Assembly: GCA_903884185.1 (NCBI GenBank)
Contig: CAISDV010000171.1
Location: 1,729 to 65,728, forward strand
Source of the DNA: an uncultured Chitinophagaceae bacterium
GTDB lineage: Bacteria > Bacteroidota > Bacteroidia > Chitinophagales > Chitinophagaceae
Length of the DNA: 64,000 nucleotides
Direction: 5' to 3'
Shown here: positions 1 through 64,000 of the stretch, piece by piece
How positions within the stretch are numbered: position 1 is the first letter of the stretch
How the letters are laid out: every line of letters begins with the position of its first letter
Notes under the pieces: model-generated
The model's input: only the letters and a program-made list of their open reading frames with translations
Told to the model about the DNA's origin: nothing
Database searches by the model: none
Position numbers and translations under genes: made by a program

Positions 1-1174
1 TATAAAATTCATATTCCACCAACCCATAATGTACCAACAATGCACCACTATGCGCATCTACATTAGGCCATGGATTTTTGATCTTGCCAAGTGATTGCAA
101 TATTGGCGGAACAGTATCATAAATATTCCAAACAGTATTTACCAGCTTATCATCGGGCATATGTTTTTTTCCAAACTCCATCTGCGCTGTAAAACGCGGA
201 TCGGTCTTACGCAATACGGCATGGCCATATCCCGGTACCACTTTACCTGATGTCAAAGTTTTTTGAACATACTCTGCGATCTGTTCTTTGGATGGAGAAT
301 CGCTTCCCAATTCCTGCTGCATTTCAAATATCCATTTGATCACTTCCTGGTTGGCCAATCCGTGCAAAGGGCCAGCCAGCCCATTCATTCCTGCAGCATA
401 ACTTAAATATGGATCGCTTAATGCACTTCCCACCAAATGCGTGGTGTGTGCACTTACATTACCACCTTCATGATCGGCATGAATGGTCATGTACAAACGC
501 ATGAGCTCATGAAAACTTTCATCTTCATATCCCATCATATGTGCAAAATTTCCTGCCCAGTCCAGCAAACCATTGGGATGAATATGTTCTTTGTCCTTGT
601 ATTTGCGGCGATAGATATATGCAGCAATGCGCGGCAACCTGGCTATCAGGTCCATCGCATCATCATACATGGGGTTCCAGTAATCTTTTTTATTGATGCC
701 CTTTGCATATTCTTTTGCAAAATTACTTTCGGTCTGCAATGCCATCACACCCACTACAAACATCGTCATTGGATGTGCGTTCAACGGCAGCTTATCTATT
801 GTTGCAAAAACATGATTAGGAACATGGCTGCGGCGCTGCCAGGTGCTGGTAAGATGGTCTACATCCTCTTTTGTTGGCAACTCACCCAATAACATTAAAT
901 AGAACAAACCTTCCGGCAAAGGTTCTCCTCCTTCAATAGCAGCGGGTAATTTCTGTTGCAGTTCAGGAATAGAATACCCGCGAAAACGAATGCCTTCCTG
1001 TGCATCGAGTAAAGAAGTTTCTGTAACCAATCCCGTAATACCACGCATTCCCTGGTAGACCTGCGAAAGCGTTACTTCGCCTATTTTTTTGCCGCCATGT
1101 TCTTTCAGCATCTCTTTGATCTGCGTATTGGCTGCATCTGCTTTGATCTTGAATGTGTCCTTAATAATTCCCAT
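1..1174 (-). CDS. gltA: citrate synthase (partial, C-terminus beyond left edge)
   Basis: Not in ORF track because no stop lies inside the window. My translation of the minus strand from ATG at 1172-1174 gives MGIIKDTFKIKADAANTQIKEMLKEHGGKKIGEVTLSQVYQGMRGI..., later MTIHADHEGGNVSAHT and GPLHGLANQEV, the citrate synthase signatures. Confidence 0.9.
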   Translation of the reverse strand, partial: MGIIKDTFKIKADAANTQIKEMLKEHGGKKIGEVTLSQVYQGMRGITGLVTETSLLDAQEGIRFRGYSIPELQQKLPAAIEGGEPLPEGLFYLMLLGELPTKEDVDHLTSTWQRRSHVPNHVFATIDKLPLNAHPMTMFVVGVMALQTESNFAKEYAKGINKKDYWNPMYDDAMDLIARLPRIAAYIYRRKYKDKEHIHPNGLLDWAGNFAHMMGYEDESFHELMRLYMTIHADHEGGNVSAHTTHLVGSALSDPYLSYAAGMNGLAGPLHGLANQEVIKWIFEMQQELGSDSPSKEQIAEYVQKTLTSGKVVPGYGHAVLRKTDPRFTAQMEFGKKHMPDDKLVNTVWNIYDTVPPILQSLGKIKNPWPNVDAHSGALLVHYGLVEYEFY

Positions 1175-1335
1175 GATATTGTTGTATTTAGATAAGCCTG
1201 CGCTTAAAATGGTAGCGATCTTATGTGAAATTTTCCCTGTTAAACCCCGTATCACAGAAGGATTTGAACAGGCGTTAAAGGTAAAAGAACTTGCCCTTTG
1301 CAGCAAAAGATTTACACGAGTGACACAGGAATGTG

Positions 1336-2436
1336 CTATTTGGGCGCTCTACGGTAGAGAGCGATCACCACAAATACAAAAATGATATTTGGTGTCCAGG
1401 CCGCTAATATCGGAGGGAAATTTCCTTTGGTGGAAAAGACGGTTGAGAATTTATCAGCCAGTATGAACAAAGCGGCAATGATCAATCCCATGGCGAGATG
1501 CAGCCCACTACCTCCCCTCACTTTTCTGCCCGCAACAATGGCGCCGATAAGTGTTAGCAGGATAACTGTGACGGGGGTGGCATCCCTCCTCCCCATCTCC
1601 ACTTTTAATTCATTCAGTCCTTCCGAACCACGCATTTCTTCGAGATTGATTTGCCTTCGGAGATCCGGGGATTCTAATTTATCTTTTGTGTATTTATCCG
1701 TTTTGAGATCTGAGGGACGAAAATTAAAATCTGTATTCTGTGACTGATAAAAAACAACTTTTTCATGCATTCCGTTGAAATCATGTTTCACCACATAATT
1801 CATTCTCCATTTTTTTGTAGCTGTATCCCAGAAAATATCACTCGCCCGCAAATTTTCGACCACCACATTATTCTTAATGCGATACATAAAAAAAGGCTGG
1901 CCTCTTTTAGAAGCAGTATCATAATTTCCAAGGCTTGCATAGGAAAATGAATCGACCTTGAGATAAATATTATTACTGCCGCCATTCATCCTATTGATGG
2001 CTTCATAAGATGAATTGGGATCAAAATATTTTGTTTCAAATGCCCCGCGTACCTGGTTTGACCTTGGAACAAGATAATGATTGGCGTACCATAGTAGCCC
2101 TGCCAGGAAAACACCACCGATCAAGTAAGGCCGTAACCAACGGTTGAAACTGGCGCCGCTGGCAAGTATGGCAATGATCTCGCTGCGCACCGCCATTTTG
2201 GAAGTAAAAAAGATCACGGCAATAAAAACAAAAAGCGGGAAGAGCAAAGCAGCCATGTAGGGCACAAAAGCAATATAATATTGCAGGATGATGTTTTTAA
2301 CACCAAGGTGCGACTTGACAAAATCATCTGCCTTCTCACTGATGTCCACCACAATTGCAATGACTGTGAATAAAAAGATGGCAAAGAAAAAAGTGAGAAT
2401 GAATTTCTTCAGTATGTACCAGTCTATTTTTTTCAT
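1336..2436 (-). CDS. LptF/LptG family permease (YjgP/YjgQ)
   Basis: 366 aa, ATG start, N-terminus MKKIDWYILKKFILTFFFAIFLF typical of the family, multiple TM segments with large periplasmic loop. Confidence 0.85.
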   Translation of the reverse strand: MKKIDWYILKKFILTFFFAIFLFTVIAIVVDISEKADDFVKSHLGVKNIILQYYIAFVPYMAALLFPLFVFIAVIFFTSKMAVRSEIIAILASGASFNRWLRPYLIGGVFLAGLLWYANHYLVPRSNQVRGAFETKYFDPNSSYEAINRMNGGSNNIYLKVDSFSYASLGNYDTASKRGQPFFMYRIKNNVVVENLRASDIFWDTATKKWRMNYVVKHDFNGMHEKVVFYQSQNTDFNFRPSDLKTDKYTKDKLESPDLRRQINLEEMRGSEGLNELKVEMGRRDATPVTVILLTLIGAIVAGRKVRGGSGLHLAMGLIIAALFILADKFSTVFSTKGNFPPILAAWTPNIIFVFVVIALYRRAPK

Positions 2437-2706
2437 TCTTTACAGCTAACTGCAAAGATAATTGCATAGCGGGATAGCGGGCAGAAAAGGATGTTAATTG
2501 ATTTGCTCAGGCACGCTGTCCGCCTGAGGCGGAACTTCGTAAAAAAATACACCCATGAAGATGGATGTATTAATACGGCATCATAGGTAACGGATTAGTA
2601 AGTGATGTGAAGCTAATAATAACAGGTAAGCATCAGGCTGTTTCATTGTGCAGGTGGATAAAGAAAAAATGGTTTTGCAATTATCCACATCCTGTTTTGC
2701 GGGTGG

Positions 2707-2769
2707 TTTCACGCCCGTCCGAATGGCTTAGCCGGGCGGGCAAAGACGCAAAGGAGCCAAGGCGCAAAG
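2707..2769. repeat. word-hairpin arm, family d (TTCACGCAAAGACGCAAAGG type), interrupted
   Basis: tttcacg + insert + caaagacgcaaaggagccaaggcgcaaag; degenerate partner arm downstream (about 2781-2810). Confidence 0.6.
2714..2740. mobile_element. 27-nt GC-rich palindromic mini-element nested in an intergenic word-hairpin
   Basis: CCCGTCCGAATGGCTTAGCCGGGCGGG splits tttcacg|caaagacgcaaagg; the uninterrupted string tttcacgcaaagacgc occurs at 57623. Confidence 0.6.
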
Positions 2770-2850
2770 TTATTTAGGGATCCTTGCTCTTTTTTTGTTT
2801 TGCTGTCTGGCTAAGTCTAATATTTGGGAAGGATGAGAAGGTGCAGCTAC

Positions 2851-3990
2851 TTATAAACGTTGCTTTAATTGTGGTATCATGGCAGCCTTCCATGAAAGGA
2901 AAGTATCTGCCAGGATATATTTGCGGGCCTCACTTACCAGCCAGAGATAAAAAGAAAGGTTGTGTATGCTGGCTATTTGCAAGCCGAGGATCTCATCGGC
3001 AACAAATAAATGCCGCAGGTAAGCTTTGCTATAATAATTGCTTGTTTCGCAAGGGAAACCTTCATCGATCACGGAAATATCGGTTGCCCATTTTTTATTT
3101 CTTATGTTGATGATACCCTGCGAAGTGAAGAGCATTCCGTTTCTTCCATTACGCGTTGGCATCACACAATCAAACATGTCAACACCGAGGCTGATGGCTT
3201 CGAGGATATTCCACGGAGTACCCACTCCCATTAAATAACGCGGTTTATCCGCAGGCAAAATATCACAACACAATTCAGTGAACTCGTACATCATTTCTTC
3301 AGGCTCTCCCACACTCAATCCGCCAATAGCATTGCCCGCAGCGTGTTTGGAGGCAACATATTCAGAAGAAACTGTGCGAAGGTCTTTATAAATGCCGCCC
3401 TGAACAATTGGGAAAAGATTTTGCGTATGGCCATATTTGCCCTCGGTCTCATTCAGCCTTTCTATACATGCGTCCAACCAGCGATGCGTTAACTCCATGC
3501 TTTGCTTTACATATTTGTATTCGCTGGGATGAGGCGGGCATTCATCAAATGCCATAATAATATCGGCACCAATACTTCTTTGAATGTCCATCACTTTCGC
3601 CGGACTGAATAAATGCCTGCTGCCATCAATATGAGATTGAAACATCACACCTTCTTCAGCGATCTTCCTGTTGGCGGACAAAGAAAATACCTGGTAACCG
3701 CCGCTATCGGTGAGTATGGGCCTGTCCCAACCCATGAATTTATGCAGGCCACCACAGGTTTTCAGTACTTCTATACCCGGCCGCAAATAAAGATGATAGG
3801 TATTGCCAAGAATGATCTGCGCTTTTATTTCTTCCTTCAGTTGCTGTTGTGTTACAGCTTTTACGCTACCCACAGTGCCCACAGGCATAAAGATCGGGGT
3901 CAATATCTCGCCATGATCCGTGCTGATCTTGCCCGCCCTTGCTTTCGTATGGGTATTTGTTGATTCTAATTGAAAACTTAATGCTGCCAT
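2851..3990 (-). CDS. tgt: tRNA-guanine transglycosylase (queuine tRNA-ribosyltransferase)
   Basis: Track ORF 2851..4086 trimmed to ATG at 3990 (MAALSFQLESTNTHTKARAGKISTDHGEILTPIFMPVGT); motifs TDSGGYQVFSL, LFPIVQGG, GLSVGEP. The upstream extension crosses a low-complexity repeat. Confidence 0.9.
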   Translation of the reverse strand: MAALSFQLESTNTHTKARAGKISTDHGEILTPIFMPVGTVGSVKAVTQQQLKEEIKAQIILGNTYHLYLRPGIEVLKTCGGLHKFMGWDRPILTDSGGYQVFSLSANRKIAEEGVMFQSHIDGSRHLFSPAKVMDIQRSIGADIIMAFDECPPHPSEYKYVKQSMELTHRWLDACIERLNETEGKYGHTQNLFPIVQGGIYKDLRTVSSEYVASKHAAGNAIGGLSVGEPEEMMYEFTELCCDILPADKPRYLMGVGTPWNILEAISLGVDMFDCVMPTRNGRNGMLFTSQGIINIRNKKWATDISVIDEGFPCETSNYYSKAYLRHLFVADEILGLQIASIHNLSFYLWLVSEARKYILADTFLSWKAAMIPQLKQRL

Positions 3991-4061
3991 GAATAAGTAC
4001 TGATGGTAAAAGAAAGCAAATTTACATACAAGAAAGCAAAGCATGGTATGATACCGGATAT

Positions 4062-4094
4062 ACATCGTACATCCCACATCTAACATCTAACATC
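4062..4094. repeat. 7-nt periodic stutter tract (ACATCNN)
   Basis: acatcgt acatccc acatcta acatcta acatc, in the divergent tgt / GT2 promoter gap. Confidence 0.8.
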
Positions 4095-4161
4095 AAATGA
4101 ATTCTTTTCCACATACGCACACATACCCCGTTGCAAGATATCTAAACATTATTTTTGCAGA

Positions 4162-5286
4162 ATGACGATACCACCCGAAACCTGGGAGATCCTGTTTTAC
4201 GTTTTTTGCGGCATCATTACTTTCCAGGTGTTTTATTACCTGATATTTTTCTGCAGGCTCGCTTTTTACAAACCCAAGGCAAGACAGGAAAATTTTGATC
4301 ATCCAGTGTCTGTGATCGTTTGTGCAAGAGACGAGGCCAATAACCTTGTGAAAAATCTACCAGGAGTATTGGTGCAGCAATACCAGTCAACCCACGAGAT
4401 AGTGGTTGTAAATGATAATTCTTTGGATGAAAGCAAGTATATATTAGACGAGTTTAAAAAATCATTCAAGAATCTCAATCACCTTGAATTAACACAAGAA
4501 GCAAAATTTATCATCGGGAAGAAATTCCCTTTGTCCATGGGTATCAAAAGCGCGAAGTATGAAACGCTGTTACTGACCGATGCAGATTGTGTTCCCGCTT
4601 CTGAATTGTGGATACAAAAAATGCAGGAGGGTTATGGCGAAGGAATTGAGATCGTATTGGGTTATGGTGCCTATCATAAAAAATCAGGCTTGCTGAATAA
4701 GCTCATTCGCTTTGAAACCTATTTTACAGCGCTCCAGTATTTTTCATTCGCACTTGCAGGCATACCATATATGGGCGTAGGCAGGAACCTGAGTTATAAA
4801 AGAGAAGTATTTATCCGTAACAAAGGGTTTTCATCCATCAACCAGATACCGAGCGGTGATGATGATCTGTTTATTAACCAGGTTGCGACAAGAAAAAATA
4901 CAGCGATCGTGATCGATCATGCGGCGCATACTTTGAGCGAACCGAAAACTTCATGGGGCGAATGGAGCCGGCAGAAATTCAGGCATTATACCACTTCTAA
5001 ATTCTATCGTGCTAAACATAAGTTCTGGTTGGGATTACATTCCATTACTTTATTCTTTTTATATCCTTTGCTGGCCGTGAGTATTATTTTTTATAACTGG
5101 TGGATGCCGCTGGCAGTGTTCGGCGTGCGCTTTTTTTTACAGGCGATGGTATATTATAGGACAATGAAGAAATTAAATGAAAAGGATCTTTGGCCCTGGT
5201 TCCTTTTCTTTGACCTGTGGATGTTCTTCTATTATATTTTCTTTGTTCCCGCCATCTGGAGAAAGCCGAGGAAGAACTGGGAATGA
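4162..5286 (+). CDS. glycosyltransferase family 2, membrane-associated
   Basis: 374 aa; VSVIVCARDEANNL, VVVNDNSLDES, TDADCVP (DxD) motifs, C-terminal TM helices. Confidence 0.8.
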   Translation: MTIPPETWEILFYVFCGIITFQVFYYLIFFCRLAFYKPKARQENFDHPVSVIVCARDEANNLVKNLPGVLVQQYQSTHEIVVVNDNSLDESKYILDEFKKSFKNLNHLELTQEAKFIIGKKFPLSMGIKSAKYETLLLTDADCVPASELWIQKMQEGYGEGIEIVLGYGAYHKKSGLLNKLIRFETYFTALQYFSFALAGIPYMGVGRNLSYKREVFIRNKGFSSINQIPSGDDDLFINQVATRKNTAIVIDHAAHTLSEPKTSWGEWSRQKFRHYTTSKFYRAKHKFWLGLHSITLFFLYPLLAVSIIFYNWWMPLAVFGVRFFLQAMVYYRTMKKLNEKDLWPWFLFFDLWMFFYYIFFVPAIWRKPRKNWE

Positions 5287-5292
5287 TGATAA

Positions 5293-5361
5293 TGTACGAT
5301 GTACGATTTTTGATTACTCTGGAGTGCATGTGTCCCTTGTGTCTTCCTTGGGTCCCTTGTA
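5293..5361. repeat. stutter tracts (GTACGAT x2; GTCCCTTGT words)
   Basis: tgtacgatgtacgat at 5293-5307 and gtgtcccttgtgtcttccttgggtcccttgta at 5330-5361, between the GT2 stop and the rsmG start. Confidence 0.7.
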
Positions 5362-5387
5362 TTTAAATTGATTGCTAATTCTTTCCG

Positions 5388-6017
5388 ATGATAGATATCC
5401 TCTATAAATATTTTTCTGATTTTACCCCGCAACAAATTCAGCAATTTGAAGCGATCGGGCCATTATACAAGGAATGGAATGAAAAGATCAATGTAATCTC
5501 GCGAAAAGATATTGATAGTATTTACCTGCATCATATACTTCATTCATTAAGTATTGCCGCAGTAGCAGAACTGGCTCCAGGTACGCGTGTAATTGATATT
5601 GGCTCTGGTGGCGGTTTCCCGGGAGTTCCGTTGGCTATCTTTTTTCCTGAAGTAAAGTTTCATCTCGTTGATAGTATTGGCAAGAAATTAAAAGTGGTGG
5701 AAGCTGTTTGCGAAGGCGCCAATATCAAGAACATTACCACACAGCATACAAGAGCGGAAGAAATAAAGAACAGAAAATTTGATCTTGCGGTAAGCCGTGC
5801 TGTTGCACCTTTAAAAGATCTGTGGAAATGGAGCGCTCCCCTCCTCACCAAACAAAACAAAGCAGGTAATCATGCCAATGGGCTGATTTGCTTAAAGGGC
5901 GGCGACCTGCACCAGGAAATTTTTGAAAGTGATACCCGGCCAAAAATGATGGGTATCTATTCTATCTTCAAAGAAGAATATTTTCAGGAGAAATTTTTGT
6001 TGTATGTGCCGAAGTAG
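5388..6017 (+). CDS. rsmG: 16S rRNA (guanine527-N7)-methyltransferase
   Basis: 209 aa; IDIGSGGGFPGVPLAI SAM-binding motif and overall GidB-like layout. Confidence 0.85.
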   Translation: MIDILYKYFSDFTPQQIQQFEAIGPLYKEWNEKINVISRKDIDSIYLHHILHSLSIAAVAELAPGTRVIDIGSGGGFPGVPLAIFFPEVKFHLVDSIGKKLKVVEAVCEGANIKNITTQHTRAEEIKNRKFDLAVSRAVAPLKDLWKWSAPLLTKQNKAGNHANGLICLKGGDLHQEIFESDTRPKMMGIYSIFKEEYFQEKFLLYVPK

Positions 6018-6023
6018 TATGCA

Positions 6024-6154
6024 CCGTCATTTCGAACATCGCCAAAGGCGAGTGAGAAATCTCTACGGCAACATGATCACGTTAAGATTTCTCACCCGCG
6101 TATCATGATCCATAAAAAAAATATACTTCGTTTACGCGGGGTTCGAAATGACGG
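6024..6154. repeat. 131-bp nested palindromic element (MITE-like or structured RNA)
   Basis: Outer perfect 14-bp arms ccgtcatttcgaac (6024-37) / gttcgaaatgacgg (6141-54); inner hairpins gtgagaaatct/agatttctcac (6052-62/6085-95) and cgcgta/tacgcg (6097-6102/6133-38). Confidence 0.7.
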
Positions 6155-6162
6155 GCCCGCTT

Positions 6163-8103
6163 TTAATCCGGTATCACCAACTTATTATTCGCCTTATTCA
6201 TATCCGCCATTCTTTGTGTTGGGTCTATCTCAATTGATTTAATATCCCTGATATTTCTGGTCGTTTCAAAAATATATTCCGGATGCGTCCACTTCCATTC
6301 TGTATGAACAATTCTTGGCGTGGCATCTTCTGCAGGTTTTTCGCCATACATCATGTTCAATGGAATATAATGCATCTCCTGAGTTCCATCTTTAAATGTC
6401 AGCAACACATCTATCGGCATGGGCATTTTACCAAGGCGTTTTAAAGTGATCTGCGTTTTGCCATCTTTTAAATTAATATCACCCACCGCATAATCGATTG
6501 TCTTGATGCTGTTCACCCAATATTCCTTATACCATTGCAATTCAAGTCCGCTGACCTTTTCTGCTACGCGGATAAAATCATTGGCATTCGGATGTTTGAA
6601 AGCCCATAAGCGGTAATATTCATGCAAGACATGATTGCGCACTGTATCTCCAATGATATATCCAAGCTGTGCCATGAATGTGGCACCTTTTGAATAAGCA
6701 TCAGCCTGGTATGCAAAATTGGTATTGTAATGGTCTGCATGTGTTGACAATGGCTCTTCTAAGGGGCTTCTCGCCAGGGAAAAATAACCTTCGTAATTAC
6801 TCCATTGTGCTTTTGGTAACCTATTGGTGATCTTTGCGGAATCTAATGTAACCTGCAACCGCTGCTTTGCCCTATCACTCAGATAAGGAGATTTGGTTGC
6901 AAAATTTGCATTGTAATAATCACTCACTTCACTCTCCGCATAACTAGTGAACCCTTCATCCATCCATGAAAATAAACTTTCATTGGTGCCCATCATGTGC
7001 TGGTACCAGCTATGCATCCATTCGTGAAAAACTGTTCCCAGGCTCGCGCTCTTGATAAGCGTGGCCATCGCATATTCCATTCCGCCATCACCACCTTGTA
7101 TAAAAGAATATTGCGGCCATGGATATTTGCCAAACCTGCTTTCCATATAAGGCAGCGCTTTTTCTGCAGCCCATAATACATTGTTCCAACTGCTGTCTGT
7201 GCGTTCGTTGCCAGCTTTATAAAAAGCATGCAGCACCGTTGTTCCAACTTTCTTGGAAATATGTTTGAAATTATTATCAGCCGCCCAAACAAAGTCGTGG
7301 ATATTTTCCCCCTTGAAATTCCAGGTAATCGTGTTGCCTGCAATTGGCGGGACCTTTGTACCCGGTGTTTCAAATCCAAAACCTATCAGGTTCGGGTTTT
7401 GTAAAACACCTGTTGCAGCCACCATATAAGTTTTGTCGAGCGTGATCTTTACATCATAATCACCCCACACACCATAAAATTCGCGGGCTATGTAAGGATT
7501 CGCATTCCATCCCTGGTAATCGTATTCCACCATTTTAGGGTACCACTGGCTCATGCTGTAACGCACGCCTTCGGCATTATCGCGACCGCTCCTGCGTATC
7601 TGTACCGGAACCTGTGCTTCAAAAACAATATCCATCATGGTTTTGCTGTGCGGCAGCAAAGCTTTATCCAGTTTTACTTCCAGTATCGTTTCATATTCGC
7701 GAAGCTTTTGCTCTTTGCCATTGATGATAACGCTCTTCACTCGCTGGTATCCGATCTCTGTCTCACTGAGTTTGCTGATACGGTCTTTTACACGTGCATC
7801 CCAATCGGGAACATCATCTCCTCTCCTGTTTTTGAGCATGATCTTGCCAAGTTCCCTGCTGCGAACATCCATACCACTGTTAGGCTGAAATGCATTCCAG
7901 TATAAATGGAAGAACACATGATTGAGTGTATCGGGGGAGTTATTGGTGTATTCGAGTTTCTCTGTTCCTGTAAAACGGTTGGTGATCACATCCATGTTTA
8001 CATTGATATTGTATTTGATGCGTTGCTGCCATCTTTCGGGTTGTGCAGAAACAAGGGTTGAAAAACACAATAATAACAGGATGAGGGGTAGTGTTATTTT
8101 CAT
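6163..8103 (-). CDS. M1 family metallopeptidase, secreted
   Basis: 646 aa; signal peptide, zinc motif HEWMHSW...WMDEGFTSY (HExxH + E). Confidence 0.85.
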   Translation of the reverse strand: MKITLPLILLLLCFSTLVSAQPERWQQRIKYNINVNMDVITNRFTGTEKLEYTNNSPDTLNHVFFHLYWNAFQPNSGMDVRSRELGKIMLKNRRGDDVPDWDARVKDRISKLSETEIGYQRVKSVIINGKEQKLREYETILEVKLDKALLPHSKTMMDIVFEAQVPVQIRRSGRDNAEGVRYSMSQWYPKMVEYDYQGWNANPYIAREFYGVWGDYDVKITLDKTYMVAATGVLQNPNLIGFGFETPGTKVPPIAGNTITWNFKGENIHDFVWAADNNFKHISKKVGTTVLHAFYKAGNERTDSSWNNVLWAAEKALPYMESRFGKYPWPQYSFIQGGDGGMEYAMATLIKSASLGTVFHEWMHSWYQHMMGTNESLFSWMDEGFTSYAESEVSDYYNANFATKSPYLSDRAKQRLQVTLDSAKITNRLPKAQWSNYEGYFSLARSPLEEPLSTHADHYNTNFAYQADAYSKGATFMAQLGYIIGDTVRNHVLHEYYRLWAFKHPNANDFIRVAEKVSGLELQWYKEYWVNSIKTIDYAVGDINLKDGKTQITLKRLGKMPMPIDVLLTFKDGTQEMHYIPLNMMYGEKPAEDATPRIVHTEWKWTHPEYIFETTRNIRDIKSIEIDPTQRMADMNKANNKLVIPD

Positions 8104-8140
8104 AGAGGTGCTTTTATAGGGGTCAAATATATTATTCTTT

Positions 8141-8216
8141 TCACCGCAGAGACGCAGAGACAGGGAGAAACGGGGAGATATCTCGGCGAACCTCCCCGTC
8201 TCCCCGCCTCCCCGGT
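8141..8216. repeat. word-hairpin, family a (CACCGCAGAGACGCAGAG / CTCCCCGCCTCCCC type)
   Basis: tcaccgcagagacgcagagacagggagaaacggggag ... cctccccgtctccccgcctccccggt; between the M1 peptidase start and the rsmI stop. Confidence 0.8.
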
Positions 8217-8233
8217 AAAAATTATAAAATCTC

Positions 8234-8902
8234 TTATTCTTCTTTTCCTGCTAAAACAATCACGATCTCACCCTTGACTGCTTTTGCACTAAAATGTGCA
8301 CACACTTCTGCCAGGCTGCCGCGCTTATTCTCTTCAAACATTTTGGTAAGTTCCCTTGAAACAGCGCATTGCCTATCAGCTCCAAAATAAATAATGAATT
8401 CTTCGAGTGTTTTTAGCAGCCTCATGGGACTTTCATAAAACACCATTGTTCTTTCTTCTTCCGCCAGTTGCTTTAATAATGTTTGCCTCCCTTTTTTTGG
8501 GGGAAGAAAACCCTCAAATACAAAACGGTTGGTGGGTATGCCGCTATTCACCAATGCAGGAACAAATGCCGTAGCGCCGGGAAGCGATTCTACTTTCACA
8601 TCATTCTTGATACATTCCCTCACCAATAAAAATGCAGGATCCGAAATACCCGGCGTGCCGGCATCTGTTATCAATGCCATTGTTTTACCGGCTTTTAACT
8701 GGGTGACAATATGCTCCACTATCTTATGTTCATTATGCTGGTGATAAGGAGAAACGGGTTTTTGAATATTATAATGATTGAGTAGTTTGGAAGATGTTCT
8801 CGTATCCTCACACAATATCACATCTACCTGTTGCAATATTTCTAATGCACGGAAAGTGATGTCTTTTAAGTTACCGAGAGGTGTGGGAACGAGGTAAAGC
8901 AT
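8234..8902 (-). CDS. rsmI: 16S rRNA (cytidine1402-2'-O)-methyltransferase
   Basis: 222 aa; MLYLVPTPLGNLKDITFRALEILQQVDVILCEDTR, TDAGTPGISDP tetrapyrrole-methylase fold motifs. Confidence 0.9.
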   Translation of the reverse strand: MLYLVPTPLGNLKDITFRALEILQQVDVILCEDTRTSSKLLNHYNIQKPVSPYHQHNEHKIVEHIVTQLKAGKTMALITDAGTPGISDPAFLLVRECIKNDVKVESLPGATAFVPALVNSGIPTNRFVFEGFLPPKKGRQTLLKQLAEEERTMVFYESPMRLLKTLEEFIIYFGADRQCAVSRELTKMFEENKRGSLAEVCAHFSAKAVKGEIVIVLAGKEE

Positions 8903-8909
8903 GGGGCAA

Positions 8910-8940
8910 TTTACGATGTACGATTTGGGATTTACGATTT
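8910..8940. repeat. 7-nt periodic stutter tract (TTACGAT family)
   Basis: ttacgat gtacgat ttgggat ttacgat tt, 8 nt upstream of the rsmI ATG. Confidence 0.8.
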
Positions 8941-8960
8941 ATGTTAATACTCGAAATTAT

Positions 8961-9542
8961 TTATTCTACAATGGTTTTAATTAGACCATAGATATTTAAA
9001 GTATCAGTATATTTTTCTGTCCATGAATAAAACGCTGATACTTTGATAGCAATTTTCCCTTTCAAGCTGTCGGTTTTTTTGTACTCATTTTTATCAAGAA
9101 TGACTGATTGCCCAATAATTTTATAGACCGGTGCTTTGTATGAGCTATCAAGAACGGAAAAAGTTTGATAATAGTCAGAAATAAATTGATTCTTCAGTTT
9201 AAGAATTTTTAGCTCATATCGGCTTGGAGAAAATAGACTATCTGTGAATTGAAGTAAAAGGCTATCATTTTGTAGTGTTGCTTTACAATTTCTTAGAAAA
9301 TATTTTGTAGTGTCTTCGATGATTGTCGTTTCGGAAGTATAGAAATATTTTGTCGAGTCAATTTGCAAATCGCCTCCGTAATTGAAATGAGCTTCTTTGA
9401 AAAATTCTTCGCTAAAATCGGGCTTGAAATAATTGTTCACTGGCTCAAGCTCAAGCACATTTACAAATACCTCTTGCTCTTTAATGTGTCTGCAGGAAAG
9501 GGAACTCGATAAAATAAATATGATAATAAGAAACCTAATCAT
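8961..9542 (-). CDS. hypothetical lipoprotein (AT-rich orphan)
   Basis: 193 aa, ATG start, lipoprotein-like N-terminus IIFILSSSLSC; no recognisable domain; visibly AT-rich relative to neighbours. Confidence 0.55.
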   Translation of the reverse strand: MIRFLIIIFILSSSLSCRHIKEQEVFVNVLELEPVNNYFKPDFSEEFFKEAHFNYGGDLQIDSTKYFYTSETTIIEDTTKYFLRNCKATLQNDSLLLQFTDSLFSPSRYELKILKLKNQFISDYYQTFSVLDSSYKAPVYKIIGQSVILDKNEYKKTDSLKGKIAIKVSAFYSWTEKYTDTLNIYGLIKTIVE

Positions 9543-9562
9543 AAAACTTAATCAACAAGCAA

Positions 9563-9811
9563 TTACCCCACCATCTCTATTTCATACATTTCCATTACCT
9601 GGTTGGCGAGGAGCTTTTTACTGGCTTCGTCTGCGATGGCGCGGGCTGCGGCTTCGGTGTCTGCTTCTATCTGGAGTGTAATATGCCTGCCAATGCGCAC
9701 ATCACCCACTGCAGATATTCCTAAATTTTTCAGTCCGCCCAGCACTGCTTTTCCCTGCGGGTCAAGCAGGTCTTTTAAGGGCATTACTTTTACCTGTACG
9801 TTATATGTCAT
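9563..9811 (-). CDS. purS: phosphoribosylformylglycinamidine synthase subunit PurS
   Basis: 82 aa; KVMPLKDLLDPQGKAV...LGISAVGDVRIGRHITL typical PurS; 4-nt ATGA overlap with upstream pssA stop. Confidence 0.85.
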   Translation of the reverse strand: MTYNVQVKVMPLKDLLDPQGKAVLGGLKNLGISAVGDVRIGRHITLQIEADTEAAARAIADEASKKLLANQVMEMYEIEMVG

Positions 9812-10608
9812 ATTCGGTTTTTGTAGAACAAAGATAAAATCACATAAGCAATAAATACCAAGGGCACTGCCAGCCAGCCGGCTACAACTCCACCCACTAT
9901 TCCTATCACTCCCAAAATAATAAATGGCAACATTTTTTTGAGGTTGATATGGGTAAACTTCAATGCCAGCATCGGCAAACGTGAGACCATCAGCCCACTT
10001 ACTATCAATATCAAACCATACCAGAACCAGGGGCTAATCAATTCCGTCTTCGCCCATCCTATTGAACCATACCAAAAGATCAGTGGAAAGGATGCGATCA
10101 ATAATCCCGCTGCCGGGATGGGTACTCCTTTGAATCCGTTTGAGAGACTTGTATCTATATTAAACCTCGCCAAGCGGTATGCGCCTGCACAGGGAATAAT
10201 GAATGCGGGCAAAAGCAGCAATGCATTGATATTCAATCCGTCTTCCTGTTGCGCATAAGACAATCTTAAAAATTCATACACGATCATTCCAGGCGCCACG
10301 CCAAAACTTACCACATCAGCTAATGAATCCAGTTGCTTGCCCATTTCAGAACTGGCTTTTAATAAACGGGCTACAAATCCATCTAAAAAATCGATCACTG
10401 CCGCTAATCCAATAAAAAGTGAAGCCAGCCATATTTGCGGAGGTATATTGATGTACTGTCTGCCAAAGGGATCAAGATCACCTATAATAAATCCTTGTTC
10501 TGTTAGTTTGAAAACAGGCTGTAATCCTGTTTGCAAAACCGCTACGATGGCTAAACAGCCAAAGAACAAATTGAGTAGCGTAAATATGTTAGGGATCTGT
10601 TTGATCAT
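9808..10608 (-). CDS. pssA: CDP-diacylglycerol--serine O-phosphatidyltransferase
   Basis: 266 aa; CDP-alcohol phosphatidyltransferase motif DFLDGFVARLLKASSEMGKQLDSLAD; multi-TM. Confidence 0.8.
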   Translation of the reverse strand: MIKQIPNIFTLLNLFFGCLAIVAVLQTGLQPVFKLTEQGFIIGDLDPFGRQYINIPPQIWLASLFIGLAAVIDFLDGFVARLLKASSEMGKQLDSLADVVSFGVAPGMIVYEFLRLSYAQQEDGLNINALLLLPAFIIPCAGAYRLARFNIDTSLSNGFKGVPIPAAGLLIASFPLIFWYGSIGWAKTELISPWFWYGLILIVSGLMVSRLPMLALKFTHINLKKMLPFIILGVIGIVGGVVAGWLAVPLVFIAYVILSLFYKNRI

Positions 10609-11894
10609 CGTTTCATTAAGTTTTCAATCTCATCTGCTTCTATCGGAATATTTTTCATCAAATCCGTATTCCCGTTTTTTGTAAGCCATACATTATTCTC
10701 GACGCGCACTCCCATTTGTTCTTCCTCAATATAAATTCCGGGTTCAATGGTTAATACCATTCCGGCTTTGAGCGGTTCTGTTCTTGTTCCCAAATCGTGC
10801 ACATCAATTCCCAAATGATGCGAGATACCATGGTACAAATATTTTCTGTAAGCCCTGTTCTCTTTGTCCTCGTTCTTGACTTCACTCTTGCGGAGCAAAC
10901 CTATTTTCAGAAATTGCTGTGTGGCTTCCTCTCCTACCATATCGGTATAATCAACAATGGTAATGCCTGGTTTCAAAATACTCTTTGCATAATTGTGTAA
11001 ATGCAGGCAGGCATTGTACACTGTCTTTTGCCTGCGCCCGAATTTACCGTTTACGGGAACAGTACGTGTGAGATCGGCATTGTAACCACCGTAACCTGCA
11101 CCAAAATCCATCAGTAATAATTCACCTGCTTTACATTCTTCGCTATTGCTAACATAATGAAGCGTACGCGCCCTGTCGCCACTGGCAATGATACTGCCAT
11201 AAGCTTCGCCCGTAGCACGCTGGCTTAAAAAGCTGTGAACTATCTCAGCTTCGATCTCGTATTCCATTACTCCCGGCCGGATAAATTTCAATAACCGACG
11301 AAAAGTACTTTCTGTAATGTCTATCGCTTTCTGTAATACTTCTATTTCTTCTTTTGTCTTGATGCCGCGCAATGCCTTCATGATCTTTGCAGAACGGAGA
11401 TAATTGTGCAAAGGGTAACGCATTTTCATTTCATCCACCAGCCTGTAATCCCTGCTTCTTATCTGCGAAGCTTTCCTGTCGTTCTCGTTTGTATCTAAAT
11501 AAATATTATCTGCCAGGTGTATCCATCCCTGCAATAACGCATCTATGCTATCGGCCCAAACAACAGTTGCCATCCCTGAAACTGCTTTTGCTTCATTAGC
11601 ACGCAATCTTTTGCCATCCCATTTTTCTTTTAGTTCGTTGGGGCGAATGAGTACCAGTACTTCCTTATATTTTGGATCGGGGCAATCGGGGAATAATACC
11701 ACCATAGAATCTTCCTGTTCAATTCCGGTCAGCCAGAAAAGCCCACTGTTCTGTTTGAATTTGTGGAGTGCATCTCCATTCATTGGCCATTCATCATTGC
11801 TGGTAAAAATGGCAATGCTGTTGGGCTTCATTTCTTTGATAAAGCGGTTGCGGTTATTGATGAAGATTTGGGGGTTCAGTGGAAGATATTTCAT
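10605..11894 (-). CDS. Xaa-Pro aminopeptidase (M24B, aminopeptidase P family)
   Basis: 429 aa; LLMDFGAGYGGYNADLTRT, HGISHHLGIDVHD, TIEPGIY metal-ligand motifs. Confidence 0.85.
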   Translation of the reverse strand: MKYLPLNPQIFINNRNRFIKEMKPNSIAIFTSNDEWPMNGDALHKFKQNSGLFWLTGIEQEDSMVVLFPDCPDPKYKEVLVLIRPNELKEKWDGKRLRANEAKAVSGMATVVWADSIDALLQGWIHLADNIYLDTNENDRKASQIRSRDYRLVDEMKMRYPLHNYLRSAKIMKALRGIKTKEEIEVLQKAIDITESTFRRLLKFIRPGVMEYEIEAEIVHSFLSQRATGEAYGSIIASGDRARTLHYVSNSEECKAGELLLMDFGAGYGGYNADLTRTVPVNGKFGRRQKTVYNACLHLHNYAKSILKPGITIVDYTDMVGEEATQQFLKIGLLRKSEVKNEDKENRAYRKYLYHGISHHLGIDVHDLGTRTEPLKAGMVLTIEPGIYIEEEQMGVRVENNVWLTKNGNTDLMKNIPIEADEIENLMKR

Positions 11895-11960
11895 ATAACA
11901 GATTGAGTGGATGCAAGATAAAGTTTTAAAAGTAATATACCGATACCGGGCATCGAGATG

Positions 11961-12344
11961 TCACCAAAGCAGTCTAATTCCATATTCTGCAAAATGTTTC
12001 TCTTTCGAGATCAGTGTTAACCCATTTGTAATGCTTTGTATGATCAATATTCTGTCGAAAGGGTCTTTGTGATGAAAGGGAAGTTCGGACAGCCGGAGTG
12101 TATCTTTAAAAGTAAGTGGTAATATTTCAAATCCATTCTGCTGTAGCTGCTTTTCTATCGATGCAAAGGGAGCATTGAGCTCAAGCTTGCCAAGACTAAC
12201 CTTGATAGCTATTTCCCAAAGGCTTGCAATACTTATAAAATTGATGGCTTGTTTATCTTCGATTGCTTTCCTGGCCTTATCTGACAACTGCGAATCACCA
12301 TTTACAAACCAGATAAAAGTATGTGTGTCAAGCAGATTCTTCAT
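11961..12344 (-). CDS. vapC: type II toxin, PIN domain (VapC family)
   Basis: 127 aa; LLDTHTFIW...SIASLWEIAIK...HKDPFDRILIIQS PIN acidic residues; 4-nt overlap with upstream antitoxin. Confidence 0.8.
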   Translation of the reverse strand: MKNLLDTHTFIWFVNGDSQLSDKARKAIEDKQAINFISIASLWEIAIKVSLGKLELNAPFASIEKQLQQNGFEILPLTFKDTLRLSELPFHHKDPFDRILIIQSITNGLTLISKEKHFAEYGIRLLW

Positions 12345-12556
12345 TCTGGCATATAGTCTTTAAAGTCCTCTAATGGTTCATCAAACCCCTTGCGCATGGT
12401 AAACATTCCTTTACCACTGCCAAATTTTGCTACGCGACCATTTTGAGAGGATGCTTTCTTCGACTTTGCCGTCAACGAATCAATAAAATCATTCACTTCC
12501 TTTTTGAGGTTTTCGGGAAGTGCCGACAACTTGCTGTATAACAGTGAAGTATTCAT
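12341..12556 (-). CDS. DUF2281-type antitoxin
   Basis: Track ORF trimmed to ATG at 12556 (MNTSLLYSKLSALPENLKKEVNDFIDSL...FDEPLEDFKDYMPE), the usual DUF2281 pattern upstream of PIN toxins. Confidence 0.7.
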   Translation of the reverse strand: MNTSLLYSKLSALPENLKKEVNDFIDSLTAKSKKASSQNGRVAKFGSGKGMFTMRKGFDEPLEDFKDYMPE

Positions 12557-12673
12557 GTTGATTGTAAACGCAAATTTAATAAAAAAAATCGTATGCCAAT
12601 CACCCCGGATGTTCACACATATTAAGCCCCATCAATCACAAATTCATTATCTTACAGTCAAATTATCATCACC

Positions 12674-12856
12674 ATGGGCAAATCAAAATCATCTTCCAAA
12701 TCCGGAAAAAAAGCAGCACCTCAATCAGGAATGGTCGTTAAGAATACCATGCCCGGCGGTAGTGCAAAAGGGTCTTCTTTCTTCCCCAAGATCGCGAACT
12801 CCTTCTCTGCTCCTAAAAAAGGAGGCGCGAAAATGATCCCTCGCAAGACACAATAA
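12674..12856 (+). CDS. possible small Lys/Ser/Gly-rich protein
   Basis: 60-aa ATG ORF in an otherwise empty 370-bp gap; low-complexity basic sequence, no recognisable family. Confidence 0.3.
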   Translation: MGKSKSSSKSGKKAAPQSGMVVKNTMPGGSAKGSSFFPKIANSFSAPKKGGAKMIPRKTQ

Positions 12857-12918
12857 ACTCAGGGTTCCAATAGCCCTTTTTGTTAAAAAATAAAAAAAAA
12901 TATACTCATTTGTAACTT

Positions 12919-12960
12919 TATACGAATTTAATCGTACTATTGTACGAACATAATCGTATA
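12919..12960. promoter_or_regulatory. 42-bp imperfect dyad upstream of 12989..13756
   Basis: tatacga...cgtac tatt gtacg...tcgtata, both arm pairs share the same centre (12939/12940). Confidence 0.3.
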
Positions 12961-12988
12961 ACATATTATTCATCCTAATCATTCTGTT

Positions 12989-13756
12989 ATGAAAAAGAGC
13001 CTCTCCTTTCGCAAAACCCTATTGCTGGCTTGCTTTACAGCCTTTACCCTAACTGTTTCAGCAGCACCCTGGGACAACCTGCCCAATCCTTTTGTTTGGG
13101 GAGAATCAAGCAACCAGGATACTGTTCATCCTAAGAAAAACAAAGTTGAAAAAAATAAAAGCGAGTACAATTCCGATGTTGAGATCGACAAAGCCATGGA
13201 AAAGTTGGACAAAGAAATGGCGAAGCTGGAAGTAGAAATGAAAAAGATAGACTACGCCAAAATTGATAAACAAGTGAAGGAAGCTATCGCTAAAGTGGAT
13301 ATGGAAAAGATCAAAAGGGAAACAGAGAATGCCATAAAAAAAGTGGACTGGCAAAAGATCAAAGTGGAAGTTGAAAAATCCATGAAAGAAGCACAGGAAA
13401 GCATGAAGAACATTGATATGGAAAAAATGCAGCGTGATATAGAAAAAGCACATGCAAATATAAAATCTATAGATGGAGAAAAGATCAAGAAACAAATAGA
13501 AGCCGGCATGGAAAAAGAAAAAGTGGGAATGGAAAAAGCAAAAGCAGACCTGAAGTACCTGAAAGATTTTCCAGATGCGCTGGAAAAAGACGGACTGATA
13601 GATACAAAGAAGGGCTACAAAATAAAAGTGCAGGACGGTGAACTGTTTATCAATGGTACCAAACAATCAAAAGAGACTTACGAAAAATACAAACAATATT
13701 ATAAGAAGGATAATTTTTCGATCAATGTCAACGGAGACAAAATATCATCATTATAA
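12989..13756 (+). CDS. secreted Lys/Glu-rich coiled-coil protein
   Basis: 255 aa; signal peptide, repeated xMEKIK/KIDxxK heptad-like units; followed by a strong terminator. The antisense ORFs 13106..13666 and 13252..13509 are mirror artefacts. Confidence 0.7.
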   Translation: MKKSLSFRKTLLLACFTAFTLTVSAAPWDNLPNPFVWGESSNQDTVHPKKNKVEKNKSEYNSDVEIDKAMEKLDKEMAKLEVEMKKIDYAKIDKQVKEAIAKVDMEKIKRETENAIKKVDWQKIKVEVEKSMKEAQESMKNIDMEKMQRDIEKAHANIKSIDGEKIKKQIEAGMEKEKVGMEKAKADLKYLKDFPDALEKDGLIDTKKGYKIKVQDGELFINGTKQSKETYEKYKQYYKKDNFSINVNGDKISSL

Positions 13757-13814
13757 ATATAGATGACTTTACGAAACCAGCCCGACAGAGTCGGGCCGGA
13801 TATTCTTTACTTAT

Positions 13815-13850
13815 AGAGCCCCGACTCCGTCGGGGCTCTACTTTTTAATT
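13815..13850 (+). terminator. rho-independent terminator of 12989..13756
   Basis: agagccccgac-tcc-gtcggggctct (11-bp stem) followed by actttttaattt. Confidence 0.8.
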
Positions 13851-13871
13851 TCTGATATTATTCCCGTTGGC

Positions 13872-14366
13872 TCATATTCCAAGATCATCACTTGTAAAAC
13901 GCAACGGCAATAACATACTCGCTTTTTCAATCACATACACCTTACCATCCTGCCCGCTTAAGATCAAACGGATAGGATGATCAACAATACTCTCATATTC
14001 TGATAAACTCTGCCGGCACATGCCGCAGGGAGATATGGGGTGACTGTTATTTCCGTTCTTATTGTGGTTGTGGTAACTGATGGCCATGGTATCTATCGCC
14101 ACCTTCGGGAACAAAGCTGATGCCGATGCCAGCAAAGTACGCTCTGCACAAATACTTACCGGGAAACTGGCGTTCTCCTGGTTGCTGCCGGTTACGGTCT
14201 CACCATTCATTAACCTGGCAACAGCGCCAACAAAAAAATTGGAATAAGGTGCATACGCCAGTTTGGTTGCTTCCCTTGCTTTGGTAAGAAGCGCTGCATC
14301 TTCTTTGGAAAGTTCATCAATGGAATCGTATTCCTCAAATCCAAAATTGTATTGCTGATTTTTCAT
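13872..14366 (-). CDS. cdd: cytidine deaminase
   Basis: 164 aa; zinc motifs CAERTLL and PCGMCRQ. Confidence 0.85.
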   Translation of the reverse strand: MKNQQYNFGFEEYDSIDELSKEDAALLTKAREATKLAYAPYSNFFVGAVARLMNGETVTGSNQENASFPVSICAERTLLASASALFPKVAIDTMAISYHNHNKNGNNSHPISPCGMCRQSLSEYESIVDHPIRLILSGQDGKVYVIEKASMLLPLRFTSDDLGI

Positions 14367-14406
14367 ACGGTGTGATTTAATCTATCTGCACACGATCATT
14401 ATTAAC

Positions 14407-14436
14407 GAAAAAAGCCCCCAAAGTGTTGTGGGGACT
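14407..14436 (-). terminator. rho-independent terminator of lepB
   Basis: Minus strand GTCCCCAcaacacttTGGGGGC followed by TTTTTTCG. Confidence 0.65.
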
Positions 14437-14460
14437 TTCTTCAATGGGACTGAAAGATAA

Positions 14461-15954
14461 TTATTTTATACCATTAAACAAGCGTTTCCAGCGTGGGCCG
14501 CCATCCCAGCTAAACCAGATAAGAGAAGCTTTTCCAACAATATGTGTTTCAGGAACAAAGCCCCAGAAACGGCTGTCCTGGCTGCGGTGCCTGTTATCAC
14601 CCATCATCCAGAAATAATCATACTTGGTTGTATAGGTAGTAGTTTCTTTTTCATTGATAAAAAACTTTCCATCTTTTTCCTCCAGCTTATTTCCTTCATA
14701 CACCTGGATCAAGCGACTGTATACCGCAATATTTTGATGAGTAAGTGTGATTGTCTCTCCCTTCTTTGGAATCGAAAGTGGACCATATTGATCTCTTGTC
14801 CACCCTGCTGCTGTTGAATCAAATGGGAATACCGGGAAATCTTTTTTGTATTGCGCAATGGTAGCTGTACAATGCAGGTATTGTTCCACCTTAATTTTTT
14901 CTGCAGCAGTCATGTTCAGGATAATGTTTCCTGGCTCAGCCTGTATTTGTGAATCATTGATCACATTGATTCCCAATTCTTCATTCAGGCTTTCGGCACT
15001 TACATTTTTCCCGTTCAAAGGAAAATTGTAATCGATCTGTGAAGAAGCAGGCATAGGTGATAAAGTGCCGTTCACATATAACAATCCTTCTTTTACCTGT
15101 ATGGTTTCTCCATGCACTGCTACACAACGTTTAATATAATTATCTGTCTTGTCGTACGGATGAACTAAAAGTGGGAACTCAGCCGCCAATGCCTCACGGT
15201 TGCCTTTAAACTGATCGCGTAGAACATCATAATAAGGTTGTTCTGAACCGTAGCCAGGTAAATTGATGATCGTATCACCTGCAGGGAAATTAAACACTAC
15301 TACATCATTTCTCTTCACTTCAGTAAAACCAGGCAAACGTTTATAAGGTAATTGTATCCATTTAAGGTATGAAGGTGTTGTTTCACTGAAAGGCATGGTA
15401 TTATGAACAAAAGGAAAAGACAAAGGCGTAGTAGGTATGCGTGGGCCATAACTCATCTTGCTCACAAATAAAAAGTCGTGTACCAGCAATGTTTTTTCCA
15501 TACTGGGCGTGGGTATCACATAGGCTTCAAATACAAAAGTGCGGATGATGGTGGCAGCTACTACCGCAAACACACCAGCATCTATCCATTCACGCGATCC
15601 GGGTTTTTTGTATAAACGAAATACTTTTTCTCCACCCCATTTTGGTTTATCAGAAAATCCGAGATAGGGCAGATAAATAAAAGGAACAAAGACAACCAAT
15701 GTATGCTGCGGTACAGTGACTTTTCCAAAATGCATCACAAACAATATCGTTATCCAGATAGTGATGAATTGACCCATCACAGGGATCAGTTGTAACCAGA
15801 ACCATATTTTCCTGATCTGGCAGATCTCTACCATTAACCAGGTATTGTATAAAGGGATCAGGGCTTTCCACGGTGCGATACCTGCTTTTTTAAACAGGCC
15901 GTACAATCCAACATGCCAGCCAACGATCCAGAGAATGAGGAAAAATAATCCCAT
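14461..15954 (-). CDS. lepB: signal peptidase I
   Basis: 497 aa; IPTPSMEKTL (catalytic Ser), YIKRCVAV, GDNRHRSQDSRFWGFVP boxes; long N-terminal TM extension. Confidence 0.9.
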   Translation of the reverse strand: MGLFFLILWIVGWHVGLYGLFKKAGIAPWKALIPLYNTWLMVEICQIRKIWFWLQLIPVMGQFITIWITILFVMHFGKVTVPQHTLVVFVPFIYLPYLGFSDKPKWGGEKVFRLYKKPGSREWIDAGVFAVVAATIIRTFVFEAYVIPTPSMEKTLLVHDFLFVSKMSYGPRIPTTPLSFPFVHNTMPFSETTPSYLKWIQLPYKRLPGFTEVKRNDVVVFNFPAGDTIINLPGYGSEQPYYDVLRDQFKGNREALAAEFPLLVHPYDKTDNYIKRCVAVHGETIQVKEGLLYVNGTLSPMPASSQIDYNFPLNGKNVSAESLNEELGINVINDSQIQAEPGNIILNMTAAEKIKVEQYLHCTATIAQYKKDFPVFPFDSTAAGWTRDQYGPLSIPKKGETITLTHQNIAVYSRLIQVYEGNKLEEKDGKFFINEKETTTYTTKYDYFWMMGDNRHRSQDSRFWGFVPETHIVGKASLIWFSWDGGPRWKRLFNGIK

Positions 15955-16071
15955 AATAATGTTTTAGTGTGACAAAAATAACGGTAACCGCGATTGGTTG
16001 GGCTTTATTTTAGTTAAACCCGTGTAGCGAAGATGATGATGAATTTGTTAAATATTGTCTAAACAGAGAAC

Positions 16072-17232
16072 CTATTTCGGTAATACATAGTTCACCACAT
16101 CGTCTGCAGTAATGTTCTTACCCGAAAGGATGATCAACCTCTCTACCACATTCCGGAGCTCACGCACATTGCCCGTCCAGTTGTGCTTCTGCAAAGTATC
16201 CATCGCTTTTTTATCAATTGATTTTTTAGGCTGCCCGTATTCGGCTGCTATATCAATCAAAAATTTATCTACTAATAATGGAATATCATCTTTACGGTCG
16301 TTCAAAGACGGTACATGTACCAGTATCACGCCCAAACGGTGATACAGATCAAGCCGGAAGTTTTTATTCTCCACTTCTTTCAACAGGTCCTTATTCGTAG
16401 CTGCCACCACACGTACATCTACATTAATTTCTTTGTCACCCCCCACCCTTGTGATCCGCCCTTCCTGTAATGCACGCAAAACTTTTGCCTGTGCACTCAG
16501 GCTCATATCGCCGATCTCATCTAAAAATAAAGTGCCACCGCTTGCCTGTTCAAATTTTCCGATACGTTGTTTGATAGCCGATGTAAAGGATCCTTTTTCA
16601 TGCCCGAATAATTCACTCTCGATCAGTTCGCTGGGAATGGCAGCGCAGTTTACTTCCACCAGCTGCGACGATGCGCGGTTACTTTTTTCATGCAACCATC
16701 TTGCTACCAGTTCTTTTCCGGAGCCATTCTCACCGGTTACCAATACTCTTGCATCAGTAGCAGCTACTTTCTCGATTGTCTCAATTATTTTTTTTATCGC
16801 TTCGCTTTCTCCAATGATCTCCTGCACTTTACTCACTTTCCGTTTCAGCATTTTCGTTTCCTTCACCAGTGTGTTTTTGTCCATTGCATTGCGGATGGTG
16901 ATCAACAAACGGTTCAGGTCGGGTGGCTTGGAGATATAATCAAACGCACCTTTCTTTACAGCCTCCACTGCAGTTTCAATATTACCGTGCCCGCTGATCA
17001 TGATCACAGGTATTTCAGGATTGATCTCAGTTGCTTTGTGCAAAAATTCCATGCCATCCATCTTAGGCATCTTAATATCACAGAGTACCAGGTCAAAGGA
17101 ACCAGTGGAGAATTTCTTAAATCCTTCTTCGCCATCTGCCGCTTCGTCTGTTTTATAACCTTCGTTGGTTAAGATATCTTTCAATACGCTGCGGATAGAG
17201 CGCTCGTCGTCAATGATCAGGATATTGGCCAT
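16072..17232 (-). CDS. sigma-54-dependent response regulator (receiver + AAA+, no obvious C-terminal HTH)
   Basis: 386 aa; receiver DLVLCDIKMPKMDG, Walker A GENGSGKE, loop GHEKGSFTSA, Walker B LFLDEIG, R-finger region; ORF ends about 15 aa after the AAA+ lid. Confidence 0.85.
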   Translation of the reverse strand: MANILIIDDERSIRSVLKDILTNEGYKTDEAADGEEGFKKFSTGSFDLVLCDIKMPKMDGMEFLHKATEINPEIPVIMISGHGNIETAVEAVKKGAFDYISKPPDLNRLLITIRNAMDKNTLVKETKMLKRKVSKVQEIIGESEAIKKIIETIEKVAATDARVLVTGENGSGKELVARWLHEKSNRASSQLVEVNCAAIPSELIESELFGHEKGSFTSAIKQRIGKFEQASGGTLFLDEIGDMSLSAQAKVLRALQEGRITRVGGDKEINVDVRVVAATNKDLLKEVENKNFRLDLYHRLGVILVHVPSLNDRKDDIPLLVDKFLIDIAAEYGQPKKSIDKKAMDTLQKHNWTGNVRELRNVVERLIILSGKNITADDVVNYVLPK

Positions 17233-17355
17233 ACACGCATTTTAATTTGCGCTAAGGTAGGTGTAAGTTTTTTAGGAAGCGGGCTGGGGTATTTCAACCC
17301 GACTTTTCTTGCGTCGCACACTTGCGCACCTGTATTGCTATTCGGTGGTTATAAA

Positions 17356-17405
17356 TTATGAGTTATGAGTTGCAGGCAACCCTTTGCGACTTTGCTCCTT
17401 AGCGG
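17356..17405. repeat. stutter tract (TTATGAG x2) plus family-d-like arm
   Basis: ttatgagttatgagttgcagg followed by caaccctttgcgactttgctccttagcgg. Confidence 0.6.
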
Positions 17406-17409
17406 AAAC

Positions 17410-17473
17410 AAACCCCGAGGATTTAATAGTTTAAAAGCATTGCACAAAATAAACGAGTAAATCCTCGGGGTTT
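17410..17473 (-). terminator. large-loop hairpin downstream of TonB-dependent receptor 17484..19529
   Basis: aaaccccgaggattta / taaatcctcggggttt 16-bp arms, 32-nt loop; on the minus strand followed by gtttgtttcc. Confidence 0.4.
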
Positions 17474-17483
17474 AGTGCAATAT

Positions 17484-19529
17484 TCACCAGTTAACCGAAG
17501 CTCCCAGATAAAAATTTGCCGGGGCGGCAGTATTATAAAACCGCCTTCCTGCAGCATTGATATCATTGCCAAGGCTATAGCGCTCATTGAGAAGATTGTC
17601 TACGCCAAAGAATAATTGAAGCGGAGTACTATTCCAGGTTGTTTTTTTCACCACTTTGAACTGCACTAAATGATAGGCATCAGCAAACTCATCATTGGCA
17701 TCCGTGAGTGGTATTTTGGAAACGGCATTATAAGTGATATGGAGATACCATTCTTTGTCCATCGCAGCATCCACTCCCAGCAGGAATATATTTTGCGGTA
17801 CGCCTGTTACCCTGTTACCAGAATAATTACTAGTTCCCTGCTGATACGATGAGAAGAAATAAGGCTGGTAACTATAACTGCTCCATACATTGAGTGTCTT
17901 CACAAATTTAAATGGCTTTACCAGCGCATGGTATTCACCCCAGGCTTCTATTCCTTTTTCAACAGCACCACCGGCATTCACAAAGTATGCCTGGTTCAAT
18001 GAATTATTCCGTTGCACAATAGCATCTTTCAATTCAAGATAATAAGCAGCAAAGTCAAACAACAACCTGTTATGCAAAGTGCCGCCCTTCACCCCTAATT
18101 CATAATTCCATCCATACTCCGGCTGCAGGTCGCCATGAAATAATTTATCTGCAGGGTGTACTTCGGCGATCGTGGGTGGAGAAAACCCTTTTGCCACAAT
18201 TAAATAAAGAGTGAGATGATCATACACTTCGTAAGAGAATGCAAGCCGTGGCGCTACTATATCTTCAGTAGAAGTATGCATATACGGCAGGTTAGAAGCA
18301 TCTGTAAATCTTTTATACCGGTAACTCTGGCTATTTAGGCTCACTCCCGCATTCAGGCTGAATCTTGCAACTGTCCACTGAAATTGTGAAAACATAAACC
18401 ACAATGCAGAATACACATCATCTTTAAATTGCACAGTATCTATATTCCCGTTCCTGTTGCCATAATCATCTATCAAGGAATGATTATTCAACCATTCGCC
18501 ACCTGTTACCCAGTGAATATTTGTTTTGCCCGAGGTCTTATCATAGATGAGCTTGCCCCTCACTCCAACATTTGTTTCATCCCTGTTCTCATAATCTGTG
18601 ATAAAAGGATTTTTAAAACCAGTATGGCTTGAAACGAAAGAGGCTTCTGTGCTAAAATGAGCACTAATGTTATATGAATGAGCCACACCCATAAAAAGTG
18701 TACGGTTATAAATAGCAGCCTGTTGTTGTACCGATCCCGGCAATGCACCTGCGGGTTGCCTTGCCAGTTGCGGGTTCTGGTCCATCTGTGCTTTAGTGAT
18801 ACCACCGGGTGTCTGGTAATACATATCAGTATAAAAAGCAAGAAAATGAAATTCCTGATTTTTCAGTTTAAGCGCTCCATCCCATTTCAGTACATCTTTT
18901 CGCAAAGCAGATTCCTGCCGGTAACCATCAGATTGCAAATGTGTTTGTTGCAAGCTCATGGAAAAATTTTTCTGGTTCCTTTCCCAACCAGCCTGCTCAT
19001 CAATTAATCCGAATGAACCACCAAACAGAGAGGCAGAATATTTATTTTGTTTAGTGTCAGAGTAAGGATGAACAGAACTCAGCAAAACAGCGCCACCTGT
19101 TCCTGCACCATATACACTTGCAGCAGGGCCTTTGATGATCTCAATACCTGTCAACTGGCTCATATCAACCACTTGCAGGTAAGTGTTGCCACCACCGTCT
19201 GTGAGCGGAATATCATTCCAGTAAATTTTTACATTTCTTACTCCAAAGGGAGAACGCAAAGTGCTTCCCCGAATAGATAAACGGTAGCTGCCGGGTGAAC
19301 GCTCTTCCATGCGAACACCGGGAACGGCATTAAAAACCTGCACAAGCGAAGCATCGTTTCCACGCTGCATATTCTTTTGTGTGATAATGGCCACTGCCGC
19401 GGGAACATCTTCCCATTTTTTGTTGGAGTTAAATGCCTGGACTGTTACCTGCTGCAAAGTATCTGTTTGCTGTGCATTGCATACAGTTGCAAATAAGAAC
19501 AGGCTTATTAGGAAAGGGGTCAGCTTCAC
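17484..19529 (-). CDS. TonB-dependent receptor
   Basis: 681 aa; GTG start is the only in-frame start after an upstream stop; signal peptide, plug region VEERSPGSYRLSIRGS, C-terminal beta-barrel ending ...GASVNW. Confidence 0.85.
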   Translation of the reverse strand: MKLTPFLISLFLFATVCNAQQTDTLQQVTVQAFNSNKKWEDVPAAVAIITQKNMQRGNDASLVQVFNAVPGVRMEERSPGSYRLSIRGSTLRSPFGVRNVKIYWNDIPLTDGGGNTYLQVVDMSQLTGIEIIKGPAASVYGAGTGGAVLLSSVHPYSDTKQNKYSASLFGGSFGLIDEQAGWERNQKNFSMSLQQTHLQSDGYRQESALRKDVLKWDGALKLKNQEFHFLAFYTDMYYQTPGGITKAQMDQNPQLARQPAGALPGSVQQQAAIYNRTLFMGVAHSYNISAHFSTEASFVSSHTGFKNPFITDYENRDETNVGVRGKLIYDKTSGKTNIHWVTGGEWLNNHSLIDDYGNRNGNIDTVQFKDDVYSALWFMFSQFQWTVARFSLNAGVSLNSQSYRYKRFTDASNLPYMHTSTEDIVAPRLAFSYEVYDHLTLYLIVAKGFSPPTIAEVHPADKLFHGDLQPEYGWNYELGVKGGTLHNRLLFDFAAYYLELKDAIVQRNNSLNQAYFVNAGGAVEKGIEAWGEYHALVKPFKFVKTLNVWSSYSYQPYFFSSYQQGTSNYSGNRVTGVPQNIFLLGVDAAMDKEWYLHITYNAVSKIPLTDANDEFADAYHLVQFKVVKKTTWNSTPLQLFFGVDNLLNERYSLGNDINAAGRRFYNTAAPANFYLGASVNW

Positions 19530-19591
19530 TACTCAAAATTATACTTATCGGGTCATCTGTGAAATACAAAATCAAGTGCAACTGAAAATAC

Positions 19592-20578
19592 CTATTTCTT
19601 CATATACATCACTTCCTTCACCAGCTTCACTGTTCTTGCAGTATCTGGTATGGCAAGTGCGGCAAGGTTGGGTGCATAATGCATGGGCGCATCTGCACTG
19701 GTGATACGGCGTATAGGAGCATCTAAATAATCGAATCCTTCTTTTTGTATACGGTAAGTGATCTCAGAACTTACAGAAGCAAATGGCCATTGTTCTTCTA
19801 CGATCACCAGGCGGTTGGTCTTCTTCACACTTTCAAGAATGGTCTGCCAGTCGAGCGGGCGGATAGTACGCAGGTCAATCACTTCAGCGCTCACGCCTTC
19901 TTTTTCCAGTTCGCCTGCAGCTGCCAGTGCAACTTTCATCATCTTGTTATAAGATACGATCGTTACATCGGTACCTGGCCTTTTCACATCGGCCTTTCCC
20001 AGTGGGATATAATATTCTTCATCTGGCACATCACTTTTATCACCATAAGTTGTTTCGCCTTCCATAAATATTACAGGATCTTCCTCATACCTGATGGCTT
20101 GTTTCAATAATCCTTTTGCGTCATAACCATTGGAAGGGGAAACCACTTTTAACCCGGGTATATTGGCATAATAACTTTCGAATGCAGTAGAATGTTGTGC
20201 ACCTAACTGTCCGGCACTACCATTTGGCCCACGTAACACAATTGGGCAACCGATCTGCCCGCCACTCATGGCAAGCATTTTCGATGCGGTATTTAAAACC
20301 TGGTCGAGTGCCAGTACGGCAAAATTCCATGTCATGAATTCCACTATCGGGCGAAGGCCGTTCTGGGCAGCACCTACAGCTACTGCGGTAAATCCTAGCT
20401 CAGATATAGGCGTATCTATTATTCTTTTGGCGCCAAATTCGGCCAGCATTCCCTGGCTTACTTTATAGGCACCGTTATATTCGGCTACTTCTTCCCCCAT
20501 CAGGAAAACCCTTTCATCCCTTCTCATTTCTTCTGTCATGGCCTCACGCAAGGCCTCCCTGAAAGCTATTGAACGCAT
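19592..20578 (-). CDS. pdhB: pyruvate/2-oxoacid dehydrogenase E1 component beta subunit
   Basis: Trimmed from TTG at 20590 to ATG at 20578 (MRSIAFREALREAMTEEM...); transketolase-like pyrimidine-binding and C-terminal domains. Confidence 0.9.
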   Translation of the reverse strand: MRSIAFREALREAMTEEMRRDERVFLMGEEVAEYNGAYKVSQGMLAEFGAKRIIDTPISELGFTAVAVGAAQNGLRPIVEFMTWNFAVLALDQVLNTASKMLAMSGGQIGCPIVLRGPNGSAGQLGAQHSTAFESYYANIPGLKVVSPSNGYDAKGLLKQAIRYEEDPVIFMEGETTYGDKSDVPDEEYYIPLGKADVKRPGTDVTIVSYNKMMKVALAAAGELEKEGVSAEVIDLRTIRPLDWQTILESVKKTNRLVIVEEQWPFASVSSEITYRIQKEGFDYLDAPIRRITSADAPMHYAPNLAALAIPDTARTVKLVKEVMYMKK

Positions 20579-20679
20579 AATATGATACAATTAAAATGAG
20601 TTGCAAAAATATACGATTATGAAGTACCAAAGAAAGCGATTTTTAAGAACCCAAATTGCCGGTTATGGCCATATTCCTC

Positions 20680-20716
20680 CAAAAAAATATCCCCCCGGGT
20701 AAGCCGGGGGGATATT
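20680..20716 (-). terminator. rho-independent terminator of TonB-dependent receptor 20737..23637
   Basis: atatccccccgg / ccggggggatat 12-bp stem; on the minus strand followed by TTTTTTTGG. Confidence 0.8.
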
Positions 20717-20736
20717 TTACTTACTAACGGTTATGG

Positions 20737-23637
20737 TTAAAATACGTTATATCCAAAGCTTACATAATATACGCCACCTACCTGGGCATTACCAAATCCA
20801 TTATTATAATAGCTATTGAGCACATTAGAAGCACCCAATTTCAACAATGACCTGATTGCCGGGAACTTGTAACTAACAGCTCCATCAATTGTTCCGAAAG
20901 ACGACATCTGGCCTGCGCCAAAAGTACCTTCATAATAGAAACTGTCCTGGTAACGCCACACCATGCTAAAGCCTACCCTGTTATGATACAGGAAACCGGT
21001 GTTGCTGAAACCAATATTTGCGCGGTATTGCGGTGTGTTGAAATAAGAAGAAAATCCAACAGGAAGTGCACCGATATTATCTGAATAAATATTACCTGTG
21101 AGTGAGAAGTTATTACGCATCAGCCATTCAGCCGATACACCCCATCCCATTGTATTTACAGTTGTTGGGCTATTCACAGAAATACTATATACTGTGGCTG
21201 AAGTAGCCAGGCCCGCAGCGGTACCATTATTAGATTGTACTGCAGTAACACTGCTTAAGAAATTCGTGTATTGGCCCCAATAGAAATACAGATCGATCAG
21301 TAATCTCTTTCCAAATAATCCTTTATAGCCAGCTTCAAAAGAATTAGATGATTCAGGTTTGAAATCACCAAAGGTCTGTGCCTGAAGAACTGAAGAATTA
21401 CCCGATGCCAGGTAAGCCTGGTAGCTTGCCAGAGTATAAGCAGGATTTGATGCAAAGTGATAGTAGTCCCTGAATTGCGGCAGGCCACCGATCAAACGTG
21501 TACCTGAACCCACAGCAAGGTTGATCCATTGGTTCTGTGTAGTAGGAAAACGATAAGCTGTCTGGTAAGAGAAGCGCAGGTTATGATCCTGTGCCAGTTT
21601 CACCACTGCAGAGAACCTGGGTGTGAAGTGCCCGTCAAAATTGCTGTTCTTGTCGTAACGGCCTGATGCAGTCAGTTTCAGGTAATCATCAAAATATCTT
21701 TTGGATACCTGTGCATAAACACCTGTTTCATTGATATTGATCTTACCGGATGTATCTGCAAATAAAGTACCCTGTGAATTCAGTACATATTGTTTCAGGT
21801 TACCTCCTATTAACAGATCGATCTTGCGTTTTCCAAGATCAAGGATATTTGTTAAATCAAGTTGTCCTTCATAATTATAAAGGTTTGTCTGGTCGAGGAA
21901 CAAACCACCACCCTTAGAGATCGGTGTTGTAGCAATTTTCTGGAATAAAGGATTATTATAAAGAGGTCCTGAAGGCCTGCCAGCATCTGCAGTAGCTCTT
22001 GCAGCAACATGTGCAGCAGCAGGAGTTAAGCCGGCAGCCACATACTGTGTAAATGCAGAAGTATAAGTAGGGTACCAGTTAGTGCTCGGGTTCACAGCTT
22101 CATTAAAATACCGTGTAGTAATCGTAGCATCGTATGATTGGCCTGCATCTTCCTGTGTAGTGTATGCACGCAGGTACCAGTCTTTATGCCTCAATTCAAG
22201 TTTATACTGTCCTATTCTCAGGTCTTTCAAAGAATACCTGTCCGTTCCGGTATATACAGAACTACCTGTTCCAAAATAAGCTGAAAACGAAGCAGTCACT
22301 TTATCAGAGAGTTTATAATATAAACCTCCTGTTAATTTAAAGTTGACAGTTGTAGGGTTGATGATATCTTTTTCATCATAACCTGTCCGGCTCACATTCA
22401 CACCGGTATAATAATTACGGATGTTACCATATAAGAAAGTTGAGTAACCACCACTAACCAGTCCGGCTCCGCCAATACCATTTAGAAAAGTATTGTATTG
22501 AGCTATGGTAGCAGTAGGCGTTCCGGTCAGGTAAGCATTTGATGCACCATATATTGCATTAAATGTTGGCGCACCTAATGATGCGGTAAGCCCATTTATA
22601 ACAGAGCCTGCCACACCTGATAAACTGGAAGTAGTTTCATCACCATAAACATTTACGCCATCATAGTTAGGGTCTGTGTTCCTGTCGCCCGAAACCACTT
22701 GCCCAAGAGGTGTTCCTGTTGTTCTGGAATAATCTCTTTTATCATTTGCCAGCCAGTCCTGGGCCTGGATCATTTGTGCATTGATCTTATATGCAAACCT
22801 GTCTGATACTTGTTTTGCCCAACGAATGCTCCAGTCATAATAAGAGGCCAATTGGCGCTGGAAATTATCAACGTGGTTCACACCGCCTTTTATCTGGAAA
22901 CTTAATCCCTGGTATTTAAAAGGGTCTTTACTGTTGATGAGTACAGTTCCGTTCATGCCACCTGAGCCATATAGAGCCGAAGAAGCACCTGGAAGAAGTT
23001 CCATGCTTTCTACATCCAATTCAGTTAACCCAACAATACCACCTACAGAAAAATTGAGGCCCGGAGCCTGGTTATCCATTCCATCTACTAATTGGTTAAG
23101 GCGTGAATTACCATTTACGTTAAAACCACGTGTTCCAACAGATTTAAAAGTAAGACTGGAGGTAACTACATCCACTCCCTTTAAATTTCCAAGCATATCA
23201 TAATATGTTGCTGCTGCTGCATTGCGAATTTGTCCAATACCCAACCTTTCAATAGAAACCGGTGATTCCAGTATTCTTTCAGGCACACGTGATGCAGATA
23301 CTACAATTTCACTTCCGAGTGAATATGCAAAATCCATTTTAACATCTACGGTCAGGTTGCTGCCATTTACCACAGATTCTTTGGTGGCAAAACCAATAGA
23401 TGAAAATACAAGTGTGAATGGGGGCCTCTGAGAGGTTGTAAACTTAAAATTCCCATTATCATCAGTATAAGTACCTGATGTACCGCCTTTAACGGCCACT
23501 GATACAGCCGGGATAGATTCGCCGGTTTTACTGTTTTTAACGCTTCCTGATACAGTAGTCGATTGTTGTGAAAAAGCTGAAAATGAACATAATACAGCTA
23601 TAGCTGCTAATGCCCAGGAACTAAAGGGTCGTCTCAT
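20737..23637 (-). CDS. TonB-dependent receptor with N-terminal carboxypeptidase-regulatory-like domain
   Basis: 966 aa; signal peptide, VSGSVKNSKTGESIPAVSVAVKGGTSGTYTDDNGNFKF CarboxypepD_reg motif, plug, barrel ending in aromatic residue. Confidence 0.85.
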   Translation of the reverse strand: MRRPFSSWALAAIAVLCSFSAFSQQSTTVSGSVKNSKTGESIPAVSVAVKGGTSGTYTDDNGNFKFTTSQRPPFTLVFSSIGFATKESVVNGSNLTVDVKMDFAYSLGSEIVVSASRVPERILESPVSIERLGIGQIRNAAAATYYDMLGNLKGVDVVTSSLTFKSVGTRGFNVNGNSRLNQLVDGMDNQAPGLNFSVGGIVGLTELDVESMELLPGASSALYGSGGMNGTVLINSKDPFKYQGLSFQIKGGVNHVDNFQRQLASYYDWSIRWAKQVSDRFAYKINAQMIQAQDWLANDKRDYSRTTGTPLGQVVSGDRNTDPNYDGVNVYGDETTSSLSGVAGSVINGLTASLGAPTFNAIYGASNAYLTGTPTATIAQYNTFLNGIGGAGLVSGGYSTFLYGNIRNYYTGVNVSRTGYDEKDIINPTTVNFKLTGGLYYKLSDKVTASFSAYFGTGSSVYTGTDRYSLKDLRIGQYKLELRHKDWYLRAYTTQEDAGQSYDATITTRYFNEAVNPSTNWYPTYTSAFTQYVAAGLTPAAAHVAARATADAGRPSGPLYNNPLFQKIATTPISKGGGLFLDQTNLYNYEGQLDLTNILDLGKRKIDLLIGGNLKQYVLNSQGTLFADTSGKININETGVYAQVSKRYFDDYLKLTASGRYDKNSNFDGHFTPRFSAVVKLAQDHNLRFSYQTAYRFPTTQNQWINLAVGSGTRLIGGLPQFRDYYHFASNPAYTLASYQAYLASGNSSVLQAQTFGDFKPESSNSFEAGYKGLFGKRLLIDLYFYWGQYTNFLSSVTAVQSNNGTAAGLATSATVYSISVNSPTTVNTMGWGVSAEWLMRNNFSLTGNIYSDNIGALPVGFSSYFNTPQYRANIGFSNTGFLYHNRVGFSMVWRYQDSFYYEGTFGAGQMSSFGTIDGAVSYKFPAIRSLLKLGASNVLNSYYNNGFGNAQVGGVYYVSFGYNVF

Positions 23638-23783
23638 AATGGCTCTTTTAGGGTTAAATTGTTAGGCAAAATAGCGATTGTTATATTTATCTGAAAATTT
23701 AATTTTAACAGGGGTGCTTAGCCTGTTTATAAAAAAATGCCTTCCTGCACAGATAATTGTTTTACAGGGTGTTACTTTGACCC

Positions 23784-24713
23784 ATGTCAATATTTCAATT
23801 TCCCCGCCAGACACGTTTTTATAGTGGCAAAGTGAGAGATGTTTATTCCATTGGTGAAGAGCTTCTCGTCATGATCGCCAGTAACCGTATCTCTGCATTT
23901 GATGTGATCTTACCACGCCCTATTCCCTTCAAAGGACAAGTACTGAACCAGGTGGCTGCGTATATGTTAGAGGCTACGAGCGATATCTGTCCAAATTGGT
24001 TGTTAAGCACTCCCGCTCCCAATGCTGCCATTGGCAAAAGATGCGAGCCTTTTAAGATTGAAATGGTGGTAAGAGGAAATTTAACCGGCCATGCCTGGAG
24101 AACCTATTCATCAGGCAAAAGAGAATTATGTGGTGCCGCCATGCCGGAAGGAATGAAAGAGAATGATGCTTTCTCCTCACCTATTATTACACCCAGCACC
24201 AAAGCATCTGAAGGGCATGATGAAGATATCAGCAAAGAAGAGATCATTCGCACAGGTTTATGCACTGCGTCCGAATGGGAGATGCTTGAAAAATATGCAC
24301 TGCAATTATTTGCACGCGGAAAAGAGATCGCTGCAAAAAGAGGATTGATACTGGTTGATACAAAATATGAGTTTGGGAAATTGGGCGATGAAATTTATTT
24401 GATGGATGAGATACACACACCCGATTCCTCGCGCTATTTTTATGCTGATGAATTTGCAGAGAGACAAGCTACAGGCGAACGCCAGAAACAATTAAGTAAA
24501 GAGTTTGTACGCGAATGGCTGATCGCAAATGATTTTATGGGCAAGCACGGACAAACCGTTCCAACCATGAGTGATGAATGGGTAGATACCATTTCAAAAA
24601 GATATATTGAATTATACGAACAGGTGACAGGTGAAAAATTTGTTCCGGAAGAATGGAGTGAGGAGAAAACCTATGATGCCGTGATGGGGGCAATAGAAAA
24701 GACCGCTCAATAG
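23784..24713 (+). CDS. purC: phosphoribosylaminoimidazole-succinocarboxamide synthase
   Basis: 309 aa; [37 protein letters not shown] synthetase motifs. Confidence 0.9.
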
Positions 24714-25552
24714 CTTACAGAGATTGAAATGCCCGGTACATCATAAAAACCTGTAAATGATCTCGGTGGTGTTTCATGAATCCACCTGATCTCTTTATAG
24801 TTTAAATAAGTGTAAATTTTTTCCGCATAAGCATTTCCAATTAAATGCGGGAGGTTTTTATCTCCGTTGGCCAAACCCTTTAGCGGTATCAACTCAAATG
24901 AAACAAAAACACCTCCTTCAGGAAATTCTATATTTTTAGACCTAGTAGAAAAGATATTCTTTCGTTTCAGTTGATGGCTTGGCAGAATATTATCTTCAAA
25001 CAAAAGATCTTCACCAGGTAATTGTGTCACCGGGTTTTTATCAAATAGCCTGATCCTTAGTAAGTAGGTTGCTTTCCGGGGGCTTTCGAGTTTAAATCTT
25101 ATATCATCAATATAGCCCTTAACCTTAGTTTCATTAGGGATATAAACAGCATCTTGAATATCAGGTTCCAAAATTTCCCAAAAATTTTCTTTGCCATCAT
25201 CATGCCCCAATAATATTTTTGCTGTTGTGTTCCTTCTTGATCTAACAGAGACTGCATCCAGGCTTGTATATGCTTCTTTTAATTCTACTTGCAATTGATT
25301 GGTCAGTTCAGTGATCACAATCGTTACAGGCTGGTATCCAAGTGCCGAAACCTTGATAGAATCACCGGTAATTTTCTTTATACGGAACACACCAATCGAG
25401 TCGCTATTGTCGCCTATCCTGGAATGATAATAACCAATAGCCGCGAAGGCTATTGGTTTTTGCTTAGCATCTAAAATTCTACCACTCAAGATTGCCTGAG
25501 CAATTAGAATATTAGGTAAAAAGATTAAGATGAGTATAATAAACAATTTCAT
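24707..25552 (-). CDS. secreted CarboxypepD_reg-like domain protein, paralog A
   Basis: 281 aa; signal peptide + [18 protein letters not shown]... domain; tandem paralog of 25632..26477; its stop overlaps the purC stop by 7 nt (convergent). Confidence 0.7.
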
Positions 25553-25631
25553 GTTTTAGATTTAAAAAAGGGCTTTCGCCCTATAAAATCAAGTGTTTGG
25601 AATTGTTGGCCCTGTGGCGGGGTGACTTACC

Positions 25632-26477
25632 TTAATAGCTTATAGTGATTGATATATTAGGCACACCATATAAATTAGTCATGGGCGACCTTGGATAATC
25701 AACCACCCATTCAATTTCTTTATAATTCAGATACAAGTAAGGCTTTTCGGCATAAGCATTTCCAACTAAACGTGGAATGGTCTTAAAGTCATTGATAAAG
25801 CCCGTCTGTGGTAACAACTCGAATGATACAAAAACACCTTCTTCGGGATATTCAATGTTTTTTGCCCTTATCGAAAAAATATTATTTCGTTTTAGTTGGC
25901 TACTCGGCACAATATTATCCTCAAATAACAGGTCTTCACCTGGAAGCTGATTTTTGGGGTTTTTATAAAATAGTCCGATCCTTAACAAGTAATTGGTCTT
26001 CCTGGGATTTTCCAACTTGAATCCTATTTCATCAATATAGCCACTGATCTTTTTTTCATTAGGTATATAAATTCCTTTTTGAATATTATCCTCCAAATTG
26101 ACTAAAAAATTTTCCCTGCTATTAAGGTGCCCTAATAAGATAGTACCGGTTGTTTTTCTTCTCGATCTTACAGAGACTGCATCCAGGCTTGTATATGCTT
26201 CTTTTAATTCTACTTGCAATTGATTGGTTATTTCAGTGATCCCAATCGTTACAGGCTGGTATCCAAGCGCCGAAACTTTGATAGAATCACCGGCAATTTT
26301 CTTTATATGGAACACACCAATCGAGTCGCTATTGTCGCCTATCCTGGAATGATAATAACCAATAGCCGCGAAGGCTATTGGTTTTTGTTTTGCATCTACA
26401 ATTCTACCACTCAGCAATGTCTGAGCAATTAGAAAACCTGGAAAAGAAAAGAAAATCAGTGCAATAAATCTTATCAT
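25632..26477 (-). CDS. secreted CarboxypepD_reg-like domain protein, paralog B
   Basis: 281 aa, same length and architecture as paralog A. Confidence 0.7.
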   Translation of the reverse strand: MIRFIALIFFSFPGFLIAQTLLSGRIVDAKQKPIAFAAIGYYHSRIGDNSDSIGVFHIKKIAGDSIKVSALGYQPVTIGITEITNQLQVELKEAYTSLDAVSVRSRRKTTGTILLGHLNSRENFLVNLEDNIQKGIYIPNEKKISGYIDEIGFKLENPRKTNYLLRIGLFYKNPKNQLPGEDLLFEDNIVPSSQLKRNNIFSIRAKNIEYPEEGVFVSFELLPQTGFINDFKTIPRLVGNAYAEKPYLYLNYKEIEWVVDYPRSPMTNLYGVPNISITISY

Positions 26478-26689
26478 AAAATTTTAATATCTACAATAGT
26501 ATCTTTCCATGACTCATAATCCAAGGATTATTTTGCAACAACTTGAACTATTTCAATTTTCTTAAAAATAGTTTTGCATAATGACCTGTTTCTGGCTTGC
26601 AAATAATGCTTTATTATTTTTTTCGTACCTTCGCATTCTCTTACGGGATATTGTTTGCCAGTGAAATGATTTTGTAATCCAAAAAACAA

Positions 26690-26959
26690 ATGATCATGGC
26701 AACGCAAAGTGAAAAACTAAGGAATGCTTGTTTTAAAGCATTCGAAACCTTCAAAAAAATCAGTGACCCTGCAAACGATGAGATCCAATCCAAGCTTGAG
26801 TTTGTGGTAGGCAGCTACGATTTCGATCAAAACCCTGTGGGCTTGTATGAATTCGGCAAAAAGGCGCTGAAGATCCTGAAGAAGATCAAGGAAAAAGAAA
26901 CAAAGAAAGTGACCAAGTTATTGCTGACAGATTTGGAGAAAGCTTTAGTAGTGAAGTAG
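26690..26959 (+). CDS. hypothetical small protein
   Basis: 89 aa ATG ORF with non-repetitive composition; stop is 1 nt from the convergent trhO stop. Confidence 0.5.
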   Translation: MIMATQSEKLRNACFKAFETFKKISDPANDEIQSKLEFVVGSYDFDQNPVGLYEFGKKALKILKKIKEKETKKVTKLLLTDLEKALVVK

Positions 26960-26960
26960 G

Positions 26961-28109
26961 TTACTCTTTCGTCTCTCCCAGTTTAGGGCGCAGCCTTTTC
27001 GACTTACTGAAAATATTCTGTCCTTTATCAATTCCGCTGCGAATGGCTTTCTGTCGTTCCAATGGCATAGCTATGGTGTTTTTGCATTCAATACTGCAAC
27101 AACCATCATATTGTTTTGCACAATCTTCGCATTGAATAAAGAGTAAATGGCAGCCATGATTTTTACAGTTGGTATGAGTGTCGCACGACTTACCGCATTG
27201 GTGGCATTTAGCGATCACATCTTCTGTAATGCGTTCACCCAGCCGTTCATCAAACACAAAATTCTTCCCGATGAATTTGCTTGGAGCTTCGTTCTCTTTT
27301 ATTTCGCGGGCATAATTAATGATGCCCCCCTCGAGATGAAATACATTTTTAAATCCTTTATGCAGCATGTAGGCGCTGGCCTTTTCACAACGGATACCAC
27401 CTGTGCAGTACATGATGATATTGTTGTCCTCTTTGCCCTTCATCATATCCGCAGCCATGGGCAACTGTTCACGAAAAGTATCTGAAGGGATCTCCACTGC
27501 ATTTTCAAAATGTCCCACTTCATATTCATAATGATTGCGCATGTCTATCACCACTGTGCCGGGATCTTTCATCAGTTCATTCATCTTCAGCGCATTCACA
27601 TATTTTCCTTTTTGAAACATATTGAAGGAAGGGTCCCTGATACCATCTGCCACAATTTTATCCCGCACTTTAATTCGTAATACCCAGAAACTCTTACCCT
27701 GCCCGACTGAATCGTTCAGGCGGGCCTGCCCGACTGGATCGTTCAGGCGGGCCTGCCCGACTGGATCGTTCAGGCGGGCCTGCCCGACTGGGTCGTTCAG
27801 GCGGGCACCATCATCCACTGCAATATTCAATCGCAAACCATTCAATGGTTCAATAGAATATAAAAATGTTTTGAATGATTCAAATTGAGAAGCAGGTACA
27901 CTCACCTGTGCATTGATGCCTTCCTTTGCCACATAGATCCTTCCGTATACTTTGAGGGCATTCAAATGCAGGTATAACTGATCACGAAAAGCTTTGGGAT
28001 CCTCTACAGAAAAGTAATGATAGAAACTAAGCGTTACGCGCTGCTCATTTTCTTCCATGAGGCGTTGCTTGAGTTCTAAGTTATTGATGCGGTTGTGTAA
28101 TACTGCCAT
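26961..28109 (-). CDS. trhO: rhodanese-domain tRNA uridine(34) hydroxylase (UPF0176/YceA family) carrying a 36-aa repeat insertion
   Basis: Trimmed to ATG at 28109 ([33 protein letters not shown]); rhodanese active site [11 protein letters not shown], Cys-rich C-terminus; contains ARLNDPVGQ x4. Confidence 0.85.
27699..27806. repeat. 4 x 27-bp tandem repeat (CTGCCCGACTGGATCGTTCAGGCGGGC) in frame within trhO
   Basis: Units 27699-27725, 27726-27752, 27753-27779, 27780-27806 differ only at the two central positions (tgAAtc, tgGAtc, tgGAtc, tgGGtc). Confidence 0.95.
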
Positions 28110-28125
28110 GATCGCTGCAAAAATA

Positions 28126-30501
28126 CTAATTACCCCGCCCAGAAGCAAACAAAGGCAATGAAAACCTTACCCCGCTGATGGTAGAACCATTTGGCTGGAA
28201 TCCCTGGATAAAGTCTAACCTCACAATTTTAAAGATATTTTCAAGCGAGATAAACGCTTCATAATAATGCGAGTTCTTATCAATATATAAAGCATTGCCA
28301 CCGAAAACAAGGAACCAGTTGAGCCTTCTGAACCCGGGTATCTTGTTTGTGAGCAAACCATTCAAATGATATTCTGCATGTGCCGTGGTATAAACATTCG
28401 CGATATTACTGTATTGATAATAAGGCAACAATTGAAAACTGCTCAGGTATTGGCTGGCAAATACAGTTTGGTTACCGAGATAATGCTGGTAATCAACATT
28501 CGAAACATTTTTTGCATTTAAGAAACCACCCACTTCCAGGCGATAATTGAAACGGCCGCCTAATTTAAAGTTCAGGTCGTCCGACATACCCAAATGCCAT
28601 TTGGTAAAATCAGCATTACTTCCAAAAGGCCCGTTCAACCCTTCTGTAACAGATAGATTGAATGTGGGGTATTTTGAACGGATGCCGATCTTCCTGTCGG
28701 GGAACTCAATATATTTTCCACCCGGCCTCCAGGTAATATTTTCAGTGATGGCGAATTCTTTATTGGAAATGATGCTGTTAGCCAGTGGTACCCTGTCCTG
28801 GTATTGTGCAGATATGGAAGCAGTAAATCCATCACCCAAACTCTTTGAATAACCCAGGCGAAGAAAATTGGCTTCATAAATTTTAAGGTAATCGCGTTTG
28901 TAATAAAAAGTGTTTTCAAGTCCGCTGATAGGGTCTGCATTATTTACCTGGAACACTTTTCGTCCGCCGGCAAAATTAAAACTGCTGTTATATTTTGTAC
29001 CAAAATTATACCGTCCCGCAACAGAAGCATTCAGGTGCGTGTTACCAAAACCATAACGAAGAGTGGGTGTAATAGATAACGATTTTCTTCCCTCCCATCG
29101 TTTAAAATAAGTGCCTGAAAAATTGGTCACATAGCCTTCAATATTATTATAACTATCAAAACTGGTCAACAATGGGTTGATAGAAATATTGCTTTTATTT
29201 TTTTCTGAATTGAAATTTTGTCCAAACAAAAGGAGTTTGGGTATGGTTACTTTATTTCTGCGCCTGTCGAGCGAATCCATGTACCGCGGCGATTTCCTTA
29301 CCTGTTCCAGGCTATCTTTTTTCACATAATCCCTGGCCTCAGCAGGAAGCAGTGGTATTGGGCGAATGCTGTCCCAATAAGCCAGTGTTCTTTTATTAGA
29401 GCTGTCCAAAAATTTGATGATCGTATTCCCAAAGAATTTCTTTTCATACACAGGCTCAATATTGTACTTATCATACACCTGCACAAAATTTCCAAAGAAA
29501 TCAAAATTGAATATTTTACCTGCGGGATAAATGACCTGCTGTTTCATCACCCAAACATTTTTTAAAGGCACGTATAATTGCTCAATTGTAAGGGTATCGA
29601 GGAATTGCATTTGCTGTTCCTTCAATGCCGTGAGCTGCACACTTTGCAGGCGCCACTCATCTTCAACAATATTTATATAGCCTGTAAATAATGGTTCATA
29701 TTTTCTTCTCGGTATCACTTTAATACGGCTTACTTCCCTTCCATTCTCAAAAAATGTTCCTTCAAAATGATATTTATAATAATTGAGTGCATTATTAGAG
29801 ATGGGTGAAATAAAACCGCGCGGGTTAAGTCCCTGTCCTATTGAAATATTATTCTCATAAAAAGAAAAGATCTGCGGAACGCTGAAACCAAACCCACCGG
29901 TTTGCCCGCTTACTTTGGTGGATATCACTTCCACCTTTTTTTTATTCTTTCCGTCAACCGAGTAATTGGCCAATCCTTCAGAGAGAAAGATCATCTTGCG
30001 TTTGCTGGTATCGCCATCTTCAAAATCCACTGTTTCGCCCAAAAATCTTTTGGGATAATTGCGGAGTTGTAATTGCCCTTTCAGATACACTTCACACTGA
30101 AATTGTTTCAATTCATTCAAATGCTCTTCGCGTTTTTTTATTGCCTGGCGGATGATCTCATAAGCCGGGTCTTCGCCACCGCTTTTTACTGTTACATTTT
30201 GCAGGTTATATTGCTGTTCCTGTAATTGAAAATCAATTTGTGAATCTGTTTTGCCTACGGTAATCTTTTTTTCTTCGGTGGCGTAACCTACATGCTGGCA
30301 AACAAGGGTATGTTCGCCGGGTTCAATGGGCAAACTATATTGGCCCTTGCTGTTGGCGGTGGTGCCTCGTGCCGTTCCTTTAATTAAAACCGATGCAAAG
30401 GGAAGTGGTTTTCCTTTTCCGTCTTTGACAATACCGGTGATGGTAGCAGCCCAGATAAATTGGGGGATGATGAATAACAGGCAGGATAAAGTTCTTTTCA
30501 T
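28126..30501 (-). CDS. CarboxypepD_reg-like + DUF5686-type large outer-membrane-like protein
   Basis: 791 aa; signal peptide, [37 protein letters not shown] motif, long beta-rich C-terminal region. Confidence 0.75.
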
Positions 30502-30661
30502 GGTTGGTAGAACGAATATAAGTCCATGCAGGTTACAATGAAAGGGGCTGATAATATTGTATGATTATTTTAACGTATGGGTGTTGGGCCGGGCTATAGC
30601 ATTTTATGCATCACCTCTTACAGTTTGCCAGCCATACTTAATTATTTTTTTATTTATAAAA

Positions 30662-30686
30662 ATTGTAATTACTTTGTACCTACAAT
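30662..30686. promoter_or_regulatory. candidate MazE operator dyad
   Basis: attgta-N13-tacaat ending 9 nt upstream of the mazE ATG. Confidence 0.3.
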
Positions 30687-30694
30687 ACATAAAT

Positions 30695-30940
30695 ATGGAC
30701 ATTGCAATTATCCCCATCGGCAATTCAAAAGGAATTCGATTAAACAAGACATTATTAGAGAAATACAATATTACAGATATCGTGGAGCTTATACTTGAAA
30801 AAGAATATATCATTATAAAACCCAAGACTGCAGCAAGAGCCGGTTGGGAAAAATCATTCAGGAAAATGCATGAGAATGGAGATGATAAATTGCTCATGCC
30901 GGATGTATTTGATGACGAAAATTTTGAAGAATGGAGTTAA
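30695..30940 (+). CDS. mazE: AbrB/MazE/SpoVT-family antitoxin
   Basis: Trimmed to ATG at 30695 (MDIAIIPIGNSKGIRLNKTLLEKYNI...); 10-nt overlap with the toxin gene. Confidence 0.75.
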   Translation: MDIAIIPIGNSKGIRLNKTLLEKYNITDIVELILEKEYIIIKPKTAARAGWEKSFRKMHENGDDKLLMPDVFDDENFEEWS

Positions 30941-31254
30941 AACAATACCAGGTTGTTTTGGTTAACCTTGACCCTACTGTTGGAAGTGAAATGAAAAAGA
31001 CACGCCCATGTGTTATTCTCTCACCAGACGAAATGAATAAATATTTACAGACAATTGTTATCGCGCCAATGACGAGTAGTTCGAAATCTTATCCTACAAG
31101 GGTCGAGGTGAGGCATAACAGAACAAAAGGTTGGGTTGTCTTAGACCAGATCAGGACAATTGACAGGCAAAGAATCATTAAAGTAGCTGGTATTCTGACT
31201 GACAAAGAGATAGGTAAAATAAAAGCAATTCTCAGAGAAACCTATGTTGATTAG
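30931..31254 (+). CDS. mazF: PemK/MazF-family endoribonuclease toxin
   Basis: 107 aa; VVLVNLDPTVGSEMKKTRPCVILSPDEMN...IVIAPMTS...LDQIRTID typical MazF. Confidence 0.85.
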   Translation: MELKQYQVVLVNLDPTVGSEMKKTRPCVILSPDEMNKYLQTIVIAPMTSSSKSYPTRVEVRHNRTKGWVVLDQIRTIDRQRIIKVAGILTDKEIGKIKAILRETYVD

Positions 31255-31319
31255 AATAGCAGCTGGATAAATTGTCAAATAATGTTTCTTAATTTTAATC
31301 ATACCTCAAATCCATCGCC

Positions 31320-31640
31320 ATGTTCAAAATAGTGCGGGTCATCTACACAGCAAAACCTGAGTATGTATCCCACAACAAAGAAAACATTGAAAGAGTGATG
31401 AAGGACCTTCGCGCAGCGAATCATTCCGGCATTAAATACGCTACTTACATACAGGAAGATGGCAAAACATTTATGCACTTCACTCATTTTGAAAATGAAG
31501 AAGCGAGTAAATTACTGAACAGCCTGCCATCATTCAAACAATTCCAGGACGAATTAAAAGCCAATGGGATTGAAGTTCCACCCAAAGCAGATCATTTATC
31601 ATTGGTAGATTCTTCGTATGATATCTTCAATAAATCTTAA
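31320..31640 (+). CDS. hypothetical small protein, possibly ABM/dimeric alpha-beta-barrel-like
   Basis: 106 aa ATG ORF; pattern of a ferredoxin-like small enzyme but no diagnostic motif. Confidence 0.45.
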   Translation: MFKIVRVIYTAKPEYVSHNKENIERVMKDLRAANHSGIKYATYIQEDGKTFMHFTHFENEEASKLLNSLPSFKQFQDELKANGIEVPPKADHLSLVDSSYDIFNKS

Positions 31641-33936
31641 CTGTTGTACTGTTGACATTATTTTCACAAGATTGTTATTTCACCGCGGAGACAGGGAGGC
31701 GGGGAGGTTCGCAGAGTTAAAATTCAGTAAATCAATACTCTGGTTCAAATTATATACAGTTGATGCTTCTTTACACCAGCCCCTCGATATGAGTAAAGTG
31801 GCGTACATTGAAATACTCGACAATAATAACAAACCCGTGATACAGGCCAAGATTGCTTTGAAGAATGGGGATGGCAATGGTTCCTTACCTCTCCCTGTTT
31901 CTATCGGCTCAGGAAAATATAAACTGCGCGCTTATACCAACTGGATGAAGAATTTTGGTGCAGATCATTTCTTTGAAAAAATTATTACTATCGTCAATAC
32001 ACAAAAAGCAAACGAAACTATTTCTTCTCCTAAACCGGATCAGTATGATATCCAGTTCTTCCCAGAGGGAGGTAACCTCGTAAATGGTATCCAGAGCAAA
32101 GTGGCTTTTAAAGCTACAGATCAAACCGGTAAGGGAGTTGCGTTTACAGGCTCCTTGTTAGATGAACAGGATAATGTCATCATTAAATCTTTCCAGCCTC
32201 TCAAATTTGGTATGGGTAATTTTAGTTTTACTCCAACCAGCGGGCATCATTATAAAGCCATAATAGATATCGCAGGAAAAAACAAGATCACGAAAGAATT
32301 GCCTTCTGTATATGCTGAAGGATATGTAATGAAAGTAACTACAGGTCAAAGTATCATTACTGTTACCGTTCAGACAAACATTAGTACAGCTGCCGAATTA
32401 TACCTTTTTGTCAATACTGGTCAGTCGGCTAAGTTCTCCTGGGCTGGCTTTATGCGAAATGGTATAGCGCATTTTTTGATAACAAAAGACAAACTCGGAG
32501 ATGGTATTTCACATTTTACTGTTTTTAACAGCGAACGCCAACCGGTATGTGAACGTTTATATTTTAAAGTTCCACAGGAATACTTGCAGATGTATGCATC
32601 TACTGACAATCCAGGTTATGCTCCAAGAAAAAAAGTAACATTGAACATTCTCGCTGCAACGCAAGCCGGGAAAACAAGCGAAGCAGATATGTCGATGTCT
32701 GTTTACAGATTAGACTCATTACAATCACCAGATGAAAATAATATCAGCAGTTACTTGTGGCTGAATTCAGAACTAGCCGGTACTATTGAATCGCCACAAT
32801 ATTATTTTGATAGTACCAGTATCCCTGAAGCAGCAGATAATCTAATGCTCACGCAAGGATGGAGAAGGTTTCGCTGGGAAGATGTTCTTCAGAATAAAAA
32901 ACCTTCCTTCACTTATGCTCCTGAATACAACGGGCATATCATTACCGGGAAAGTGATCGATACCCGCACAGGCTCCACCGCTGAAAATATAGAGAGTTAT
33001 CTTTCAGTTCCGGGAGTACGGACACAATTCTCACCGTCGCGCAGTGATGCATCCGGACAGGTGAAATTTGAAATGAAAGAAATGTATGGCTCATCTGAGA
33101 TCATTGTACAGACCAATTCGCGTGTCGACAGCTTGTATCGTGTAGACATTGCAAATCCGTTCTTTGAAAGCTATTCATCGCGCAAATTGCCATCGTTTCA
33201 TTTTACTTCGGATAACGCCACAAATTTTCTTACACATAGCATTGGCTCACAGGTACAGAATATTTACCTGGGCGACATGTTACAGCAATTCGGCATTCCT
33301 GCTTTAGATACCAATCCTTTGCAGGTACCTCGCGAATCAAGGTACTTACTGGACAACTATGTTCGCTTTGTTACTTTGGAAGAAGTACTACGCGAATATG
33401 TTTTGTCTGTGAATGTCCGCAAGAGAGAAGATAAATTTCATGTGTTGCTGTACGACCTTGCCAACAAAGTGTATTTTGAAAATGATGGATTGGTATTGCT
33501 GGATGGCGTGCCTGTTTTTGACCAGGACAAATTCATGAAATTCGATCCGTTAAAGATCAGGAAGGTGGAAGTGGTGGATAACAAGTATTTCCTTGGTGGT
33601 AATTATTTTGATGGAATATTAAATTGCTCAACGTACAAAGGAAACCTCGCAGATTTTGAGCTTGACCCGCATGCAACCGTGATAGACTATGATGGGTTAC
33701 AATTGCAAAGAGAATTTTATTCACCTCAATACGCCACAGAACAACAGTTAAACAGCCATCTCCCCGATTTCAGGAATGTGTTGTACTGGTCTCCGAATAT
33801 ACATACCAATACTTTGGGTAAGCAAACTACCAGTTTCTATACTTCCGATGTAAAGGGTAAATATGCAGTTGTATTGCAAGGGATTGCTGCCGATGGAAAA
33901 AGCGGGAGTAATGTGGTTACATTTAATGTGAAGTAA
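31618..33936 (+). CDS. large MG2/alpha-2-macroglobulin-like protein homolog, native 5' end apparently replaced by a repeat (possible pseudogene or neo-N-terminus)
   Basis: 772 aa; family-like sequence starts at ILWFKLYTVDASLHQPLDMSKVAYIEILD...YKLRAYTNWMKNFG; residues 20-36 are translated from a half hairpin repeat (31676-33); no signal peptide; alternative ATG at 31789. Confidence 0.55.
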   Translation: MISSINLNCCTVDIIFTRLLFHRGDREAGRFAELKFSKSILWFKLYTVDASLHQPLDMSKVAYIEILDNNNKPVIQAKIALKNGDGNGSLPLPVSIGSGKYKLRAYTNWMKNFGADHFFEKIITIVNTQKANETISSPKPDQYDIQFFPEGGNLVNGIQSKVAFKATDQTGKGVAFTGSLLDEQDNVIIKSFQPLKFGMGNFSFTPTSGHHYKAIIDIAGKNKITKELPSVYAEGYVMKVTTGQSIITVTVQTNISTAAELYLFVNTGQSAKFSWAGFMRNGIAHFLITKDKLGDGISHFTVFNSERQPVCERLYFKVPQEYLQMYASTDNPGYAPRKKVTLNILAATQAGKTSEADMSMSVYRLDSLQSPDENNISSYLWLNSELAGTIESPQYYFDSTSIPEAADNLMLTQGWRRFRWEDVLQNKKPSFTYAPEYNGHIITGKVIDTRTGSTAENIESYLSVPGVRTQFSPSRSDASGQVKFEMKEMYGSSEIIVQTNSRVDSLYRVDIANPFFESYSSRKLPSFHFTSDNATNFLTHSIGSQVQNIYLGDMLQQFGIPALDTNPLQVPRESRYLLDNYVRFVTLEEVLREYVLSVNVRKREDKFHVLLYDLANKVYFENDGLVLLDGVPVFDQDKFMKFDPLKIRKVEVVDNKYFLGGNYFDGILNCSTYKGNLADFELDPHATVIDYDGLQLQREFYSPQYATEQQLNSHLPDFRNVLYWSPNIHTNTLGKQTTSFYTSDVKGKYAVVLQGIAADGKSGSNVVTFNVK
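31676..31733. repeat. half word-hairpin, family a, inverted orientation
   Basis: tatttcaccgcggagacagggaggcggggaggttcgcagagttaaaattcagtaaatc matches the reverse complement of 39481-39540 at roughly 53 of 57 aligned positions (hand alignment). Confidence 0.8.
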
Positions 33937-33940
33937 AAAT

Positions 33941-34034
33941 TCACCGCAGAGTCGCAGAGACGGGGAGGTCCGCAGAGATAATTAACCATACTAAAGGCAC
34001 TCTGCGAAACTCCCCGCCTCCCTGTCTCCCCGGT
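33941..34034. repeat. word-hairpin, family a, complete
   Basis: tcaccgcagagtcgcagagacggggaggtccgcagag ... ctctgcgaaactccccgcctccctgtctccccggt; starts 5 nt after the stop at 33936. Confidence 0.85.
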
Positions 34035-34042
34035 AAAAAAAA

Positions 34043-34390
34043 TTAATGCTTTCGTAGATAACTCCCCGTCAGCGCCCCAAAACCCGCTACGAGTCCGCCT
34101 ACAAAAGCTGTGACCAGTATCAGGAGGACGTATGATCCACCCAGAGGGAGAATATGCGCCACTTTTTGAGAAAGAATATGTTCATTTGGATAATCCAAAA
34201 GCAAAGCCAGTATTCCCCATAATAAAAACAAAGAAAGAAACCCCGATACAAATGCTTTCCATGGCTTTTGGTGAATAGCTAAGGCTACTATCAACGCACA
34301 GAATACAAAACTCCACCAGGGCAGTGTAGTGTACAATCCGGCGGCATAACTTAATAATGCGGTGAGTATGATGGTTGTGATAAATTTCAT
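34043..34390 (-). CDS. small integral membrane protein
   Basis: 115 aa, four predicted TM helices, ATG start, 10 nt downstream of the acylase gene. Confidence 0.6.
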   Translation of the reverse strand: MKFITTIILTALLSYAAGLYTTLPWWSFVFCALIVALAIHQKPWKAFVSGFLSLFLLWGILALLLDYPNEHILSQKVAHILPLGGSYVLLILVTAFVGGLVAGFGALTGSYLRKH

Positions 34391-34400
34391 GATAAAAGAT

Positions 34401-36857
34401 TTATGCTTTTACAAAACTAATATGCCATTTCACCCTGTTGTTATGAGTGGCTTCTTCTTTTTTCAGGAATAGCAATGAATAATATTTTCCCTGCACCCAT
34501 GTGTCAAGAAACGTGTCATAATATTTGCTGCCGGGGTTTCCGCTTTGTCCGCCGGGGTACACAGCATACGCTTCCACGTTATCTGTCATGTGTACCACCA
34601 TACGCCAGCTTGGGCCATGATCGCCGGTAGTAGCATTGATGATATGAGTTCCGCCACCAACGGGCAAATGCAACCTGCTCAGTGCTGCCTGTTTCGTTAA
34701 ATGCATCACGTGCGTGTCTTTGAATGCAGACCAGTTCAGCTTGCCATCTTTTTCGATCTTCGTTAAACTATCTACTGCTTTTTTAAATGCTGCTGAAACA
34801 ATATCCGCCACATTCTCCACTTTATCTTTCGTAGTAATATCATCTGCAAATTTGTAAGTGCTGTCTTTGATGATGCTTTCTATCAGAACCGATTGATCAG
34901 GCCATGGCATGGGCAAAGTGGTTTGAGCAAACTCATCATCCCACATACCATGCTCAATATCATCCCACCATACTTTAAAAACAGTGGGCGCTTTTTCAGC
35001 CGTATCGTTTCTGAGGTTCCAGTTCTTAAATATGTCGAGGTATTTTTTAGAATTTTCATCCAATCCATTTTGCCTGAGATATTTCAATAACACCGGCCTG
35101 CATATTTCGGCAAACACATTATAGTTATCTGTTTGCAAAGCCTCCATATCCTGCGGTGTGATATCTTTCATGGCCGCAAGCCTGCGGTTAATGATATAAC
35201 CACGGTAAGGTGGAAAGGCAGTAGATTTTCCCAGATAATAAGGATAGGATTCATCAACAGGCTTCTGGTTGGCACTGCTTACAAAGCCACGTGCAGGATT
35301 CAGCATTTGCGGATTTTCTTCAACAGGAATAAAACCCTGCCACATATAAGACGAATCCGTTCCGGGCATGGCAAAATCGCCCTGCGATTTCCACTTTGCA
35401 ACAAATGCGCCCTGCTGTTTAATGGCAATGTCACCATTGTGGCAAGCAAACACAAAGTTTTGTCCGGGGCAATGGAAAGTAGATATGGCCATGCTGTAAT
35501 CGGCATAATTCTTTGCACGGTTCAGGTAATAAAATGTTCGCAGTTCATTGCTTGAATCATGTGCACTCCAGCGAAGGGCGTATGCTTTTGTTGTTTTATC
35601 AGATGACTTATAATTTTTATCATACATCACGGGGCCAAATACTGTCATTGCAATATTTTCAACATCATCGGGTTTGCCTTTTACTTTGATGGTCTCTTTT
35701 CTCCATTCTGATTTTACCCATTGTTTGTTGAACCAATATTCCTGCATGGTAGAATCCCTGAACTGTATCTCATAAAAATCTTTTACATCACGCCCTGCAT
35801 TGGTCTCACCCCAGGCACAACTATCATTAAAACCAATGATCACTGCCGGTGAACCCGGGAATGTAGCGCCATAAGTGTTGTGCGTAGGTGTGGTGATCTG
35901 CATTTCGTACCACAAAGAAGGAAGATTCAGTCCCAAATGCGGATCATTACAAAGAATGGGCTTACCGCTTTTTGTTTTGCTGCCTGCTACTGCCCAGTTA
36001 TTACTGCCATTATTTTTATTGGGGATGATGGGAACTTTCTTTGTAAAAGTATCTTTTCTTCCGAAGTAAGCAGAATCAATATTGGATGGCATTTTTACCT
36101 TGATACCCGGTTTTGCAAAAGCAGTCCCGCGGGGGATAATAGGATCCAGTGTATCCTGCTTATCAGGAAACAATTTCATATAATCGGCATAACCAAAAAC
36201 ATTTTTTGCATTGGTATATAAGAGGTCGTTGGATTGCCCGCTAAGATCATAACTCATGAATTTAAGAAAAAGGGCCGTCTTTAAATTCGTCCACGGCTCC
36301 GGCTTATAATCCATCATCTTATATTCAAACGGTATTTCATTCGGCTTGAGTGAAGAAATGTATGCATTCACTCCCGCTGTATATGAATCACAAACTTCTT
36401 TCATAACAGGGTCAGCTTCCGTGATGGCCAATGAATGTTCTGCAGCATATACCATTCCCAAGCGCCTGAAAAACTGGTCGGTGCTCAAACGTTCCTCTCC
36501 CACTATCTCGCTTAATCTTCCTGCAGCCACATACGTTTGAAATTCCATCTGCCATAAACGGAATTTCGCATGCAGGTAACCTTGTACATAATAGGCATCC
36601 GCATCATTTTCTGCATATACATGAGGAACAAGACGATCATCTATATAAACATCCGTAGTTGACTTAATGCCGGGTAGTTTAGTATTCTTATCGAAGGAAG
36701 TATTAGTGGGTTCGGCGTTCTGCCAGAATCCATATTGCGGCGAAAGAAAATAACCCAGCCTGGGGGTTTTGCTTCCCGCAACAGGCAATTGGGTATTCAG
36801 GGCTATGACCAGCCCTGTTGTTACTGCAGCAGAAACAATAAAGGGAACAATACGCAT
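34401..36857 (-). CDS. penicillin acylase family (S45 Ntn-hydrolase) protein
   Basis: 818 aa; autoprocessing site GSNNWAVAGSKTKSGKPILCNDPHL. Confidence 0.85.
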   Translation of the reverse strand: MRIVPFIVSAAVTTGLVIALNTQLPVAGSKTPRLGYFLSPQYGFWQNAEPTNTSFDKNTKLPGIKSTTDVYIDDRLVPHVYAENDADAYYVQGYLHAKFRLWQMEFQTYVAAGRLSEIVGEERLSTDQFFRRLGMVYAAEHSLAITEADPVMKEVCDSYTAGVNAYISSLKPNEIPFEYKMMDYKPEPWTNLKTALFLKFMSYDLSGQSNDLLYTNAKNVFGYADYMKLFPDKQDTLDPIIPRGTAFAKPGIKVKMPSNIDSAYFGRKDTFTKKVPIIPNKNNGSNNWAVAGSKTKSGKPILCNDPHLGLNLPSLWYEMQITTPTHNTYGATFPGSPAVIIGFNDSCAWGETNAGRDVKDFYEIQFRDSTMQEYWFNKQWVKSEWRKETIKVKGKPDDVENIAMTVFGPVMYDKNYKSSDKTTKAYALRWSAHDSSNELRTFYYLNRAKNYADYSMAISTFHCPGQNFVFACHNGDIAIKQQGAFVAKWKSQGDFAMPGTDSSYMWQGFIPVEENPQMLNPARGFVSSANQKPVDESYPYYLGKSTAFPPYRGYIINRRLAAMKDITPQDMEALQTDNYNVFAEICRPVLLKYLRQNGLDENSKKYLDIFKNWNLRNDTAEKAPTVFKVWWDDIEHGMWDDEFAQTTLPMPWPDQSVLIESIIKDSTYKFADDITTKDKVENVADIVSAAFKKAVDSLTKIEKDGKLNWSAFKDTHVMHLTKQAALSRLHLPVGGGTHIINATTGDHGPSWRMVVHMTDNVEAYAVYPGGQSGNPGSKYYDTFLDTWVQGKYYSLLFLKKEEATHNNRVKWHISFVKA

Positions 36858-36931
36858 ACCGTTAGTTTAGAGAATTGAAAATAATGAATTTTTTATTATA
36901 CCCGCTGAAGAATTACTATGCATCAAAGGTT

Positions 36932-36994
36932 GCCACAGAAACACAGAGACACAGAGGGTTGAGCCATTCTTCTGTGTTTCTGTGCCTCTGTGGC
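36932..36994. repeat. word-hairpin, family b (GCCACAGAAACACAGAGGCACAG type)
   Basis: gccacagaaacacagagacacagaggg ... ttctgtgtttctgtgcctctgtggc. Confidence 0.85.
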
Positions 36995-37011
36995 TAAAAT
37001 GTCTTGAACAA

Positions 37012-37042
37012 GATTATCGGATTACTGGATGGGCAGGATTAG
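37012..37042. repeat. 8-nt periodic stutter tract (GATTANNG)
   Basis: gattatcg gattactg gatgggcag gattag; a related string (gatcggcaggatta in reverse complement) occurs at about 46665-46680. Confidence 0.7.
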
Positions 37043-37119
37043 CTTACGTTTACCCATCAGATCTATCTTAAACAAATAATCGTGTTCAGACCGACGAAAT
37101 GTATACTGTATTACCTTAA

Positions 37120-37503
37120 TTATAAATGCCCTTGCTTAATAAATACTATAATTGGTATTGAAACAATCAATACAACTATATAAATAATCAAAAAAAAATT
37201 CCCCCGTTTAATATCGAGTGGCGAATAATACATTTTCTTTAAATCTGATTTTTTTACAACAAAAGAAAGTATTAAAAAAATTGGAATGCTGCATAAGGCA
37301 ATTATTGCAAAATTTTGGCCTCTAGAATTATCGCTCTTCATAGGTAATAAATTTATTAAATCAAAAAGCACTACAATTTGAAAAAAATGAAGGCACACCA
37401 ACATAAAAAGGGCAATTAATGTACTAACATATGGAATATCCTTAGTAGAACCAGAAGAGTAGTACTTGTAAAGTAAGTAGCTAGCAAATTTTATTGTTTT
37501 CAT
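37120..37503 (-). CDS. hypothetical membrane protein (AT-rich orphan)
   Basis: 127 aa, 3-4 TM helices, very AT-rich codon usage compared with flanking bioF and acylase genes. Confidence 0.5.
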   Translation of the reverse strand: MKTIKFASYLLYKYYSSGSTKDIPYVSTLIALFMLVCLHFFQIVVLFDLINLLPMKSDNSRGQNFAIIALCSIPIFLILSFVVKKSDLKKMYYSPLDIKRGNFFLIIYIVVLIVSIPIIVFIKQGHL

Positions 37504-37552
37504 TATTAATTATTTATCCATCCTCGGTTTCATATCACAAACCGAATAAAGG

Positions 37553-38704
37553 TTATTTCAGCATCTCTGTTAATATTCCTACTTCATCATTTGTATTAAA
37601 CGCATGCAGCACAATCCTCAACCTTTCCTTTCCTTTTGGAACAGTAGGATATAAAATAGGCCGCACATCCAGGTTATTCTCCTGTAATTTTTCTGCCAGC
37701 GTTTTTACATTTTCATTTCCTGGAATGATCACCACCTGTATCGCCGTTTGAGAAGATAATTTTTCATAAGAGATATTGGCTGATTGAAATTGCTGTATTA
37801 ATCCCTGCAATTGCTTTCTCTCCGCCTGCATGGTTGGAAATAATTTGTAAGCTTCACTGATCATCGCAACCGCATGTGGGGGCAGTGAAGTAGAATACAC
37901 AAAGCTTCTTGAAAAATTAATCAGATAATCGCGTAAAGTAGCGCTACCCAATATTACAGCACCATGGCAGCCACAGGCTTTTCCAAAACTATGCATCCTT
38001 GCAAATACTTTATTCTGCAAACCAAGATGCTGTACCAGGCCTTCTCCCCTTTCACCTATCACTCCAGTAGCATGCGCTTCATCAACCACCAGATGAGCAC
38101 TGTATTTTTCACAAAGAGCAACCAGTTCGTTCAGCGGACAAAGATCACCATCCATGCTAAACACGGTTTCTGTTACTACAATTATATTTCCTTTACTATC
38201 TCTTGTATGTTGTAATCTTTTTGCAAGTGCCTCCATATCATTATGCGCAAAAGAGAACGATTCGGCAAAAGATAAACGGATTCCATCACGGATAGATGCA
38301 TGGCATAAAGCATCGTATAAAATAGTATCGCCTCTTTGTGCAATGGCTGCGATCGATCCAATATTAGCATCATAACCGGAATTGAAGATGAGCGCAGTAT
38401 CTGATTGATGGAAAGAAGCGATTTGTTTTTCAGTTTGTTCTATCAATTGATAATTACCTGCGAGTAAACGAGAGCCTGTAGAACCGGTTGCCCCCGCCCC
38501 GCTACGCAGGTCGGGCAGGAGTTGCCCCTGCCCGACTATGTCATTCAGGCGGGGGTTACTTTCCGTTAATTTATTGTCATGTACGATACCGAGATAGTCA
38601 TTTGAGCAGAAGTCGATTTTACCTTCGGGTAGTTTTAGTTGACGAAAAGAGCCCTCTTTTTTTCGTTCATCCAGCTTTTTATATAAGAAATCGTCAGCGT
38701 ACAT
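37553..38704 (-). CDS. bioF: 8-amino-7-oxononanoate synthase family PLP enzyme with repeat-derived insertion
   Basis: 383 aa; FCSNDYLG, GSTGSRLLAGN, DEAHATG, SFGKACG (PLP lysine); about 18 extra residues PRLNDIVGQG..LPDLRSGAG between the first two motifs. Confidence 0.8.
   Translation of the reverse strand: MYADDFLYKKLDERKKEGSFRQLKLPEGKIDFCSNDYLGIVHDNKLTESNPRLNDIVGQGQLLPDLRSGAGATGSTGSRLLAGNYQLIEQTEKQIASFHQSDTALIFNSGYDANIGSIAAIAQRGDTILYDALCHASIRDGIRLSFAESFSFAHNDMEALAKRLQHTRDSKGNIIVVTETVFSMDGDLCPLNELVALCEKYSAHLVVDEAHATGVIGERGEGLVQHLGLQNKVFARMHSFGKACGCHGAVILGSATLRDYLINFSRSFVYSTSLPPHAVAMISEAYKLFPTMQAERKQLQGLIQQFQSANISYEKLSSQTAIQVVIIPGNENVKTLAEKLQENNLDVRPILYPTVPKGKERLRIVLHAFNTNDEVGILTEMLK
38493..38519. 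mobile_element. 27-nt GC-rich palindromic mini-element, inverted partner, inside bioF
   Basis: CCCGCCCCGCTACGCAGGTCGGGCAGG; separated by 7 nt from the copy at 38527; GTCGGGCAGG/CCTGCCCGAC form a perfect 10-bp inverted repeat. Confidence 0.5.
38527..38553. mobile_element. 27-nt GC-rich palindromic mini-element, same subtype and reading frame as trhO units, inside bioF
   Basis: CCTGCCCGACTATGTCATTCAGGCGGG; minus-strand translation (P)RLNDIVGQ versus ARLNDPVGQ in trhO. Confidence 0.55.
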
Positions 38705-38744
38705 TCATCAAATCTAAAAGTTTGTACTCATATTTGCTGTCCAA

Positions 38745-38776
38745 TTACCGGTAACTGGTAACCGGCAACTGGTAAC
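38745..38776. repeat. stutter tract, family f (CCGGTAACTGGTAAC)
   Basis: ttaccggtaactggtaaccggcaactggtaac, in the divergent bioF / miaE gap. Confidence 0.8.
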
Positions 38777-38780
38777 AAGA

Positions 38781-39389
38781 ATGGAATTATCCAATCATAC
38801 TAAGAACATCCTCGGCCTGCAACTTCCCACCGACCCACGCTGGGTAGATCTTGCCGGCATTAGCCTCGAAGCCATCCTCACTGATCATGCCTATTGCGAA
38901 CAGAAAGCAGCCACTACCTGCATTTCATTGATACAACGTTACCCTGATAAAGAGATGCTGGTGCGCGAGCTCTCACCCCTTGTTACAGAAGAATGGGGGC
39001 ATTTCCGGCTGGTATTAAATGAACTGGAGAAACGAAAACTCAAACTTGGCAAACAAAGAAAAGATGAATATGTGAACCAGTTAATTGCATTCCAGCACAA
39101 AGACGGAAGCCCGGAAGACCGTTTCTTAGATAAAATGTTGACCATGGCATTGATAGAAGCCCGTAGCTGCGAACGTTTTAAAAGGCTGAGTGAAGGATTG
39201 AATGACGAATACCTCCGCAATTTTTACCGCCGTTTTATGGAAAGTGAAGCAGGGCATTATACTCTTTTTATTGAACTGGCGGAAACCTATGTTGATAAAG
39301 AAAGAGTACGCAAGCGCTGGGCAGAGTGGTTAGAGTTTGAAGCAACAGTGATGGATAGTTCGGAGGTGAGGGGGGATAGGATACATTGA
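38781..39389 (+). CDS. miaE: tRNA-(ms2io6A)-hydroxylase
   Basis: 202 aa; DHAYCEQKAA, EEWGHF, EARSCERF, ESEAGHY di-iron ligand motifs. Confidence 0.8.
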   Translation: MELSNHTKNILGLQLPTDPRWVDLAGISLEAILTDHAYCEQKAATTCISLIQRYPDKEMLVRELSPLVTEEWGHFRLVLNELEKRKLKLGKQRKDEYVNQLIAFQHKDGSPEDRFLDKMLTMALIEARSCERFKRLSEGLNDEYLRNFYRRFMESEAGHYTLFIELAETYVDKERVRKRWAEWLEFEATVMDSSEVRGDRIH

Positions 39390-39426
39390 TTATATCTTCC
39401 TCCTTCTTTTACGTAAATGAAAAGAA

Positions 39427-39537
39427 TTACCGCAGAGTCGCAGAGACAGGGAGAAACGCAGAGAGAGCTACTGTTGCCTTAAAGGTTTACTGAATTTAGC
39501 TCTGCGAATCTCCCCGCCTCCCTGTCTCTGCGGTGAA
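39427..39537. repeat. word-hairpin, family a, complete
   Basis: ttaccgcagagtcgcagagacagggagaaacgcagagag ... ctctgcgaatctccccgcctccctgtctctgcggtgaa; between convergent miaE and the GSCFA gene. Confidence 0.85.
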
Positions 39538-39572
39538 ATAACACTTTTATAAACATACTAGTAATATTTTTT

Positions 39573-40607
39573 TCAGCAACCCTTCAATGCTCCTTCAAAA
39601 TATTTTTTTTCTTCTTTCATATCTAAAAATGCATTAACCTTTTCAAGAGCCATCGTCTTTTCAAGATAACCTGCCAGGAATTTTTTATGCTGTGAGGATT
39701 GGGAATTAAACGGCTTATGGCTTACTGCCAGGTTGATCTCGGCAATATGTTTCATCAATTCTCTTGTCTCTTCATTCATACATGCCGCTGTAAATTTCTC
39801 CCACACATATTCTGTTGCAGCATAATTGGGATGCACCAGGTCTTCTGCATAAAAACGGTAATCACGCAGATCATCAATCACTAATTCGTATGCAGGAAAA
39901 TAATACGCCCGCTCATATTTTTCAATAAGCTGGTGTACCGCCTGTATCAATACCGCTTTGCTGCGGTTGTTTTCTATTACCCCTTCGCGTAGGTGGCGTA
40001 CCGGGCTAATTGTGAATATGATTGAAATCTTGGGATTGAATCCCGCCCGGCCATGCCGTTCGGACGGGGATTGAAGATTTTGCACCATTGCATCCAAAAC
40101 ACTGAATGTTTCTTCAGCACTTAGTAATTTCTTTTCAAACCAATCTGAGGGTGCTTTGTGGTTATTGGCTGCAACCGAACCCGGTTGTACATTGGCAGCT
40201 TTAGATGTGAGTGTATAAGTCCATGAGGAACCGAGTGTGATCATCAGGTAATCGGCCTCTTTTAAATATTGATGTGTTTCAGCAATAGAATCATTTATTT
40301 TTTTGAGTGATTCTTCAACACTCATTCCCGAAAAACGGCTATGGTGTTTCCAGCTATGCCAGGATTCGTTAAGACAGAACAGATCGTTATTGCTATAAGT
40401 TTTATTATTTATGCAATCACCCACTGCTTCTGCTACACTCACGGGGTTGAATAATATTCCGTGCGAATTTTCCAGTACATTGAATTTATGCTTGCGCAGT
40501 TTTGCGCCAATGTTTTCTGTAAAGCAGGAACCGATCAACAGCATTTTATGCTTGTGGTTGATAGGCTGATGCAATTTTTTAATATCAAATTCGAAATGAA
40601 ATTTCAT
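39573..40607 (-). CDS. GSCFA domain protein with 9-aa repeat-derived insertion
   Basis: 344 aa; LLIGSCFTENIG motif, ISPVRHL motif; PSERHGRAG encoded by the 27-nt element. Confidence 0.8.
   Translation of the reverse strand: MKFHFEFDIKKLHQPINHKHKMLLIGSCFTENIGAKLRKHKFNVLENSHGILFNPVSVAEAVGDCINNKTYSNNDLFCLNESWHSWKHHSRFSGMSVEESLKKINDSIAETHQYLKEADYLMITLGSSWTYTLTSKAANVQPGSVAANNHKAPSDWFEKKLLSAEETFSVLDAMVQNLQSPSERHGRAGFNPKISIIFTISPVRHLREGVIENNRSKAVLIQAVHQLIEKYERAYYFPAYELVIDDLRDYRFYAEDLVHPNYAATEYVWEKFTAACMNEETRELMKHIAEINLAVSHKPFNSQSSQHKKFLAGYLEKTMALEKVNAFLDMKEEKKYFEGALKGC
40042..40068. mobile_element. 27-nt GC-rich palindromic mini-element inside GSCFA gene
   Basis: CCCGCCCGGCCATGCCGTTCGGACGGG; its reverse complement matches 2714-2740 at 24 of 27 positions. 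Confidence 0.6.
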
Positions 40608-40687
40608 TATACAAATTTTTTCTATTTATCAGAGTCATCCCATCCGCTATGCAGCGGACCGGGAGAGACTCTGAAGAACAACTTTCA

Positions 40688-41545
40688 TCACACAAATATT
40701 TCTGATACAATCAATAAACTTTCTCTTAATGCTTCTTTATTCAATCCGTGCAATAAATTTTTGTCTTCCAGCCAGGCAATCATCCATTCGGAGTCTATAT
40801 TGCCTACCAGTTCATCCTGTGCCATCGGGCAACCGCCAATCCCTTTCAGGGCTCCATCAAACCTGGCACAACCCGCATCCAGCGCTGCTTTCAGTTTTTC
40901 CTTCCGGTTGAAGGGGGTAGAATGTAAGTGAACACCAATCGTTGTGGAAGGGTATTTGGGAATTAATGTATTCAATGTAAAACTGATCTGTGCAGGTGTA
41001 GCTATTCCCACTGTATCAGCCAGTGAAATAATATGTATCTCCCGCTTTACCATTTCATCAGCCCAATGCAATAATATTCCTTCATTATAAATATCGCCAT
41101 AAGGATTCCCAAAGCCCATGCTCAGGTAAATGACCAGTTGTTTATTATTTTTCAAACACAATTCCTGTATCTCTTCTACCCTCACCAGGCTTTCTTCCAT
41201 CGTGCTATTGGTATTGCGTAACTGGAAATTCTGTGAAATAGAAAAAGGGAAGCCCAGGTATCCTATCGTATCATATAATACTGCTTCTTCTGCACCGCGC
41301 AGGTTCGCTATAATAGCCAGCAATTTTGTTTTTGAATCTGCCATATCAATTTTGGAAATCACCTCCGCTGTATCTGCCATCTGAGGAATGGCTTTATGCG
41401 ATACAAAGCTTCCAAAGTCAAGCGTATCAAATCCTACCTTTAATAATGAATTGATATACCTGATCTTTTGTTCGGTTGGAATGAAATGTTTCCACCCCTG
41501 CATGGCATCACGCGGACATTCTATTAATTGTATCTGGCTTTGCAT
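40688..41545 (-). CDS. hydroxymethylglutaryl-CoA lyase
   Basis: Trimmed from TTG to ATG at 41545 (MQSQIQLIECPRDAMQGW...); HMGL-like TIM barrel motifs LADTVG, GVHLHS, GIGGCP. Confidence 0.85.
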   Translation of the reverse strand: MQSQIQLIECPRDAMQGWKHFIPTEQKIRYINSLLKVGFDTLDFGSFVSHKAIPQMADTAEVISKIDMADSKTKLLAIIANLRGAEEAVLYDTIGYLGFPFSISQNFQLRNTNSTMEESLVRVEEIQELCLKNNKQLVIYLSMGFGNPYGDIYNEGILLHWADEMVKREIHIISLADTVGIATPAQISFTLNTLIPKYPSTTIGVHLHSTPFNRKEKLKAALDAGCARFDGALKGIGGCPMAQDELVGNIDSEWMIAWLEDKNLLHGLNKEALRESLLIVSEIFV

Positions 41546-41633
41546 AGTGTTAATCAATTCAAAATTATCATTCCCCGTAGAATTAATTAAAATTGTTTGT
41601 TATAACTTTCCTTCCATCACCAATACTCGCTTT

Positions 41634-42122
41634 ATGAAAAGCATTTTTAGTATTGTACTTCTTTTCTCCTTTTCCTTTACCCAGGCGCAAAAGCATCTTT
41701 TTTTGCGGGTCTATGATCTTTCAGGCAGCAAGATTGCCAAAGGAGAATTCATCTCAGCCTCTGATTCCTCACTGACCCTAAAGAACGGCAAAAACATTAC
41801 AATCCCATACAATAATATTGGCAATATCAAGACCGGGCGAACTATCGGCCATTATGTTTGGAAGTCTGCATTCCCACTGGCAGTCACAAATGCCATTACT
41901 ACTTCTATTGTCACCAATAATTATCCCACTTCCCAGACCAGGAATTATTGGGGCGGTGAATCTGCATTGATTGGTGGCGTATCTGGGGCAGCTGTAGGAT
42001 TTATCATCTGTTGGATCGATGGAAAATTAAAAGGCGTAACGCCGTTAGAAATAAATGGTGATATGGCTCAATGGCAAAAAACAAGGGCGGCTTTGAACAA
42101 ACTTGTACAAGCTAAACCATAG
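41634..42122 (+). CDS. hypothetical secreted/membrane-anchored protein
   Basis: Track ORF 41388.. overlaps the lyase gene; trimmed to ATG 41634 (MKSIFSIVLLFSFSFTQAQ signal peptide); Gly-zipper TM near C-terminus. Confidence 0.6.
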   Translation: MKSIFSIVLLFSFSFTQAQKHLFLRVYDLSGSKIAKGEFISASDSSLTLKNGKNITIPYNNIGNIKTGRTIGHYVWKSAFPLAVTNAITTSIVTNNYPTSQTRNYWGGESALIGGVSGAAVGFIICWIDGKLKGVTPLEINGDMAQWQKTRAALNKLVQAKP

Positions 42123-42132
42123 CTTCATTGAA

Positions 42133-42876
42133 TTATACCCCCCGCTGTTTCATCGCTTCGTAAAAAACAATGCCGGTAGCAACAGACACATTAAATGAAT
42201 CGAATTTCTCCGCCATGGGAATAGAGAAAAAATAATCTGCTGCTTTGGCAACATAAGCCTGCACACCTTTCTCTTCACTCCCCATTACTATGCAACAGGG
42301 CTCTTTGAAATCGAGTTCAAATACTTTTTTCTCTGCACGCATTTCAGTAGTAAATATTTTGATGCCATTCAAATGCAAAGTGTCTATCGCTTTTAATAAA
42401 CTGTTCACACGGCAGATATGAAGATGCTCTAATGCACCCGCACTGCTTTTCATGGCCTCTTCATTTAATGCACCAATGCCTTTATCGGGAATGATGATGG
42501 CCTGTGCACCACAACATAAAGCGCTTCGTGCAATGCCGCCAATATTACGTACGTCAGTGATACCATCCAGCATCAGGAACAAAGGCAGCTCGCCTTTTGA
42601 TACTACAAAATCTATCACCTGCTGCAGGTCCATATAATTTACCAGCGCAGCAAACGCAATAACACCCTGGTGATTGGCTTTGGTGAGATAATTTAATTTT
42701 TCTCCCGGCACTACTTGTATAGGAACATTTAGCTCACGCGATAATTTTCGGATAACCTCTAATGCATCGCCACTGGTATTTTTTTGCAGGAGTATCTTAT
42801 CAATGGCACGCCCAGATTGAAGCGCTTCTACCAGTGGCTGTCGCCCGATGATCATGGAACTTTGTTTAGGAGGCAT
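42133..42876 (-). CDS. rlmB: 23S rRNA (guanosine2251-2'-O)-methyltransferase (SpoU/TrmH family)
   Basis: Trimmed from TTG to ATG at 42876; DGITDVRNIGGIARSA, LVMGSEEKG-like CIVMGSEEKG, NVSVATGIVFYE SpoU motifs. Confidence 0.85.
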   Translation of the reverse strand: MPPKQSSMIIGRQPLVEALQSGRAIDKILLQKNTSGDALEVIRKLSRELNVPIQVVPGEKLNYLTKANHQGVIAFAALVNYMDLQQVIDFVVSKGELPLFLMLDGITDVRNIGGIARSALCCGAQAIIIPDKGIGALNEEAMKSSAGALEHLHICRVNSLLKAIDTLHLNGIKIFTTEMRAEKKVFELDFKEPCCIVMGSEEKGVQAYVAKAADYFFSIPMAEKFDSFNVSVATGIVFYEAMKQRGV

Positions 42877-42884
42877 ACTCAAAA

Positions 42885-43457
42885 TTACAGTTTCAGTTTT
42901 CCCTGCAGCAATAAGAGCTGAACTTTCTGCAAGGCAATGATAGTTACAGCATCTGTGATCTCACCGCTTTCTATCATCTCAATGGCTTCTTTTAATGGTA
43001 TTTTTTTCAGGCACAGTTCTTCTGTTTCTTCAGGTGCAGCTTCATGCTGGGTTAATTCAGTTGCAAGATAGAACACGCTATTCTCATCGGTTATAGAATT
43101 GGAAAGATGCGCTGTTCCCAATATCAGCCACCTGGCAGCTTTCAACCCTGTCTCTTCAAGTAGTTCTCTTTTTGCAGCTACCAATGGGTTTTCATTTACC
43201 GGGCAACCGCCTTCGGGTATCTCCCAGCTATATTCGTTGAGAGTAAAACGATATTGTCCAACCAGCCAAACATTCATCTCATCATCCAACGCAACAACAC
43301 CTGTACCCTGGTTCTTAAAATGCACTTTGCCATAAATGCTTTCACCACCGCCCGGGTTGATCACATTATAATGTGTAACAGATATCCAATCGTTATCATA
43401 CACGATCTCTTCATCAATTACTTTCCAGGGATTCTTATGTGGATCGGTTTCATTCAT
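42885..43457 (-). CDS. NUDIX hydrolase
   Basis: Trimmed from TTG to ATG at 43457; Nudix box GGCPVNENPLVAAKRELLEETG. Confidence 0.8.
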   Translation of the reverse strand: MNETDPHKNPWKVIDEEIVYDNDWISVTHYNVINPGGGESIYGKVHFKNQGTGVVALDDEMNVWLVGQYRFTLNEYSWEIPEGGCPVNENPLVAAKRELLEETGLKAARWLILGTAHLSNSITDENSVFYLATELTQHEAAPEETEELCLKKIPLKEAIEMIESGEITDAVTIIALQKVQLLLLQGKLKL

Positions 43458-43464
43458 ATCGCTC

Positions 43465-43503
43465 AAAAATAAATAATCCCCCGTTGGGTGCGGGGGATTA
43501 TTT
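43465..43503 (-). terminator. rho-independent terminator of metK
   Basis: aataatcccccg / cgggggattatt 12-bp stem; on the minus strand followed by tatttttg. Confidence 0.8.
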
Positions 43504-43504
43504 T

Positions 43505-44758
43505 TTATTTGATACCAAAAGCTTTTTTCACTTTCGGTACATAGTCTAATTTTTCCCAGGTAAACAATTCCACTTTTACTTTCTTTACTTTACCACCGGG
43601 TGATTTGAATTCTTTTATCACTGTTTCATTCTTGCGGCCCATGTGCCCATAAGCTGCTGTTTCGCTGTAGATGGGGTTACGCAGTTTTAAACGCTGTTCA
43701 ATAAAGTAAGGGCGCATATCAAACACACTTTCTACTATCTTATCAATTTCACTGTCGCTCATTTTTACTTTAGCCGTTCCAAAAGTTTTTACATTGATGG
43801 AAGTAGGCTGCGCCACTCCAATGGCATAAGATACCTGCACCAGTACTTCGCTCGCAACACCTGCTGCCACAAGGTTCTTGGCAATATGGCGGGTAGCGTA
43901 TGCTGCGCTCCTATCTACCTTGCTTGGGTCCTTTCCACTGAAAGCGCCACCACCATGAGCACCTTTACCGCCATAAGTATCTACGATGATCTTACGGCCT
44001 GTTAAACCTGTATCACCATGCGGGCCACCGATCACAAATTTGCCCGTTGGGTTAATATGGTATTTGATCTTGTCGTTAAAAAGTTTGGCATATTTTTTAT
44101 ACTTTGCTTTTACACGCGGGATCAGTATTTCAATGATATCTTTTTTGATCTTTTCCTGCATCTTCTGTTCCGTATCAAAATCATCGTGCTGTGTAGAAAC
44201 AACGATCGCGTCTATGCGAACAGGTTTGTTATTATCATCATATTCCAAAGTCACCTGGCTCTTTGCATCCGGGCGCAGGTATTTGATCTGCTTGTTCTCT
44301 CTTCTCAAAACAGCTAACTCTATCAATATTTTATGAGCGAGGTCGAGCGCCAATGGCATATAGTCATCTGTTTCATTGGTAGCATAGCCAAACATCATAC
44401 CCTGGTCGCCGGCGCCCTGTTCTTCTTTCTTCTTGCGGTCAACTCCCTGGTTTATATCAGATGATTGTTCGTGAATAGCCGATAAGATACCGCAGCTATT
44501 TGCTTCAAACATGTATTCACTTTTTGTATAGCCGATCTTGCGGATCACTTCCCTGGCAATTTCCTGTACATCCAGGTATGCTTTGCTCTTTACTTCACCT
44601 GCCAGTATCACCTGGCCTGTTGTTACCAATGTTTCGCAAGCCACTTTTGACTGTGCATCAAATGCAAGAAAGTTATCGATCAATGCATCAGATATCTGGT
44701 CAGCCACTTTATCCGGATGACCTTCGGAAACGCTTTCAGATGTAAATAGGTAAGACAT
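43505..44758 (-). CDS. metK: S-adenosylmethionine synthetase
   Basis: 417 aa; [49 protein letters not shown]. Confidence 0.95.
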
Positions 44759-44849
44759 AAATAGTATAATTAATTAACGGGTGCAAATATAGGTTGCACA
44801 GGATAAATAAATCGTTTGAAAAGTAGAAATAAAGATTTATGTGGATAGC

Positions 44850-45662
44850 TTATGAAGACAATGACTGGTAAAGCTCCAGGTATTCACTCAAATCGGTATC
44901 CCATCCTTTAAATGGAACCACTTTTTTGCCTTTAACCTTCGAGAATTCATCGGCCAGTTTCTTTTCTACCTTTTCAGCGCCGAATGTAATGGCATCTGCA
45001 TAAGTAGCCCCGCCACGGAACATGGCGGTATTGTTATTTTCCTTGAATGCTTCCAGGTCTTTTTCCTTGATATTGGCATTGATCAGCGCTTTCTTGATAA
45101 AATCGGCGCCCATCTTTTCCTTAAAGGTATTCTGGCCAATGGTATATACCACTTTACTGTTGCTGAAAACGGCTTCTTTCTTGTATGCCGTTTTAATATA
45201 AGCGGGAACCAGGGCAGTCATCCAGCCGCTGCAATGGATAATATCGGGAGGCCATCCAAATTTTTTGACCGTTTCCAATGCACCCTTGCAAAAGAAGATC
45301 GTGCGCAGAGCATTGTCATCAAACCATTTTTCCTGTTCGTCGTGGAATATCTGCTTGCGTTTAAAGAAATCTTCGTTCTCTAGAAAATACACCTGCAGCC
45401 TTGCATTGGGCAGGGAAGCCACTTTGATCTGTAAAGGATAATCGTCATTATCTACTGATACATTGATACCCGATAAACGCACCACTTCATGCAGGCGGTG
45501 GCGGCGTTCATTGATCACACCAAAACGTGGCATGATACAGCGTACTTCCAGTCCACTGTCATTGCTCTTGATAGCCAGTTTATTCACCATCTCGGCAAAT
45601 TCCGTGAGCTCCAAATAAGGCGACATTTCTGTAGCTATGAATAAAATTCTCTTCTTCGACAT
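44850..45662 (-). CDS. glycogen/starch synthase catalytic-domain protein (short Bacteroidota form)
   Basis: 270 aa; KRILFIATEMSPY...RCIMPRFG...IIHCSGWMTALVP matches GlgA N-terminal domain only. Confidence 0.75.
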   Translation of the reverse strand: MSKKRILFIATEMSPYLELTEFAEMVNKLAIKSNDSGLEVRCIMPRFGVINERRHRLHEVVRLSGINVSVDNDDYPLQIKVASLPNARLQVYFLENEDFFKRKQIFHDEQEKWFDDNALRTIFFCKGALETVKKFGWPPDIIHCSGWMTALVPAYIKTAYKKEAVFSNSKVVYTIGQNTFKEKMGADFIKKALINANIKEKDLEAFKENNNTAMFRGGATYADAITFGAEKVEKKLADEFSKVKGKKVVPFKGWDTDLSEYLELYQSLSS

Positions 45663-45762
45663 CGGTTCGGACAGTTTAGGGGGACATTAAAATTCAGTGG
45701 GCAAAGGTAAAGAAATTAGGGGGAAAGGCAATGTTGATAATAAAGAGGGGCGTTTTTAAGAA

Positions 45763-45794
45763 GTTGCTGGTTACCGGTTACTGGTTGCCAGTTA
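45763..45794. repeat. stutter tract, family f (reverse orientation)
   Basis: gttgctggttaccggttactggttgccagtta, about 100 nt upstream of the glycogen-synthase-like gene. Confidence 0.8.
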
Positions 45795-45814
45795 AGGCGT
45801 AGGCATGTCAAACA

Positions 45815-45853
45815 TTCAAAAAAGAAGGGCGTAAGGTGAAAACCCTACGCCCT
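45815..45853 (-). terminator. rho-independent terminator of DUF2911 gene
   Basis: Minus strand AGGGCGTAGGGttttcACCTTACGCCCT followed by TCTTTTTTG. Confidence 0.8.
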
Positions 45854-45886
45854 GTGACGCCCTTCTGAGGCGGGTAAAGAGCTAAA

Positions 45887-46408
45887 TTATTTTATAGAAA
45901 CAGGGATATCCCAGTTTTCCCAACTGAGTGTAAGCCCTTTTTTGTCGAATGTGTACACCAGGCTTTCATTCATCTTGGCAGATTTCTTAGGCTTTACGTT
46001 TACACGCAATACATCATTAGCCGGATCTTCTGTGGTAGAACCATCGCGGTTAATGCCCCATTGGCCTGTTTTAGAATTAATGATAACGGTACATTCAGTT
46101 TCATTTACAAGCAGGTACAAAGTGTATTTGCCGGCAGGTAGTTTCTTGCCTTCGATTGTAATATCCTTGTCGGTCTCAAATTTTGTCGCCTCGTTTGCAC
46201 CGGCTCTCCAAACTTTGCCAAAAGGAACAAGGTCTCCCCATATTTTTCTTCCTTTCACAAACGGGCTGTTGTAGTTAACAGTAATGTTGGCACTACCAAT
46301 TGTTCCGGTAGCAGTAGCTTTTGGGCTTGCCTGCGACCAGCCAAAAGAAGCCATACAGGCCATGATAGAGCCCATGAGTAAGCCTTTCATCCATGTTGTT
46401 TTTTTCAT
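45887..46408 (-). CDS. DUF2911 domain protein, secreted
   Basis: 173 aa; signal peptide; ITVNYNSPFVKGRKIWGDLVPFGKVWRAGANEAT pattern. Confidence 0.75.
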   Translation of the reverse strand: MKKTTWMKGLLMGSIMACMASFGWSQASPKATATGTIGSANITVNYNSPFVKGRKIWGDLVPFGKVWRAGANEATKFETDKDITIEGKKLPAGKYTLYLLVNETECTVIINSKTGQWGINRDGSTTEDPANDVLRVNVKPKKSAKMNESLVYTFDKKGLTLSWENWDIPVSIK

Positions 46409-46500
46409 AGTGCTGAAATTTTTAGGTTACAATAGTTTTAGTTGAAGCGAAAGTTACAAATTCTGTGATAAGATGATATGAAATTTATATGGGTGGTTGG

Positions 46501-46535
46501 GGGGATGCGGGATATGGGATGCGGGATACGAGATT
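46501..46535. repeat. 7-nt periodic stutter tract (GGGATNC)
   Basis: gggatgc gggatat gggatgc gggatac gagattg, about 95-130 nt upstream of the DUF2911 gene. Confidence 0.8.
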
Positions 46536-46729
46536 GTCTCGTCCTGAAAAAGAATTTTCACTTTTTGATCAGTTCAAAATCTTTACTGCGAATAGCCGGA
46601 GGGGCTCTGAGGAAACAGGGCACGATCACTGGATTGTAAGATAGACACGATTTGTGAGTATAAATAATCCTGCCGATCTTGTAACCTCAATCTCAGGGAC
46701 CCTTTTATCTGCTTAGCAACATCCATTCT

Positions 46730-47086
46730 TCAATACTCACGCACAAGTGTTTCATAAGAAATGTGCAGATATTCATGCAATTTCCGTATCATACCCAAAT
46801 TCAGTTTTCGGTGCCGGTTAAAAAGATCAGTCACCCGGCTTTTATATCCAAGGATTTCGGCTAGGTCATTGTTGGTGAGTCCTTGCTGTTCCATCCGGTA
46901 CCTGATTGCATCTAACGGATCAGGGGTTTCTAATTTGAAATGCTTGTCATCGTAATCTTTGATTAGTAGTGACAAAACATCAGCTTCATCACTTTCATTT
47001 GTGCCTGCTTCAGCCTGGAATATCTTTTCAAACCTTGCAAGGGCCGCCTGGTAATCCTTTTTTGTCCTGATCATTTTCAGTTGCAT
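46730..47086 (-). CDS. higA: HigA-type HTH antitoxin
   Basis: 118 aa; N-terminal helical region + XRE-type HTH LTNNDLAEILGYKSRVTDLFNRHRKLNLGMIRKL; 9 nt downstream of higB. Confidence 0.75.
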   Translation of the reverse strand: MQLKMIRTKKDYQAALARFEKIFQAEAGTNESDEADVLSLLIKDYDDKHFKLETPDPLDAIRYRMEQQGLTNNDLAEILGYKSRVTDLFNRHRKLNLGMIRKLHEYLHISYETLVREY

Positions 47087-47095
47087 ACAATGAAT

Positions 47096-47398
47096 TTAAA
47101 ACATTTCAATAGTTGTGGCATTTACTTTATCATAAGCTGCATGGGTGCCAATAAATTTCATAAATACCCAACCTTTCAAGTAATTAATCTCAGCAATCAA
47201 TCTATAATCATTCTCATTGATCCTGAATATTACCCGGTTATTCTTTATTGTCCGGGCAGTATTAAAATCGCGGGTAATCTCCCCAGGTTTCTTCCAATTT
47301 TTAGCCCGCACATCGTGGTACCATTTTTCAAGTGTCATTTTGCAGTCCGGGTGCTTTTCATAAAATCGAATCAACGAACTCCGGTTATATATATTCAT
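47096..47398 (-). CDS. higB: HigB-type mRNA interferase toxin
   Basis: Track ORF 47096..47770 trimmed to ATG at 47398 (MNIYNRSSLIRFYEKHPDCKMTLEKWYHDVRAKNWKKPGEI...RVIFRINENDYRLIAEINY...MKFIGTHAAYD), 100 aa, E. coli HigB/YgjN-like. Confidence 0.8.
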   Translation of the reverse strand: MNIYNRSSLIRFYEKHPDCKMTLEKWYHDVRAKNWKKPGEITRDFNTARTIKNNRVIFRINENDYRLIAEINYLKGWVFMKFIGTHAAYDKVNATTIEMF

Positions 47399-47431
47399 AC
47401 TGCTAAAATTAGCCTTCCACACAAAGGTACG

Positions 47432-47460
47432 AAAAAAGTAACCAAATTGGTTACTTTTTT
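47432..47460. promoter_or_regulatory. candidate HigA operator palindrome
   Basis: aaaaaagtaaccaaattggttactttttt, near-perfect 29-bp dyad 34-62 nt upstream of the higB ATG. Confidence 0.5.
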
Positions 47461-47526
47461 CAATTTCAGCCCTATCCCTACCTGCTGCGCCGAACGAGAC
47501 TCTGGTCGAACGGAAATTACATTTAT

Positions 47527-47572
47527 AACCCGCAACCAGTAATCTGTAACTGGAAACTGGTAGCCCGCAACT
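47527..47572. repeat. stutter tract, family f variant
   Basis: aacccgcaaccagtaatctgtaactggaaactggtagcccgcaact, between higB and the divergent membrane-protein gene. Confidence 0.7.
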
Positions 47573-47642
47573 ATTTAAATTCCTCCTAAAAGGCGTAGTT
47601 TTCATCCCGGCTGGTGTAAATTCGCCAACGAATTCCTGCTGC

Positions 47643-48662
47643 ATGGATAAAAGGCTTGTTTCTTTTTTTAAATATGCTTTCTTTTTGGGGCTGGGCGTCT
47701 TCCTGGTATGGTGGAGCCTGCAACAGATACCCGATTCTGAGTGGAGTAAATTCAAGGAAGCATTGGCCAACGCACACTACATGCTGATCATACCGGTATT
47801 CCTTATCCTGGCATCCAGCCATTTGATCCGTGCCCTCCGCTGGCGGATTTTGATAGAACCCATGGGCTACAAACCCGCCCTCCCCAATACTTTTTTTGCA
47901 GTTATGATAGGCTACCTGGCTAACCTTGCCGTGCCGCGCCTGGGTGAAGTATTAAAATGTACCATCCTTGCCAAATATGAAAAGATCCCCGCACAAAAAA
48001 TAGTGGGCACCATTGTTACAGAAAGGGCTTTTGATGTGGTATGCCTTGGCGTTGTTTTTCTTTTGGCATTAATATTCCAGTTTGATGTGGTGACGCATAG
48101 CTACCAGCAGGTAAAAAAATTCCCGGGAGCACAGGTGCATCATGCCATGCCTTTGTATCAAATAATTATATTGGCCGTTATTGGTGCAGCTATACTTTCT
48201 TTTATTGCCTGGGTGATCATCAGTAAAAAATGGAAAATATTTATTGCGAAAATGAAACGCATCATCCTGGGTGTATGGGAAGGGTTGATCAGCGCAGGAA
48301 GATTAAAACAGAAATATACTTTTATACTTTATTCTATTCTTATCTGGGCGCTTTATCTCGGAGGCACCTGGATAGGGCTGTATGCTACAGATGGCACCGC
48401 GGGCTTTGGTGTGAAGGAAGCCATCTCCTGCCTGGCTTTTGCAAGTATTGGTATGATCCTTACACCCGGTGGCATTGGCGCTTATGCTTATCTTCTTGCC
48501 AAAGTGCTGGAACAAAGTGGTATTGATTATACCATTGGTTATGCCAATGGCACCCTGCAATGGTTTGCACAATTTCTTTTGGTAGTTGTGGTTGGTTTTG
48601 TCTGTATGGGATTATTGCCCTGGTACAATAAAAGAAAAGAAAAAGAATATGAAACAAGCTGA
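47643..48662 (+). CDS. flippase-like/lysylphosphatidylglycerol-synthase TM-domain protein (UPF0104)
   Basis: 339 aa, 8 TM; LIRALRWRILIEPMGYKP...YLANLAVPRLGEVLKC pattern. Confidence 0.75.
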   Translation: MDKRLVSFFKYAFFLGLGVFLVWWSLQQIPDSEWSKFKEALANAHYMLIIPVFLILASSHLIRALRWRILIEPMGYKPALPNTFFAVMIGYLANLAVPRLGEVLKCTILAKYEKIPAQKIVGTIVTERAFDVVCLGVVFLLALIFQFDVVTHSYQQVKKFPGAQVHHAMPLYQIIILAVIGAAILSFIAWVIISKKWKIFIAKMKRIILGVWEGLISAGRLKQKYTFILYSILIWALYLGGTWIGLYATDGTAGFGVKEAISCLAFASIGMILTPGGIGAYAYLLAKVLEQSGIDYTIGYANGTLQWFAQFLLVVVVGFVCMGLLPWYNKRKEKEYETS

Positions 48663-49143
48663 TGCCATACAAAAAAAAATACTGGCACTTCCCGCACTAC
48701 TGAGCCAGGTGCGTGGATGGAGAGTAACATCAAAGACCATCGCTTTTACCAATGGCTGTTTTGACATCCTGCACGAAGGGCATATCTATTCTTTATCTCA
48801 AGCAGCTAAAGAAGCGGATTTTTTAATTGTGGGAGTGAACAGCGATGCAAGCACAAAAAAATTAAAAGGCGAAGGCCGCCCTGTGAATAATGAACATAGC
48901 CGCGCATTATTATTAGCCTCTCTTGCCATAGTTGATGCGGTAGTAATATTTGAAGAAGATACACCACTGGAACTGATCAATGCCATACAACCTGATGTTT
49001 TGGTAAAAGGTGGCGACTATACCATTGAACAGATCGTTGGCGCTAAAGAAACCATTGCCCGTGGCGGCAAAGTAGCAATCAATCCGATTGTGGAGGGGTT
49101 TTCTTCTACGGGAATTCTCGAGAAGATCAGGCTATTAGGGTAA
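48649..49143 (+). CDS. rfaE2: D-glycero-beta-D-manno-heptose 1-phosphate adenylyltransferase (RfaE domain II)
   Basis: Trimmed to ATG 48649 (MKQADAIQKK...); cytidylyltransferase motif FTNGCFDILHEGH, VNSDAS. Confidence 0.85.
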   Translation: MKQADAIQKKILALPALLSQVRGWRVTSKTIAFTNGCFDILHEGHIYSLSQAAKEADFLIVGVNSDASTKKLKGEGRPVNNEHSRALLLASLAIVDAVVIFEEDTPLELINAIQPDVLVKGGDYTIEQIVGAKETIARGGKVAINPIVEGFSSTGILEKIRLLG

Positions 49144-49149
49144 ATTTTT

Positions 49150-49189
49150 TTAACCACAAGGAGCGCAAAGAAGGCACAAGGACCACAAA
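49150..49189. repeat. half word-hairpin, family c (AACCACAAAGAACACAAGG type)
   Basis: ttaaccacaaggagcgcaaagaaggcacaaggaccacaaa, starts 7 nt after the rfaE2 stop. Confidence 0.7.
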
Positions 49190-49315
49190 AAATCTTTCCC
49201 TAACCTGTAAGTCTGAACAATCAGGTTAATCAGGCCAATCATATAAAATCATAGTCAAGACTTAACATTCCACACAACCTCCCTTCCTTATATTTGAAGG
49301 CAACGATCTTAGTCT

Positions 49316-51409
49316 ATGCCAAAAAAACAATTCATCCAGAGAGATATCAGCTGGCTTAGTTTTAATGCAAGGGTTTTGCAGGAAGCAAATGATCCCAGTG
49401 TTCCGCTGAAAGAGCGTATCCGTTTTCTTGGCATCTTCTCCAATAATTCAGATGAGTTCTTCCGTGTGCGCGTAGCTACATTAAAACGCATGGAAGAGTT
49501 TTCTGAAAAGAACAAGAAGTTGAATATGCACCTGGAAGAAGACCCGCAGAAGATACTGGAACAGATACAGACCATCGTACTACAGCAACAGAATGAGTTC
49601 AACAGGATATGGGCTGGCATTCTCAGAGAATTAAAAAAAGAAAAGATATTCCTGGTAGATGAGAAACATCTTACTAAAGAGCAGCAAAAATTTGTAACTG
49701 TTTATTTTGATGAACAGGTACGTTCTAATGTGATCCCCCTGATGATCGAAAGCCTTCCTCAATTACCTTACCTGCGCGATAAAAGTATTTACCTGGGTGT
49801 GGTAATGCGAAGGCAATCTTCGGCCTACCAACAGAAATATGCATTAATAGAAGTGCCGTCAAAAGCAATAGGGCGTTTTGTTTTATTGCCTTCAAAGCCA
49901 GGTGAGCAACATATTATTTTACTGGAAGACGTGATCCGTTTTAACCTGCCTAATATCTTTTCTTATTTTGATTATGATTATTTTGATGCTTATGTTTTTA
50001 AAGTGACGAAAGATGCAGAGATAGATATCGACAATGATCTCTCCACCACGTTTGTTGAAAAGATGGAGAAGGGTTTGAAGAACCGCCGCAAAGGGAAACC
50101 CGTTCGTTTTGTATATGACAAGGAAATGGATTCGGGCCTGCTGGAGTACCTCATCCGCCGGCTGAGTCTTTCCAGGAAAAGCAACCTGATACCGGGCGGG
50201 CGCATTCATAATTTCCGCCACTTCATGGATTTCCCGGATGTGTTTGCCACCAAAAAACCAAGGCGTGCCGCTTTTACACATCCGTCTTTACAAAAGTCGG
50301 CACGCGTAACAGATGTGATCCTGAAACAGGACCTGATGCTGCATTTTCCATATCATTCATTTAACGCGCTGATTGATCTTTTACGTGAAGCAGCCATGGA
50401 CCCCGATGTGATATCGATCAAAATAACTGCATATCGCCTTGCACCGGATTCTACTATTGTGAATGCATTGATCAATGCCGCACGTAATAATAAAGAAGTG
50501 GTAGTGATGCTTGAATTGAAAGCAAGGTTTGATGAAGAGGCCAACCTGGTTTGGAAAGAGATCCTGGAAGAAGAAGGTGTGAAAGTATTGCTGGGCGTAC
50601 CGTCTATGAAAGTGCACGCCAAACTTTGTATCATCAAAAAAAGAAAAGGAAACAAGACCATTCAATATGGCTTTGTAAGCACAGGCAACCTCAATGAACG
50701 AACGGCAAGGGTGTATGGAGATCATTGCCTGCTTACTGCCAATAGGCATGTAATGGCTGACATCAACAGGATATTCCACTATTTAGAACATTGGAAGACA
50801 GGTATTGAACACCTGCGTGCCTGCAAGACATTACTGGTATGTCCAACAGGTATGCGCAAAGGGCTTGTCTCTCTCATCAACCGTGAAATAAAAAATGCAA
50901 AGGATAAAAAACCTGCTGCTATCACTGTAAAAGTGAATTCGCTTAGTGATGTAAAACTGATCGGCAAACTCTATGAAGCAGCGCTGGCAGGCGTTGAAAT
51001 AAAAATGATCGTAAGAGGTATTTTCTGCGCGATGCCTTTCAACAAAAAATTCAAAAAGCCCATCTCTGCCATAAGCATTGTAGACGAATACCTGGAACAT
51101 GCGCGCGTGCTGATCTTTCATAATGGCGGAAAAGAAAAAATTTATCTCTCTTCTGCCGACTGGATGGTGCGCAACCTCGACCATAGAATTGAAGCAGCCA
51201 TACCCGTTATGGACCGCGACATCTGCAACGAACTCAAAGAGATTATCCACATTCAATTAAGAGACAATGTAAAGGCAAGGTTATTAGATAATGAACTCTC
51301 TAATTACTATGTAACTTTCGCCGGTAAAAAGAAAGTGCGTTCACAGATCGAGACGTACCTCTATCTCTATCAAAAAATCATAAAACCAGGTGCGGTTAGC
51401 AGCAATTGA
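49316..51409 (+). CDS. ppk1: polyphosphate kinase 1
   Basis: 697 aa; RDISWLSFNARVLQEA, FFRVRVA, two PLD-like HKD regions (KVHAKL, EHARV). Confidence 0.9.
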   Translation: MPKKQFIQRDISWLSFNARVLQEANDPSVPLKERIRFLGIFSNNSDEFFRVRVATLKRMEEFSEKNKKLNMHLEEDPQKILEQIQTIVLQQQNEFNRIWAGILRELKKEKIFLVDEKHLTKEQQKFVTVYFDEQVRSNVIPLMIESLPQLPYLRDKSIYLGVVMRRQSSAYQQKYALIEVPSKAIGRFVLLPSKPGEQHIILLEDVIRFNLPNIFSYFDYDYFDAYVFKVTKDAEIDIDNDLSTTFVEKMEKGLKNRRKGKPVRFVYDKEMDSGLLEYLIRRLSLSRKSNLIPGGRIHNFRHFMDFPDVFATKKPRRAAFTHPSLQKSARVTDVILKQDLMLHFPYHSFNALIDLLREAAMDPDVISIKITAYRLAPDSTIVNALINAARNNKEVVVMLELKARFDEEANLVWKEILEEEGVKVLLGVPSMKVHAKLCIIKKRKGNKTIQYGFVSTGNLNERTARVYGDHCLLTANRHVMADINRIFHYLEHWKTGIEHLRACKTLLVCPTGMRKGLVSLINREIKNAKDKKPAAITVKVNSLSDVKLIGKLYEAALAGVEIKMIVRGIFCAMPFNKKFKKPISAISIVDEYLEHARVLIFHNGGKEKIYLSSADWMVRNLDHRIEAAIPVMDRDICNELKEIIHIQLRDNVKARLLDNELSNYYVTFAGKKKVRSQIETYLYLYQKIIKPGAVSSN

Positions 51410-52280
51410 TATCGGGAGTAATGCAGCAAGGCTTTTAATAGCCGATGTGATACACGATAAAGACGGCTATACCCAATTCAACAAGTTGAACCTTGTGCGC
51501 GTACCACTGCGACTGGGTTTTGATGTGTTTGAAAATGGCGAGATCTCCAAACAGAAGCGTGGCATGATCCTGCAAACCATGAAAGCATATGGCCACCTGA
51601 TGAAAGTATATGATGTGCAGTATATCAAGGCATGTGCCACCAGCGCCATGAGGGATGCGGTAAACAGTGAAGACATCATCCGTAAAGTAAAACTGGAAGC
51701 GGGTATCGAGATAAAGATCATCAGCGGTGATGAAGAAGCTGCGTTTATTTACGAGAACCATATCGCTGAAAATTTAGACAAGGAACATTCCTATTTATAT
51801 ATTGATGTGGGTGGCGGCAGTACCGAACTCACCTTTTTTGCCGATGGGAAACTTCGCTACAAAGAGTCTTTCAATATTGGCACCATTCGCTTATTGAAAG
51901 GGCAGGTGGAAGAAAGTACCTGGGATGAAATGAAAGACCATCTTAAAAACAATACTAAAAGTTCATTGCCAATGATCGCTATTGGTAGTGGCGGCAATAT
52001 CAATAAAGTGTTTTCAATCAGTAAGAAAAAAGAAGGCAAACCCCTTTCACTGGAATTGCTGAAAGACTATTACAAAGAACTTTCCGGGTTTACATTGGAT
52101 GAACGCATTCGTATTTACAAGATGCGGGAAGACAGGGCTGATGTGATCGTTCCCGCATTGCAGATATATATTAATGTGATGCGCTGGTCTGATATGGACG
52201 AAATATATGTTCCCAAAATAGGCCTGGCAGACGGCCTGATCCAAAGCCTGTATGAGGAAGTGAAAAAAATCAAGAATTAG
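51390..52280 (+). CDS. ppx: exopolyphosphatase (Ppx/GppA family)
   Basis: 296 aa; GTG start giving (M)RLAAIDIGSNAARLLI, DVGGGSTEL; 20-nt overlap with ppk1. Confidence 0.85.
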   Translation: MRLAAIDIGSNAARLLIADVIHDKDGYTQFNKLNLVRVPLRLGFDVFENGEISKQKRGMILQTMKAYGHLMKVYDVQYIKACATSAMRDAVNSEDIIRKVKLEAGIEIKIISGDEEAAFIYENHIAENLDKEHSYLYIDVGGGSTELTFFADGKLRYKESFNIGTIRLLKGQVEESTWDEMKDHLKNNTKSSLPMIAIGSGGNINKVFSISKKKEGKPLSLELLKDYYKELSGFTLDERIRIYKMREDRADVIVPALQIYINVMRWSDMDEIYVPKIGLADGLIQSLYEEVKKIKN

Positions 52281-52290
52281 AGTGTTGTTT

Positions 52291-52377
52291 TTAACCACAA
52301 TGGCCACAAAGGATGCACAAAGAACACAAGCGGTCTTTGTGCCCATTGTGACTTCCTTGTGTTCTTTGTGGTTAAAT
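52291..52377. repeat. word-hairpin, family c, complete
   Basis: tttaaccacaatggccacaaaggatgcacaaagaacacaagcgg ... tctttgtgcccattgtgacttccttgtgttctttgtggttaaa; 11 nt after the ppx stop. Confidence 0.85.
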
Positions 52378-52588
52378 AAAACTCATTTGCAACTGTCTGT
52401 AATTAGTATTATTTTGTCCGGTGAATTCAGGCACATGAGTTCTCCCTAACCGGTTGTGAAGTGAATAAATGCCCTGGCATACGTACGGTGTTCACCGATT
52501 AATGAACTTTATTCACCCATATTCTCCGTTAAAGGCTTGTGTACCTGGTTAGTTTTGATTTAATAACCCTCCATAAAAATTAAACTGT

Positions 52589-53422
52589 ATGAAAAAGATC
52601 TTTTTTATTGCGGCGGTTTCGCTTGTCCTGTTCTCATTTAGAAGCCCAGTGGCCAGGCATAACTCTATCAGTTCAACTTCTACTGATACAGTTAAGGTAA
52701 TGCATGTACCGGACGGTGATATCAGTGAATGGCCGGGAGACAAGTTTGCACAGGATAAAGAAACTGAAATATGGTATGCAGTTGATAATGATGCTACCGC
52801 TTTGCATATTGCTATGAAGATCCCTAACACAAAAACGCAGGTAAAGTTGATGCGCCAGGGAATGGATCTCTATATAGATGTGAAGGGAAGAAAAAGGGAA
52901 GCAACAGGTGTTTCTTTCCCAATGAAAATAAAACAAGCGGGATCAGGCGGCTTTAATCCAAGGCAGATGGCGGCTGAAACCGAATCAAAACCAGAGATGA
53001 AAGAGTTCAGGCAATCTATGGCGGCCAATCTTATTTTCCTGAAATCATTCGGGATGGATGGCCAAGATGATATGATACAGCCTCTTGCAAAAGAAAAAGG
53101 CGTGTCATTAGGTTATGCCTGGGATGAAGCAGATGTGATGTATATAGAATATTCAGTTCCGGTTACTCTTTTAGGTGGCAATGCTGCATTGGCAGGTAAA
53201 AAAATAAGCCTGGGATGCAAGATCAATGGTATTGATATACCTACTTCAGCTCCTTCAACTACAGCCACACCGGCTGGCGGTGGCGGAAGAGGTGGTGGTG
53301 GAAGAGGTGGTGGCCCTCCACAACAGTCAAGCGGCGCATTCGGCCCTGGCGCTGCAACACAGGGAGGTATGGCTGCATTGCAGGAACAGAGTTTTTGGGT
53401 AAAATATGATGTTAAACTATAA
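52589..53422 (+). CDS. hypothetical secreted protein with Gly/Arg-rich tract
   Basis: 277 aa; signal peptide; C-terminal GGGGRGGGGRGGGPPQQ low-complexity tract. Confidence 0.6.
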   Translation: MKKIFFIAAVSLVLFSFRSPVARHNSISSTSTDTVKVMHVPDGDISEWPGDKFAQDKETEIWYAVDNDATALHIAMKIPNTKTQVKLMRQGMDLYIDVKGRKREATGVSFPMKIKQAGSGGFNPRQMAAETESKPEMKEFRQSMAANLIFLKSFGMDGQDDMIQPLAKEKGVSLGYAWDEADVMYIEYSVPVTLLGGNAALAGKKISLGCKINGIDIPTSAPSTTATPAGGGGRGGGGRGGGPPQQSSGAFGPGAATQGGMAALQEQSFWVKYDVKL

Positions 53423-53473
53423 AGAATTTTTTCTCTGAAGAAGACCAGAAAAATAATCGTTGTCATAATACAT

Positions 53474-54682
53474 GTGTCGGCATGTGCCTGCTTTTTTTTG
53501 CTGCCTTATATTTTATATCCGCAGCTGCCAAAAGATATCCCTGCTCCTGCACTTAGCAAACACATACTTGTACAGGCTATTGCGATCGACTTATTCCTGG
53601 TGGGGTTTTATTATCTCAACACACTACTCCTGATCCCTAAACTATTGTTCAGAAGAAAATGGTTCTTATATATTTTATTGATCATTAGTTCTTTTGCCGC
53701 ATTTTTTTATATACCCAAACAGGTATCGCACTGGATCACGGGAAATGATGAAGAGATCATTCACCAGGAATTTGTTCAGATGCGCGCGCAGCAGCGTTCG
53801 CTGAACGATAGTTTGAGTCCAAAACATTCACAGCAACGTCCACCGAGGTCTACTGATACCTTATCCAGGCGCCCACGCCAGCATCCAGCTGAACTTACTA
53901 CAGATACTTCCAAACACGATACGTCTACTCTGAGGTCGGATGATCCAAGACGAAATGGTTTCAGAAGAAGGCCCGGCAATGGTGTTGATTATTTTCCTGG
54001 TTCTTATGCCCTATTCATCCTGGTATTTGCGATAGGTACCTTTATTGCTGTGATGCAGCAGTGGCTAAAAACGGAACATACACGCCAGCAGATCGAGCAT
54101 GAAAAAATTAATACCGAATTGTCTTTCCTCCGGTCGCAGGTAAACCCGCATTTCTTTTTTAATACACTCAATAATATTTATTCACTTGCTATCACCGGCA
54201 GCCAGGATACTGCCCCCGCAGTGATGAAACTTTCATCTATCATGCGGTATATCCTTACAGAAACAGAGGCCAACCTGGTGCCTTTGCAGAATGAAATTGA
54301 TTTTCTGAGGAATTTTATCGACCTGCAATTAGTAAGGCTGACAGATAAAGTGGAAGTAAATTTTACTGCAGAAGGAAATACCGAAAATAAGCAGGTAGCT
54401 CCTCTCCTTTTCATACCATTTGTTGAGAACGCATTCAAATACGGTGTGAGTACCAAAGAGAGGTCAGCCATCAAAATCAAAATCACATCCAGCGCCGATC
54501 ATATTTTACTGGATGTGTCCAATACCCTTGTAAAAGCCGATAATGGTATTCATGAAACAACCGGGATCGGTATCAATAATGTAAAAAGAAGGTTGCAGTT
54601 GTTATATCCTGGCAAACATAATTTAACTGTAAAAGAGGAAGACAATCAATTTAAAGTTCATTTAGACATCCATATAAAATGA
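53474..54682 (+). CDS. LytS/YehU-type sensor histidine kinase
   Basis: 402 aa (GTG start, uncertain); TM helices, long Arg/Ser/Pro-rich linker, LSFLRSQVNPHFFFNTLNNI His-kinase box, HATPase region. Confidence 0.8.
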   Translation: MSACACFFLLPYILYPQLPKDIPAPALSKHILVQAIAIDLFLVGFYYLNTLLLIPKLLFRRKWFLYILLIISSFAAFFYIPKQVSHWITGNDEEIIHQEFVQMRAQQRSLNDSLSPKHSQQRPPRSTDTLSRRPRQHPAELTTDTSKHDTSTLRSDDPRRNGFRRRPGNGVDYFPGSYALFILVFAIGTFIAVMQQWLKTEHTRQQIEHEKINTELSFLRSQVNPHFFFNTLNNIYSLAITGSQDTAPAVMKLSSIMRYILTETEANLVPLQNEIDFLRNFIDLQLVRLTDKVEVNFTAEGNTENKQVAPLLFIPFVENAFKYGVSTKERSAIKIKITSSADHILLDVSNTLVKADNGIHETTGIGINNVKRRLQLLYPGKHNLTVKEEDNQFKVHLDIHIK

Positions 54683-55377
54683 TCTCCTGTATTGCCATTG
54701 ATGATGAGCCACTGGCGCTTCAACTGATACACCAGTATTGCGAAAAGATCCCTTTCCTGCAACTGGAAAAAGTATTTACCAACCCCGATGAAGCAAAGAA
54801 TTATTTACAGCAGCATTCGGTAGACCTGCTTTTCCTGGATATACAGATGCCGGATATCAATGGTGTACAGTTCTATAAAAGTTTGGCGGTTAAACCTCTT
54901 GTAATATTTACCACTGCTTTTAAAGACTTTGCTGTGGAAGGATTTAATGTGGATGCTATTGATTATCTCCTCAAGCCTTTTGAGTACAACCGCTTTTTAA
55001 AATCCGTTTATAAAATAAAAGAATATATGGAATTCTTGTCCTCGCAGGAGTTACAAATGAACTCCCTTTATGTAAAAGTGAACTATGAAATGATGAAGAT
55101 CAATTTAAAGGATATTGAATTGGTGGAAGCGCTGGATGACTATATCAAGATACATATAAAACCCAATCCTGTCCTCACTCTAATGACATTGAAGTCGATG
55201 CAGGAAAAGCTGCCTGTAAAAGAATTCGCCCGTGTTCACCGCTCGTATATTGTGCCGCTCAGCAAGGTGGAAAAGTTTAGCAAGAACAAGCTGATCGTGG
55301 CCGGAAAAGAAGTGCCAATTGGCAGTAGTTATGCCGATATTTATGACAAATTGCTGACACTCTCCAAACAACAATAA
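54679..55377 (+). CDS. LytTR-family response regulator
   Basis: 232 aa; receiver DLLFLDIQMPDINGV, C-terminal LytTR DNA-binding domain; ATGA overlap with the kinase gene. Confidence 0.85.
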   Translation: MISCIAIDDEPLALQLIHQYCEKIPFLQLEKVFTNPDEAKNYLQQHSVDLLFLDIQMPDINGVQFYKSLAVKPLVIFTTAFKDFAVEGFNVDAIDYLLKPFEYNRFLKSVYKIKEYMEFLSSQELQMNSLYVKVNYEMMKINLKDIELVEALDDYIKIHIKPNPVLTLMTLKSMQEKLPVKEFARVHRSYIVPLSKVEKFSKNKLIVAGKEVPIGSSYADIYDKLLTLSKQQ

Positions 55378-55504
55378 TTCCCCGATAGATAATTTGGTTT
55401 CACCTAATTATTTTTTTGGCGCTCACATCTCTTCCTACTTTTATTTCCTAGCGATTCAGTGCCAGTTTAAGATATTTTAGCTTTTTTCATGCAGGGTTAC
55501 ATTC

Positions 55505-55552
55505 AAAGGTATTGCCGGTTGATCTCAACGTTGGTAATACCTTTTGATTTTT
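55505..55552 (+). terminator. candidate rho-independent terminator downstream of the LytTR operon
   Basis: aaaggtattgcc ... ggtaataccttt (12-bp stem with one G-T) followed by tgatttttat. Confidence 0.5.
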
Positions 55553-55584
55553 ATGCCATCCCCCGGCAAAAACTTAGATTTGCC

Positions 55585-55617
55585 AGACCTATAAGGTTTT
55601 ATAAACCTTATAGGTCT
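55585..55617. promoter_or_regulatory. 33-bp palindrome immediately upstream of ALDH7-like gene
   Basis: agacctataaggttt-tat-aaaccttataggtct, 15-bp perfect arms, ends 20 nt before ATG 55638. Confidence 0.45.
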
Positions 55618-55637
55618 ATCTGACTAAAATTCTTCCA

Positions 55638-57161
55638 ATGGAATTCCTTCAATCTTTAGGCATTAAAAAAAACAACCCCGGCTCATCAACGGGTACACAA
55701 TGGCTCGAAAGCCAGGGTGCAGAATTAGCAAGCCACTCACCTGTTGACGGCAAGCTCATAGGCTCAGTAGTTTGCGCCGATAAACGATCATATGAACTGG
55801 CAATTGCAAAAGCGCAGGAAGCTTTTATTGAATGGAGAAAATGGCCGGCGCCTAAACGCGGCGAGATCGTGCGGCAGGTGGGCGAGGCATTACGCGCGCA
55901 TAAAGAACCACTCGGAAAATTAGTGAGTTATGAAATGGGAAAGAGTTTGCAGGAAGGTTATGGCGAAGTGCAGGAGATGATAGATATCTGCGATTTTGCT
56001 GTTGGGCTTTCCCGCCAGTTATATGGATTAACGATGCACAGCGAAAGGCCTATGCATCGCATGTATGAACAATGGCATCCGCTTGGCATCGTTGGAATTA
56101 TCTCTGCTTTTAATTTCCCGGTGGCGGTATGGAGCTGGAACGCTGCACTTGCCTGGGTTTGCGGAAATGTATGCATTTGGAAACCGAGTGAAAAAACACC
56201 TCTCTGCGGAATTGCTGTTCAAAATATTGTTGCCGAAGTGTTTAGAAAGAATCATGTTCCCGAAGGAGTGAATGGTTTGATAGAAGGTGGCCGTGAAGTA
56301 GGCGAATGGCTGAGTCATGATACGCGTATACCACTTATTTCTGCAACGGGTTCTACAAGAATGGGCAAAGCCATCAGCGCCGCAACAGGTGCCAGGCTGG
56401 GGAAAAGCATACTTGAACTGGGCGGTAATAATGCCATCATCATTTCAAAGGAGGCAGACCTGGATATTGCATTGATCGGTTGTTTGTTTGGTGCGGTAGG
56501 AACTGCCGGCCAGCGCTGCACTACCACAAGAAGGCTGATCATTCATACAGATGTGTACGATGCATTCAAACAAAAATTAGTGAAAGCATACCAGCAGCTC
56601 AGCATAGGCGATCCATTAAATAGCAAAAATCATGTGGGCCCATTGATAGATACAGATGCGGTAAAGATGTACCTCTCCTCTATCGATCAATGTAAAAAAC
56701 AAGGCGGGCATTTTATTGTGGAGGGAGGTGTGCTGGAAGGTGCCGGTTATGAAAGCGGTTGTTATGTACAACCCTGCATTGCCGAAGTAAAAAATGAAAT
56801 GCAGATCGTACAGCATGAAACATTCGCTCCTATTTTATATTTGATGCAATATACTACACTGGATGAGGCCATTGCTTTACAGAATGGTGTTCCGCAGGGA
56901 TTATCGTCTTCTATCATGACATTGAACATGCGCGAAGCGGAGCAATTTCTTTCACATGCCGGAAGCGATTGCGGCATCGCGAATGTAAATATAGGTACCA
57001 GCGGGGCTGAGATCGGTGGTGCTTTTGGCGGAGAAAAAGAAACTGGCGGCGGGCGCGAGAGTGGCAGCGATGCATGGAAAGCCTATATGCGCAGGCAAAC
57101 AAATACTATTAACTGGAGTACGCAATTGCCGCTTGCTCAGGGAATTGAATTTAATTTATAG
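55638..57161 (+). CDS. aldehyde dehydrogenase, ALDH7/piperideine-6-carboxylate dehydrogenase-like
   Basis: 507 aa; ELGGNNAII, GTAGQRCTTTRR (catalytic Cys), N-terminal LGI..NNPG pattern seen in alpha-aminoadipic semialdehyde dehydrogenases. Confidence 0.8.
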   Translation: MEFLQSLGIKKNNPGSSTGTQWLESQGAELASHSPVDGKLIGSVVCADKRSYELAIAKAQEAFIEWRKWPAPKRGEIVRQVGEALRAHKEPLGKLVSYEMGKSLQEGYGEVQEMIDICDFAVGLSRQLYGLTMHSERPMHRMYEQWHPLGIVGIISAFNFPVAVWSWNAALAWVCGNVCIWKPSEKTPLCGIAVQNIVAEVFRKNHVPEGVNGLIEGGREVGEWLSHDTRIPLISATGSTRMGKAISAATGARLGKSILELGGNNAIIISKEADLDIALIGCLFGAVGTAGQRCTTTRRLIIHTDVYDAFKQKLVKAYQQLSIGDPLNSKNHVGPLIDTDAVKMYLSSIDQCKKQGGHFIVEGGVLEGAGYESGCYVQPCIAEVKNEMQIVQHETFAPILYLMQYTTLDEAIALQNGVPQGLSSSIMTLNMREAEQFLSHAGSDCGIANVNIGTSGAEIGGAFGGEKETGGGRESGSDAWKAYMRRQTNTINWSTQLPLAQGIEFNL

Positions 57162-57167
57162 ATTATT

Positions 57168-57241
57168 GCCACAGAAACACAGAGGCACAGAAGAGAGAAG
57201 GAATGATTGAACTATTTTCTGTGTTTCTGTGCCTCTGTGGC
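57168..57241. repeat. word-hairpin, family b
   Basis: gccacagaaacacagaggcacagaag ... ttctgtgtttctgtgcctctgtggc; starts 7 nt after the ALDH stop. Confidence 0.85.
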
Positions 57242-57291
57242 AGCCTTTTAAAATTGCAAAAAACATTTTATAATTAATAAAAAATACAAAT

Positions 57292-57621
57292 ATGCCATTA
57301 GTAGAACTCGACAATATCCCTACAAAAGAAATTGGAACAGGTTACCAGGCAAGGTTCATACATACCGGCCGCATGACCATATCCTATTTACTGGATGTAA
57401 AAGCAGGAAGCACTTTCCCCGAACATTCACACATGCATGAACAGGTAGCACAGGTGCTGGAAGGAAAATTTGAATTGACGGTGGGTGGAGAAAAATTGTT
57501 ACTGGAACCAGGCAAAGTGGCGGTAGTGCCATCCAATGTATTGCATTCAGGTGTTGCTATCACCGATTGCAAACTAATGGATGTGTTTTCGCCGGAGAGA
57601 GAAGATTATAAAATGAAGTAG
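57292..57621 (+). CDS. cupin domain protein
   Basis: 109 aa; [20 protein letters not shown] ... VPSNVLHSG cupin metal motifs. Confidence 0.75.
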
Positions 57622-57622
57622 A

Positions 57623-57701
57623 TTTCACGCAAAGACGCCAAGTTAAAAAAGGCGCCAAGTTGTTTCCGATTTTTTTTGCTCCTTTGTCTCTTTGCGTGAA
57701 A
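57623..57701. repeat. word-hairpin, family d, complete
   Basis: tttcacgcaaagacgccaag ... ctcctttgtctctttgcgtgaaa; starts 2 nt after the cupin stop. Confidence 0.85.
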
Positions 57702-57766
57702 CAGATTTAACTGATCAAATAATGTTGGGTCAGTAAAAATTTGTAAGTTTGTCTATTACAAAAAAT

Positions 57767-57997
57767 ATGCGGACTCTTAACGTTTCCATATCTGATCTTG
57801 AATACACCAAATTCGGTTTGCATACCGACAAATTCCCCTTTTCTGACCTTGTTGAAATTATCAGCAAGGAACTTTCCCGACAGGCTTTAAATGATTGTGT
57901 TCAGCTTGCTGAAAAACACGGCCTTTCAGGAATGTCTATGGAAGATATTTCCAAAGAAGTAAAAGCGGTGAGGGAAAATGCAAAAAATAATCATTGA
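57767..57997 (+). CDS. putative antitoxin of PIN-family TA pair
   Basis: Trimmed from TTG to ATG 57767 (MRTLNVSISDLEYTKFGL...); 76 aa; overlaps the toxin gene by 20 nt. Confidence 0.55.
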   Translation: MRTLNVSISDLEYTKFGLHTDKFPFSDLVEIISKELSRQALNDCVQLAEKHGLSGMSMEDISKEVKAVRENAKNNH

Positions 57998-58397
57998 TAC
58001 GAATGTTTTCGTTTCAGCAATAATACAGCGTGGTTTTTCGCATTATATCGTTGCTGAATTATTTTCCACAAGCAATATTGAGCTTTGTGTCTCTTTTGAG
58101 CTCTTTAAGGAATATTATGATGTTTTGAATCGGGGAAGATTCGCAAAATACCCTGACTTTGTTTCAAAGTCGAAAGTATTACTTGCTGGTATTGAGAAGA
58201 AGGCGATGAAATATTTTCCAACTGTAAGACTTGATATCATTAGTGACCGGGATGACAACAAATTATTAGAACTTGCAGAAACTTGTCGCGCCCAATATTT
58301 AATTACTGGAAACACTAAAGATTTTACGATGCCGATTTATAAAGGAACAAAAATTGTAACGCCAAAAGAATATTGGACAAAGCACATTTTTCTATAA
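57978..58397 (+). CDS. PIN-family toxin component (TIGR00305-like)
   Basis: 139 aa; IIIDTNVFVSAI ... DRDDNKLLELA ... YLITGNTKDF. Confidence 0.75.
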   Translation: MQKIIIDTNVFVSAIIQRGFSHYIVAELFSTSNIELCVSFELFKEYYDVLNRGRFAKYPDFVSKSKVLLAGIEKKAMKYFPTVRLDIISDRDDNKLLELAETCRAQYLITGNTKDFTMPIYKGTKIVTPKEYWTKHIFL

Positions 58398-58418
58398 AGA
58401 CTTTCTAATAAATCAATC

Positions 58419-59207
58419 ATGAACCTCAACTTATCCAATAAAACAGCCATCGTCTGCGGCGGCTCACAGGGACTGGGATTAGCATCTGCCATTGAATTGT
58501 CATTACTCGGTGCTAATGTTATTCTCGTTTCCCGCAATAAAGAAAAATTAGAAGCAGCCCTCACCCAATTGGATACTTCCAAAGGACAACAGCATGGTTT
58601 TCTAACAGCTGATTTTTCAGAACCGGCACAGGTAAAAGAAATGATAGAAGCTTTTCTGCAAAAAGGTAAATCAATCCATATCCTTATTAATAATACCGGT
58701 GGCCCCGCAGGCGGAAATATTCTTGACGCAGAAACGGCTTCCTTTGAAAAAGCATTTCAGATGCATATCGTCTGCAATCAAGTATTGGTACAAGCCACCT
58801 CTCCCGGCATGAAAAAAGAAGGCTATGGCCGCATCATCAATATCATTTCAACATCTGTCAAGCAACCCATCGATGGGCTCGGTGTTTCCAATACCATTCG
58901 TGGCGCTGTTGCCAGCTGGTCAAAGACCCTGGCCAATGAACTGGGTGCGTTTGGTATTACTGTTAACAATGTATTACCGGGTTTTACAGAAACAGAGAGA
59001 CTGGATTATGTATTGGGACAAAAAGCATTAAAAACGGGCACTGAACTAAAGGAAGAAAAAGAAAAAGCAGCTGCATCTATTCCTGCACGCCGGCTGGGTT
59101 TGCCGCATGAATTCGGCGCGGTTGTTGCATTTTTATGTTCTCCCGCCGCTTCTTATGTCAACGGTATTAACCTGCCGGTGGACGGGGGCAAATTATCCTG
59201 CCTGTAG
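58419..59207 (+). CDS. SDR family oxidoreductase
   Basis: 262 aa; AIVCGGSQGLG, NNTG, S...AVASWSK variant of YxxxK region, PG motif. Confidence 0.8.
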   Translation: MNLNLSNKTAIVCGGSQGLGLASAIELSLLGANVILVSRNKEKLEAALTQLDTSKGQQHGFLTADFSEPAQVKEMIEAFLQKGKSIHILINNTGGPAGGNILDAETASFEKAFQMHIVCNQVLVQATSPGMKKEGYGRIINIISTSVKQPIDGLGVSNTIRGAVASWSKTLANELGAFGITVNNVLPGFTETERLDYVLGQKALKTGTELKEEKEKAAASIPARRLGLPHEFGAVVAFLCSPAASYVNGINLPVDGGKLSCL

Positions 59208-59274
59208 AACCTAACAATTTCATAAAAAAGTGCAGGCGGTTCTGTAATATCAGTATCATTTCACAAATTTGTGT

Positions 59275-60984
59275 ATGCACAATTTTATTCCTTCTTTCCG
59301 GCGCCACATCCTTCTTTTCATAACAGTATGGATGCTTTCTTTTTCGTTGGTTACTGCGCAAACCGCTCCCAAAGGCTGGCATTTATTAAGCCCTGCCAAA
59401 GATTCTTTTTTTGGTATCAATCTCGACAAAGCTTATACCTTCTTAAAAAGCAAGGATAAAAAATCAAAACCTGTGATCGTAGCGATAATAGATTCAGGTG
59501 TTGATACCACACATGAGGATTTGAAAGGTGTTTTCTGGCGCAACCCCAAAGAAATACCGGGCAATGGCATTGATGACGACGGCGATGGTTATATAGATGA
59601 TGTATATGGTTGGAATTTTATTGGTGGAAAAGATGGTGCCAACTTTAAAAAATCCGGTGCCGAGAATATGCGGGTGTACAATCGTTTTAAAGAACGGTTT
59701 TTTGGAAAGCCAATTGATACAACCCTGTTGAGCAAAGACGAAAAATATCTTTATAGTACCTGGCTGAGAGCATCAAATGACCTGAACATGAGTAATGAAG
59801 AGCAGATGCAGGTGGCATATCTTGAAGTAACAGGCAAAGCATTGAAACGCCATGATAAAGTGATTCGCGAAGAAATGAGCAAGGAAGAATATACGCCAGA
59901 GCAACTCGAAAAGTTTGAACCCAGGACCAAACAAGGAAGGGAAGCAAAATATGGCTACCTCACTCTTAGCAAAATGCTGGGAATAGAACCCGATGAAAAA
60001 AACTCAAGCACACTCTCACAGATCGATGAATATGTTGAGGGAAAAAAAGAAGCCATGGAGGCAAATGACAAGCCTTATCATGACTACCGTGCTGATATCA
60101 TCCGCGATGATTACAATAATATAAACGATAAATTTTATGGCAATGGCGATGTGATGGGCCCCGGCCCTGTGCATGGCACGCATGTAACAGGTATCATTGC
60201 TGCCAACCGCAATAATGGCATTGGCATGAACGGTGTTGCGGATAATGTACAGATCATGATGATACGCGCAGTGCCCGATGGAGATGAATATGATAAGGAC
60301 ATAGCCCTGGGTATCTTTTTTGCAGTAGACCATGGCGCAAAAGTGATCAACATGAGTTTTGGAAAATATTTTTCGCCTGAGAAGAAATGGGTGGACAGTG
60401 CGATACGTTATGCAGAAATGAAAGATGTGCTCATTGTTCATGCAGCAGGAAATGAATCAACCAATCTTGATGAAAAAGAAGGTTTTCCCAGTCCTTATTT
60501 TTTAAACTCCGGTGGAGAAGCATCTAATTTTATTTCTGTTGGTGCCAGTAGTGACCCATCTATCAATGGCAGCCTGGTGGCCGATTTCAGTAATTATGGA
60601 AAGAAGAGCGTGGATGTATTTGCACCCGGTGTAAAAATATATTCTACTATCCCTCACGGCAACCAGTACAGCAATCTGCAGGGAACCAGTATGGCGGCAC
60701 CCATTGTTAGCGGCGTTGCAGCATTGATACGCTCTTATTTTCCTGATCTGTCTGCACAGCAGGTTATAGAAGCGATCGAAGGGTCTGTTTCCGTTCCTGA
60801 TTCTACCGTGAAAGTGTTAAAGCCTGGTACAAAAGAAGTGGTGCCTTTCAGCAGCCTGAGTAAAAGCGGCGGTATCGTAGATGCCGGTGGTGCGGTGGAA
60901 CTTGCTTATAGAATGCAAGCCGCGAAAAAAAGTAACGATAAGCTACCCAAATCCAGTTTTAAAAACATAAATCCCAACCAATAA
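59275..60984 (+). CDS. S8 family serine peptidase (subtilisin-like), secreted
   Basis: Trimmed from TTG 59269 to ATG 59275; catalytic triad motifs AIIDSGVD, HGTHVTGIIAA, GTSMAAPIVSG. Confidence 0.85.
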   Translation: MHNFIPSFRRHILLFITVWMLSFSLVTAQTAPKGWHLLSPAKDSFFGINLDKAYTFLKSKDKKSKPVIVAIIDSGVDTTHEDLKGVFWRNPKEIPGNGIDDDGDGYIDDVYGWNFIGGKDGANFKKSGAENMRVYNRFKERFFGKPIDTTLLSKDEKYLYSTWLRASNDLNMSNEEQMQVAYLEVTGKALKRHDKVIREEMSKEEYTPEQLEKFEPRTKQGREAKYGYLTLSKMLGIEPDEKNSSTLSQIDEYVEGKKEAMEANDKPYHDYRADIIRDDYNNINDKFYGNGDVMGPGPVHGTHVTGIIAANRNNGIGMNGVADNVQIMMIRAVPDGDEYDKDIALGIFFAVDHGAKVINMSFGKYFSPEKKWVDSAIRYAEMKDVLIVHAAGNESTNLDEKEGFPSPYFLNSGGEASNFISVGASSDPSINGSLVADFSNYGKKSVDVFAPGVKIYSTIPHGNQYSNLQGTSMAAPIVSGVAALIRSYFPDLSAQQVIEAIEGSVSVPDSTVKVLKPGTKEVVPFSSLSKSGGIVDAGGAVELAYRMQAAKKSNDKLPKSSFKNINPNQ

Positions 60985-61493
60985 TGGCAAGGCCCCAACC
61001 CGGAGAATATGCTGAATATTACCAGCGTTATATTGATAAAGCAGAAGGAGCAGATATCAATGCAGTAATGGCAAAATATTCTAACGACCTGAATCATTTC
61101 GTGAATAACCTGCCCGCTTCCAAAGCTGAACACAAGTATGCAGAAGATAAATGGACTGTCAAAGATCTTCTGCAGCATATCATTGATGCCGAAAGGATAT
61201 TCACTTACCGTGCTTTGCGTTTTGCAAGAAAAGATCAAACGCTCCTTCCAGGTTTTGAAGAAAACGATTATGCTGCCAATGCCAATACAAGTGCAAGAAG
61301 TTTGCAGGAACTTAAAGATGAGTTTGTTGCAGTAAGAAAATCAACAGATCTTTTTCTTTCTTCCTTAAATGAGGAACAGTTACAGCAAACGGGAAAGGCA
61401 AATAATCATTCCATTACTGTAAATGCTATTGCGTTTATCATATTCGGTCATATTATTCATCATAAGGGGGTTTTGGAAGAGAGATATTTGTAG
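60984..61493 (+). CDS. DinB family protein
   Basis: 169 aa; DinB_2-like pattern WTVKDLLQHIIDAERIF ... FGHIIHHKG; start overlaps the peptidase stop (TAATG). Confidence 0.8.
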   Translation: MARPQPGEYAEYYQRYIDKAEGADINAVMAKYSNDLNHFVNNLPASKAEHKYAEDKWTVKDLLQHIIDAERIFTYRALRFARKDQTLLPGFEENDYAANANTSARSLQELKDEFVAVRKSTDLFLSSLNEEQLQQTGKANNHSITVNAIAFIIFGHIIHHKGVLEERYL

Positions 61494-61501
61494 TACGTAT
61501 T

Positions 61502-61527
61502 GCCACAGAGGCACAGAAACACAGAGG
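61502..61527. repeat. family b arm, left half of split hairpin
   Basis: gccacagaggcacagaaacacagagg, perfect reverse complement of 62080-62105. Confidence 0.9.
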
Positions 61528-61548
61528 ACATCATTTCGTTTCCAAATA

Positions 61549-62067
61549 ATGAGACAATTTGTAATACTCATTTTGACATTATTTTTTGTCAGTTCTTACG
61601 GACAGACAAAACCTATTATTTTTAAGACGACGGATTTTATTAACGGGAGTTTTTATCGTGATGTTTATGATACAATTCATATGAAGAATGAAAAGATTGA
61701 CATTTATTTTTTAAATGCAATTTTTTTAGAACCACGTCATTTACCGCCCAATTTAATCGATAAAAAATATAAAAATGAAACAATAAAAATCTGGAACGAT
61801 AACGAACATCGACTATGGATAAATACTTATACATATGATAGTTTATCCCGAATAACGGATTTTACATATTCAAGTTGCACGATTTGTTCAAGTATGGCTT
61901 ATGAATATAAAGTCATATATAACTCTGCCGGGCAAGTTGAAAAGATCTACAACATTGGGGTTATGAAAGATAAATACAAATTTTATTACAACAACAAAGG
62001 CAATATTCAGAGGTTGGAAAAATACAATTTCGATGACTTAAATTTAAGGATATCATTGGTTGATTAG
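61549..62067 (+). CDS. hypothetical secreted protein (AT-rich orphan inside split hairpin)
   Basis: Track ORF 61423.. trimmed to ATG 61549 (MRQFVILILTLFFVSSYGQ signal peptide); 172 aa; lies entirely between 26-bp perfect inverted repeats. Confidence 0.55.
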   Translation: MRQFVILILTLFFVSSYGQTKPIIFKTTDFINGSFYRDVYDTIHMKNEKIDIYFLNAIFLEPRHLPPNLIDKKYKNETIKIWNDNEHRLWINTYTYDSLSRITDFTYSSCTICSSMAYEYKVIYNSAGQVEKIYNIGVMKDKYKFYYNNKGNIQRLEKYNFDDLNLRISLVD

Positions 62068-62079
62068 CTGTTTACAATC

Positions 62080-62105
62080 CCTCTGTGTTTCTGTGCCTCT
62101 GTGGC
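62080..62105. repeat. family b arm, right half of split hairpin
   Basis: cctctgtgtttctgtgcctctgtggc; identical to the right arms at 36970-94 and 57217-41. Confidence 0.9.
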
Positions 62106-62111
62106 TAAAAA

Positions 62112-62930
62112 CTAATAATCATACTTATAAAAATCACAAAATTCCTCATCACACAACAATCTTTTATAAACAGGATTCGCAAGCACTTCTGTATAATCCA
62201 TTTCTTTTCCATCCACCCATACTTTTTTATACACCAGCCGGATGCCGTGGCTATAATCTACCCACCAGTTGATATGCCCTATGTATAAAGGTTGTATCGC
62301 TTTGCCATCCAGCTTATGCCATCCGTAAATAGCTTCATGCCCGGGTTTGGGATATCTTGAAACGCCACCGGAGAGCACCACATCTTTTTTTATTCCTGCT
62401 ATCAATCCTTTACGGAGTTTTCTTTGTCCTTCTACTATTAAATGATGCTGCCACATGGTAATGCTGCTGTCGCGGAAAGCATACATTGGCACCGGCTCTA
62501 ATTTTACTACCGCCTGCAGGTAAATATCATCCACCATTTTTCTTGTTGGAAGAAAACAGCCAAATGCATCTGCTATCTTCTGCGCTGCCATTGGTGTCAT
62601 TGGCACCCTGGCCCAGTCATCATTAGTACCAATACTTAAATAATCAGGTGCTACAAAATAATATGCTTTGATGGTCTTTCCAGTTGAAGAATCAACCATA
62701 GAAATATTGATGCGCACAAATTTTTGCAGGAAAGAAGGGATATTGCCCGATAAAATTTCCTTCACTGTCAAAGAATCCCTCTCTTTCCATTTCCAGGCAA
62801 CTGCAGTTTTGAAGAATTGATTACCACCCATTCGTGTGGCAGGTGCTTCGGGCACAGCAAGATGATACGATTTTTGTGCCTCGCCTATATTAAAAGCAAA
62901 CAACAGGCAGAGTGAGAGGATATATTTCAT
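62112..62930 (-). CDS. hypothetical secreted protein
   Basis: 272 aa, signal peptide, normal composition, no domain I can name. Confidence 0.65.
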   Translation of the reverse strand: MKYILSLCLLFAFNIGEAQKSYHLAVPEAPATRMGGNQFFKTAVAWKWKERDSLTVKEILSGNIPSFLQKFVRINISMVDSSTGKTIKAYYFVAPDYLSIGTNDDWARVPMTPMAAQKIADAFGCFLPTRKMVDDIYLQAVVKLEPVPMYAFRDSSITMWQHHLIVEGQRKLRKGLIAGIKKDVVLSGGVSRYPKPGHEAIYGWHKLDGKAIQPLYIGHINWWVDYSHGIRLVYKKVWVDGKEMDYTEVLANPVYKRLLCDEEFCDFYKYDY

Positions 62931-62998
62931 TCACACAAGGTAATAAAAAACCCTACTTCGGAAGAAGCAGGGCTTATAACAAATATGTTTTGTGTTAT

Positions 62999-63559
62999 TT
63001 ATTTAGCAGCTACCAATGTTACATTTATTGCAACATCATTATTTACCCTTCCTGGTCCCCAGGTAATTCCTACAAGGGTTCTGTCGATATTGAAGGTTGC
63101 TGTTGCAGAAAATTTCTTGTCGTCAGCACCCGTAATGGTAGAACTGAATTTTACAGGGGCACTCACTCCTTTCAAAGTAAGTTTACCTGCGATATCTGCA
63201 GCAGTTGCAGAGGTATAAGTAACGCCTGTAATTTCAAAAGTGGCCTGTGCAAATGTTTCCACTTCAAAAAAATCTTTTGTCTTTAAATGGGTTGTCAAAC
63301 CATCTGCATCAGCTTTCAGGTTAGTGAGGTCAATAATGAATGTTCCGCCGGTGAGTTTACCACCGTCAACATTCAATTGTCCGCTTTTTAATGGAAAAGT
63401 GCCTGAATGAGGTCCGCCTGCATTGGCAGCTTTCCATTCTATCTTACTTGCATCTGTAGACACAGTATAAACAGCAGCTTTTTTAGAGGTTACAGAAACA
63501 AACGCATACATGCTTACCAAAGCAACAGCGCCAAGGATCACGGGGAGGACTCTTTTCAT
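62999..63559 (-). CDS. YceI family protein
   Basis: 186 aa; signal peptide; KIEWKAANAGGPHSGTFPLKSGQL..., beta-barrel lipid-binding pattern. Confidence 0.8.
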   Translation of the reverse strand: MKRVLPVILGAVALVSMYAFVSVTSKKAAVYTVSTDASKIEWKAANAGGPHSGTFPLKSGQLNVDGGKLTGGTFIIDLTNLKADADGLTTHLKTKDFFEVETFAQATFEITGVTYTSATAADIAGKLTLKGVSAPVKFSSTITGADDKKFSATATFNIDRTLVGITWGPGRVNNDVAINVTLVAAK

Positions 63560-63733
63560 AAAATGATTGTTATTTATTAATAATGTGAGGGTTAAAAGTA
63601 ACCAAATAAGCGTTTCAACAGTAATCGCTCATCATATTTTCCCTATTTCAAAAATTTGGGAGGGCGTTTTGCCCCTCAATTTAGCCTGTTTTCAAAGACA
63701 GTTTCTCTTATCTTCGCCCTTTAAATCTGAGCC

Positions 63734-64000
63734 ATGAACTTACATGAATACCAGTCGAAGGAATTACTAAAAAAATACAATGTACAAGTGCAGGAAGGCA
63801 TTGCTGTTGATACCGTGATGGCTGCAGAAGAAGCCTACCGCCGGCTGAAGACCCAGACGCATAACAATTTTGCTGTTATCAAGGCGCAGATACACGCAGG
63901 TGGCCGCGGCAAAGGCAAGATCGTGGGAAGCGAACAACGCGGAGTGGCCGTGGGCAAAAGCCTGGAAGATATCAGCACTATTGCAAAAAATATTCTCGGA
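63734..64000 (+). CDS. sucC: succinate--CoA ligase beta subunit (partial, N-terminal part)
   Basis: My translation from ATG 63734: MNLHEYQSKELLKKYNVQVQEG...VIKAQIHAGGRGKGK; runs off the right edge. Confidence 0.9.
   Translation, partial: MNLHEYQSKELLKKYNVQVQEGIAVDTVMAAEEAYRRLKTQTHNNFAVIKAQIHAGGRGKGKIVGSEQRGVAVGKSLEDISTIAKNILG

Follow-up and report, generated by a model that had tools for sequence, protein, structure and literature searches.

What is the short GC-rich segment that lies between the tgt and lptF/G genes in a 64,000-nucleotide stretch of DNA from an uncultured Chitinophagaceae bacterium (hereafter the window), and did it arrive there by insertion into an older repeat? Coordinates re-read from the window place tttcacg at 2707-2713, a 27-mer, CCCGTCCGAATGGCTTAGCCGGGCGGG, at 2714-2740 and caaagacgcaaaggagccaaggcgcaaag at 2741-2769, all within the spacer (2437-2850) that separates tgt from the lptF/G permease gene. 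The relevant features are as follows.

1336..2436, minus strand: lptF/G permease gene
2546..2571, minus strand: terminator-like hairpin and, after it, a T run (tgt strand)
2705..2713, plus strand: GGTTTCACG, base of the family-d left arm, severed from the remaining arm by the insert (alignment, L107)
2714..2740, plus strand: type-A 27-nt element CCCGTCCGAATGGCTTAGCCGGGCGGG (sequence, fold, more than 106 external loci with the same motif)
2741..2775, plus strand: rest of the left arm of family d, built from the words (8 nt) CAAAGACG CAAAGGAG CCAAGGCG CAAAG... (alignment, L107)
2776..2812, plus strand: possibly what decay has left of the loop and right arm in the family-d copy at 2707 (comparison with 57666-57701)
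2851..4086, minus strand: tgt (queuine tRNA-ribosyltransferase), its stop codon approximately 110-140 nt upstream of the 27-mer
57623..57701, plus strand: intact family-d word hairpin, the paralogous empty site (fold z = -3.1)
8129-8230, 36932-36994, 39439-39532, 52284-52382, 57167-57242 and 57623-57701: word hairpins in the window

The left arm of the intact hairpin, tttcacgcaaagacgccaag, starts at 57623, 1 nt past the stop codon of the upstream ORF, and the hairpin ends at 57701. Once the 27-mer is removed, the joined segments 2707-2713 and 2741-2775 align with 57623-57665 at 35 of 43 positions, the aligned stretch comprising 7 nt before the junction and 36 nt after it. The score of this deleted form, 44 against 15.1 +/- 2.2 for shuffles (maximum 25), marks the best match in the whole 64 kb; with the 27-mer kept in, the alignment to the same arm begins only at the last base of the insert, g2740. 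A metagenome scan with a pattern accepting either the filled or the empty state, GGTTTCACG-N{0,27}-CAAAGACGCAAAGGAGCC, returned one match (L107), in the zero-gap, i.e. empty, form. This match is a strong family-d hairpin on an unrelated metagenome contig (RNA fold -59.9 kcal/mol, z = -6.4), and it is identical to the window at 30 of 30 nt across the junction, GGTTTCACG^CAAAGACGCAAAGGAGCCAAG. The claim of the sequence-only reading that deletion of 2714-2740 restores a family-d string is thus upheld at both sites, each of which is a paralogous copy of family d, as distinct from the tgt-lptF spacer in a sister strain, which would be orthologous. The proteins of the window lack close relatives, the next-best homologue being 69% identical.

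Since the copies at 57623 and L107 are both without the 27-mer, the 27 nt are not a normal part of family d, and the refuting condition named in the sequence-only reading does not hold for them. The 27-mer is also younger than the family-d copy at 2707, as had been proposed, because it was inserted into that copy; its relative age follows logically from insertion. The interrupted copy is a decayed half-hairpin, which folds no better than shuffles (z = -0.17) and whose right arm, compared with 57666-57701, is without the terminal CGTGAAA. The insertion point lies in a stem arm; nested copies elsewhere are usually found in loops. The 27-mer at 2714 is very probably a discrete mobile insertion. 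The long hairpins of 8-nt "words" (CACAGAGN, GCAGAGAC, CACAAAGN, CGCAAAGA) are seen at several other sites in the window, and the two that were checked, at 52284 and 57623, begin within a few bases of a stop codon.

The outer stem of the type-A element is 8 bp long, one of its pairs being T.G. A 3-nt bulge (AAY) on the 5' side and a small inner stem-loop complete the structure, whose DNA folding energy is -6.5 kcal/mol; on the complementary strand the T.G pair becomes a C.A mismatch and the energy is -4.8 kcal/mol. The superfamily that includes this element is made up mostly of 27-nt units, their arms being CCYGYCCG...CRGGCGGG; relatives of 20-27 nt can be added to it, and a third subfamily, also of 27 nt, combines type-A arms with the interior ACYGAGTCATC. 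The hairpin architecture is common to the subfamilies and their inner stems differ. Stems and bulge are almost invariant and the apical triplet varies freely, with no relation between loop triplet and target at the several sites inspected. Solo halves are rare, those seen being decayed or nested copies, and a search for a parental element with matching half-ends turned up none.

Two type-A copies are present in the window, against 0 expected. The second, at 40042-40068, is the sole other type-A match and differs from CCCGTCCGAATGGCTTAGCCGGGCGGG at 3 positions, all interior. A search with the arm pattern yielded eight 27-nt superfamily units in the window, seven of them in frame within genes (GSCFA, TrhO, BioF) and in both orientations relative to the coding regions, so that the unit at 2714-2740 is the only intergenic one. 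The intragenic units are listed below.

27698..27805, plus strand: four head-to-tail type-B 27-mers (CCTGCCCGACTGRRTCGTTCAGGCGGG) in the TrhO/rhodanese gene 26961..28148 (minus strand)
38493..38519, minus strand: type-B-like 27-mer encoding PDLRSGAGA, in the BioF-like gene 37553..38704 (minus strand)
38527..38553, plus strand: type-B 27-mer encoding PRLNDIVGQ, in the same BioF-like gene
40042..40068, minus strand: second type-A copy, in frame in the GSCFA-family gene 39573..40607 (minus strand), encoding PSERHGRAG

In the GSCFA protein, PSERHGRAG forms one clean 9-residue block between LQS and FNPK, flanked by conserved columns and missing in 19/19 aligned homologues (65-71% identity); because the extra block is exactly 27 nt, there is no room for a target duplication. 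The four units of the TrhO/rhodanese array abut directly and in frame, encoding ARLND(P/S)VGQ four times, and a solved homologue has approximately 37 residues fewer at this site. Removal of both 27-mers from the BioF-like gene leaves ...ESNRQLATGSTGSRLL... and a length equal to that of its homologues. The two BioF units stand in opposite orientations, 7 nt apart, and both directly follow a plus-strand GTTGCC (GGTTGCC^AGTTGCC^GGTTAC). A PRLNDSVGQ block was also noted at the same site in a 68%-identical homologue (P0242); the site may be an insertion hot spot, or the insertion may be old. The length and GC content of the element are such that stop codons can arise only from the three bases of the apical loop, and this, together with a length of 9 codons, explains how copies survive within ORFs.

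Outside the window, the motif CCCGTCCGAANGGCNNNGCCGGGCGGG (23 specified positions) was found at more than 106 loci, of which L001-L106 were examined, all in metagenome-assembled genomes (MAGs). Cultured isolates are absent from the matches listed for L001-L106, and the MAG-only occurrence of the 27-mer may be a sampling effect. Carriers in the Bacteroidota include Chitinophagaceae, Saprospiraceae, Flavobacteriaceae and MAGs assigned to Sphingobacterium and Daejeonella; those in the Planctomycetota include Candidatus Scalindua and other Brocadiaceae; and further carriers belong to Ignavibacteria, Neomarinimicrobiota, Peribacteria and Saccharibacteria, such that the family spans at least five phyla. 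This taxonomy is confirmed by the agreement of flanking genes (Scalindua-like ArgRS at L004, Chitinophagaceae-like genes in the window). Up to 12 loci come from a single MAG among the matches listed, most external loci carry a single 27-mer copy, and 31% of external copies lie within open frames of at least 450 nt. All 23 specified positions recur unchanged in distant phyla, and such near-identical copies point to horizontal spread of the element, of its mobiliser, or of both. The motif was not found in viral contigs, phage records or plasmid records, and a full-text literature search for 27-mer strings gave no relevant paper. The nested insertion at 2714 is one conspicuous member of an abundant family of 27-nt hairpin inserts that extends across phyla.

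Filled and empty sites in sister genomes were found at loci other than 2714, namely in the argS genes of Scalindua, where the ArgRS proteins compared are 93-96% identical to that of L004 (L004 against S. sediminis: 92% by BLASTP, 96% in the alignment). At site A, CAGAATTT^GAAATCCC is unbroken in S. sediminis (L108) and carries exactly 54 inserted nt in L004, consisting of one 27-mer nested after position 9 of another. At site B, L108 and L111 contain a 27-nt relative, CCTGCCCRACTAAGTAGTTTAGGCGGG, where L004 and L110 show an exact 27-column gap. Both sites thus display presence and absence at the nucleotide level with no target duplication, and differences of exactly 27 or 54 nt leave no room for a duplication of the MITE type. 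Together with the GSCFA copy, which adds exactly 9 residues, these alleles bear out the earlier view that insertion proceeds without target duplication; the equally early view of a discrete unit with sharp edges is confirmed by the recurrence of the exact motif in 70 unrelated flank contexts of other genomes. Units are gained and lost in exact multiples of 27 nt, free of duplication, in many contexts.

Two further observations were made in Scalindua. At the argS site after CTTGTTCC, L108 and L111 carry a 27-nt insert and a more distant lineage (P0132) carries a different 9-residue insert, PARSGRLGR, which suggests either recurrent hits or an old insert that has since diverged. Two Scalindua regions of 90% identity (L008 and L023) differ by a 77-nt and an approximately 265-nt composite block, each with a 27-mer (L008 4861-5125 against L023 2594-2623; L023 7164-7242 against L008 837-838), suggesting that larger units of nested hairpins are also gained and lost.

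Flanks were analysed in 70 distinct contexts of the exact motif. The right flank has C at +1 in 50/70 and A at +2 in 44/70 contexts, often as ^CAA or ^CAG (a CA(R) preference), and the left flank is without consensus at positions -8..-1, T being rare at -1 (5/70). In 20% of contexts the two flanks could form a stem of at least 6 contiguous bp, compared with 2.9% of random positions, and copies are over-represented at hairpin apices and within the unpaired interiors of related copies. Where a related hairpin is the host, insertion is always in the unpaired interior, as in CCTGCCCGA^CAAATGGCAGGCGGG, CCTGCCCGAATAGGTA^CAGGCGGG, CCCGTCCGAACGGCA^TTGCCGGGCGGG and CCTGCCCGA^CCAAGCC... Word hairpins resembling family d also host the 27-mer elsewhere (L007, L039, L051). 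Both Chitinophagaceae and Scalindua loci (L028, L029, L038, L073, L088, L005 and L058, also L035 at 1880-1910) contain another small repeat, CCCCTCTCC-loop-GGAGAGGGG with TTAGGGGTGAGGT after it; it often hosts a 27-mer at its apex, and empty copies of it exist too.

These junctions bear on the possibility that the units spread without a dedicated enzyme, by template switching, gene conversion or slippage between hairpins or short direct repeats. Such a process would fit the 1-nt junction ambiguity (C) seen in 71% of contexts, the existence of head-to-tail arrays, and the sites that lie between short direct repeats in GSCFA (TTCAATC^ATTCAATC), BioF (GTTGCC^AGTTGCC^) and L081 (CAGGTTG^CAGGTTG). 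Pre-existing flanking direct repeats are, however, not generally enriched (3/68 compared with 1.4% of controls), most insertion sites have no homology to the element, and the constancy of 23/23 motif positions in distant phyla would be hard to achieve without a sequence-specific partner, so that we consider enzyme-free spread improbable. The perfect 7-nt direct repeat around the 27-mer at L081 (position ~1803) is the only case resembling a target duplication.

If the 27-mer is a mobile element with a partner enzyme, RAYT-like Y1_Tnp genes would be obvious candidates, being present in 6/106 loci of up to 8 kb, a frequency well above our expectation for a low-copy gene. A RAYT as the cognate transposase was nevertheless rejected: the five RAYT genes inspected (L048, L004, L035, L044, L001) are flanked by other hairpins or inverted repeats, comprising GTAGCGGAA..., GTTCCCACG..., GGTTCAATCTTGTAGATTGAACC and one 29-nt terminal inverted repeat, and the nearby 27-mers are nested in the RAYT hairpins, lie at a distance or, in the case of a 22-nt relative, sit inside the RAYT gene. 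At L048 (3380-4160), the RAYT-like gene lies between GTAG-containing hairpins (GGAAGGCTAAAGCCTTCCGCTACA...TGTAGCGGAA...), and the downstream RAYT-associated REP is split by a 24-mer that is itself split by a 27-mer, giving three nesting levels, with an intact copy of the split REP about 100 nt further on. In a Hanamia RAYT-like gene at L001, delimited by terminal inverted repeats of 29 nt, GCCGCCGTCTGGTCTCCTGACCAACGGCA, a 22-nt relative (reverse complement of CCTGCCCGTCCGGTCAGGCGGG) has entered immediately ahead of the HUH motif (4840-4870, minus strand) and shifts the reading frame. Clustering of neighbouring genes across the 106 loci recovered only ubiquitous families (AAA/sigma-54 regulators, ABC transporters), and no mobilising gene could be tied to the 27-mer in the loci examined.

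Most likely, an exact 27-nt block integrated between G2713 and C2741, without target-site duplication, and its target was the left arm of a family-d word hairpin already present 3' of tgt. Duplication-free gain and loss in 27-nt units, the flank preference, the bias for hairpin apices and loops and the conserved stem and bulge would fit best if the element moved in a folded single-stranded form that an HUH/Y1 enzyme of the IS200 or RAYT type cuts and rejoins in trans; read on the opposite strand, it would insert 3' of YTG, a placement comparable to that of IS200/IS605 elements, which lie 3' of a short target. Orientation bias was not clear relative to either local GC skew (60/48) or gene strand (64/43), loci of 8 kb providing a weak test, and this counts against an IS200-type mechanism, which would predict such a bias. 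Single-strand movement mediated by an HUH enzyme is therefore offered as a best guess only, and a rather doubtful one.

Whether the hairpins have instead been multiplied by selection for a host function, as protein- or RNA-binding motifs, terminators or mRNA stabilisers, can be judged from their setting. The terminator-like hairpin at 2546..2571 on the tgt strand, the nearest such site to 2714-2740, puts the 27-mer in what is probably the 3' untranslated region of tgt, and many copies elsewhere also lie just downstream of genes; near-invariant stems and bulge around a free apical triplet, and the rarity of solo or decayed halves, would likewise be expected of a functional motif. Against this, 7/8 window copies are in coding regions in both orientations, near-identical genes differ in presence or absence of a copy, no intrinsic terminator was called at 2714-2740 on either strand and no T run follows the 2714 copy, and an Rfam scan of 2300-3000 gave sub-threshold chance matches only, with no matching family. 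Selection for a host function is accordingly a very unlikely origin of the family, and the copy at 2714 is most likely without host function. Reverse transcription of a small hairpin RNA would account for one strand folding better than the other, the T.G position being a G.U pair on one strand only, but copies occur in both orientations relative to genes, poly-A or priming signatures are lacking, and none of the ORF families that recur in the neighbourhood was noted as a reverse transcriptase, leaving an RNA intermediate with scant probability. That the GC-rich 27 nt are an optional internal module of family d, with no insertion at all, is barely credible given their presence in 70 unrelated contexts and inside genes and their absence from the other two family-d copies, even though only three copies of this thinly sampled family were seen.

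We therefore favour insertion, and consider it likely that the segment at 2714-2740 is a tiny non-coding mobile element, a GC-rich imperfect palindrome inserted exactly into an older family-d hairpin. If so, few DNA units for which filled and empty sites directly document a precise insertion would be smaller, the mobility of single units of REP-like repeats being mostly inferred and not observed. The family would provide a testable system, with a 27-nt substrate of known junctions, a measurable target preference and natural polymorphisms in sister genomes. With carriers as distant as Chitinophagaceae, anammox Scalindua and candidate-phyla bacteria, one has to ask how so short a sequence, and its mobiliser, pass from one phylum to another. 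For annotation, elements that add 9-36 residues to GSCFA, TrhO, BioF and ArgRS give rise to spurious differences between orthologues. It is tempting to speculate that the 27-nt units and their relatives of 20-27 nt form an undescribed minimal class of mobile DNA, found in at least five phyla and spread by machinery other than RAYT/REP, be it a horizontally transferred hairpin-loop integrase or a hijacked universal replication or repair activity. This remains a tentative proposition that we hold to be possible more than probable; were it true, exact 9-codon blocks in essential genes would be a natural source of peptide-loop insertions.

Among known systems, the REP/REPIN sequences mobilised by RAYT proteins share with the 27-mer the form of imperfect GC-rich palindromes of 20-40 nt in high copy number, the three G-C pairs at the stem base and the lack of target duplication (PMC3733652, PMC6006769, PMC3116915). 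The short imperfect palindrome in high copy number that defines REPs is found here as an 8-bp stem and eight superfamily copies in 64 kb, and both kinds of repeat sometimes lie in frame in genes and inside other palindromes. Indeed, Di Nocera et al. (PMC3733652) described REPs that lie in frame within ORFs, tRNA synthetase genes among them, as well as REPs inserted in small palindromic targets; Quentin et al. (PMC6006769) described RAYT genes, belonging to a subclass common in Bacteroidetes, that contain in-frame REP insertions. Unlike REPs, however, the 27-mer lacks a 5' GT[AG]G foot and starts with CCCG, GTAG being present instead in the hairpins that flank RAYT genes; unlike a REPtron, it does not flank RAYT genes in the five loci inspected. 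Moreover, 27-mers are mostly single units and not inverted doublets, 7/8 window copies are intragenic whereas REPs are predominantly extragenic, and the sequence is near-identical in different phyla, whereas the REPs of each lineage evolve together with a RAYT specific to it.

The CGTC super-family of REPs (Di Nocera et al. 2013), which includes Neisseria dRS3 and Rickettsia RPE-4/-6, is similar to the 27-mer in total size, in its occurrence in several phyla including Bacteroidetes and in having some members in frame in ORFs, and no dedicated transposase has been found for it (PMC3733652). Its hallmarks are a CGTC tag that stays unpaired, a stem of 8-9 bp starting with A-T pairs, a 4-5 nt loop and a CCA tail (PMC3733652, where Rickettsia palindromic elements are also mentioned). 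In the 27-mer, by contrast, CGTC is paired within the stem, the stem starts with CCC/GGG and the interior measures 11 nt.

IS200/IS605 elements and PATEs resemble the 27-mer in their hairpin-defined ends, the lack of target duplication and insertion beside a short specific motif, but they have two distinct subterminal hairpins and a length of at least 100 nt; the strong lagging-strand bias of IS200/IS605 has no counterpart seen for the 27-mer, in what is a weak test. A MITE, with terminal inverted repeats, a target-site duplication and a size of 70-300 bp, was discarded in view of the 27-nt unit and the lack of duplication, as was a CRISPR repeat, the copies being solitary, nested or directly abutting, with no spacers.

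Palindromic inserts tolerated in protein-coding genes are exemplified by RPE-1 of Rickettsia, which at 100-150 nt is longer than the 27-mer. The GC clusters or "byp" elements of yeast mitochondria are palindromic, GC-rich in an AT-rich genome and located in coding genes; byps are left out of the protein by translational bypassing, whereas each 27-mer is read like ordinary coding sequence and yields 9 residues. Closest in size and nesting, on a comparison by description and not by sequence, are the small dispersed repeats SDR1-8 of Nostoc/Anabaena, reportedly presented by Elhai et al. in 2008 in Genome Res 18:1484 as hairpin-associated units of 21-27 nt nested in one another. Their mobility is reportedly deduced from presence or absence in otherwise homologous regions. 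We know of no mobilising mechanism for these repeats and, to our knowledge, they have been reported only in Nostocaceae; the 27-mer family differs in spanning at least five phyla and in being frequent inside genes. In its behaviour, the 27-mer resembles REP elements or the small dispersed repeats of Nostoc.

Follow-up and report, generated by a model that had tools for sequence, protein, structure and literature searches.

Four in-frame copies of a dispersed 27-nt hairpin-forming unit in trhO of an uncultured Chitinophagaceae bacterium: a likely non-autonomous mini-element

The stretch of DNA analysed here, 64,000 nt from an uncultured Chitinophagaceae bacterium and referred to below as the window, contains a trhO gene interrupted in frame by four head-to-tail copies of a GC-rich 27-nt unit, and the same unit recurs, with unrelated surroundings, in many other genomes. 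We consider it likely that the array consists of four copies of a dispersed, non-autonomous mini-element, which was inserted in frame into trhO and later amplified there. The 27-mer looks like a very small and apparently undescribed kind of mobile DNA that adds loops to proteins, and we infer that the element is, or once was, mobile.

The sequence of the array reads as the preliminary description of the window had it, with four contiguous units that vary at two central positions. In coding order, GCCCGCCTGAACGACCCAGTCGGGCAG is followed by two units with GATCCA and by one with GATTCA, and the peptide that results is ARLNDPVGQ three times and ARLNDSVGQ once, 36 additional residues through which the translation of the minus-strand ORF continues uninterrupted, as had also been claimed. 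Tandem Repeats Finder reports a period of 27, 4.0 copies, 97% matches and a score of 204 for the array, and a search allowing up to three mismatches returned exactly the four trhO units, with 0 expected from 100 shuffles. The array is indeed richer in GC than the gene around it, at 70% against 41% for the remainder of trhO and likewise for the whole window. The palindromic character of the unit needs some qualification: a hairpin is present, but the fold of a single unit is weak and imperfect (-5 to -7 kcal/mol, z -1.3 to -2.7). The gene probably starts with the ATG at 28109, and the rhodanese motif CTGGIRCEK of its product is intact. The coordinates of the array, of its host gene and of the related copies in the window are collected in Table 1.

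Table 1. Copies of the 27-nt units in the window and the genes that carry them.
Feature	Position	Strand	Remark
Intergenic type-2 element CCCGTCCGAATGGCTTAGCCGGGCGGG	2714..2740	+	between minus-strand ORFs 1336-2436 and 2851-4086
trhO ORF (UPF0176 / tRNA uridine(34) hydroxylase)	26961..28148	-	Pfam UPF0176_N, Rhodanese, Rhodanese_C
Four-unit type-1 array, head-to-tail, 27-nt units	27699..27806	-	inside trhO
bioF (8-amino-7-oxononanoate synthase)	37553..38704	-	units in SNDYLG...GSTGSR linker
Divergent 27-nt unit CCCGCCCCGCTACGCAGGTCGGGCAGG, translated LPDLRSGAG	38493..38519	+	antisense to bioF
Single type-1 unit in bioF, PRLNDIVGQ, exact family consensus	38527..38553	-	sense
GSCFA-family gene, type-2 host	39573..40607	-	
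Type-2 sister element CCCGTCCGAACGGCATGGCCGGGCGGG in GSCFA-family gene	40042..40068	-	sense

While the gain of 36 residues stands, their location differs from the one first proposed, between the N-terminal region and the rhodanese domain. The Pfam UPF0176_N match runs across the insert. An AlphaFold2 model of the window TrhO (mean pLDDT 70.5) agrees in its core with the TrhO structures of B. subtilis (9j5o, in complex with tRNA) and Legionella (4f67); in this model the insert residues 99-140 fall below a pLDDT of 50 and are preceded by a predicted strand at 95-99 and followed by another at 144-148. Taken together, the span of the domain match and the strands of the model indicate that the insert sits in a turn of the N-terminal domain, between the last two beta-strands predicted for it, and not in a linker between domains. 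The structure model, which the preliminary description had recommended, thus predicts the 36-residue insert to be a disordered loop between these two strands. Given the predicted disorder of the loop and an intact catalytic rhodanese part, the window TrhO probably still functions as an enzyme.

The expectation that other TrhO proteins would lack the insert holds in large part: 110 of the 120 closest TrhO sequences in the protein collection have an uninterrupted DDD-GKSFW, and the TrhO proteins of B. subtilis and Legionella, for which structures are solved, are also free of it. However, nine of the 120, with about 75% identity to the window TrhO, carry a single A[R/H]LND[P/A]VGQ at exactly the insertion point of the window, and a further sequence in this set, P0001, has three units. 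At the DNA level the empty site reads GATGATGAY/GGNAAA, the slash marking the insertion point, and the filled site is the same sequence plus 27 nt; comparison of empty and filled sites reveals no target duplication beyond a G ambiguity of 1-2 nt.

One copy at the same site in nine of 120 orthologues, with changes that are nearly all synonymous, implies that the insert predates this genome and that its peptide has been selected. Among the orthologous single-copy inserts, 16 of 19 changes are synonymous against 27% expected (p ~3e-7), and when each derived state is counted once, 11 of 13 (p ~3e-5); the counts are not phylogenetically independent, but their direction is clear and points to purifying selection on the nonapeptide. 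The earlier characterization of the insert as tolerated in frame holds at its core, but with its peptide under selection the insert is more than tolerated. The DNA of the inserts diverges from the consensus by between 0 (L129) and nine differences (L004), and about 45% of the flanking trhO codons that encode the same residue differ at synonymous sites.

How often this site has been filled or emptied is suggested in two ways by the sequences. In a neighbour-joining tree of TrhO the insert-bearing orthologues fall into at least 3-4 groups; the window TrhO is more similar to its nearest insert-free orthologue (80% identity) than to its nearest insert-bearing one (75%), and the same is true of P0006 (88% vs 81%). 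Such a patchy tree, with copies close to the consensus, suggests repeated gains at one favoured site, perhaps in at least three or four events. Nearly all trhO inserts also have in common a CCA or CCG (proline) loop, and CCA occurs in 2 of the 118 dispersed copies listed; a rare loop shared in this manner suggests either that the insert arose once, with precise losses later, or that proline was favoured by selection once the unit was in place. Since nearly all of the trhO inserts share it, the trhO copy alone is no proof of current mobility. Sliding identity along the gene gave no local rise around the insert of the sort that recent recombination would leave.

The number of units is more labile than their sequence. 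Contig L001, which belongs to a different and independent metagenome assembly in ENA, can be aligned with the window along 11,038 nt without any mismatch; the only gap measures 27 nt, its array having three units where the window has four. Copy number therefore changes faster than point mutations accumulate. The four-unit TrhO is separately recorded as a 365-aa protein (P0246) on three contigs. A scan of metagenomes for at least three consecutive units returned eight contigs, with arrays of 3 to about 8 units that are mostly non-coding, and unit number differs among the homologous contigs L133, L135 and L136. Tandem amplification had been thought unusual in its own right; its occurrence in eight other contigs makes it a property of the family, and the unusual part is that here it took place in frame inside a housekeeping enzyme. 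Within an array, be it in trhO or elsewhere, the loop variant is the same, as would be expected from local duplication. A word-indexed protein search with a five-unit peptide retrieved only five short spurious ORFs.

The related units that had been pointed out elsewhere in the window, in bioF (read in the same frame as in trhO), in the GSCFA-family gene and in intergenic DNA, are all real and lie where they were reported. The two units of bioF are arranged tail-to-tail with a 7-nt spacer and together can form a long hairpin of about -23 kcal/mol (z -4.7). The linker that houses them varies in length from 26 to 60 residues among 120 bioF orthologues, of which only the window BioF (P0126) and P0127 have PRLNDxVGQ. 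Several other BioF linkers contain what look like translated short repeats of other kinds. In the GSCFA-family protein the insertion amounts to exactly nine extra residues (SPSERHGRA), which are absent from all 13 of 13 aligned homologues, and the intergenic element is followed by GCAAAGRC octamer repeats.

Position frequencies define the type-1 consensus as CCCGCCTGAAYGAYnnAGTCGGGCAGG, the arms of which form the inverted repeat CCTGnnnGAC-nnn-GTCnnnCAGG. When one genome per species of GTDB r232 was scanned with the query CCGCCTGAAYGAYNNNGTCGGGCAG, at least 128 exact copies were found in at least 120 loci, with flanks that are unrelated from copy to copy. The C before and the G after the searched 25-mer, which the query left free, are conserved in 93-98% of cases, and 25 of the 27 positions are identical across classes and phyla, with variation in the central triplet. 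The same ~1 Mb of loci contains 22 more copies with 1-4 mismatches, compared with 0 in shuffles. That the unit is a dispersed element existing beyond this gene, as the preliminary description proposed, is thus borne out by the same 27-mer recurring in many genomes, mostly in non-coding DNA. Types 1 and 2 have equal length and architecture, with a nine-position stem containing one mismatch and one G·T pair, and differ at about 8 positions. Other subfamilies exist beside type 1, namely type 2 and CTGGAT variants, which coexist in the same genomes.

Cultured carriers belong to three Bacteroidota classes, Chitinophagia, Flavobacteriia and Bacteroidia, and the isolates listed are of the genera Pinibacter, Terrimonas, Maribacter, Zunongwangia, Arenibacter, Zeaxanthinibacter, Cerina, Maribellus, Tangfeifania and Perlabentimonas. 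The metagenome-assembled genomes (MAGs) listed include Scalindua and Brocadiaceae of the Planctomycetota, Neomarinimicrobiota (Marinimicrobia), Ignavibacteria, Chlorobiaceae (Chlorobi), Elusimicrobia, Patescibacteria/Saccharibacteria and one archaeon; for the carriers outside Bacteroidota, at least six other phyla, the assignment rests on MAG binning. The element is thus confined neither to the Bacteroidota nor to this genome. Matches in Paracoccaceae and Faecalibacterium lack the flanking C and G and look like chance coding matches.

Long ORFs contain 39 of the 128 copies listed. About 70% are thus non-coding, which in genomes that are mostly coding amounts to strong depletion from genes. Those within ORFs are divided into 26 sense and 13 antisense copies. 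Nearly all of the sense copies read A/P/T-RLNDxVGQ; one of the other two sense frames always contains a TGA, and the other contains one in the common AAT-GAC variant. Non-coding copies in unidirectional contexts are oriented like the neighbouring genes in 24 cases and opposite to them in 20, and in the listed loci they show no preference for 3' or 5' gene ends. In view of this absence of orientation bias in non-coding DNA, the sense bias within genes is best read as a translation filter. Sense-coding copies have, moreover, a context in common, [G/A]A[T/A] before the unit and GG-N-AAA after it, which places ARLNDxVGQ between D/N/K/E and G-K, whereas the non-coding copies lack the GG-N-AAA context and have nearly random flanks. 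Ten host ORFs were compared with Pfam and proved to encode enzymes and repeat proteins of ordinary kinds. Host ORFs include GH2, alpha-L-fucosidase, FAD oxidoreductase (DAO), GH43, BNR/sortilin, TPR, WD40 and penicillin amidase. Two further hosts, DnaE (DNA polymerase III alpha) and TsaD, come from MAGs of Zambryskibacteria and Paceibacterota, respectively.

Some copies sit in the loop of another hairpin, as judged from complementary flanks, which 17 of the 118 copies listed have (~14%) against 6.6 expected. Type-1 units are nested in type-2 loops at L045, L058, L066 and L067, and also in a recurrent GAGCG...AGTCGA hairpin. In case the loop were derived from the target, we calculated how much mutual information the central triplet shares with the flanks, and nothing rose above multiple-testing noise.

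These features are probably best explained by the following scenario. The elements, whose insertion is seen to be seamless, probably insert anywhere in the genome and somewhat more readily in loops that other hairpins form. They would survive mainly in non-coding DNA, and in genes only where the nine added codons can be read and tolerated. The only sense frame that is always free of stops yields the hydrophilic ARLNDxVGQ, which is found mostly at turns between D or N and G-K. In trhO, one unit probably entered the turn between the last two predicted strands of the N-terminal domain (DDD/GKSFW), and in the lineage of the window this one unit then became three or four, presumably by replication slippage or by unequal exchange between the direct repeats. 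Single-strand transposases of the HUH/Y1 type, such as those of IS200/IS605 and RAYT, recognize imperfect hairpins, insert without duplication and excise precisely, and by analogy an enzyme of this type is our candidate for the activity that would move the 27-mer in trans. An all-against-all comparison of the ORFs in loci of up to 8 kb revealed no linked transposase or other shared gene, the largest protein cluster covering 6 of 120 loci. Between near-identical strains we saw no polymorphism of empty and filled sites; only the copy number varies. Plasmids (PLSDB) gave only chance matches in GC-rich genomes, viral contigs (IMG/VR) a single match, and Rfam, searched with the whole window at the gathering threshold and with the array at E up to 10, only chance miRNA-like matches.

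The scenario above is perhaps not the only possible explanation. The 27-mer could be a functional nucleic-acid signal, such as a site for protein binding or processing, that is maintained by selection and whose coding copies are by-products. Identity at 25 of 27 positions across classes and phyla, a degree of sharing not usual among REP-type repeats (those linked to RAYTs in Bacteroidetes vary by species; PMC6006769), inverted-repeat arms with the layout of a dimer-binding site, and copies to which no transposase is linked would all suit such a signal. Yet the copies prefer no position or orientation relative to genes, they occur in unrelated enzymes and nested in other hairpins, their number in arrays varies, and they have no Rfam match. 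In trhO, furthermore, synonymous changes erode the DNA and leave the peptide as it is, so that conservation there does not concern the DNA motif; overall, we consider a signal of this kind unlikely. Templated writing, by which a reverse transcriptase or repair polymerase would copy the unit from a short, conserved template wherever DNA is broken or forms a hairpin loop, is in our estimation more improbable still, even if it would explain why the same sequence appears in distant phyla although its central triplet varies, why insertion is seamless without target duplication, and why units stand head-to-tail without spacers, as repeated copying of one template would leave them. Neither Rfam nor the ORFs of the 120 loci offered a candidate template RNA or gene, the loop variant shared within an array fits local duplication better than fresh synthesis, and the coexistence of sister subfamilies (type 2 and CTGGAT variants) is what diverging lineages of an element would produce.

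Two further explanations concern the trhO array itself. The repeats might be a native peptide linker of TrhO in this lineage, similar to other loci by coincidence, and the nine orthologues with the same nonapeptide at the same site under purifying selection would agree with this. We strongly disfavour such a native linker and give it very little weight, because the peptide is absent from 110 of the 120 closest orthologues as well as from the B. subtilis and Legionella proteins, the same DNA 27-mer is found in non-coding DNA and in unrelated proteins across phyla, the GC content stands at 70% against 41%, and the region is predicted to be disordered. The count of four could, on the other hand, be an assembly artefact of a short tandem repeat, considering that short-read assemblers can miscount units and that the two assemblies do disagree (3 vs 4). 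Arrays of 81 and 108 nt do not, however, reach the length of k=141 that can be read from the name of contig L001 (k141_63161), the four-unit P0246 is independently on record from three contigs, and comparable arrays are present in eight unrelated metagenome contigs, all of which makes an artefact highly implausible.

We thus return to the dispersed mini-element as the likely source of the array. Whether it is one instance of something wider is a more tentative matter: that the family represents ultra-small mobile DNA, of a size with few or no rivals, distributed across phyla, transferred horizontally by trans-acting machinery and retained as protein loops, we regard as possible, although our expectation leans somewhat the other way. 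If so, its hosts would range over FCB-group bacteria, anammox Planctomycetota, Elusimicrobia and CPR bacteria, even essential genes (dnaE, tsaD, trhO) would have been hit, with repeated retention under purifying selection, and the family would continue, quite generally, to supply bacterial enzymes with inserted peptides and with nonapeptide repeats that can expand. To us the most surprising observations are the letter-perfect conservation across classes and apparently phyla and the context of the translated copies, between D or N and GK; it is also surprising that an insert of selfish appearance is now constrained as protein and can be expanded in nine-codon steps. If the element is mobile, it provides a tractable case for studying how the smallest mobile DNAs without coding capacity move, by what route they pass from one phylum to another, and where new loops and repeats of proteins originate. 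The units are also relevant for annotation, as they create spurious small ORFs and unexpected indels in alignments of orthologues.

Lastly, we need to place the 27-mer among the repeats already known. It is a real element of the RPE-, REP- or SDR-like kind. A search of full text for its DNA strings returned only unrelated primer matches, and we found no published description of this 27-mer in literature that lies outside most subscription journals, so an earlier description is possible. A MITE (70-300 bp, with terminal inverted repeats and target-site duplication) is ruled out by the length of 27 nt and the lack of duplication, and a CRISPR array, which has unique spacers, by units that abut without spacer inside an ORF. 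The GC clusters of yeast mitochondria are likewise GC-rich palindromic mini-elements, there in an AT-rich genome, which are mostly intergenic but also occur in VAR1/rps3, where they change the size of the product (PMC4464245); being organellar, longer and without sequence relation to the 27-mer, they offer an analogy only.

REP sequences and REPINs measure 20-40 nt and are imperfectly palindromic; most of them lie outside genes, some are found in frame within genes, dnaE among them, and they also occur as inverted dimers (PMC3733652, PMC3116915, PMC6006769). A RAYT subclass of the Bacteroidetes themselves (2.6) is associated with hairpins that are atypical and weak (PMC6006769). A REP family co-evolves with its RAYT, the gene of which is flanked by copies of the repeat in what is called a REPtron. 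The 27-mer resembles these repeats in its length, in being about 70% non-coding among at least 128 copies, in its weak hairpin and in the inverted pair in bioF, and differs from them in lacking a GT[AG]G or CGTC tag (definitions in PMC3733652). No match to it was found among the subclass-2.6 repeats in the supplementary REP tables of PMC6006769, and no RAYT near its copies in 120 loci of up to 8 kb. REP families are, moreover, specific to a species or genus, whereas the 27-mer is identical in three Bacteroidota classes and in at least six other phyla, the latter as MAGs, and spacerless head-to-tail arrays are not the usual arrangement of REPs.

Closer in size are the small dispersed repeats (SDRs) of Nostoc and related cyanobacteria (Elhai et al. 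2008, Genome Res 18:1484, cited in PMC3116915). They are reportedly 21-27 nt long, with hairpin potential and without target duplication, nested in one another and with copies inside genes, in families specific to a strain or lineage. Our element is likewise a 27-nt hairpin-forming unit inserted without target duplication, as seen at the trhO sites and in the nine GSCFA codons, and has nested copies, with complementary flanks in 17 of 118 against 6.6 expected; SDRs belong to a different phylum and are reportedly specific to a strain or lineage, in contrast to the cross-phylum 27-mer.

Small palindromic repeats are usually species-specific and extragenic, and in-frame "protein-coding palindromes" have been mainly a curiosity of Rickettsia, whose palindromic elements (RPEs) are about 100-150 bp long and not known outside that genus. 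As these are summarized in PMC3733652 (citing Ogata et al., 2000), RPEs are palindromic repeats scattered through non-coding DNA and present, in frame, also within genes of functional appearance; their insertions add peptide segments at the protein surface, and in the same summary no transposase of their own is known. With 27 nt, a Bacteroidota host, cross-phylum occurrence and direct tandem arrays, the element differs from RPEs. The comparison with RPEs drawn in the preliminary description is apt for behaviour, namely in-frame tolerance and dispersal, and does not extend to membership, given the 27-nt unit. The 27-mer, too, is found in frame within intact genes, here in trhO, bioF and the GSCFA-family gene, and elsewhere in those for GH2, DnaE and TsaD.

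The 27-nt GC-rich hairpin unit (27-mer) is in places itself enclosed in larger structures. One host hairpin with the 27-mer inside, xxxxx-GAGCGC-[27-mer]-G(T/C)AGTCGA-x'x'x'x'x', recurs among the contigs recovered by our sequence scans (L010, L018, L056, L059, L098; also L027 and L095), and the sequence of its outer stem varies by genome while complementarity is kept. The two together form a composite element, or else the loop of this hairpin is a preferred target. Larger repeated blocks of ~100 nt or more, with flanks in common, enclose the 27-mer in a Rikenellaceae MAG (L006) and a Mariniphaga MAG (L081), each with four copies of the 27-mer; because these blocks recur, composite repeats containing the 27-mer appear to have been multiplied themselves. 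Diversification within tandem arrays is suggested by two metagenome contigs (L132, L134): their arrays, six to eight units long, contain CTGGATGAC/CTGGATAAC variants (peptides ARLDDKVGQ and ARLDNKVGQ) alongside the consensus, so that sub-variants of the 27-mer appear to originate and spread inside arrays.

The window contains further short repeats (table). Inverted arrays of 8-nt periodic units, (CACAGARR)x3 ... (YYTCTGTG)x3, lie between genes, bear GCCAC/GTGGC at both ends, and constitute a second small-repeat family unrelated to the 27-mer. Another element, of GGGGAG/CTCCCC-type units built as CGCAGAGA x2 ... CCTCCCCG x3 and found in both orientations across three sites, resembles these arrays in its 8-nt periodicity. 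In several bioF orthologues, the hypervariable linker between SNDYLG and GSTGSR is filled with apparent translations of short repeats like the GGTAACY/GGTTACY heptamers (e.g. QPATSNQQ, SLVIGHWSL), and since its length ranges from 26 to 60 aa across orthologues, this linker seems to take up repeat insertions of various kinds.

Repeats and in-frame insertions, with positions in the window unless a contig is named
Feature	Position	Strand	Remark
CACAGARR/YYTCTGTG inverted arrays	36932-36994; 57167-57243; 61502-61527 paired with 62079-62105		last pair, ~580 nt between partners
GGGGAG/CTCCCC-type units, 8-nt periodic	8143-8216; 31682-31712; 34008-34034		
GGTAACY/GGTTACY heptamers	38747-38776; 45762-45794		first immediately upstream of bioF start
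GCAAAGRC octamers, 3.8 copies	2740-2769		immediately adjoining intergenic type-2 (sister) 27-mer
CarbopepD_reg_2-type pair	24789-25509; 25714-26434		close to trhO
DNA polymerase III alpha, ARLNDxVGQ within NTPase domain	L044:5349-8000	(-)	Zambryskibacteria MAG
TsaD, ARLNDxVGQ	L028:943-2043	(-)	Paceibacterota MAG

Self-matches of L001, the near-identical contig, also revealed the CarbopepD_reg_2-type genes as adjacent paralogues ~81% identical, which are a tandem gene duplication. An Rfam search of the whole 64 kb (window 1-64000) at the gathering threshold returned no family matches.

Outside the window, the genes in which the 27-mer is read in frame as ARLNDxVGQ include those for DNA polymerase III alpha and TsaD, both expected to be essential and both from reduced CPR genomes.

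Follow-up and report, generated by a model that had tools for sequence, protein, structure and literature searches.

The bioF gene of the window (the whole 64-kb stretch of DNA analysed here) carries a 61-nt hairpin which is very likely an accident of two independent, seamless 27-nt insertions into adjacent heptamers encoding a loop of the enzyme. The reading frame continues through both units, which add 18 residues without interrupting the ORF; that the insert is translated is inferred from the intact ORF. As part of the reading we favour, the insertion site is a hypervariable BioF loop, modelled with low confidence and encoded by a run of GGCAAC(C/T) heptamers. The element is common to many AT-rich genomes of several phyla, as labelled, and lies both in and between genes. 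A preliminary description, made from sequence alone, had reported the hairpin as two inverted 27-nt units, and its sequence, arms and translation held as written. The features are collected in Table 1.

Table 1. Positions of the 27-nt units and associated features in the window
Feature	Position	Strand	Remarks
bioF (8-amino-7-oxononanoate synthase)	37553..38704	-	383 aa, ORF intact; PF00155 and TIGR00858
Right bioF unit, main ('A') type 27-nt palindromic element, CCTGCCCGACTATGTCATTCAGGCGGG	38527..38553	+	Antisense to bioF; read as (P)RLNDIVGQ
Left bioF unit, second 27-nt element, inverted	38493..38519	-	CCTGCCCGACCTGCGTAGCGGGGCGGG on the - strand, CCCGCCCCGCTACGCAGGTCGGGCAGG on the + strand; read as LPDLRSGAG
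'Spacer' GGCAACT (+ strand agttgcc)	38520..38526	-	Host DNA; coding heptamer unit, codons R-Q-L
Four head-to-tail A-type 27-mers in trhO	27698..27805	+	Remaining exact copies; ARLNDPVGQ (three times) and ARLNDSVGQ
'B'-type 27-mer, CCCGCCCGGCCATGCCGTTCGGACGGG	40042..40068	+	Inside a GSCFA-family gene, 39573..40607 (-); read as PSERHGRAG
B-type 27-mer, CCCGCCCGGCTAAGCCATTCGGACGGG	2714..2740	-	Between ORFs 1336..2436 (-) and 2851..4086 (-)
23-nt perfect palindrome, CCAGCCCGACAGAGTCGGGCCGG	13777..13799	.	Between convergent ORFs; GCCCGAC/GTCGGGC core in common

The nearest named homologues of the window BioF are from Chitinophagaceae, and a MiaE-like gene (38781-39389) adjoins bioF divergently, with the same synteny in the orthologous loci L122 and L212. 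Over the hairpin the ORF translates as ...TESNPRLNDIVGQGQLLPDLRSGAGATGSTGSRLLAGN. The modal length of 120 BioF homologues is about 362 aa, and compared with them the window protein has 18 additional residues between NDYLGI and GSTGSRL, in agreement with the roughly 14-18 extra residues, relative to E. coli BioF, claimed between these motifs in the preliminary description. That description had also proposed folding the mRNA and modelling the loop. A 91-nt segment of bioF mRNA folded at -48.5 kcal/mol (z = -4.86), with none of 200 shuffles as good, and in an AlphaFold2 model with a mean pLDDT of 85.9 the confidence fell below 50 at residues 56-78, which span the insert. The 61 nt folded as DNA at -18 kcal/mol (z = -3.45), and both pairs of arms, the inner (10 bp) and the outer (6 bp), are complementary. 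The GC content at the hairpin is 0.68-0.70, against 0.41 in the window. By itself a 10-bp inverted repeat is not significant in 64 kb; the weight of the observation comes from membership of the units in a family and from exact 27-nt indels relative to orthologues.

To compare filled and empty sites, we removed both 27-mers in silico. The 383-aa protein was thereby shortened to 365 aa with the frame restored, and the resulting DNA, AACC|GGCAACT|GGCAACCGGTTC, matched the empty-site relatives exactly. The empty site of L212, AACC GGCAACT GGCAACCGGTTC, which begins AACC GGCAACT GGCAACC, is identical to the window minus both units, and the excised peptide, NRQLATGSTGSRLL, is the same as in P0026 and P0080. 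The alignment of orthologues suggested in the preliminary description thus yielded two alleles without any unit, P0026 (L212) and P0028 (L122), and one, P0002 (L121), with a single copy at the same nucleotide bond as in the window; the finding that would have refuted the earlier claim, a segment shared by all orthologues, was not made. Aligned with L121 and L122, the window DNA differs by a clean indel of 27 nt at AACC|GGCAAC. No bases are duplicated at filled relative to empty bioF sites, and each unit measures exactly 27 nt, or 9 codons, and is free of stops in the frame used. The agreement of the excised DNA and peptide with the relatives, together with the single copy at the same bond in P0002, indicates that both units are precise, duplication-free insertions. 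The two units occupy the adjacent heptamers AACT|GGCAAC (left) and AACC|GGCAAC (right), and the empty site of L212 and the excision show that the segment between them is a single heptamer of the coding GGCAAC(C/T) run, outside either element. Since separate excision restores the sequence of the relatives and the spacer is host DNA, the units represent, as had been proposed at the outset, two independent insertions in opposite orientation; they are not a single doublet. P0002 shares about 90% identity with the empty P0026 and P0028, but its identity to the window BioF is only about 70%, and on this basis we regard its unit and the one in the window as independent hits at one bond. Mobility itself was not observed, and precise loss could account for part of the pattern of presence and absence.

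The right bioF unit differs by two substitutions from the family consensus, CCTGCCCGACTnnGTCATTCAGGCGGG, and is 86% identical to the reference unit of the trhO family, so the relation to trhO proposed earlier held for this unit. For the left unit it held only at the ends (10 and 6-7 nt), which match the A type; the centre has diverged, and ungapped identity to the right unit is 17/27. No sister copy of this centre was present among the fetched loci, and the assignment of the left unit to the family therefore rests on its ends, length and site. The consensus and a sister type, CCCGCCCGGCnnnGCCGTTCGGACGGG, are built alike: the outer stem is 6 bp long and contains one mismatch, the inner stem measures 3-4 bp, the variable loop comprises 3 nt, and a TTC(A/G) bulge lies on the 3' side; single units fold as DNA at -4.2 to -8.7 kcal/mol.

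The element was found in at least 120 public loci, where about 0.1-1 would be expected by chance. The carriers are labelled as Bacteroidota, which form the majority, anammox Planctomycetota, CPR, Marinimicrobia and Ignavibacteria, among others, and some contigs bear archaeal labels; binning errors may, however, affect the labels given to metagenome-assembled genomes. Cultured carriers are Terrimonas pollutisoli H1YJ31, Pinibacter aurantiacus MAH-26, Arenibacter certesii DSM 19833 and Chitinophagaceae bacterium 26-R-25. The occurrence of the element outside the source genome, as a family that crosses phyla as labelled, goes beyond the preliminary description. A position table of 129 copies showed sharp 27-nt edges and random flanks, with 5 of the 7 unspecified positions conserved as well; it contained no fixed target or guide tetranucleotide in the flanks, only weak preferences for T at -2 and C or G at +28, with [C/G]AT enriched about 5-fold at +28..30. 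A guide-like relation of the variable loop to its flanking bases was considered and rejected, mutual information being weak (at most 0.14 bit), although more pairs reached nominal significance than expected. Copies are nearly always single, an inverted partner within 60 nt being seen in only 1 of 126 copies elsewhere, which makes the bioF hairpin a by-product of a double hit. Tandem and nested copies of the family do exist, and 16% of copies, as against 5%, adjoin or lie within other GC-rich palindromes. Insertion exclusively at palindrome centres was considered and rejected, as it applies only to a minority (5%, compared with 1% in controls). Carriage by viruses or plasmids was likewise rejected: there were 3 matches in 2.9 million viral contigs, and the element was absent from catalogued plasmids and phages. 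Two 10-mers of the element did not occur together in any paper of the literature searched, which on REPs, RAYTs, RPEs and GC-rich palindromes supplied general background only.

Outside the window, 45 of 126 copies (about 35-40%) fall within ORFs that run for 150 codons or more without a stop, which served as a proxy for genes; copies from related genomes are not fully independent. The hosts include ArgRS, TsaD, DnaE, a fucosidase and a GH43 enzyme. Copies within genes survive mostly in the frame that gives the hydrophilic peptide (A/P)RLNDxVGQ, which is used by 28 of the 45 (62%; p = 1.6e-8 if four open frames are taken as equally likely, and p = 8.5e-4 once the orientation bias of intergenic copies is corrected for). 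The bias inferred in the preliminary description from reuse of the RLNDxVGQ frame, and ascribed there to selection or to a preferred insertion phase, thus held. Copies in genes show an orientation ratio of 31:14 and those between co-directional genes one of 24:13, about 2:1. The A strand is antisense to genes in 55 cases against 27 (p = 0.003) and lies on the C-rich strand in 69 against 39 (p = 0.005); for both, gene orientation confounds any interpretation in terms of replication, the direction of which is not known. The same bond has been struck repeatedly in diverged orthologues. Further gene-borne copies were found in the RAYT genes of L180 (two copies) and L071, where the element splits Trp codons at TG|G. 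Its excision gives an intact 185-aa protein, and most of the 120 full-length homologues listed have 183-185 aa; no duplicated bases were found at the two RAYT Trp-codon sites.

In the search for a mobilising enzyme, RAYT-like genes were present in 4 of 120 element loci (L014, L042, L071 and L084), each with its own, differing flanking repeats. The RAYT gene of L014 has GTAG-REPs as its own repeats and that of L180 has GCGCAGGTCTCCTGACCTGTG, while at L042, a single case, B-type units lie about 100 nt upstream and about 700 nt downstream of the gene. Among 80 RAYT loci from metagenomes the element occurred only in L180, where the gene is interrupted; six further RAYT loci from assemblies (L203-L208) contained neither the element nor a similar palindrome, and no element-derived peptide was present in any of 120 homologous RAYT proteins. 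RAYT was rejected as the mover because the association was not found in these loci, the RAYTs near copies have different repeats, and the L180 copy interrupts a RAYT gene.

We propose that the 27-mer is a non-autonomous selfish element that would move as single-stranded DNA folded into a hairpin, through a sequence-specific enzyme that acts in trans and leaves no duplication; these steps are inferred, movement has not been observed and the enzyme has not been identified. An HUH/Y1-type enzyme (IS200- or RAYT-like) is the leading candidate, but we lean slightly against it, and cleavage by such an enzyme is an inference. Copies that break genes would be purged by selection, and what remains would be stop-free copies of 3n length, sited in loops that tolerate them. 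The additional loop and the hairpin in the mRNA are likely to be passengers, neutral or mildly costly, and not a regulatory device, although this too is inferred.

We place the element among the selfish palindromes that resemble REPs or the Rickettsia palindromic elements (RPEs). REP and REPIN sequences with RAYT transposases are described in Enterobacteria and Pseudomonas, where REPs within genes, and in-frame REPs within RAYT genes of subclass 2.4, are on record (PMC3733652, PMC6006769). The 27-mer has in common with them that it is a short (20-40 nt), GC-rich, imperfect palindrome in many copies, inserted without target duplication, for which recognition as a single-strand hairpin is plausible. 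It differs in that the GT[AG]G or CGTC foot tag is absent from its ends and flanks (129 copies), a cognate RAYT flanked by the same repeats (a REPtron) was not found, and its copies are singletons, unlike inverted doublets. REPs are also mainly extragenic, whereas about 35-40% of the 27-mers lie in long ORFs, and REP families are lineage-specific and vertically inherited, whereas the 27-mer is nearly unchanged across many labelled phyla. Where CGTC does occur in the 27-mer, it is in the variable loop only and by chance. RPEs are likewise palindromic selfish repeats, in frame in protein genes including housekeeping genes and translated (for the 27-mer this is inferred), apparently tolerated in surface regions and without a known transposase. 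Their criterion, an in-frame palindrome in coding genes, is met in bioF, trhO, GSCFA, ArgRS, TsaD, DnaE and others. RPEs (Ogata et al. 2000; mentioned in PMC3733652) are about 100-150 bp long, are not known outside Rickettsia, and form unrelated sequence families. The 27-mer differs from them in length (27 nt) and in hosts (mostly Bacteroidota, with other phyla), no sequence comparison having been made.

IS200/IS605 elements and the PATEs, miniatures derived from them (PMC3119063, PMC6006769), share with the 27-mer seamless, duplication-free insertion. They also excise seamlessly, are recognised through hairpins on single-stranded DNA and have a replication strand bias, features that the 27-mer may share; however, each has a pair of unlike subterminal hairpins, and its insertion takes place 3' of a tetra- or pentanucleotide of fixed sequence, whereas the 27-mer has one hairpin and no fixed flank. 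The GC clusters and hairpin repeats of mitochondria (PMC2800124, PMC7218506) are small GC-rich palindromes in AT-rich genomes too, sometimes in frame in genes, often nested and of unknown mechanism, but they are organellar, unrelated in sequence and variable in length. Yeast var1 is an example of this type. Bacterial MITEs in frame (Coxiella QMITEs, PMC5896051; review PMC10969869) are also non-autonomous and may add peptides to host proteins, but they are bounded by terminal inverted repeats, are flanked by target-site duplications and measure about 100-400 bp, all of which sets them apart from the 27-mer. A CRISPR array would have unique spacers of similar length, which the 27-mer lacks, the trhO units abutting and other copies being single.

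Of the other origins considered for the bioF pair, all of them very unlikely, one is a REPIN-like doublet, in which a RAYT would have moved two inverted REPs together with the short spacer between them in a single step. The pair does resemble a REPIN, with inverted palindromic units forming a larger hairpin, and some element loci contain RAYT-like genes. Against this, the spacer is a host heptamer and separate excision of the 27-mers recovers the sequence of the relatives, one of which has a single unit at the same bond; inverted partners within 60 nt are all but absent elsewhere (1/126), and the centres of the two bioF units differ strongly. It is also hard to accept that only the right unit was truly inserted and that a local inverted duplication or template switch then made the left arm. 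The inner arms are indeed a perfect 10-bp inverted repeat and the centre of the left unit matches no other member of the family that was found, but this unit is exactly 27 nt long, occupies the corresponding place in the next heptamer and has the outer end of the family, GGCGGG, which is not expected from copying only the inner arm.

The pair could also be a native, selected feature of bioF, serving either as a surface loop with a function or as an mRNA hairpin tuning translation of the biotin gene, as might be thought from the very stable hairpin (-48.5 kcal/mol), the intact ORF and the preserved frame. This is contradicted by its absence from 118 of 119 homologues, the lone exception having one unit, by the presence, in many genomes, of the same 27-mer both within unrelated genes and away from long ORFs, and by the foreign GC content and the low confidence of the model over the insert. 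Also improbable is an over-represented word of the DNA uptake sequence type, spread by biased uptake or conversion without insertion. Uptake sequences are likewise genic and intergenic, often form inverted pairs and have biased reading frames. The core GCCTGAA may resemble the uptake sequence of Neisseria, GCCGTCTGAA. However, the copies are clean 27-nt indels relative to orthologues and not substitutions, they occur in phyla not known to share an uptake system, and some are tandem or nested. Two independent insertions thus remain the preferred reading; later co-option of the bioF insert cannot be excluded.

In-frame selfish palindromes have hitherto been regarded mostly as a Rickettsia curiosity, with scattered REP cases, and the 27-mer is far smaller, with sharp ends, recurrent hits at the same bond and a nearly identical sequence between labelled phyla. 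If our interpretation is true, there would be an unknown and widely shared insertion mechanism and a steady supply of 9-residue loop insertions, also in essential bacterial proteins. A bolder reading, which is no more than possible, is that the 27-mer is the smallest known protein-invading mobile element, conserved nearly base for base across phyla and moved by an unrecognised, horizontally spreading single-strand-DNA insertion machinery that targets local DNA structures. Such targeting would explain why the same bond was struck again in diverged orthologues, and a sequence shaped toward a harmless loop peptide would allow essential genes (DnaE, ArgRS, TsaD) to be colonised, small loops being continually added. 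The element accounts for odd GC-rich islands and for length outliers among annotated proteins, and it offers a clean filled-versus-empty marker for strain typing and a defined 27-nt substrate for enzyme discovery. The bioF site is a natural test of insertion tolerance in an enzyme loop.

Over the whole window, no Rfam family matched at its gathering score, and GSCFA and TrhO homologues for a comparison of sites were not found among the fetched loci. Eight family units were counted in the 64 kb, and GTCGGGCAGG at no more than one mismatch occurred 8 times where 1.6 were expected, a number reached in no shuffle. The four units in the trhO ORF (26961..28148, - strand) abut without a spacer, and TrhO exceeds the Pfam UPF0176_N profile and PDB 9j5o by about 36-37 aa; a search with the peptide of the array gave P0241 as the sole other protein. 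The B-type unit at 2714..2740 is outside all listed ORFs of at least 80 aa, and that of the GSCFA gene is of a type present also in L009, L035 and L042. The kinship of the 23-nt palindrome to the family is uncertain, and it could possibly be an ordinary terminator stem.

The plus-strand sequence of the hairpin in bioF, as given in the preliminary description, was confirmed exactly. The open reading frame continues through it as ...TESNPRLNDIVGQGQLLPDLRSGAGATGSTGSRLL, and the GC content of the stretch is 68-70%, compared with 41% for the window. Folding energies are -18 kcal/mol for the 61-nt DNA and -48.5 kcal/mol (z = -4.86) for the mRNA segment with the hairpin. An AlphaFold2 model of the protein was good overall (pLDDT 85.9, pTM 0.86), with pLDDT below 50 at residues 56-78, a span that covers the insert; this prediction is compatible with a flexible loop, exposure not being measured by pLDDT.

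In 120 BioF homologues, whose modal length is about 362 aa, the stretch separating NDYLGI from GSTGSRL was hypervariable, and the window protein has 18 additional residues there. The homologue P0002 contains a single unit, read PRLNDSVGQ, and zero units were found in P0026, P0028 and P0066, which are about 90% identical to it. At the DNA level, the P0002 locus (L121) is cleanly interrupted by 27 nt at AACC/GGCAAC (the slash marks the bond), and the loci of P0028 (L122) and P0026 (L212) are empty. The window gene has an insertion at the L121 site and another exactly one heptamer unit beyond it. When both 27-mers were deleted in silico, a 365-aa BioF was obtained; its DNA, AACC GGCAACT GGCAACCGGTTC, matches L212 and its peptide, NRQLATGSTGSRLL, matches P0026. 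It is clear that the 7-nt "spacer" is host DNA, that no base is duplicated at either junction and the boundaries cannot be shifted, and that the units, which are oppositely oriented, arose in separate events.

The preliminary description had claimed a spacing about 14-18 residues longer than in E. coli BioF and two independent 27-nt insertions in opposite orientation, and had proposed an orthologue alignment, an mRNA fold and a structural model as checks. Both claims held, and the checks yielded alleles without units and with one unit, a stable fold and an insert in a low-confidence region of the model; the observation and its reading stand overall, and the finding is real. Since window BioF and the P0002 clade share only about 70% identity, and the closest members of that clade are empty, either the same bond was hit independently in two lineages or several precise losses occurred. 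The left unit retains the family ends CCTGCCCGAC...GGCGGG around a diverged centre, and no sister copy of it was found among the fetched loci.

The hypervariable segment (window 38470-38570) consists of coding heptanucleotides in a run, (GGCAACC)n, read GNRQPAT. It varies widely within Chitinophagaceae (P0003, P0027, P0032, P0045, P0075, P0095, P0096, P0118) and holds further repeat-like inserts, such as TTNHKPASPPNHKPQTT and long VIGH...SLQ... stretches; it appears to be a hot spot where in-frame changes of length arise in general. Similar heptamer repeats (GGTTACC/GGTTGCC-like) occur at two other places in the window.

The arm GTCGGGCAGG is present exactly in four head-to-tail units inside trhO, read as ARLNDPVGQ three times and ARLNDSVGQ once. 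Compared with the Pfam UPF0176_N profile and PDB 9j5o, the array lengthens the protein by about 36-37 residues. Because adjacent units are most alike, we infer that the array more likely grew by local tandem duplication. In total, the window contains five units of the main A type (four in trhO, one in bioF), the diverged bioF unit and two units of the sister B type, CCCGCCCGGCnnnGCC[A/G]TTCGGACGGG. On either side of the B-type unit in the GSCFA-family gene stands a 7-nt direct repeat (GATTGAA), and the left side has one extra T; read as a target duplication, this would imply an insertion of about 35 nt, which clashes with the intact reading frame and remains unexplained.

Coordinates of the repeat units and associated features
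Feature	Sequence	Position	Strand	Remarks
bioF	window	37553..38704	-	383 aa; PF00155; TIGR00858 E = 3e-108
bioF left and right units	window	38493-38519, 38527-38553		
bioF spacer	window	38520-38526		7 nt
trhO array	window	27698-27805		27-nt units
B-type unit	window	40042-40068		inside GSCFA-family gene
B-type unit	window	2714-2740		outside all listed ORFs >= 80 aa
GATTGAA repeat	window	40034-40040, 40069-40075		
Heptamer repeats	window	45762-45794, 47526-47558		
Second GC-rich inverted-pair family	window	8129-8230, 31659-31721, 33931-34046, 39421-39557		
Two further inverted-repeat families	window	36928-36999, 57164-57246, 61498-61528, 62077-62110; also 49145-49197, 52284-52382		
300-nt direct repeat	window	24789-25088, 25714-26013		
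33-nt hairpin	window	25429-25461, 26354-26386		
Periodic-protein ORF	window	12989-13756		
A-type 27-mers in RAYT genes	L180	1981-2007, 2248-2274		
A-type 27-mer in RAYT gene	L071	21-47		
20-nt palindrome	L071	~430-460		
GTAG-tagged REPs	L014	1480-1790		
Composite loci	L005, L014, L064, L069, L117; L042, L046; L098, L103, L112			

The pattern CCTGCCCGACN7TTCAGGCGGG was scanned in a species-genome collection, and at least 120 stretches matched, compared with about 0.1-1 by chance; this count is a lower bound and gives no per-genome abundance. Bacteroidota-labelled carriers are Chitinophagaceae (in culture, Terrimonas, Pinibacter and strain 26-R-25), Saprospiraceae, Rikenellaceae and Flavobacteriia (among them Arenibacter certesii DSM 19833). 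Anammox Planctomycetota (at least five assemblies), Ignavibacteria, Neomarinimicrobiota, three CPR lineages and one archaeon also appear. These are record labels, metagenome bins included, without independent verification; across phyla as so labelled, the sequence is near-constant. Across 129 distinct copies, sharp ends contrast with essentially random flanks. Conservation extends to five of the seven unspecified positions, and the consensus is CCTGCCCGACTnnGTCATTCAGGCGGG. Types A and B are built alike: the outer stem has 6 bp with one mismatch, the inner stem 3-4 bp and the variable loop 3 nt, and there is a 3'-side TTC(A/G) bulge. A-T in the inner stem of type A is replaced by G-C in type B. 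This architecture was read from the sequences and folds and does not amount to a test of covariation.

Of 126 copies outside the window, 45 sit in ORFs with 150 or more codons and no stop, ORF length serving as a proxy for gene calls. The frame (A/P)RLNDxVGQ is used by 28 of these 45, far above one in four open frames (p = 1.6e-8) and also above what the intergenic orientation bias predicts (p = 8.5e-4); thus the encoded peptide or the insertion phase matters. The earlier suggestion that reuse of RLNDxVGQ reflects selection on frame or a preferred insertion phase therefore held. In CPR-labelled contigs, copies sit in arginyl-tRNA synthetase, TsaD and DNA polymerase III alpha; other hosts are a fucosidase and a GH43 enzyme. 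The A strand runs antisense to the host gene by 31:14 and, where flanking genes are co-directional, antisense to these by 24:13; it lies on the C-rich strand by 69:39 (p = 0.005). Copies are almost always single, with an inverted partner within 60 nt in 1/126 and a direct partner in 2/126. Copies from related genomes are non-independent data points in these counts.

No target duplication was present at any of the five reconstructable sites (bioF twice, L121 and two in the L180 gene for a REP-associated tyrosine transposase, RAYT). The recurrently hit bond in bioF is AACY/GGCAAC. The RAYT genes of the L180 and L071 loci carry an A-type 27-mer at the same Trp codon (TG/G) despite clear divergence from one another, and L180 has a second copy within another Trp codon. 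Each interrupting copy introduces an in-frame TGA, and removal gives an intact 185-aa RAYT. The L071 gene also contains a different 20-nt palindrome, CCTGCCTACCGGCAGGCAGG, in its catalytic Tyr codon (TA/T), where the frame is shifted, and a third small palindrome further upstream; palindromic insertions have struck this gene several times.

Other GC-rich palindromes are adjoined or entered by 16% of copies (versus 5%), and 5% lie at centres of flanking inverted repeats (versus 1%). Clear nesting of A inside B-like units was seen in L045, L077, L078, L086 and L099. In recurrent composites, conserved arms enclose the 27-mer, such as ...TTCGACTA and CGCTCAG..., and a Scalindua composite has it between ...CTG and CA(A/G)G..TGAACCAGC. 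Such composites could as well be insertions into the loops of other palindromic repeats as larger composite elements.

RAYT-like ORFs were found in 4 of 120 element loci, two passing the NCBIfam cut-off for NF047646; this is above chance expectation, on a rough estimate only. A RAYT, although the obvious candidate for the mover, was not supported in these loci: the L014 RAYT has canonical GTAG-REPs of its own and the L180 RAYT is flanked by a different hairpin. Among 80 metagenome RAYT loci the 27-mer occurred in L180 only, interrupting the RAYT gene, and six further assembly RAYT loci (L203-L208) had neither the 27-mer nor a similar palindrome. 27-mers inside RAYT genes are not new in kind, because in-frame REP insertions in subclass 2.4 RAYT genes are already on record (PMC6006769). 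In the viruses, plasmids and phages searched, the element was barely present or absent. With neither RAYT association nor more than slight carriage of this sort, the enzyme is not identified. In L014 we also noted three GTAG-tagged REPs (GTAGGTCGGACATTCCTGTCCGAC) just downstream of the RAYT-like gene. The A-type 27-mer there, at a distance of about 380 nt from the gene, itself sits within a further palindrome.

The data show that the 27-nt insertions are precise and leave no duplication, that sites are chosen repeatedly, that there is a strand bias, that the sequence stays constant across phyla as labelled, and that copies survive mainly in one frame; mobility is inferred from comparisons and was never observed. 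We infer a non-autonomous selfish hairpin that would be inserted as single-stranded DNA by a trans-acting sequence-specific enzyme, without duplication. An HUH/Y1-type enzyme would fit best, a suggestion held with more doubt than confidence. Later selection would retain only stop-free copies of 3n length in tolerant loops, and the bioF hairpin is most likely a by-product of a double hit on the heptamer hot spot.

Insertion of a single REPIN (an inverted REP doublet) would bring both bioF units in one event, but the excision match makes the units separate events around host DNA. Local inverted duplication would derive the left unit from the right one, but the left unit is exactly 27 nt long and has the family's outer end GGCGGG. 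Both readings are very unlikely. We give as little credit to a selected loop or regulatory hairpin, for which the stable mRNA fold might speak, the empty alleles of relatives standing on the other side, and to an uptake-sequence-like word, against which it counts that copies are clean 27-nt indels relative to orthologues.

The element resembles the selfish palindromes inserted in frame and translated in Rickettsia (Rickettsia palindromic elements), although it is about one fifth of their size. Like REPs, it is a short GC-rich hairpin inserted without duplication, but it lacks a GTAG or CGTC tag and a REPtron arrangement (a RAYT gene flanked by its own repeats), and is not in doublets, mainly extragenic or lineage-specific. 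It is not a MITE, because terminal repeats and duplication are absent, nor CRISPR, because there are no spacers. The two 10-mers of the element were not found together in any paper of the literature searched, and it is likely a variant of a known selfish-palindrome kind not previously described there.

Other repeats were noticed in the window. A second family forms GC-rich inverted pairs, CACCGCAGAGACGCAGAGACAGGGAGA... / ...TCTCCCCGCCTCCCCGGTGAAA, one member of which lies in the interval that separates the GSCFA gene from a MiaE-like gene beside bioF; two more inverted-repeat families are GCCACAGAAACACAGAGGCACAGA... and AACCACAAGGAGCGCAAAGAAGGCACAAGG.... Two 300-nt direct repeats, 73% identical and 925 nt apart, are each followed by an identical 33-nt hairpin, AATAACCAATAGCCGCGAAGGCTATTGGTTTTT, and probably represent a tandem gene duplicate with its terminator. 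In addition, one ORF contains 48-nt coding repeats that specify a lysine- and glutamate-rich periodic protein (KVD.EKIK).

Follow-up and report, generated by a model that had tools for sequence, protein, structure and literature searches.

A GC-rich hairpin of 27 nt, here termed T2a, lies in frame within a gene for a GSCFA-family protein in DNA from an uncultured Chitinophagaceae bacterium. We think it likely that the element entered this gene after the split from sequenced relatives, as a copy of a miniature, non-autonomous hairpin repeat. The family to which it belongs has two subtypes, T1 and T2, and consists of very small selfish palindromes that invade genes and are notable for the constancy of their sequence across phyla. 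Positions given below are those of the window, the whole 64,000-nt stretch of DNA that was analyzed.

The T2a element and its GSCFA host gene

The host gene (39573–40607, minus strand) encodes a protein of 344 residues assigned to the GSCFA family (Pfam PF08885, E=2.5e-81). T2a occupies positions 40042–40068 and reads CCCGCCCGGCCATGCCGTTCGGACGGG on the plus strand; it lies in minus-strand orientation, with CCCGTCCGAACGGCATGGCCGGGCGGG as its mRNA-sense top strand, and within the gene it reads CCCGUCCGAACGGCAUGGCCGGGCGGG in mRNA sense. Translation of the open reading frame across the element gives ...NLQS PSERHGRAG FNPK..., in agreement with a preliminary description of this DNA that had placed (S)PSERHGRAG on the minus strand, ahead of the segment FNPK...ISPVRHL. 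The peptide, (S)PSERHGRA(G), is read in phase 2. The same description had proposed an 8-bp stem with one G-T pair, and a computed fold of the mRNA-sense 27 nt returned this stem, including its one G-U pair, at -15.3 kcal/mol. Two copies of a 9-nt direct repeat, GGGATTGAA (TTCAATCCC on the minus strand), bracket the element: the left copy (40032–40040) adjoins it, and the right copy (40067–40075), at a distance of 35 nt, overlaps its last two G and is out of frame with the left. Since its two copies fall in different frames of conserved codons (LQS and FNP), we take the repeat to be part of the target and older than the insertion.

Comparison with orthologs shows an insertion. The preliminary description had expected an in-frame gain of 27 nt to appear as a gap of nine residues, and exactly such a gap falls at the insert in all 25 aligned GSCFA orthologs (65–71% identity), which measure 330–338 residues and lack the insert. 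Directly after the gap the invariant FNP...TISPVRH segment begins. A PSERHGRAG-like segment in orthologs had been named as evidence against the insertion; none of the 25 contains one. The best 120 of 8000 GSCFA homologs are mostly 329–340 residues long, compared with 344 in the window. The empty site is also visible at the DNA level in locus L127, the closest GSCFA homolog having DNA available (71% identity), which reads CGT TTG TTT TTC|TTT AAC CCG; the junction falls after residue 180 in both proteins. The order of the HMGL-like, GSCFA and miaE genes is identical in one relative.

The GSCFA protein had no match among PDB sequences, and a fold search returned weak SGNH/GDSL-like matches alone, with none at E≤0.001. 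In an AlphaFold2 model of mean pLDDT 84, the insert forms coil between a preceding helix (residues 164–179) and a following strand (195–200), and pLDDT drops below 50 at residues 182–184. The nine added residues are thus predicted by the model to fall in a low-confidence surface loop. We regard the copy as most probably a passenger, neutral or slightly deleterious.

A second T2a copy in the window, CCCGTCCGAATGGCTTAGCCGGGCGGG (2714–2740, plus strand), is intergenic and lies between tgt (2851–4086, minus strand) and an lptF/G-like gene (1336–2436, minus strand), its top strand running opposite to both. As reported earlier, the reverse complement of the GSCFA 27-mer matches it at 24 of 27 positions. 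These two are the sole matches in the window at three or fewer mismatches, with none in 100 shuffles, and position-weight matrices trained on copies found outside the window score both at 49–50 bits, a value that in shuffled windows never exceeded 8 bits. A CAAAG-rich stretch, CAAAGACGCAAAGGAGCCAAGGCGCAAAG, follows the intergenic copy (2741–2775) and resembles degenerate heptamer repeats.

T1 is represented in the window by four head-to-tail copies of 27 nt each in trhO (27698–27805, minus strand), translated as four repeats of ARLND(P/S)VGQ, and by one copy in bioF (38527–38553, minus strand) with the peptide PRLNDIVGQ. A diverged 27-nt family member, CCCGCCCCGCTACGCAGGTCGGGCAGG (38493–38519, plus strand), lies within bioF in the opposite orientation and is read LPDLRSGAG; the region of this second bioF element (38485–38530) shows bracketing by GGGGCAAC. 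When bioF was aligned to solved structures, the insert region proved too variable for residue counting. The preliminary description regarded the GSCFA and intergenic copies as a second subtype of the trhO/bioF element, which the common two-part hairpin, its GAAY bulge and its covarying inner stem (below) bear out. The sequence pattern that it offered for both stands as a likeness and needs correction in its details: as written it spans 28 positions and requires four unspecified positions instead of five, and the A at position 17 is present in the intergenic copy only, the GSCFA copy having G.

The window also holds an unrelated MITE-like family of about 85–115 nt, with inverted ends TTCACCGCAGAG.CGCAGAGAC.GGGAG ... 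CTCTGCGAA.CTCCCCG.CTCCC.G.CTCC.CGGT.AAA. Its copies lie at 8140–8222, 33938–34040, 39428–39540 and 31682–31712 (minus strand), and its 31-nt right end has four matches in the window against none expected. One copy sits in the convergent gap between miaE and the GSCFA gene.

Structure and distribution of the T1/T2 family

The family falls into two sharp subtypes, T1 (CCCGCCTGAAYGACnnAGTCGGGCAGG) and T2 (CCCGTCCGAAYGG...CCGGGCGGG), together with hybrids. In each element an outer stem of 7 bp (CCCGYCY/RGRCGGG) is followed by a conserved, unpaired GAAY, and an inner stem of 3 bp closes a triloop. Inner-stem positions pair in 90% of cases, with changes on both sides, and none of 500 shuffles reached the observed covariation, much of which is explained by the T1/T2 split: pair 13–19 is A-T in T1 and G-C in T2 (A-U in 48 sequences, G-C in 26), and pair 14–18 occurs as four pair types. 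Because the search patterns fixed most outer-stem columns, the inner stem offers the only unbiased test of covariation. We rejected a simple 9-bp stem in favor of the two-part hairpin because the former lacks covariation and A9–N19 is unpaired in 38 of 93 distinct 27-mers. In addition to the bulge, mismatches are conserved within the stem (C3·A25 in T1, T5·G23 in T2).

A constant length of 27 nt, as first supposed, was not borne out. Among the matches listed from a variable-gap search of low-GC metagenome contigs, T2 elements measure 26 (4), 27 (38), 28 (27), 29 (11), 30 (14) and 36 nt (4), and shorter relatives of 20–24 nt exist. Hairpins with the same stems, whose loops differ in length to give 21-, 24- and 27-nt forms, occur on a few predicted IMG/VR viral contigs (L119–L126, L128–L135).

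A degenerate pattern for both subtypes matched at least 118 stretches in species-representative genomes, almost all of low GC, and the family is present in at least 120 stretches of metagenomes. The similarity between the two window copies is therefore not an isolated one, which had been raised as a reason to suspect chance; their subtype occurs in well over 100 other stretches, and three metagenome contigs contain a 27-mer identical to that in GSCFA. Carriers include many Chitinophagaceae, Bacteroidales, Flavobacteriales, Saprospiraceae, Ignavibacteriales, Chlorobiota, Neomarinimicrobiota, anammox Planctomycetota (Scalindua, Brocadiaceae) and the candidate-phyla-radiation lineages Saccharibacteria, Paceibacterota and Zambryskibacteria, a distribution that rests partly on metagenome-assembled genomes. 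Cultured isolates of Pinibacter, Terrimonas, Arenibacter and Maribacter carry the family, and in the one candidate-phyla-radiation case that was checked, a T1-bearing DnaE best matches Zambryskibacteria and Patescibacteria proteins at up to 87% identity.

Rfam contained nothing relevant, either for the whole window at the gathering threshold or for the local region at E up to 10, and literature searches by DNA sequence, encoded peptide and topic found no description of the T1/T2 family. We rejected assignment as a CRISPR repeat: copies are single, nested or abutting, with no regular unique spacers and no Rfam match.

Elements within genes and within other repeats

About one third of copies lie in long open reading frames, well under the coding fraction of bacterial genomes; the elements are depleted from genes. 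The genes that do carry them are unrelated. Among them are argS, a host in two different phyla, dnaE, mfd, trpE, DUF1501, a LarA-like gene, an IS66 transposase, a type IV coupling protein, a methyltransferase and glycoside hydrolases. Under stringent criteria 13 T2 copies are coding, and every one of them measures 27 or 30 nt; the 45 T2 copies with lengths not divisible by three are all noncoding (Fisher p=2.3e-4). Such lengths are frequent outside genes and absent within them in the T2 set. With a T2 range of 26–36 nt and coding copies of 27 or 30 nt only, we attribute the multiple-of-three length in genes to a survival filter. Reading frame is constrained as well. Two of the sense phases of T1 contain TGA, and genes use the third alone, giving (A/P)RLNDxVGQ; T2 has no stop in any of the six frames and occurs in several of them, with the GSCFA copy as the sole sense, phase-2 case among T2 copies proper.

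Coding T1 copies occupy hydrophilic turns, often at D/N/E/K | G-K, and in 26 of 28 cases the second base of the codon before the element is A. These sites fit selection for tolerated loops. T1 is co-oriented with its host gene at 22 independent sites and opposed at 3 (p ~1e-6 against the stop-codon expectation); examples are loci L018, L023, L041, L065, L074, L075, L101 and L115 and window positions 27698–27805. Because intergenic copies show a similar lean (11 to 6), the co-orientation does not tell selection apart from a bias of insertion.

Copies are frequently nested within, or placed directly beside, other copies and other hairpins. In locus L004, a T2 copy lies within the loop of a T1 copy, and deletion of 27 nt gives back the commonest T1 sequence; because removal of exactly this length regenerates it, no target duplication accompanied the gain. 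An exact 27-nt gain without target duplication is likewise seen in DnaE and GSCFA. The reverse nesting, T1 in T2, occurs at loci L068, L099, L110 and L113, and T2 is found inside unrelated small hairpins of the form CCTCTC...GAGAGG (L007, L040, L077). T2 of 27 or 30 nt also lies inside another widespread hairpin repeat, GTCATTGCGAG...GAAG^CAATCT / ...GTCATTGCGAGCGAAATGAAG^CAATCT..., on seven metagenome contigs (L182, L202, L210, L226, L229, L232, L244); this CAATCT-type host repeat is absent from the window. In the Brocadiaceae locus L047 (1345–1463, 4737–4789, 6395–6460), several hairpin types, nested in multiple layers, make up a composite repeat some 119 nt long, with inverted copies around lpxD/lpxI.

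Two host proteins carry elements at a shared site. The Zambryskibacteria DnaE site DPKGE|GK is filled in three relatives, while in 36 others, among them the sister of one carrier, it is empty; the insert is T1 in one genome and an identical variant, CCCGCCCGCATGACGCAGTCGGGCGGG, in two genomes from separate branches. All three inserts lie at one and the same nucleotide position, GAA G^G(T/A) AAA, and the flanking synonymous sites differ (loci L067, 5349–8000, minus strand, L256, L257 and L258; site GAR G^GN AAA). Similarly, four IS66 transposases (L052, 3562–4818, L108, L145 and L204; one aligned pair 71% identical) bear T2 at the same site, KK|ARPNxSSGR|G.TH, with a 27-mer that varies at position 13 only. 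Either insertion has recurred at the same place in these proteins, or the hairpin has been conserved far beyond neutral expectation.

These patterns bear on what the GSCFA insert does once in place. That the palindrome arose by chance or is an artefact of assembly has a negligible probability and was rejected, as nothing spoke in its favor: no matches are expected by chance in the window, shuffles never approached the matrix scores of the two copies, and the element recurs in the genomes of isolates and, in frame, within many genes. It is very improbable, too, that the protein is left unchanged because the hairpin is cut out of the RNA like a mini-intron or skipped by translational bypass. Ribosomes reportedly bypass GC-rich mobile hairpins in yeast mitochondrial genes, a precedent associated with Lang et al. 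2014, and a direct repeat does bracket the GSCFA copy; however, excision over the 35-nt spacing of that repeat would throw FNPK...ISPVRHL out of frame, lengths other than multiples of three are absent inside genes, and frames containing TGA are never used. We rejected an intron or bypass element on these constraints, since elements tolerated in open reading frames (27 or 30 nt only, stop phases unused) have passed filters of length and frame that act on inserts that are translated, not spliced or bypassed. Judged by its sequence, the GSCFA insert would accordingly be one that is translated and not excised. That usefulness has preserved it, through the peptide it adds to the loop of GSCFA or through an mRNA hairpin regulating translation or stability, we consider quite improbable. 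The hairpin is stable, and in DnaE and the IS66 transposases the conservation of the element greatly exceeds that of flanking synonymous sites. Against this, all three phases and both orientations are used, giving unrelated peptides; host genes are unrelated; intergenic copies exist; and no aligned GSCFA ortholog has anything at this site.

Spread of the elements and comparison with known systems

As the best account of these data, we propose that the T2a hairpin inserted precisely into the GSCFA gene without target duplication, and that it would remain in the transcript, where ribosomes would translate it and so lengthen by nine residues the loop between residues 164–179 and 195–200. Survivors in genes would be those of multiple-of-three length, in a stop-free frame and at hydrophilic turn sites. 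Copies may be made by a trans-acting enzyme encoded elsewhere, probably one that acts on the folded single-stranded hairpin in an HUH/Y1-like manner, and cross-phylum spread could occur by hitch-hiking on transferable DNA. HUH/Y1 transposases act on REP and IS200/IS605 ends as folded single strands. We infer a substrate of this type from the precise gain without duplication, the dispersal and nesting of copies, the near-invariant sequence, and the conserved mismatches and bulge, features in which the family resembles substrates of folded-single-strand enzymes such as HUH/Y1 transposases. The IS66, phage-contig and conjugation-gene hosts are plausible vehicles for transfer between genomes.

Clustering of 797 neighboring ORFs in about 1.5 Mb of flanks yielded no mobilizing gene and no recurring protein family except IS66, which is implausible as the mobilizer and serves as a host of T2 copies. 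Two arrangements that might have delimited a mobilizer were also rejected: the inverted clusters of L047 bracket lpxD, lpxI and a CAAX protease, the 55-nt inverted arms of L180 bracket a fucosidase-like gene, and the genes so enclosed are ordinary ones. No presence/absence polymorphism was seen within populations. A minority of copies is bracketed by 6–9-nt direct repeats or lies inside 7–8-nt tandem repeats, among them the GSCFA copy, the second bioF element and copies in L121, L124, L227 and L249, an enrichment of about three-fold relative to same-locus controls.

Spread without a dedicated enzyme is an unlikely alternative that has more in its favor than those weighed above. Here template switching or repair synthesis would copy another element, with microhomology at the target priming the switch. 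Flanking direct repeats of at least 7 nt occur at 11 of 215 copies, compared with 2–4 in same-locus controls (p=0.007); the TTCAATCCC repeats flank the GSCFA copy; some copies lie within 7–8-nt tandem repeats (L121, L124, L249); and the flanks searched held no transposase. However, flanking repeats are missing from about 90% of copies, microhomology at the DnaE and L004 sites amounts to no more than one G, and the repeat at the GSCFA site predates the insertion. The near-identity of 27-mers across phyla is better fitted by specific sequence recognition. Tentatively, and with more doubt than confidence, T1 and T2 may further represent a hitherto unrecognized, ultra-small mobile class (about 24–30 nt) that is near-identical across Bacteroidota, anammox Planctomycetota, candidate-phyla-radiation bacteria and Ignavibacteriota and re-inserts at the same nucleotide in separate lineages, as would have happened at the DnaE site with its two variants, implying shared machinery or an exploited repair or replication activity.

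The family has consequences for the reading of environmental bacterial proteins. Nine-residue oddities such as PSERHGRAG, (A/P)RLNDxVGQ, PVRTxxPGG and ARPxxxxGR can be read as selfish DNA and need no interpretation as functional motifs or sequencing errors. At a size near the lower limit for mobile DNA, T1 and T2 encode nothing and are almost invariant across phyla, yet they occur in essential genes (dnaE, argS). If they are mobile, an enzyme that recognizes a 27-nt hairpin would be of mechanistic and possibly practical interest, and the family would constitute a natural record of insertion-tolerant protein loops. If the ultra-small class is real, short peptides would be placed into essential proteins by shared machinery or by host repair or replication activity.

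The family is best read as a putative miniature mobile hairpin that is non-autonomous and has its closest counterparts in the small dispersed repeats of cyanobacteria, the REP elements and the palindromic elements of Rickettsia. Classical MITEs (Correia/NEMIS, Nezha) share with T1 and T2 a non-autonomous, dispersed character and the capacity to be read in frame. MITEs measure at least 100 bp, end in inverted repeats that match those of a parent insertion sequence, and have target duplications of fixed length. T1 and T2 have neither such terminal repeats nor a fixed target duplication, with flanking repeats of at least 7 nt at only about 5% of copies. The GC clusters of yeast mitochondria are, like T1 and T2, GC-rich mobile hairpins that invade the coding sequence of AT-rich genomes; they differ in being organellar and in that some are skipped by ribosomes, whereas T1 and T2 appear from their length and frame filters to be read through.

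REP, BIME and REPIN elements are mobilized by RAYT proteins, which are Y1 transposases of the IS200/IS605 type. No Y1 transposase (RAYT) gene flanked by T1 or T2 copies was found in about 1.5 Mb of flanks. Both groups consist of GC-rich imperfect palindromes, of 20–40 nt in the case of REP, with conserved mismatches and many dispersed copies, and both lack target duplications. REP elements occasionally lie inside genes (PMC3733652), as T1 and T2 do. They are defined by an unpaired GTAG or CGTC tetranucleotide head (PMC3733652), whereas the flanks of T1 and T2 show no conserved tetranucleotide and the CGTC of T2 (positions 3–6) sits in the paired stem. REP elements usually form inverted doublets, and their families are species-specific; T1 and T2 are mostly single, tandem or nested and cross phyla.

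Rickettsia palindromic elements, reportedly described by Ogata et al. in 2000, are also selfish palindromes found in frame in unrelated housekeeping genes, where they are translated and fall in surface loops. RPE-4 and RPE-6 are discussed in PMC3733652. In contrast to T1 and T2, which are 24–36 nt long and widespread, these elements span 100–150 bp and are confined to Rickettsia.

The small dispersed repeats SDR1–8 of Nostoc, like T1 and T2, are dispersed elements of 21–27 nt with no encoded protein and no known mobilizer. Elhai et al. are said to have described them in Genome Res in 2008. Their subfamilies share the hairpin more than the sequence, with compensatory changes; copies are nested in one another, and some lie in short tandem repeats. 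Compared by description, T1 and T2 differ from these repeats in sequence and in the phyla that carry them, and are near-identical across phyla. Frequent embedding in tandem heptamers is not a T1/T2 trait: a period-7/8 signal is present in 1–2% of flanks, and we rejected such embedding as a general property in view of its isolated cases (L121, L124, L249 and the tail after position 2740). About one third of T1 and T2 copies are translated in frame, which further sets them apart from the Nostoc repeats.
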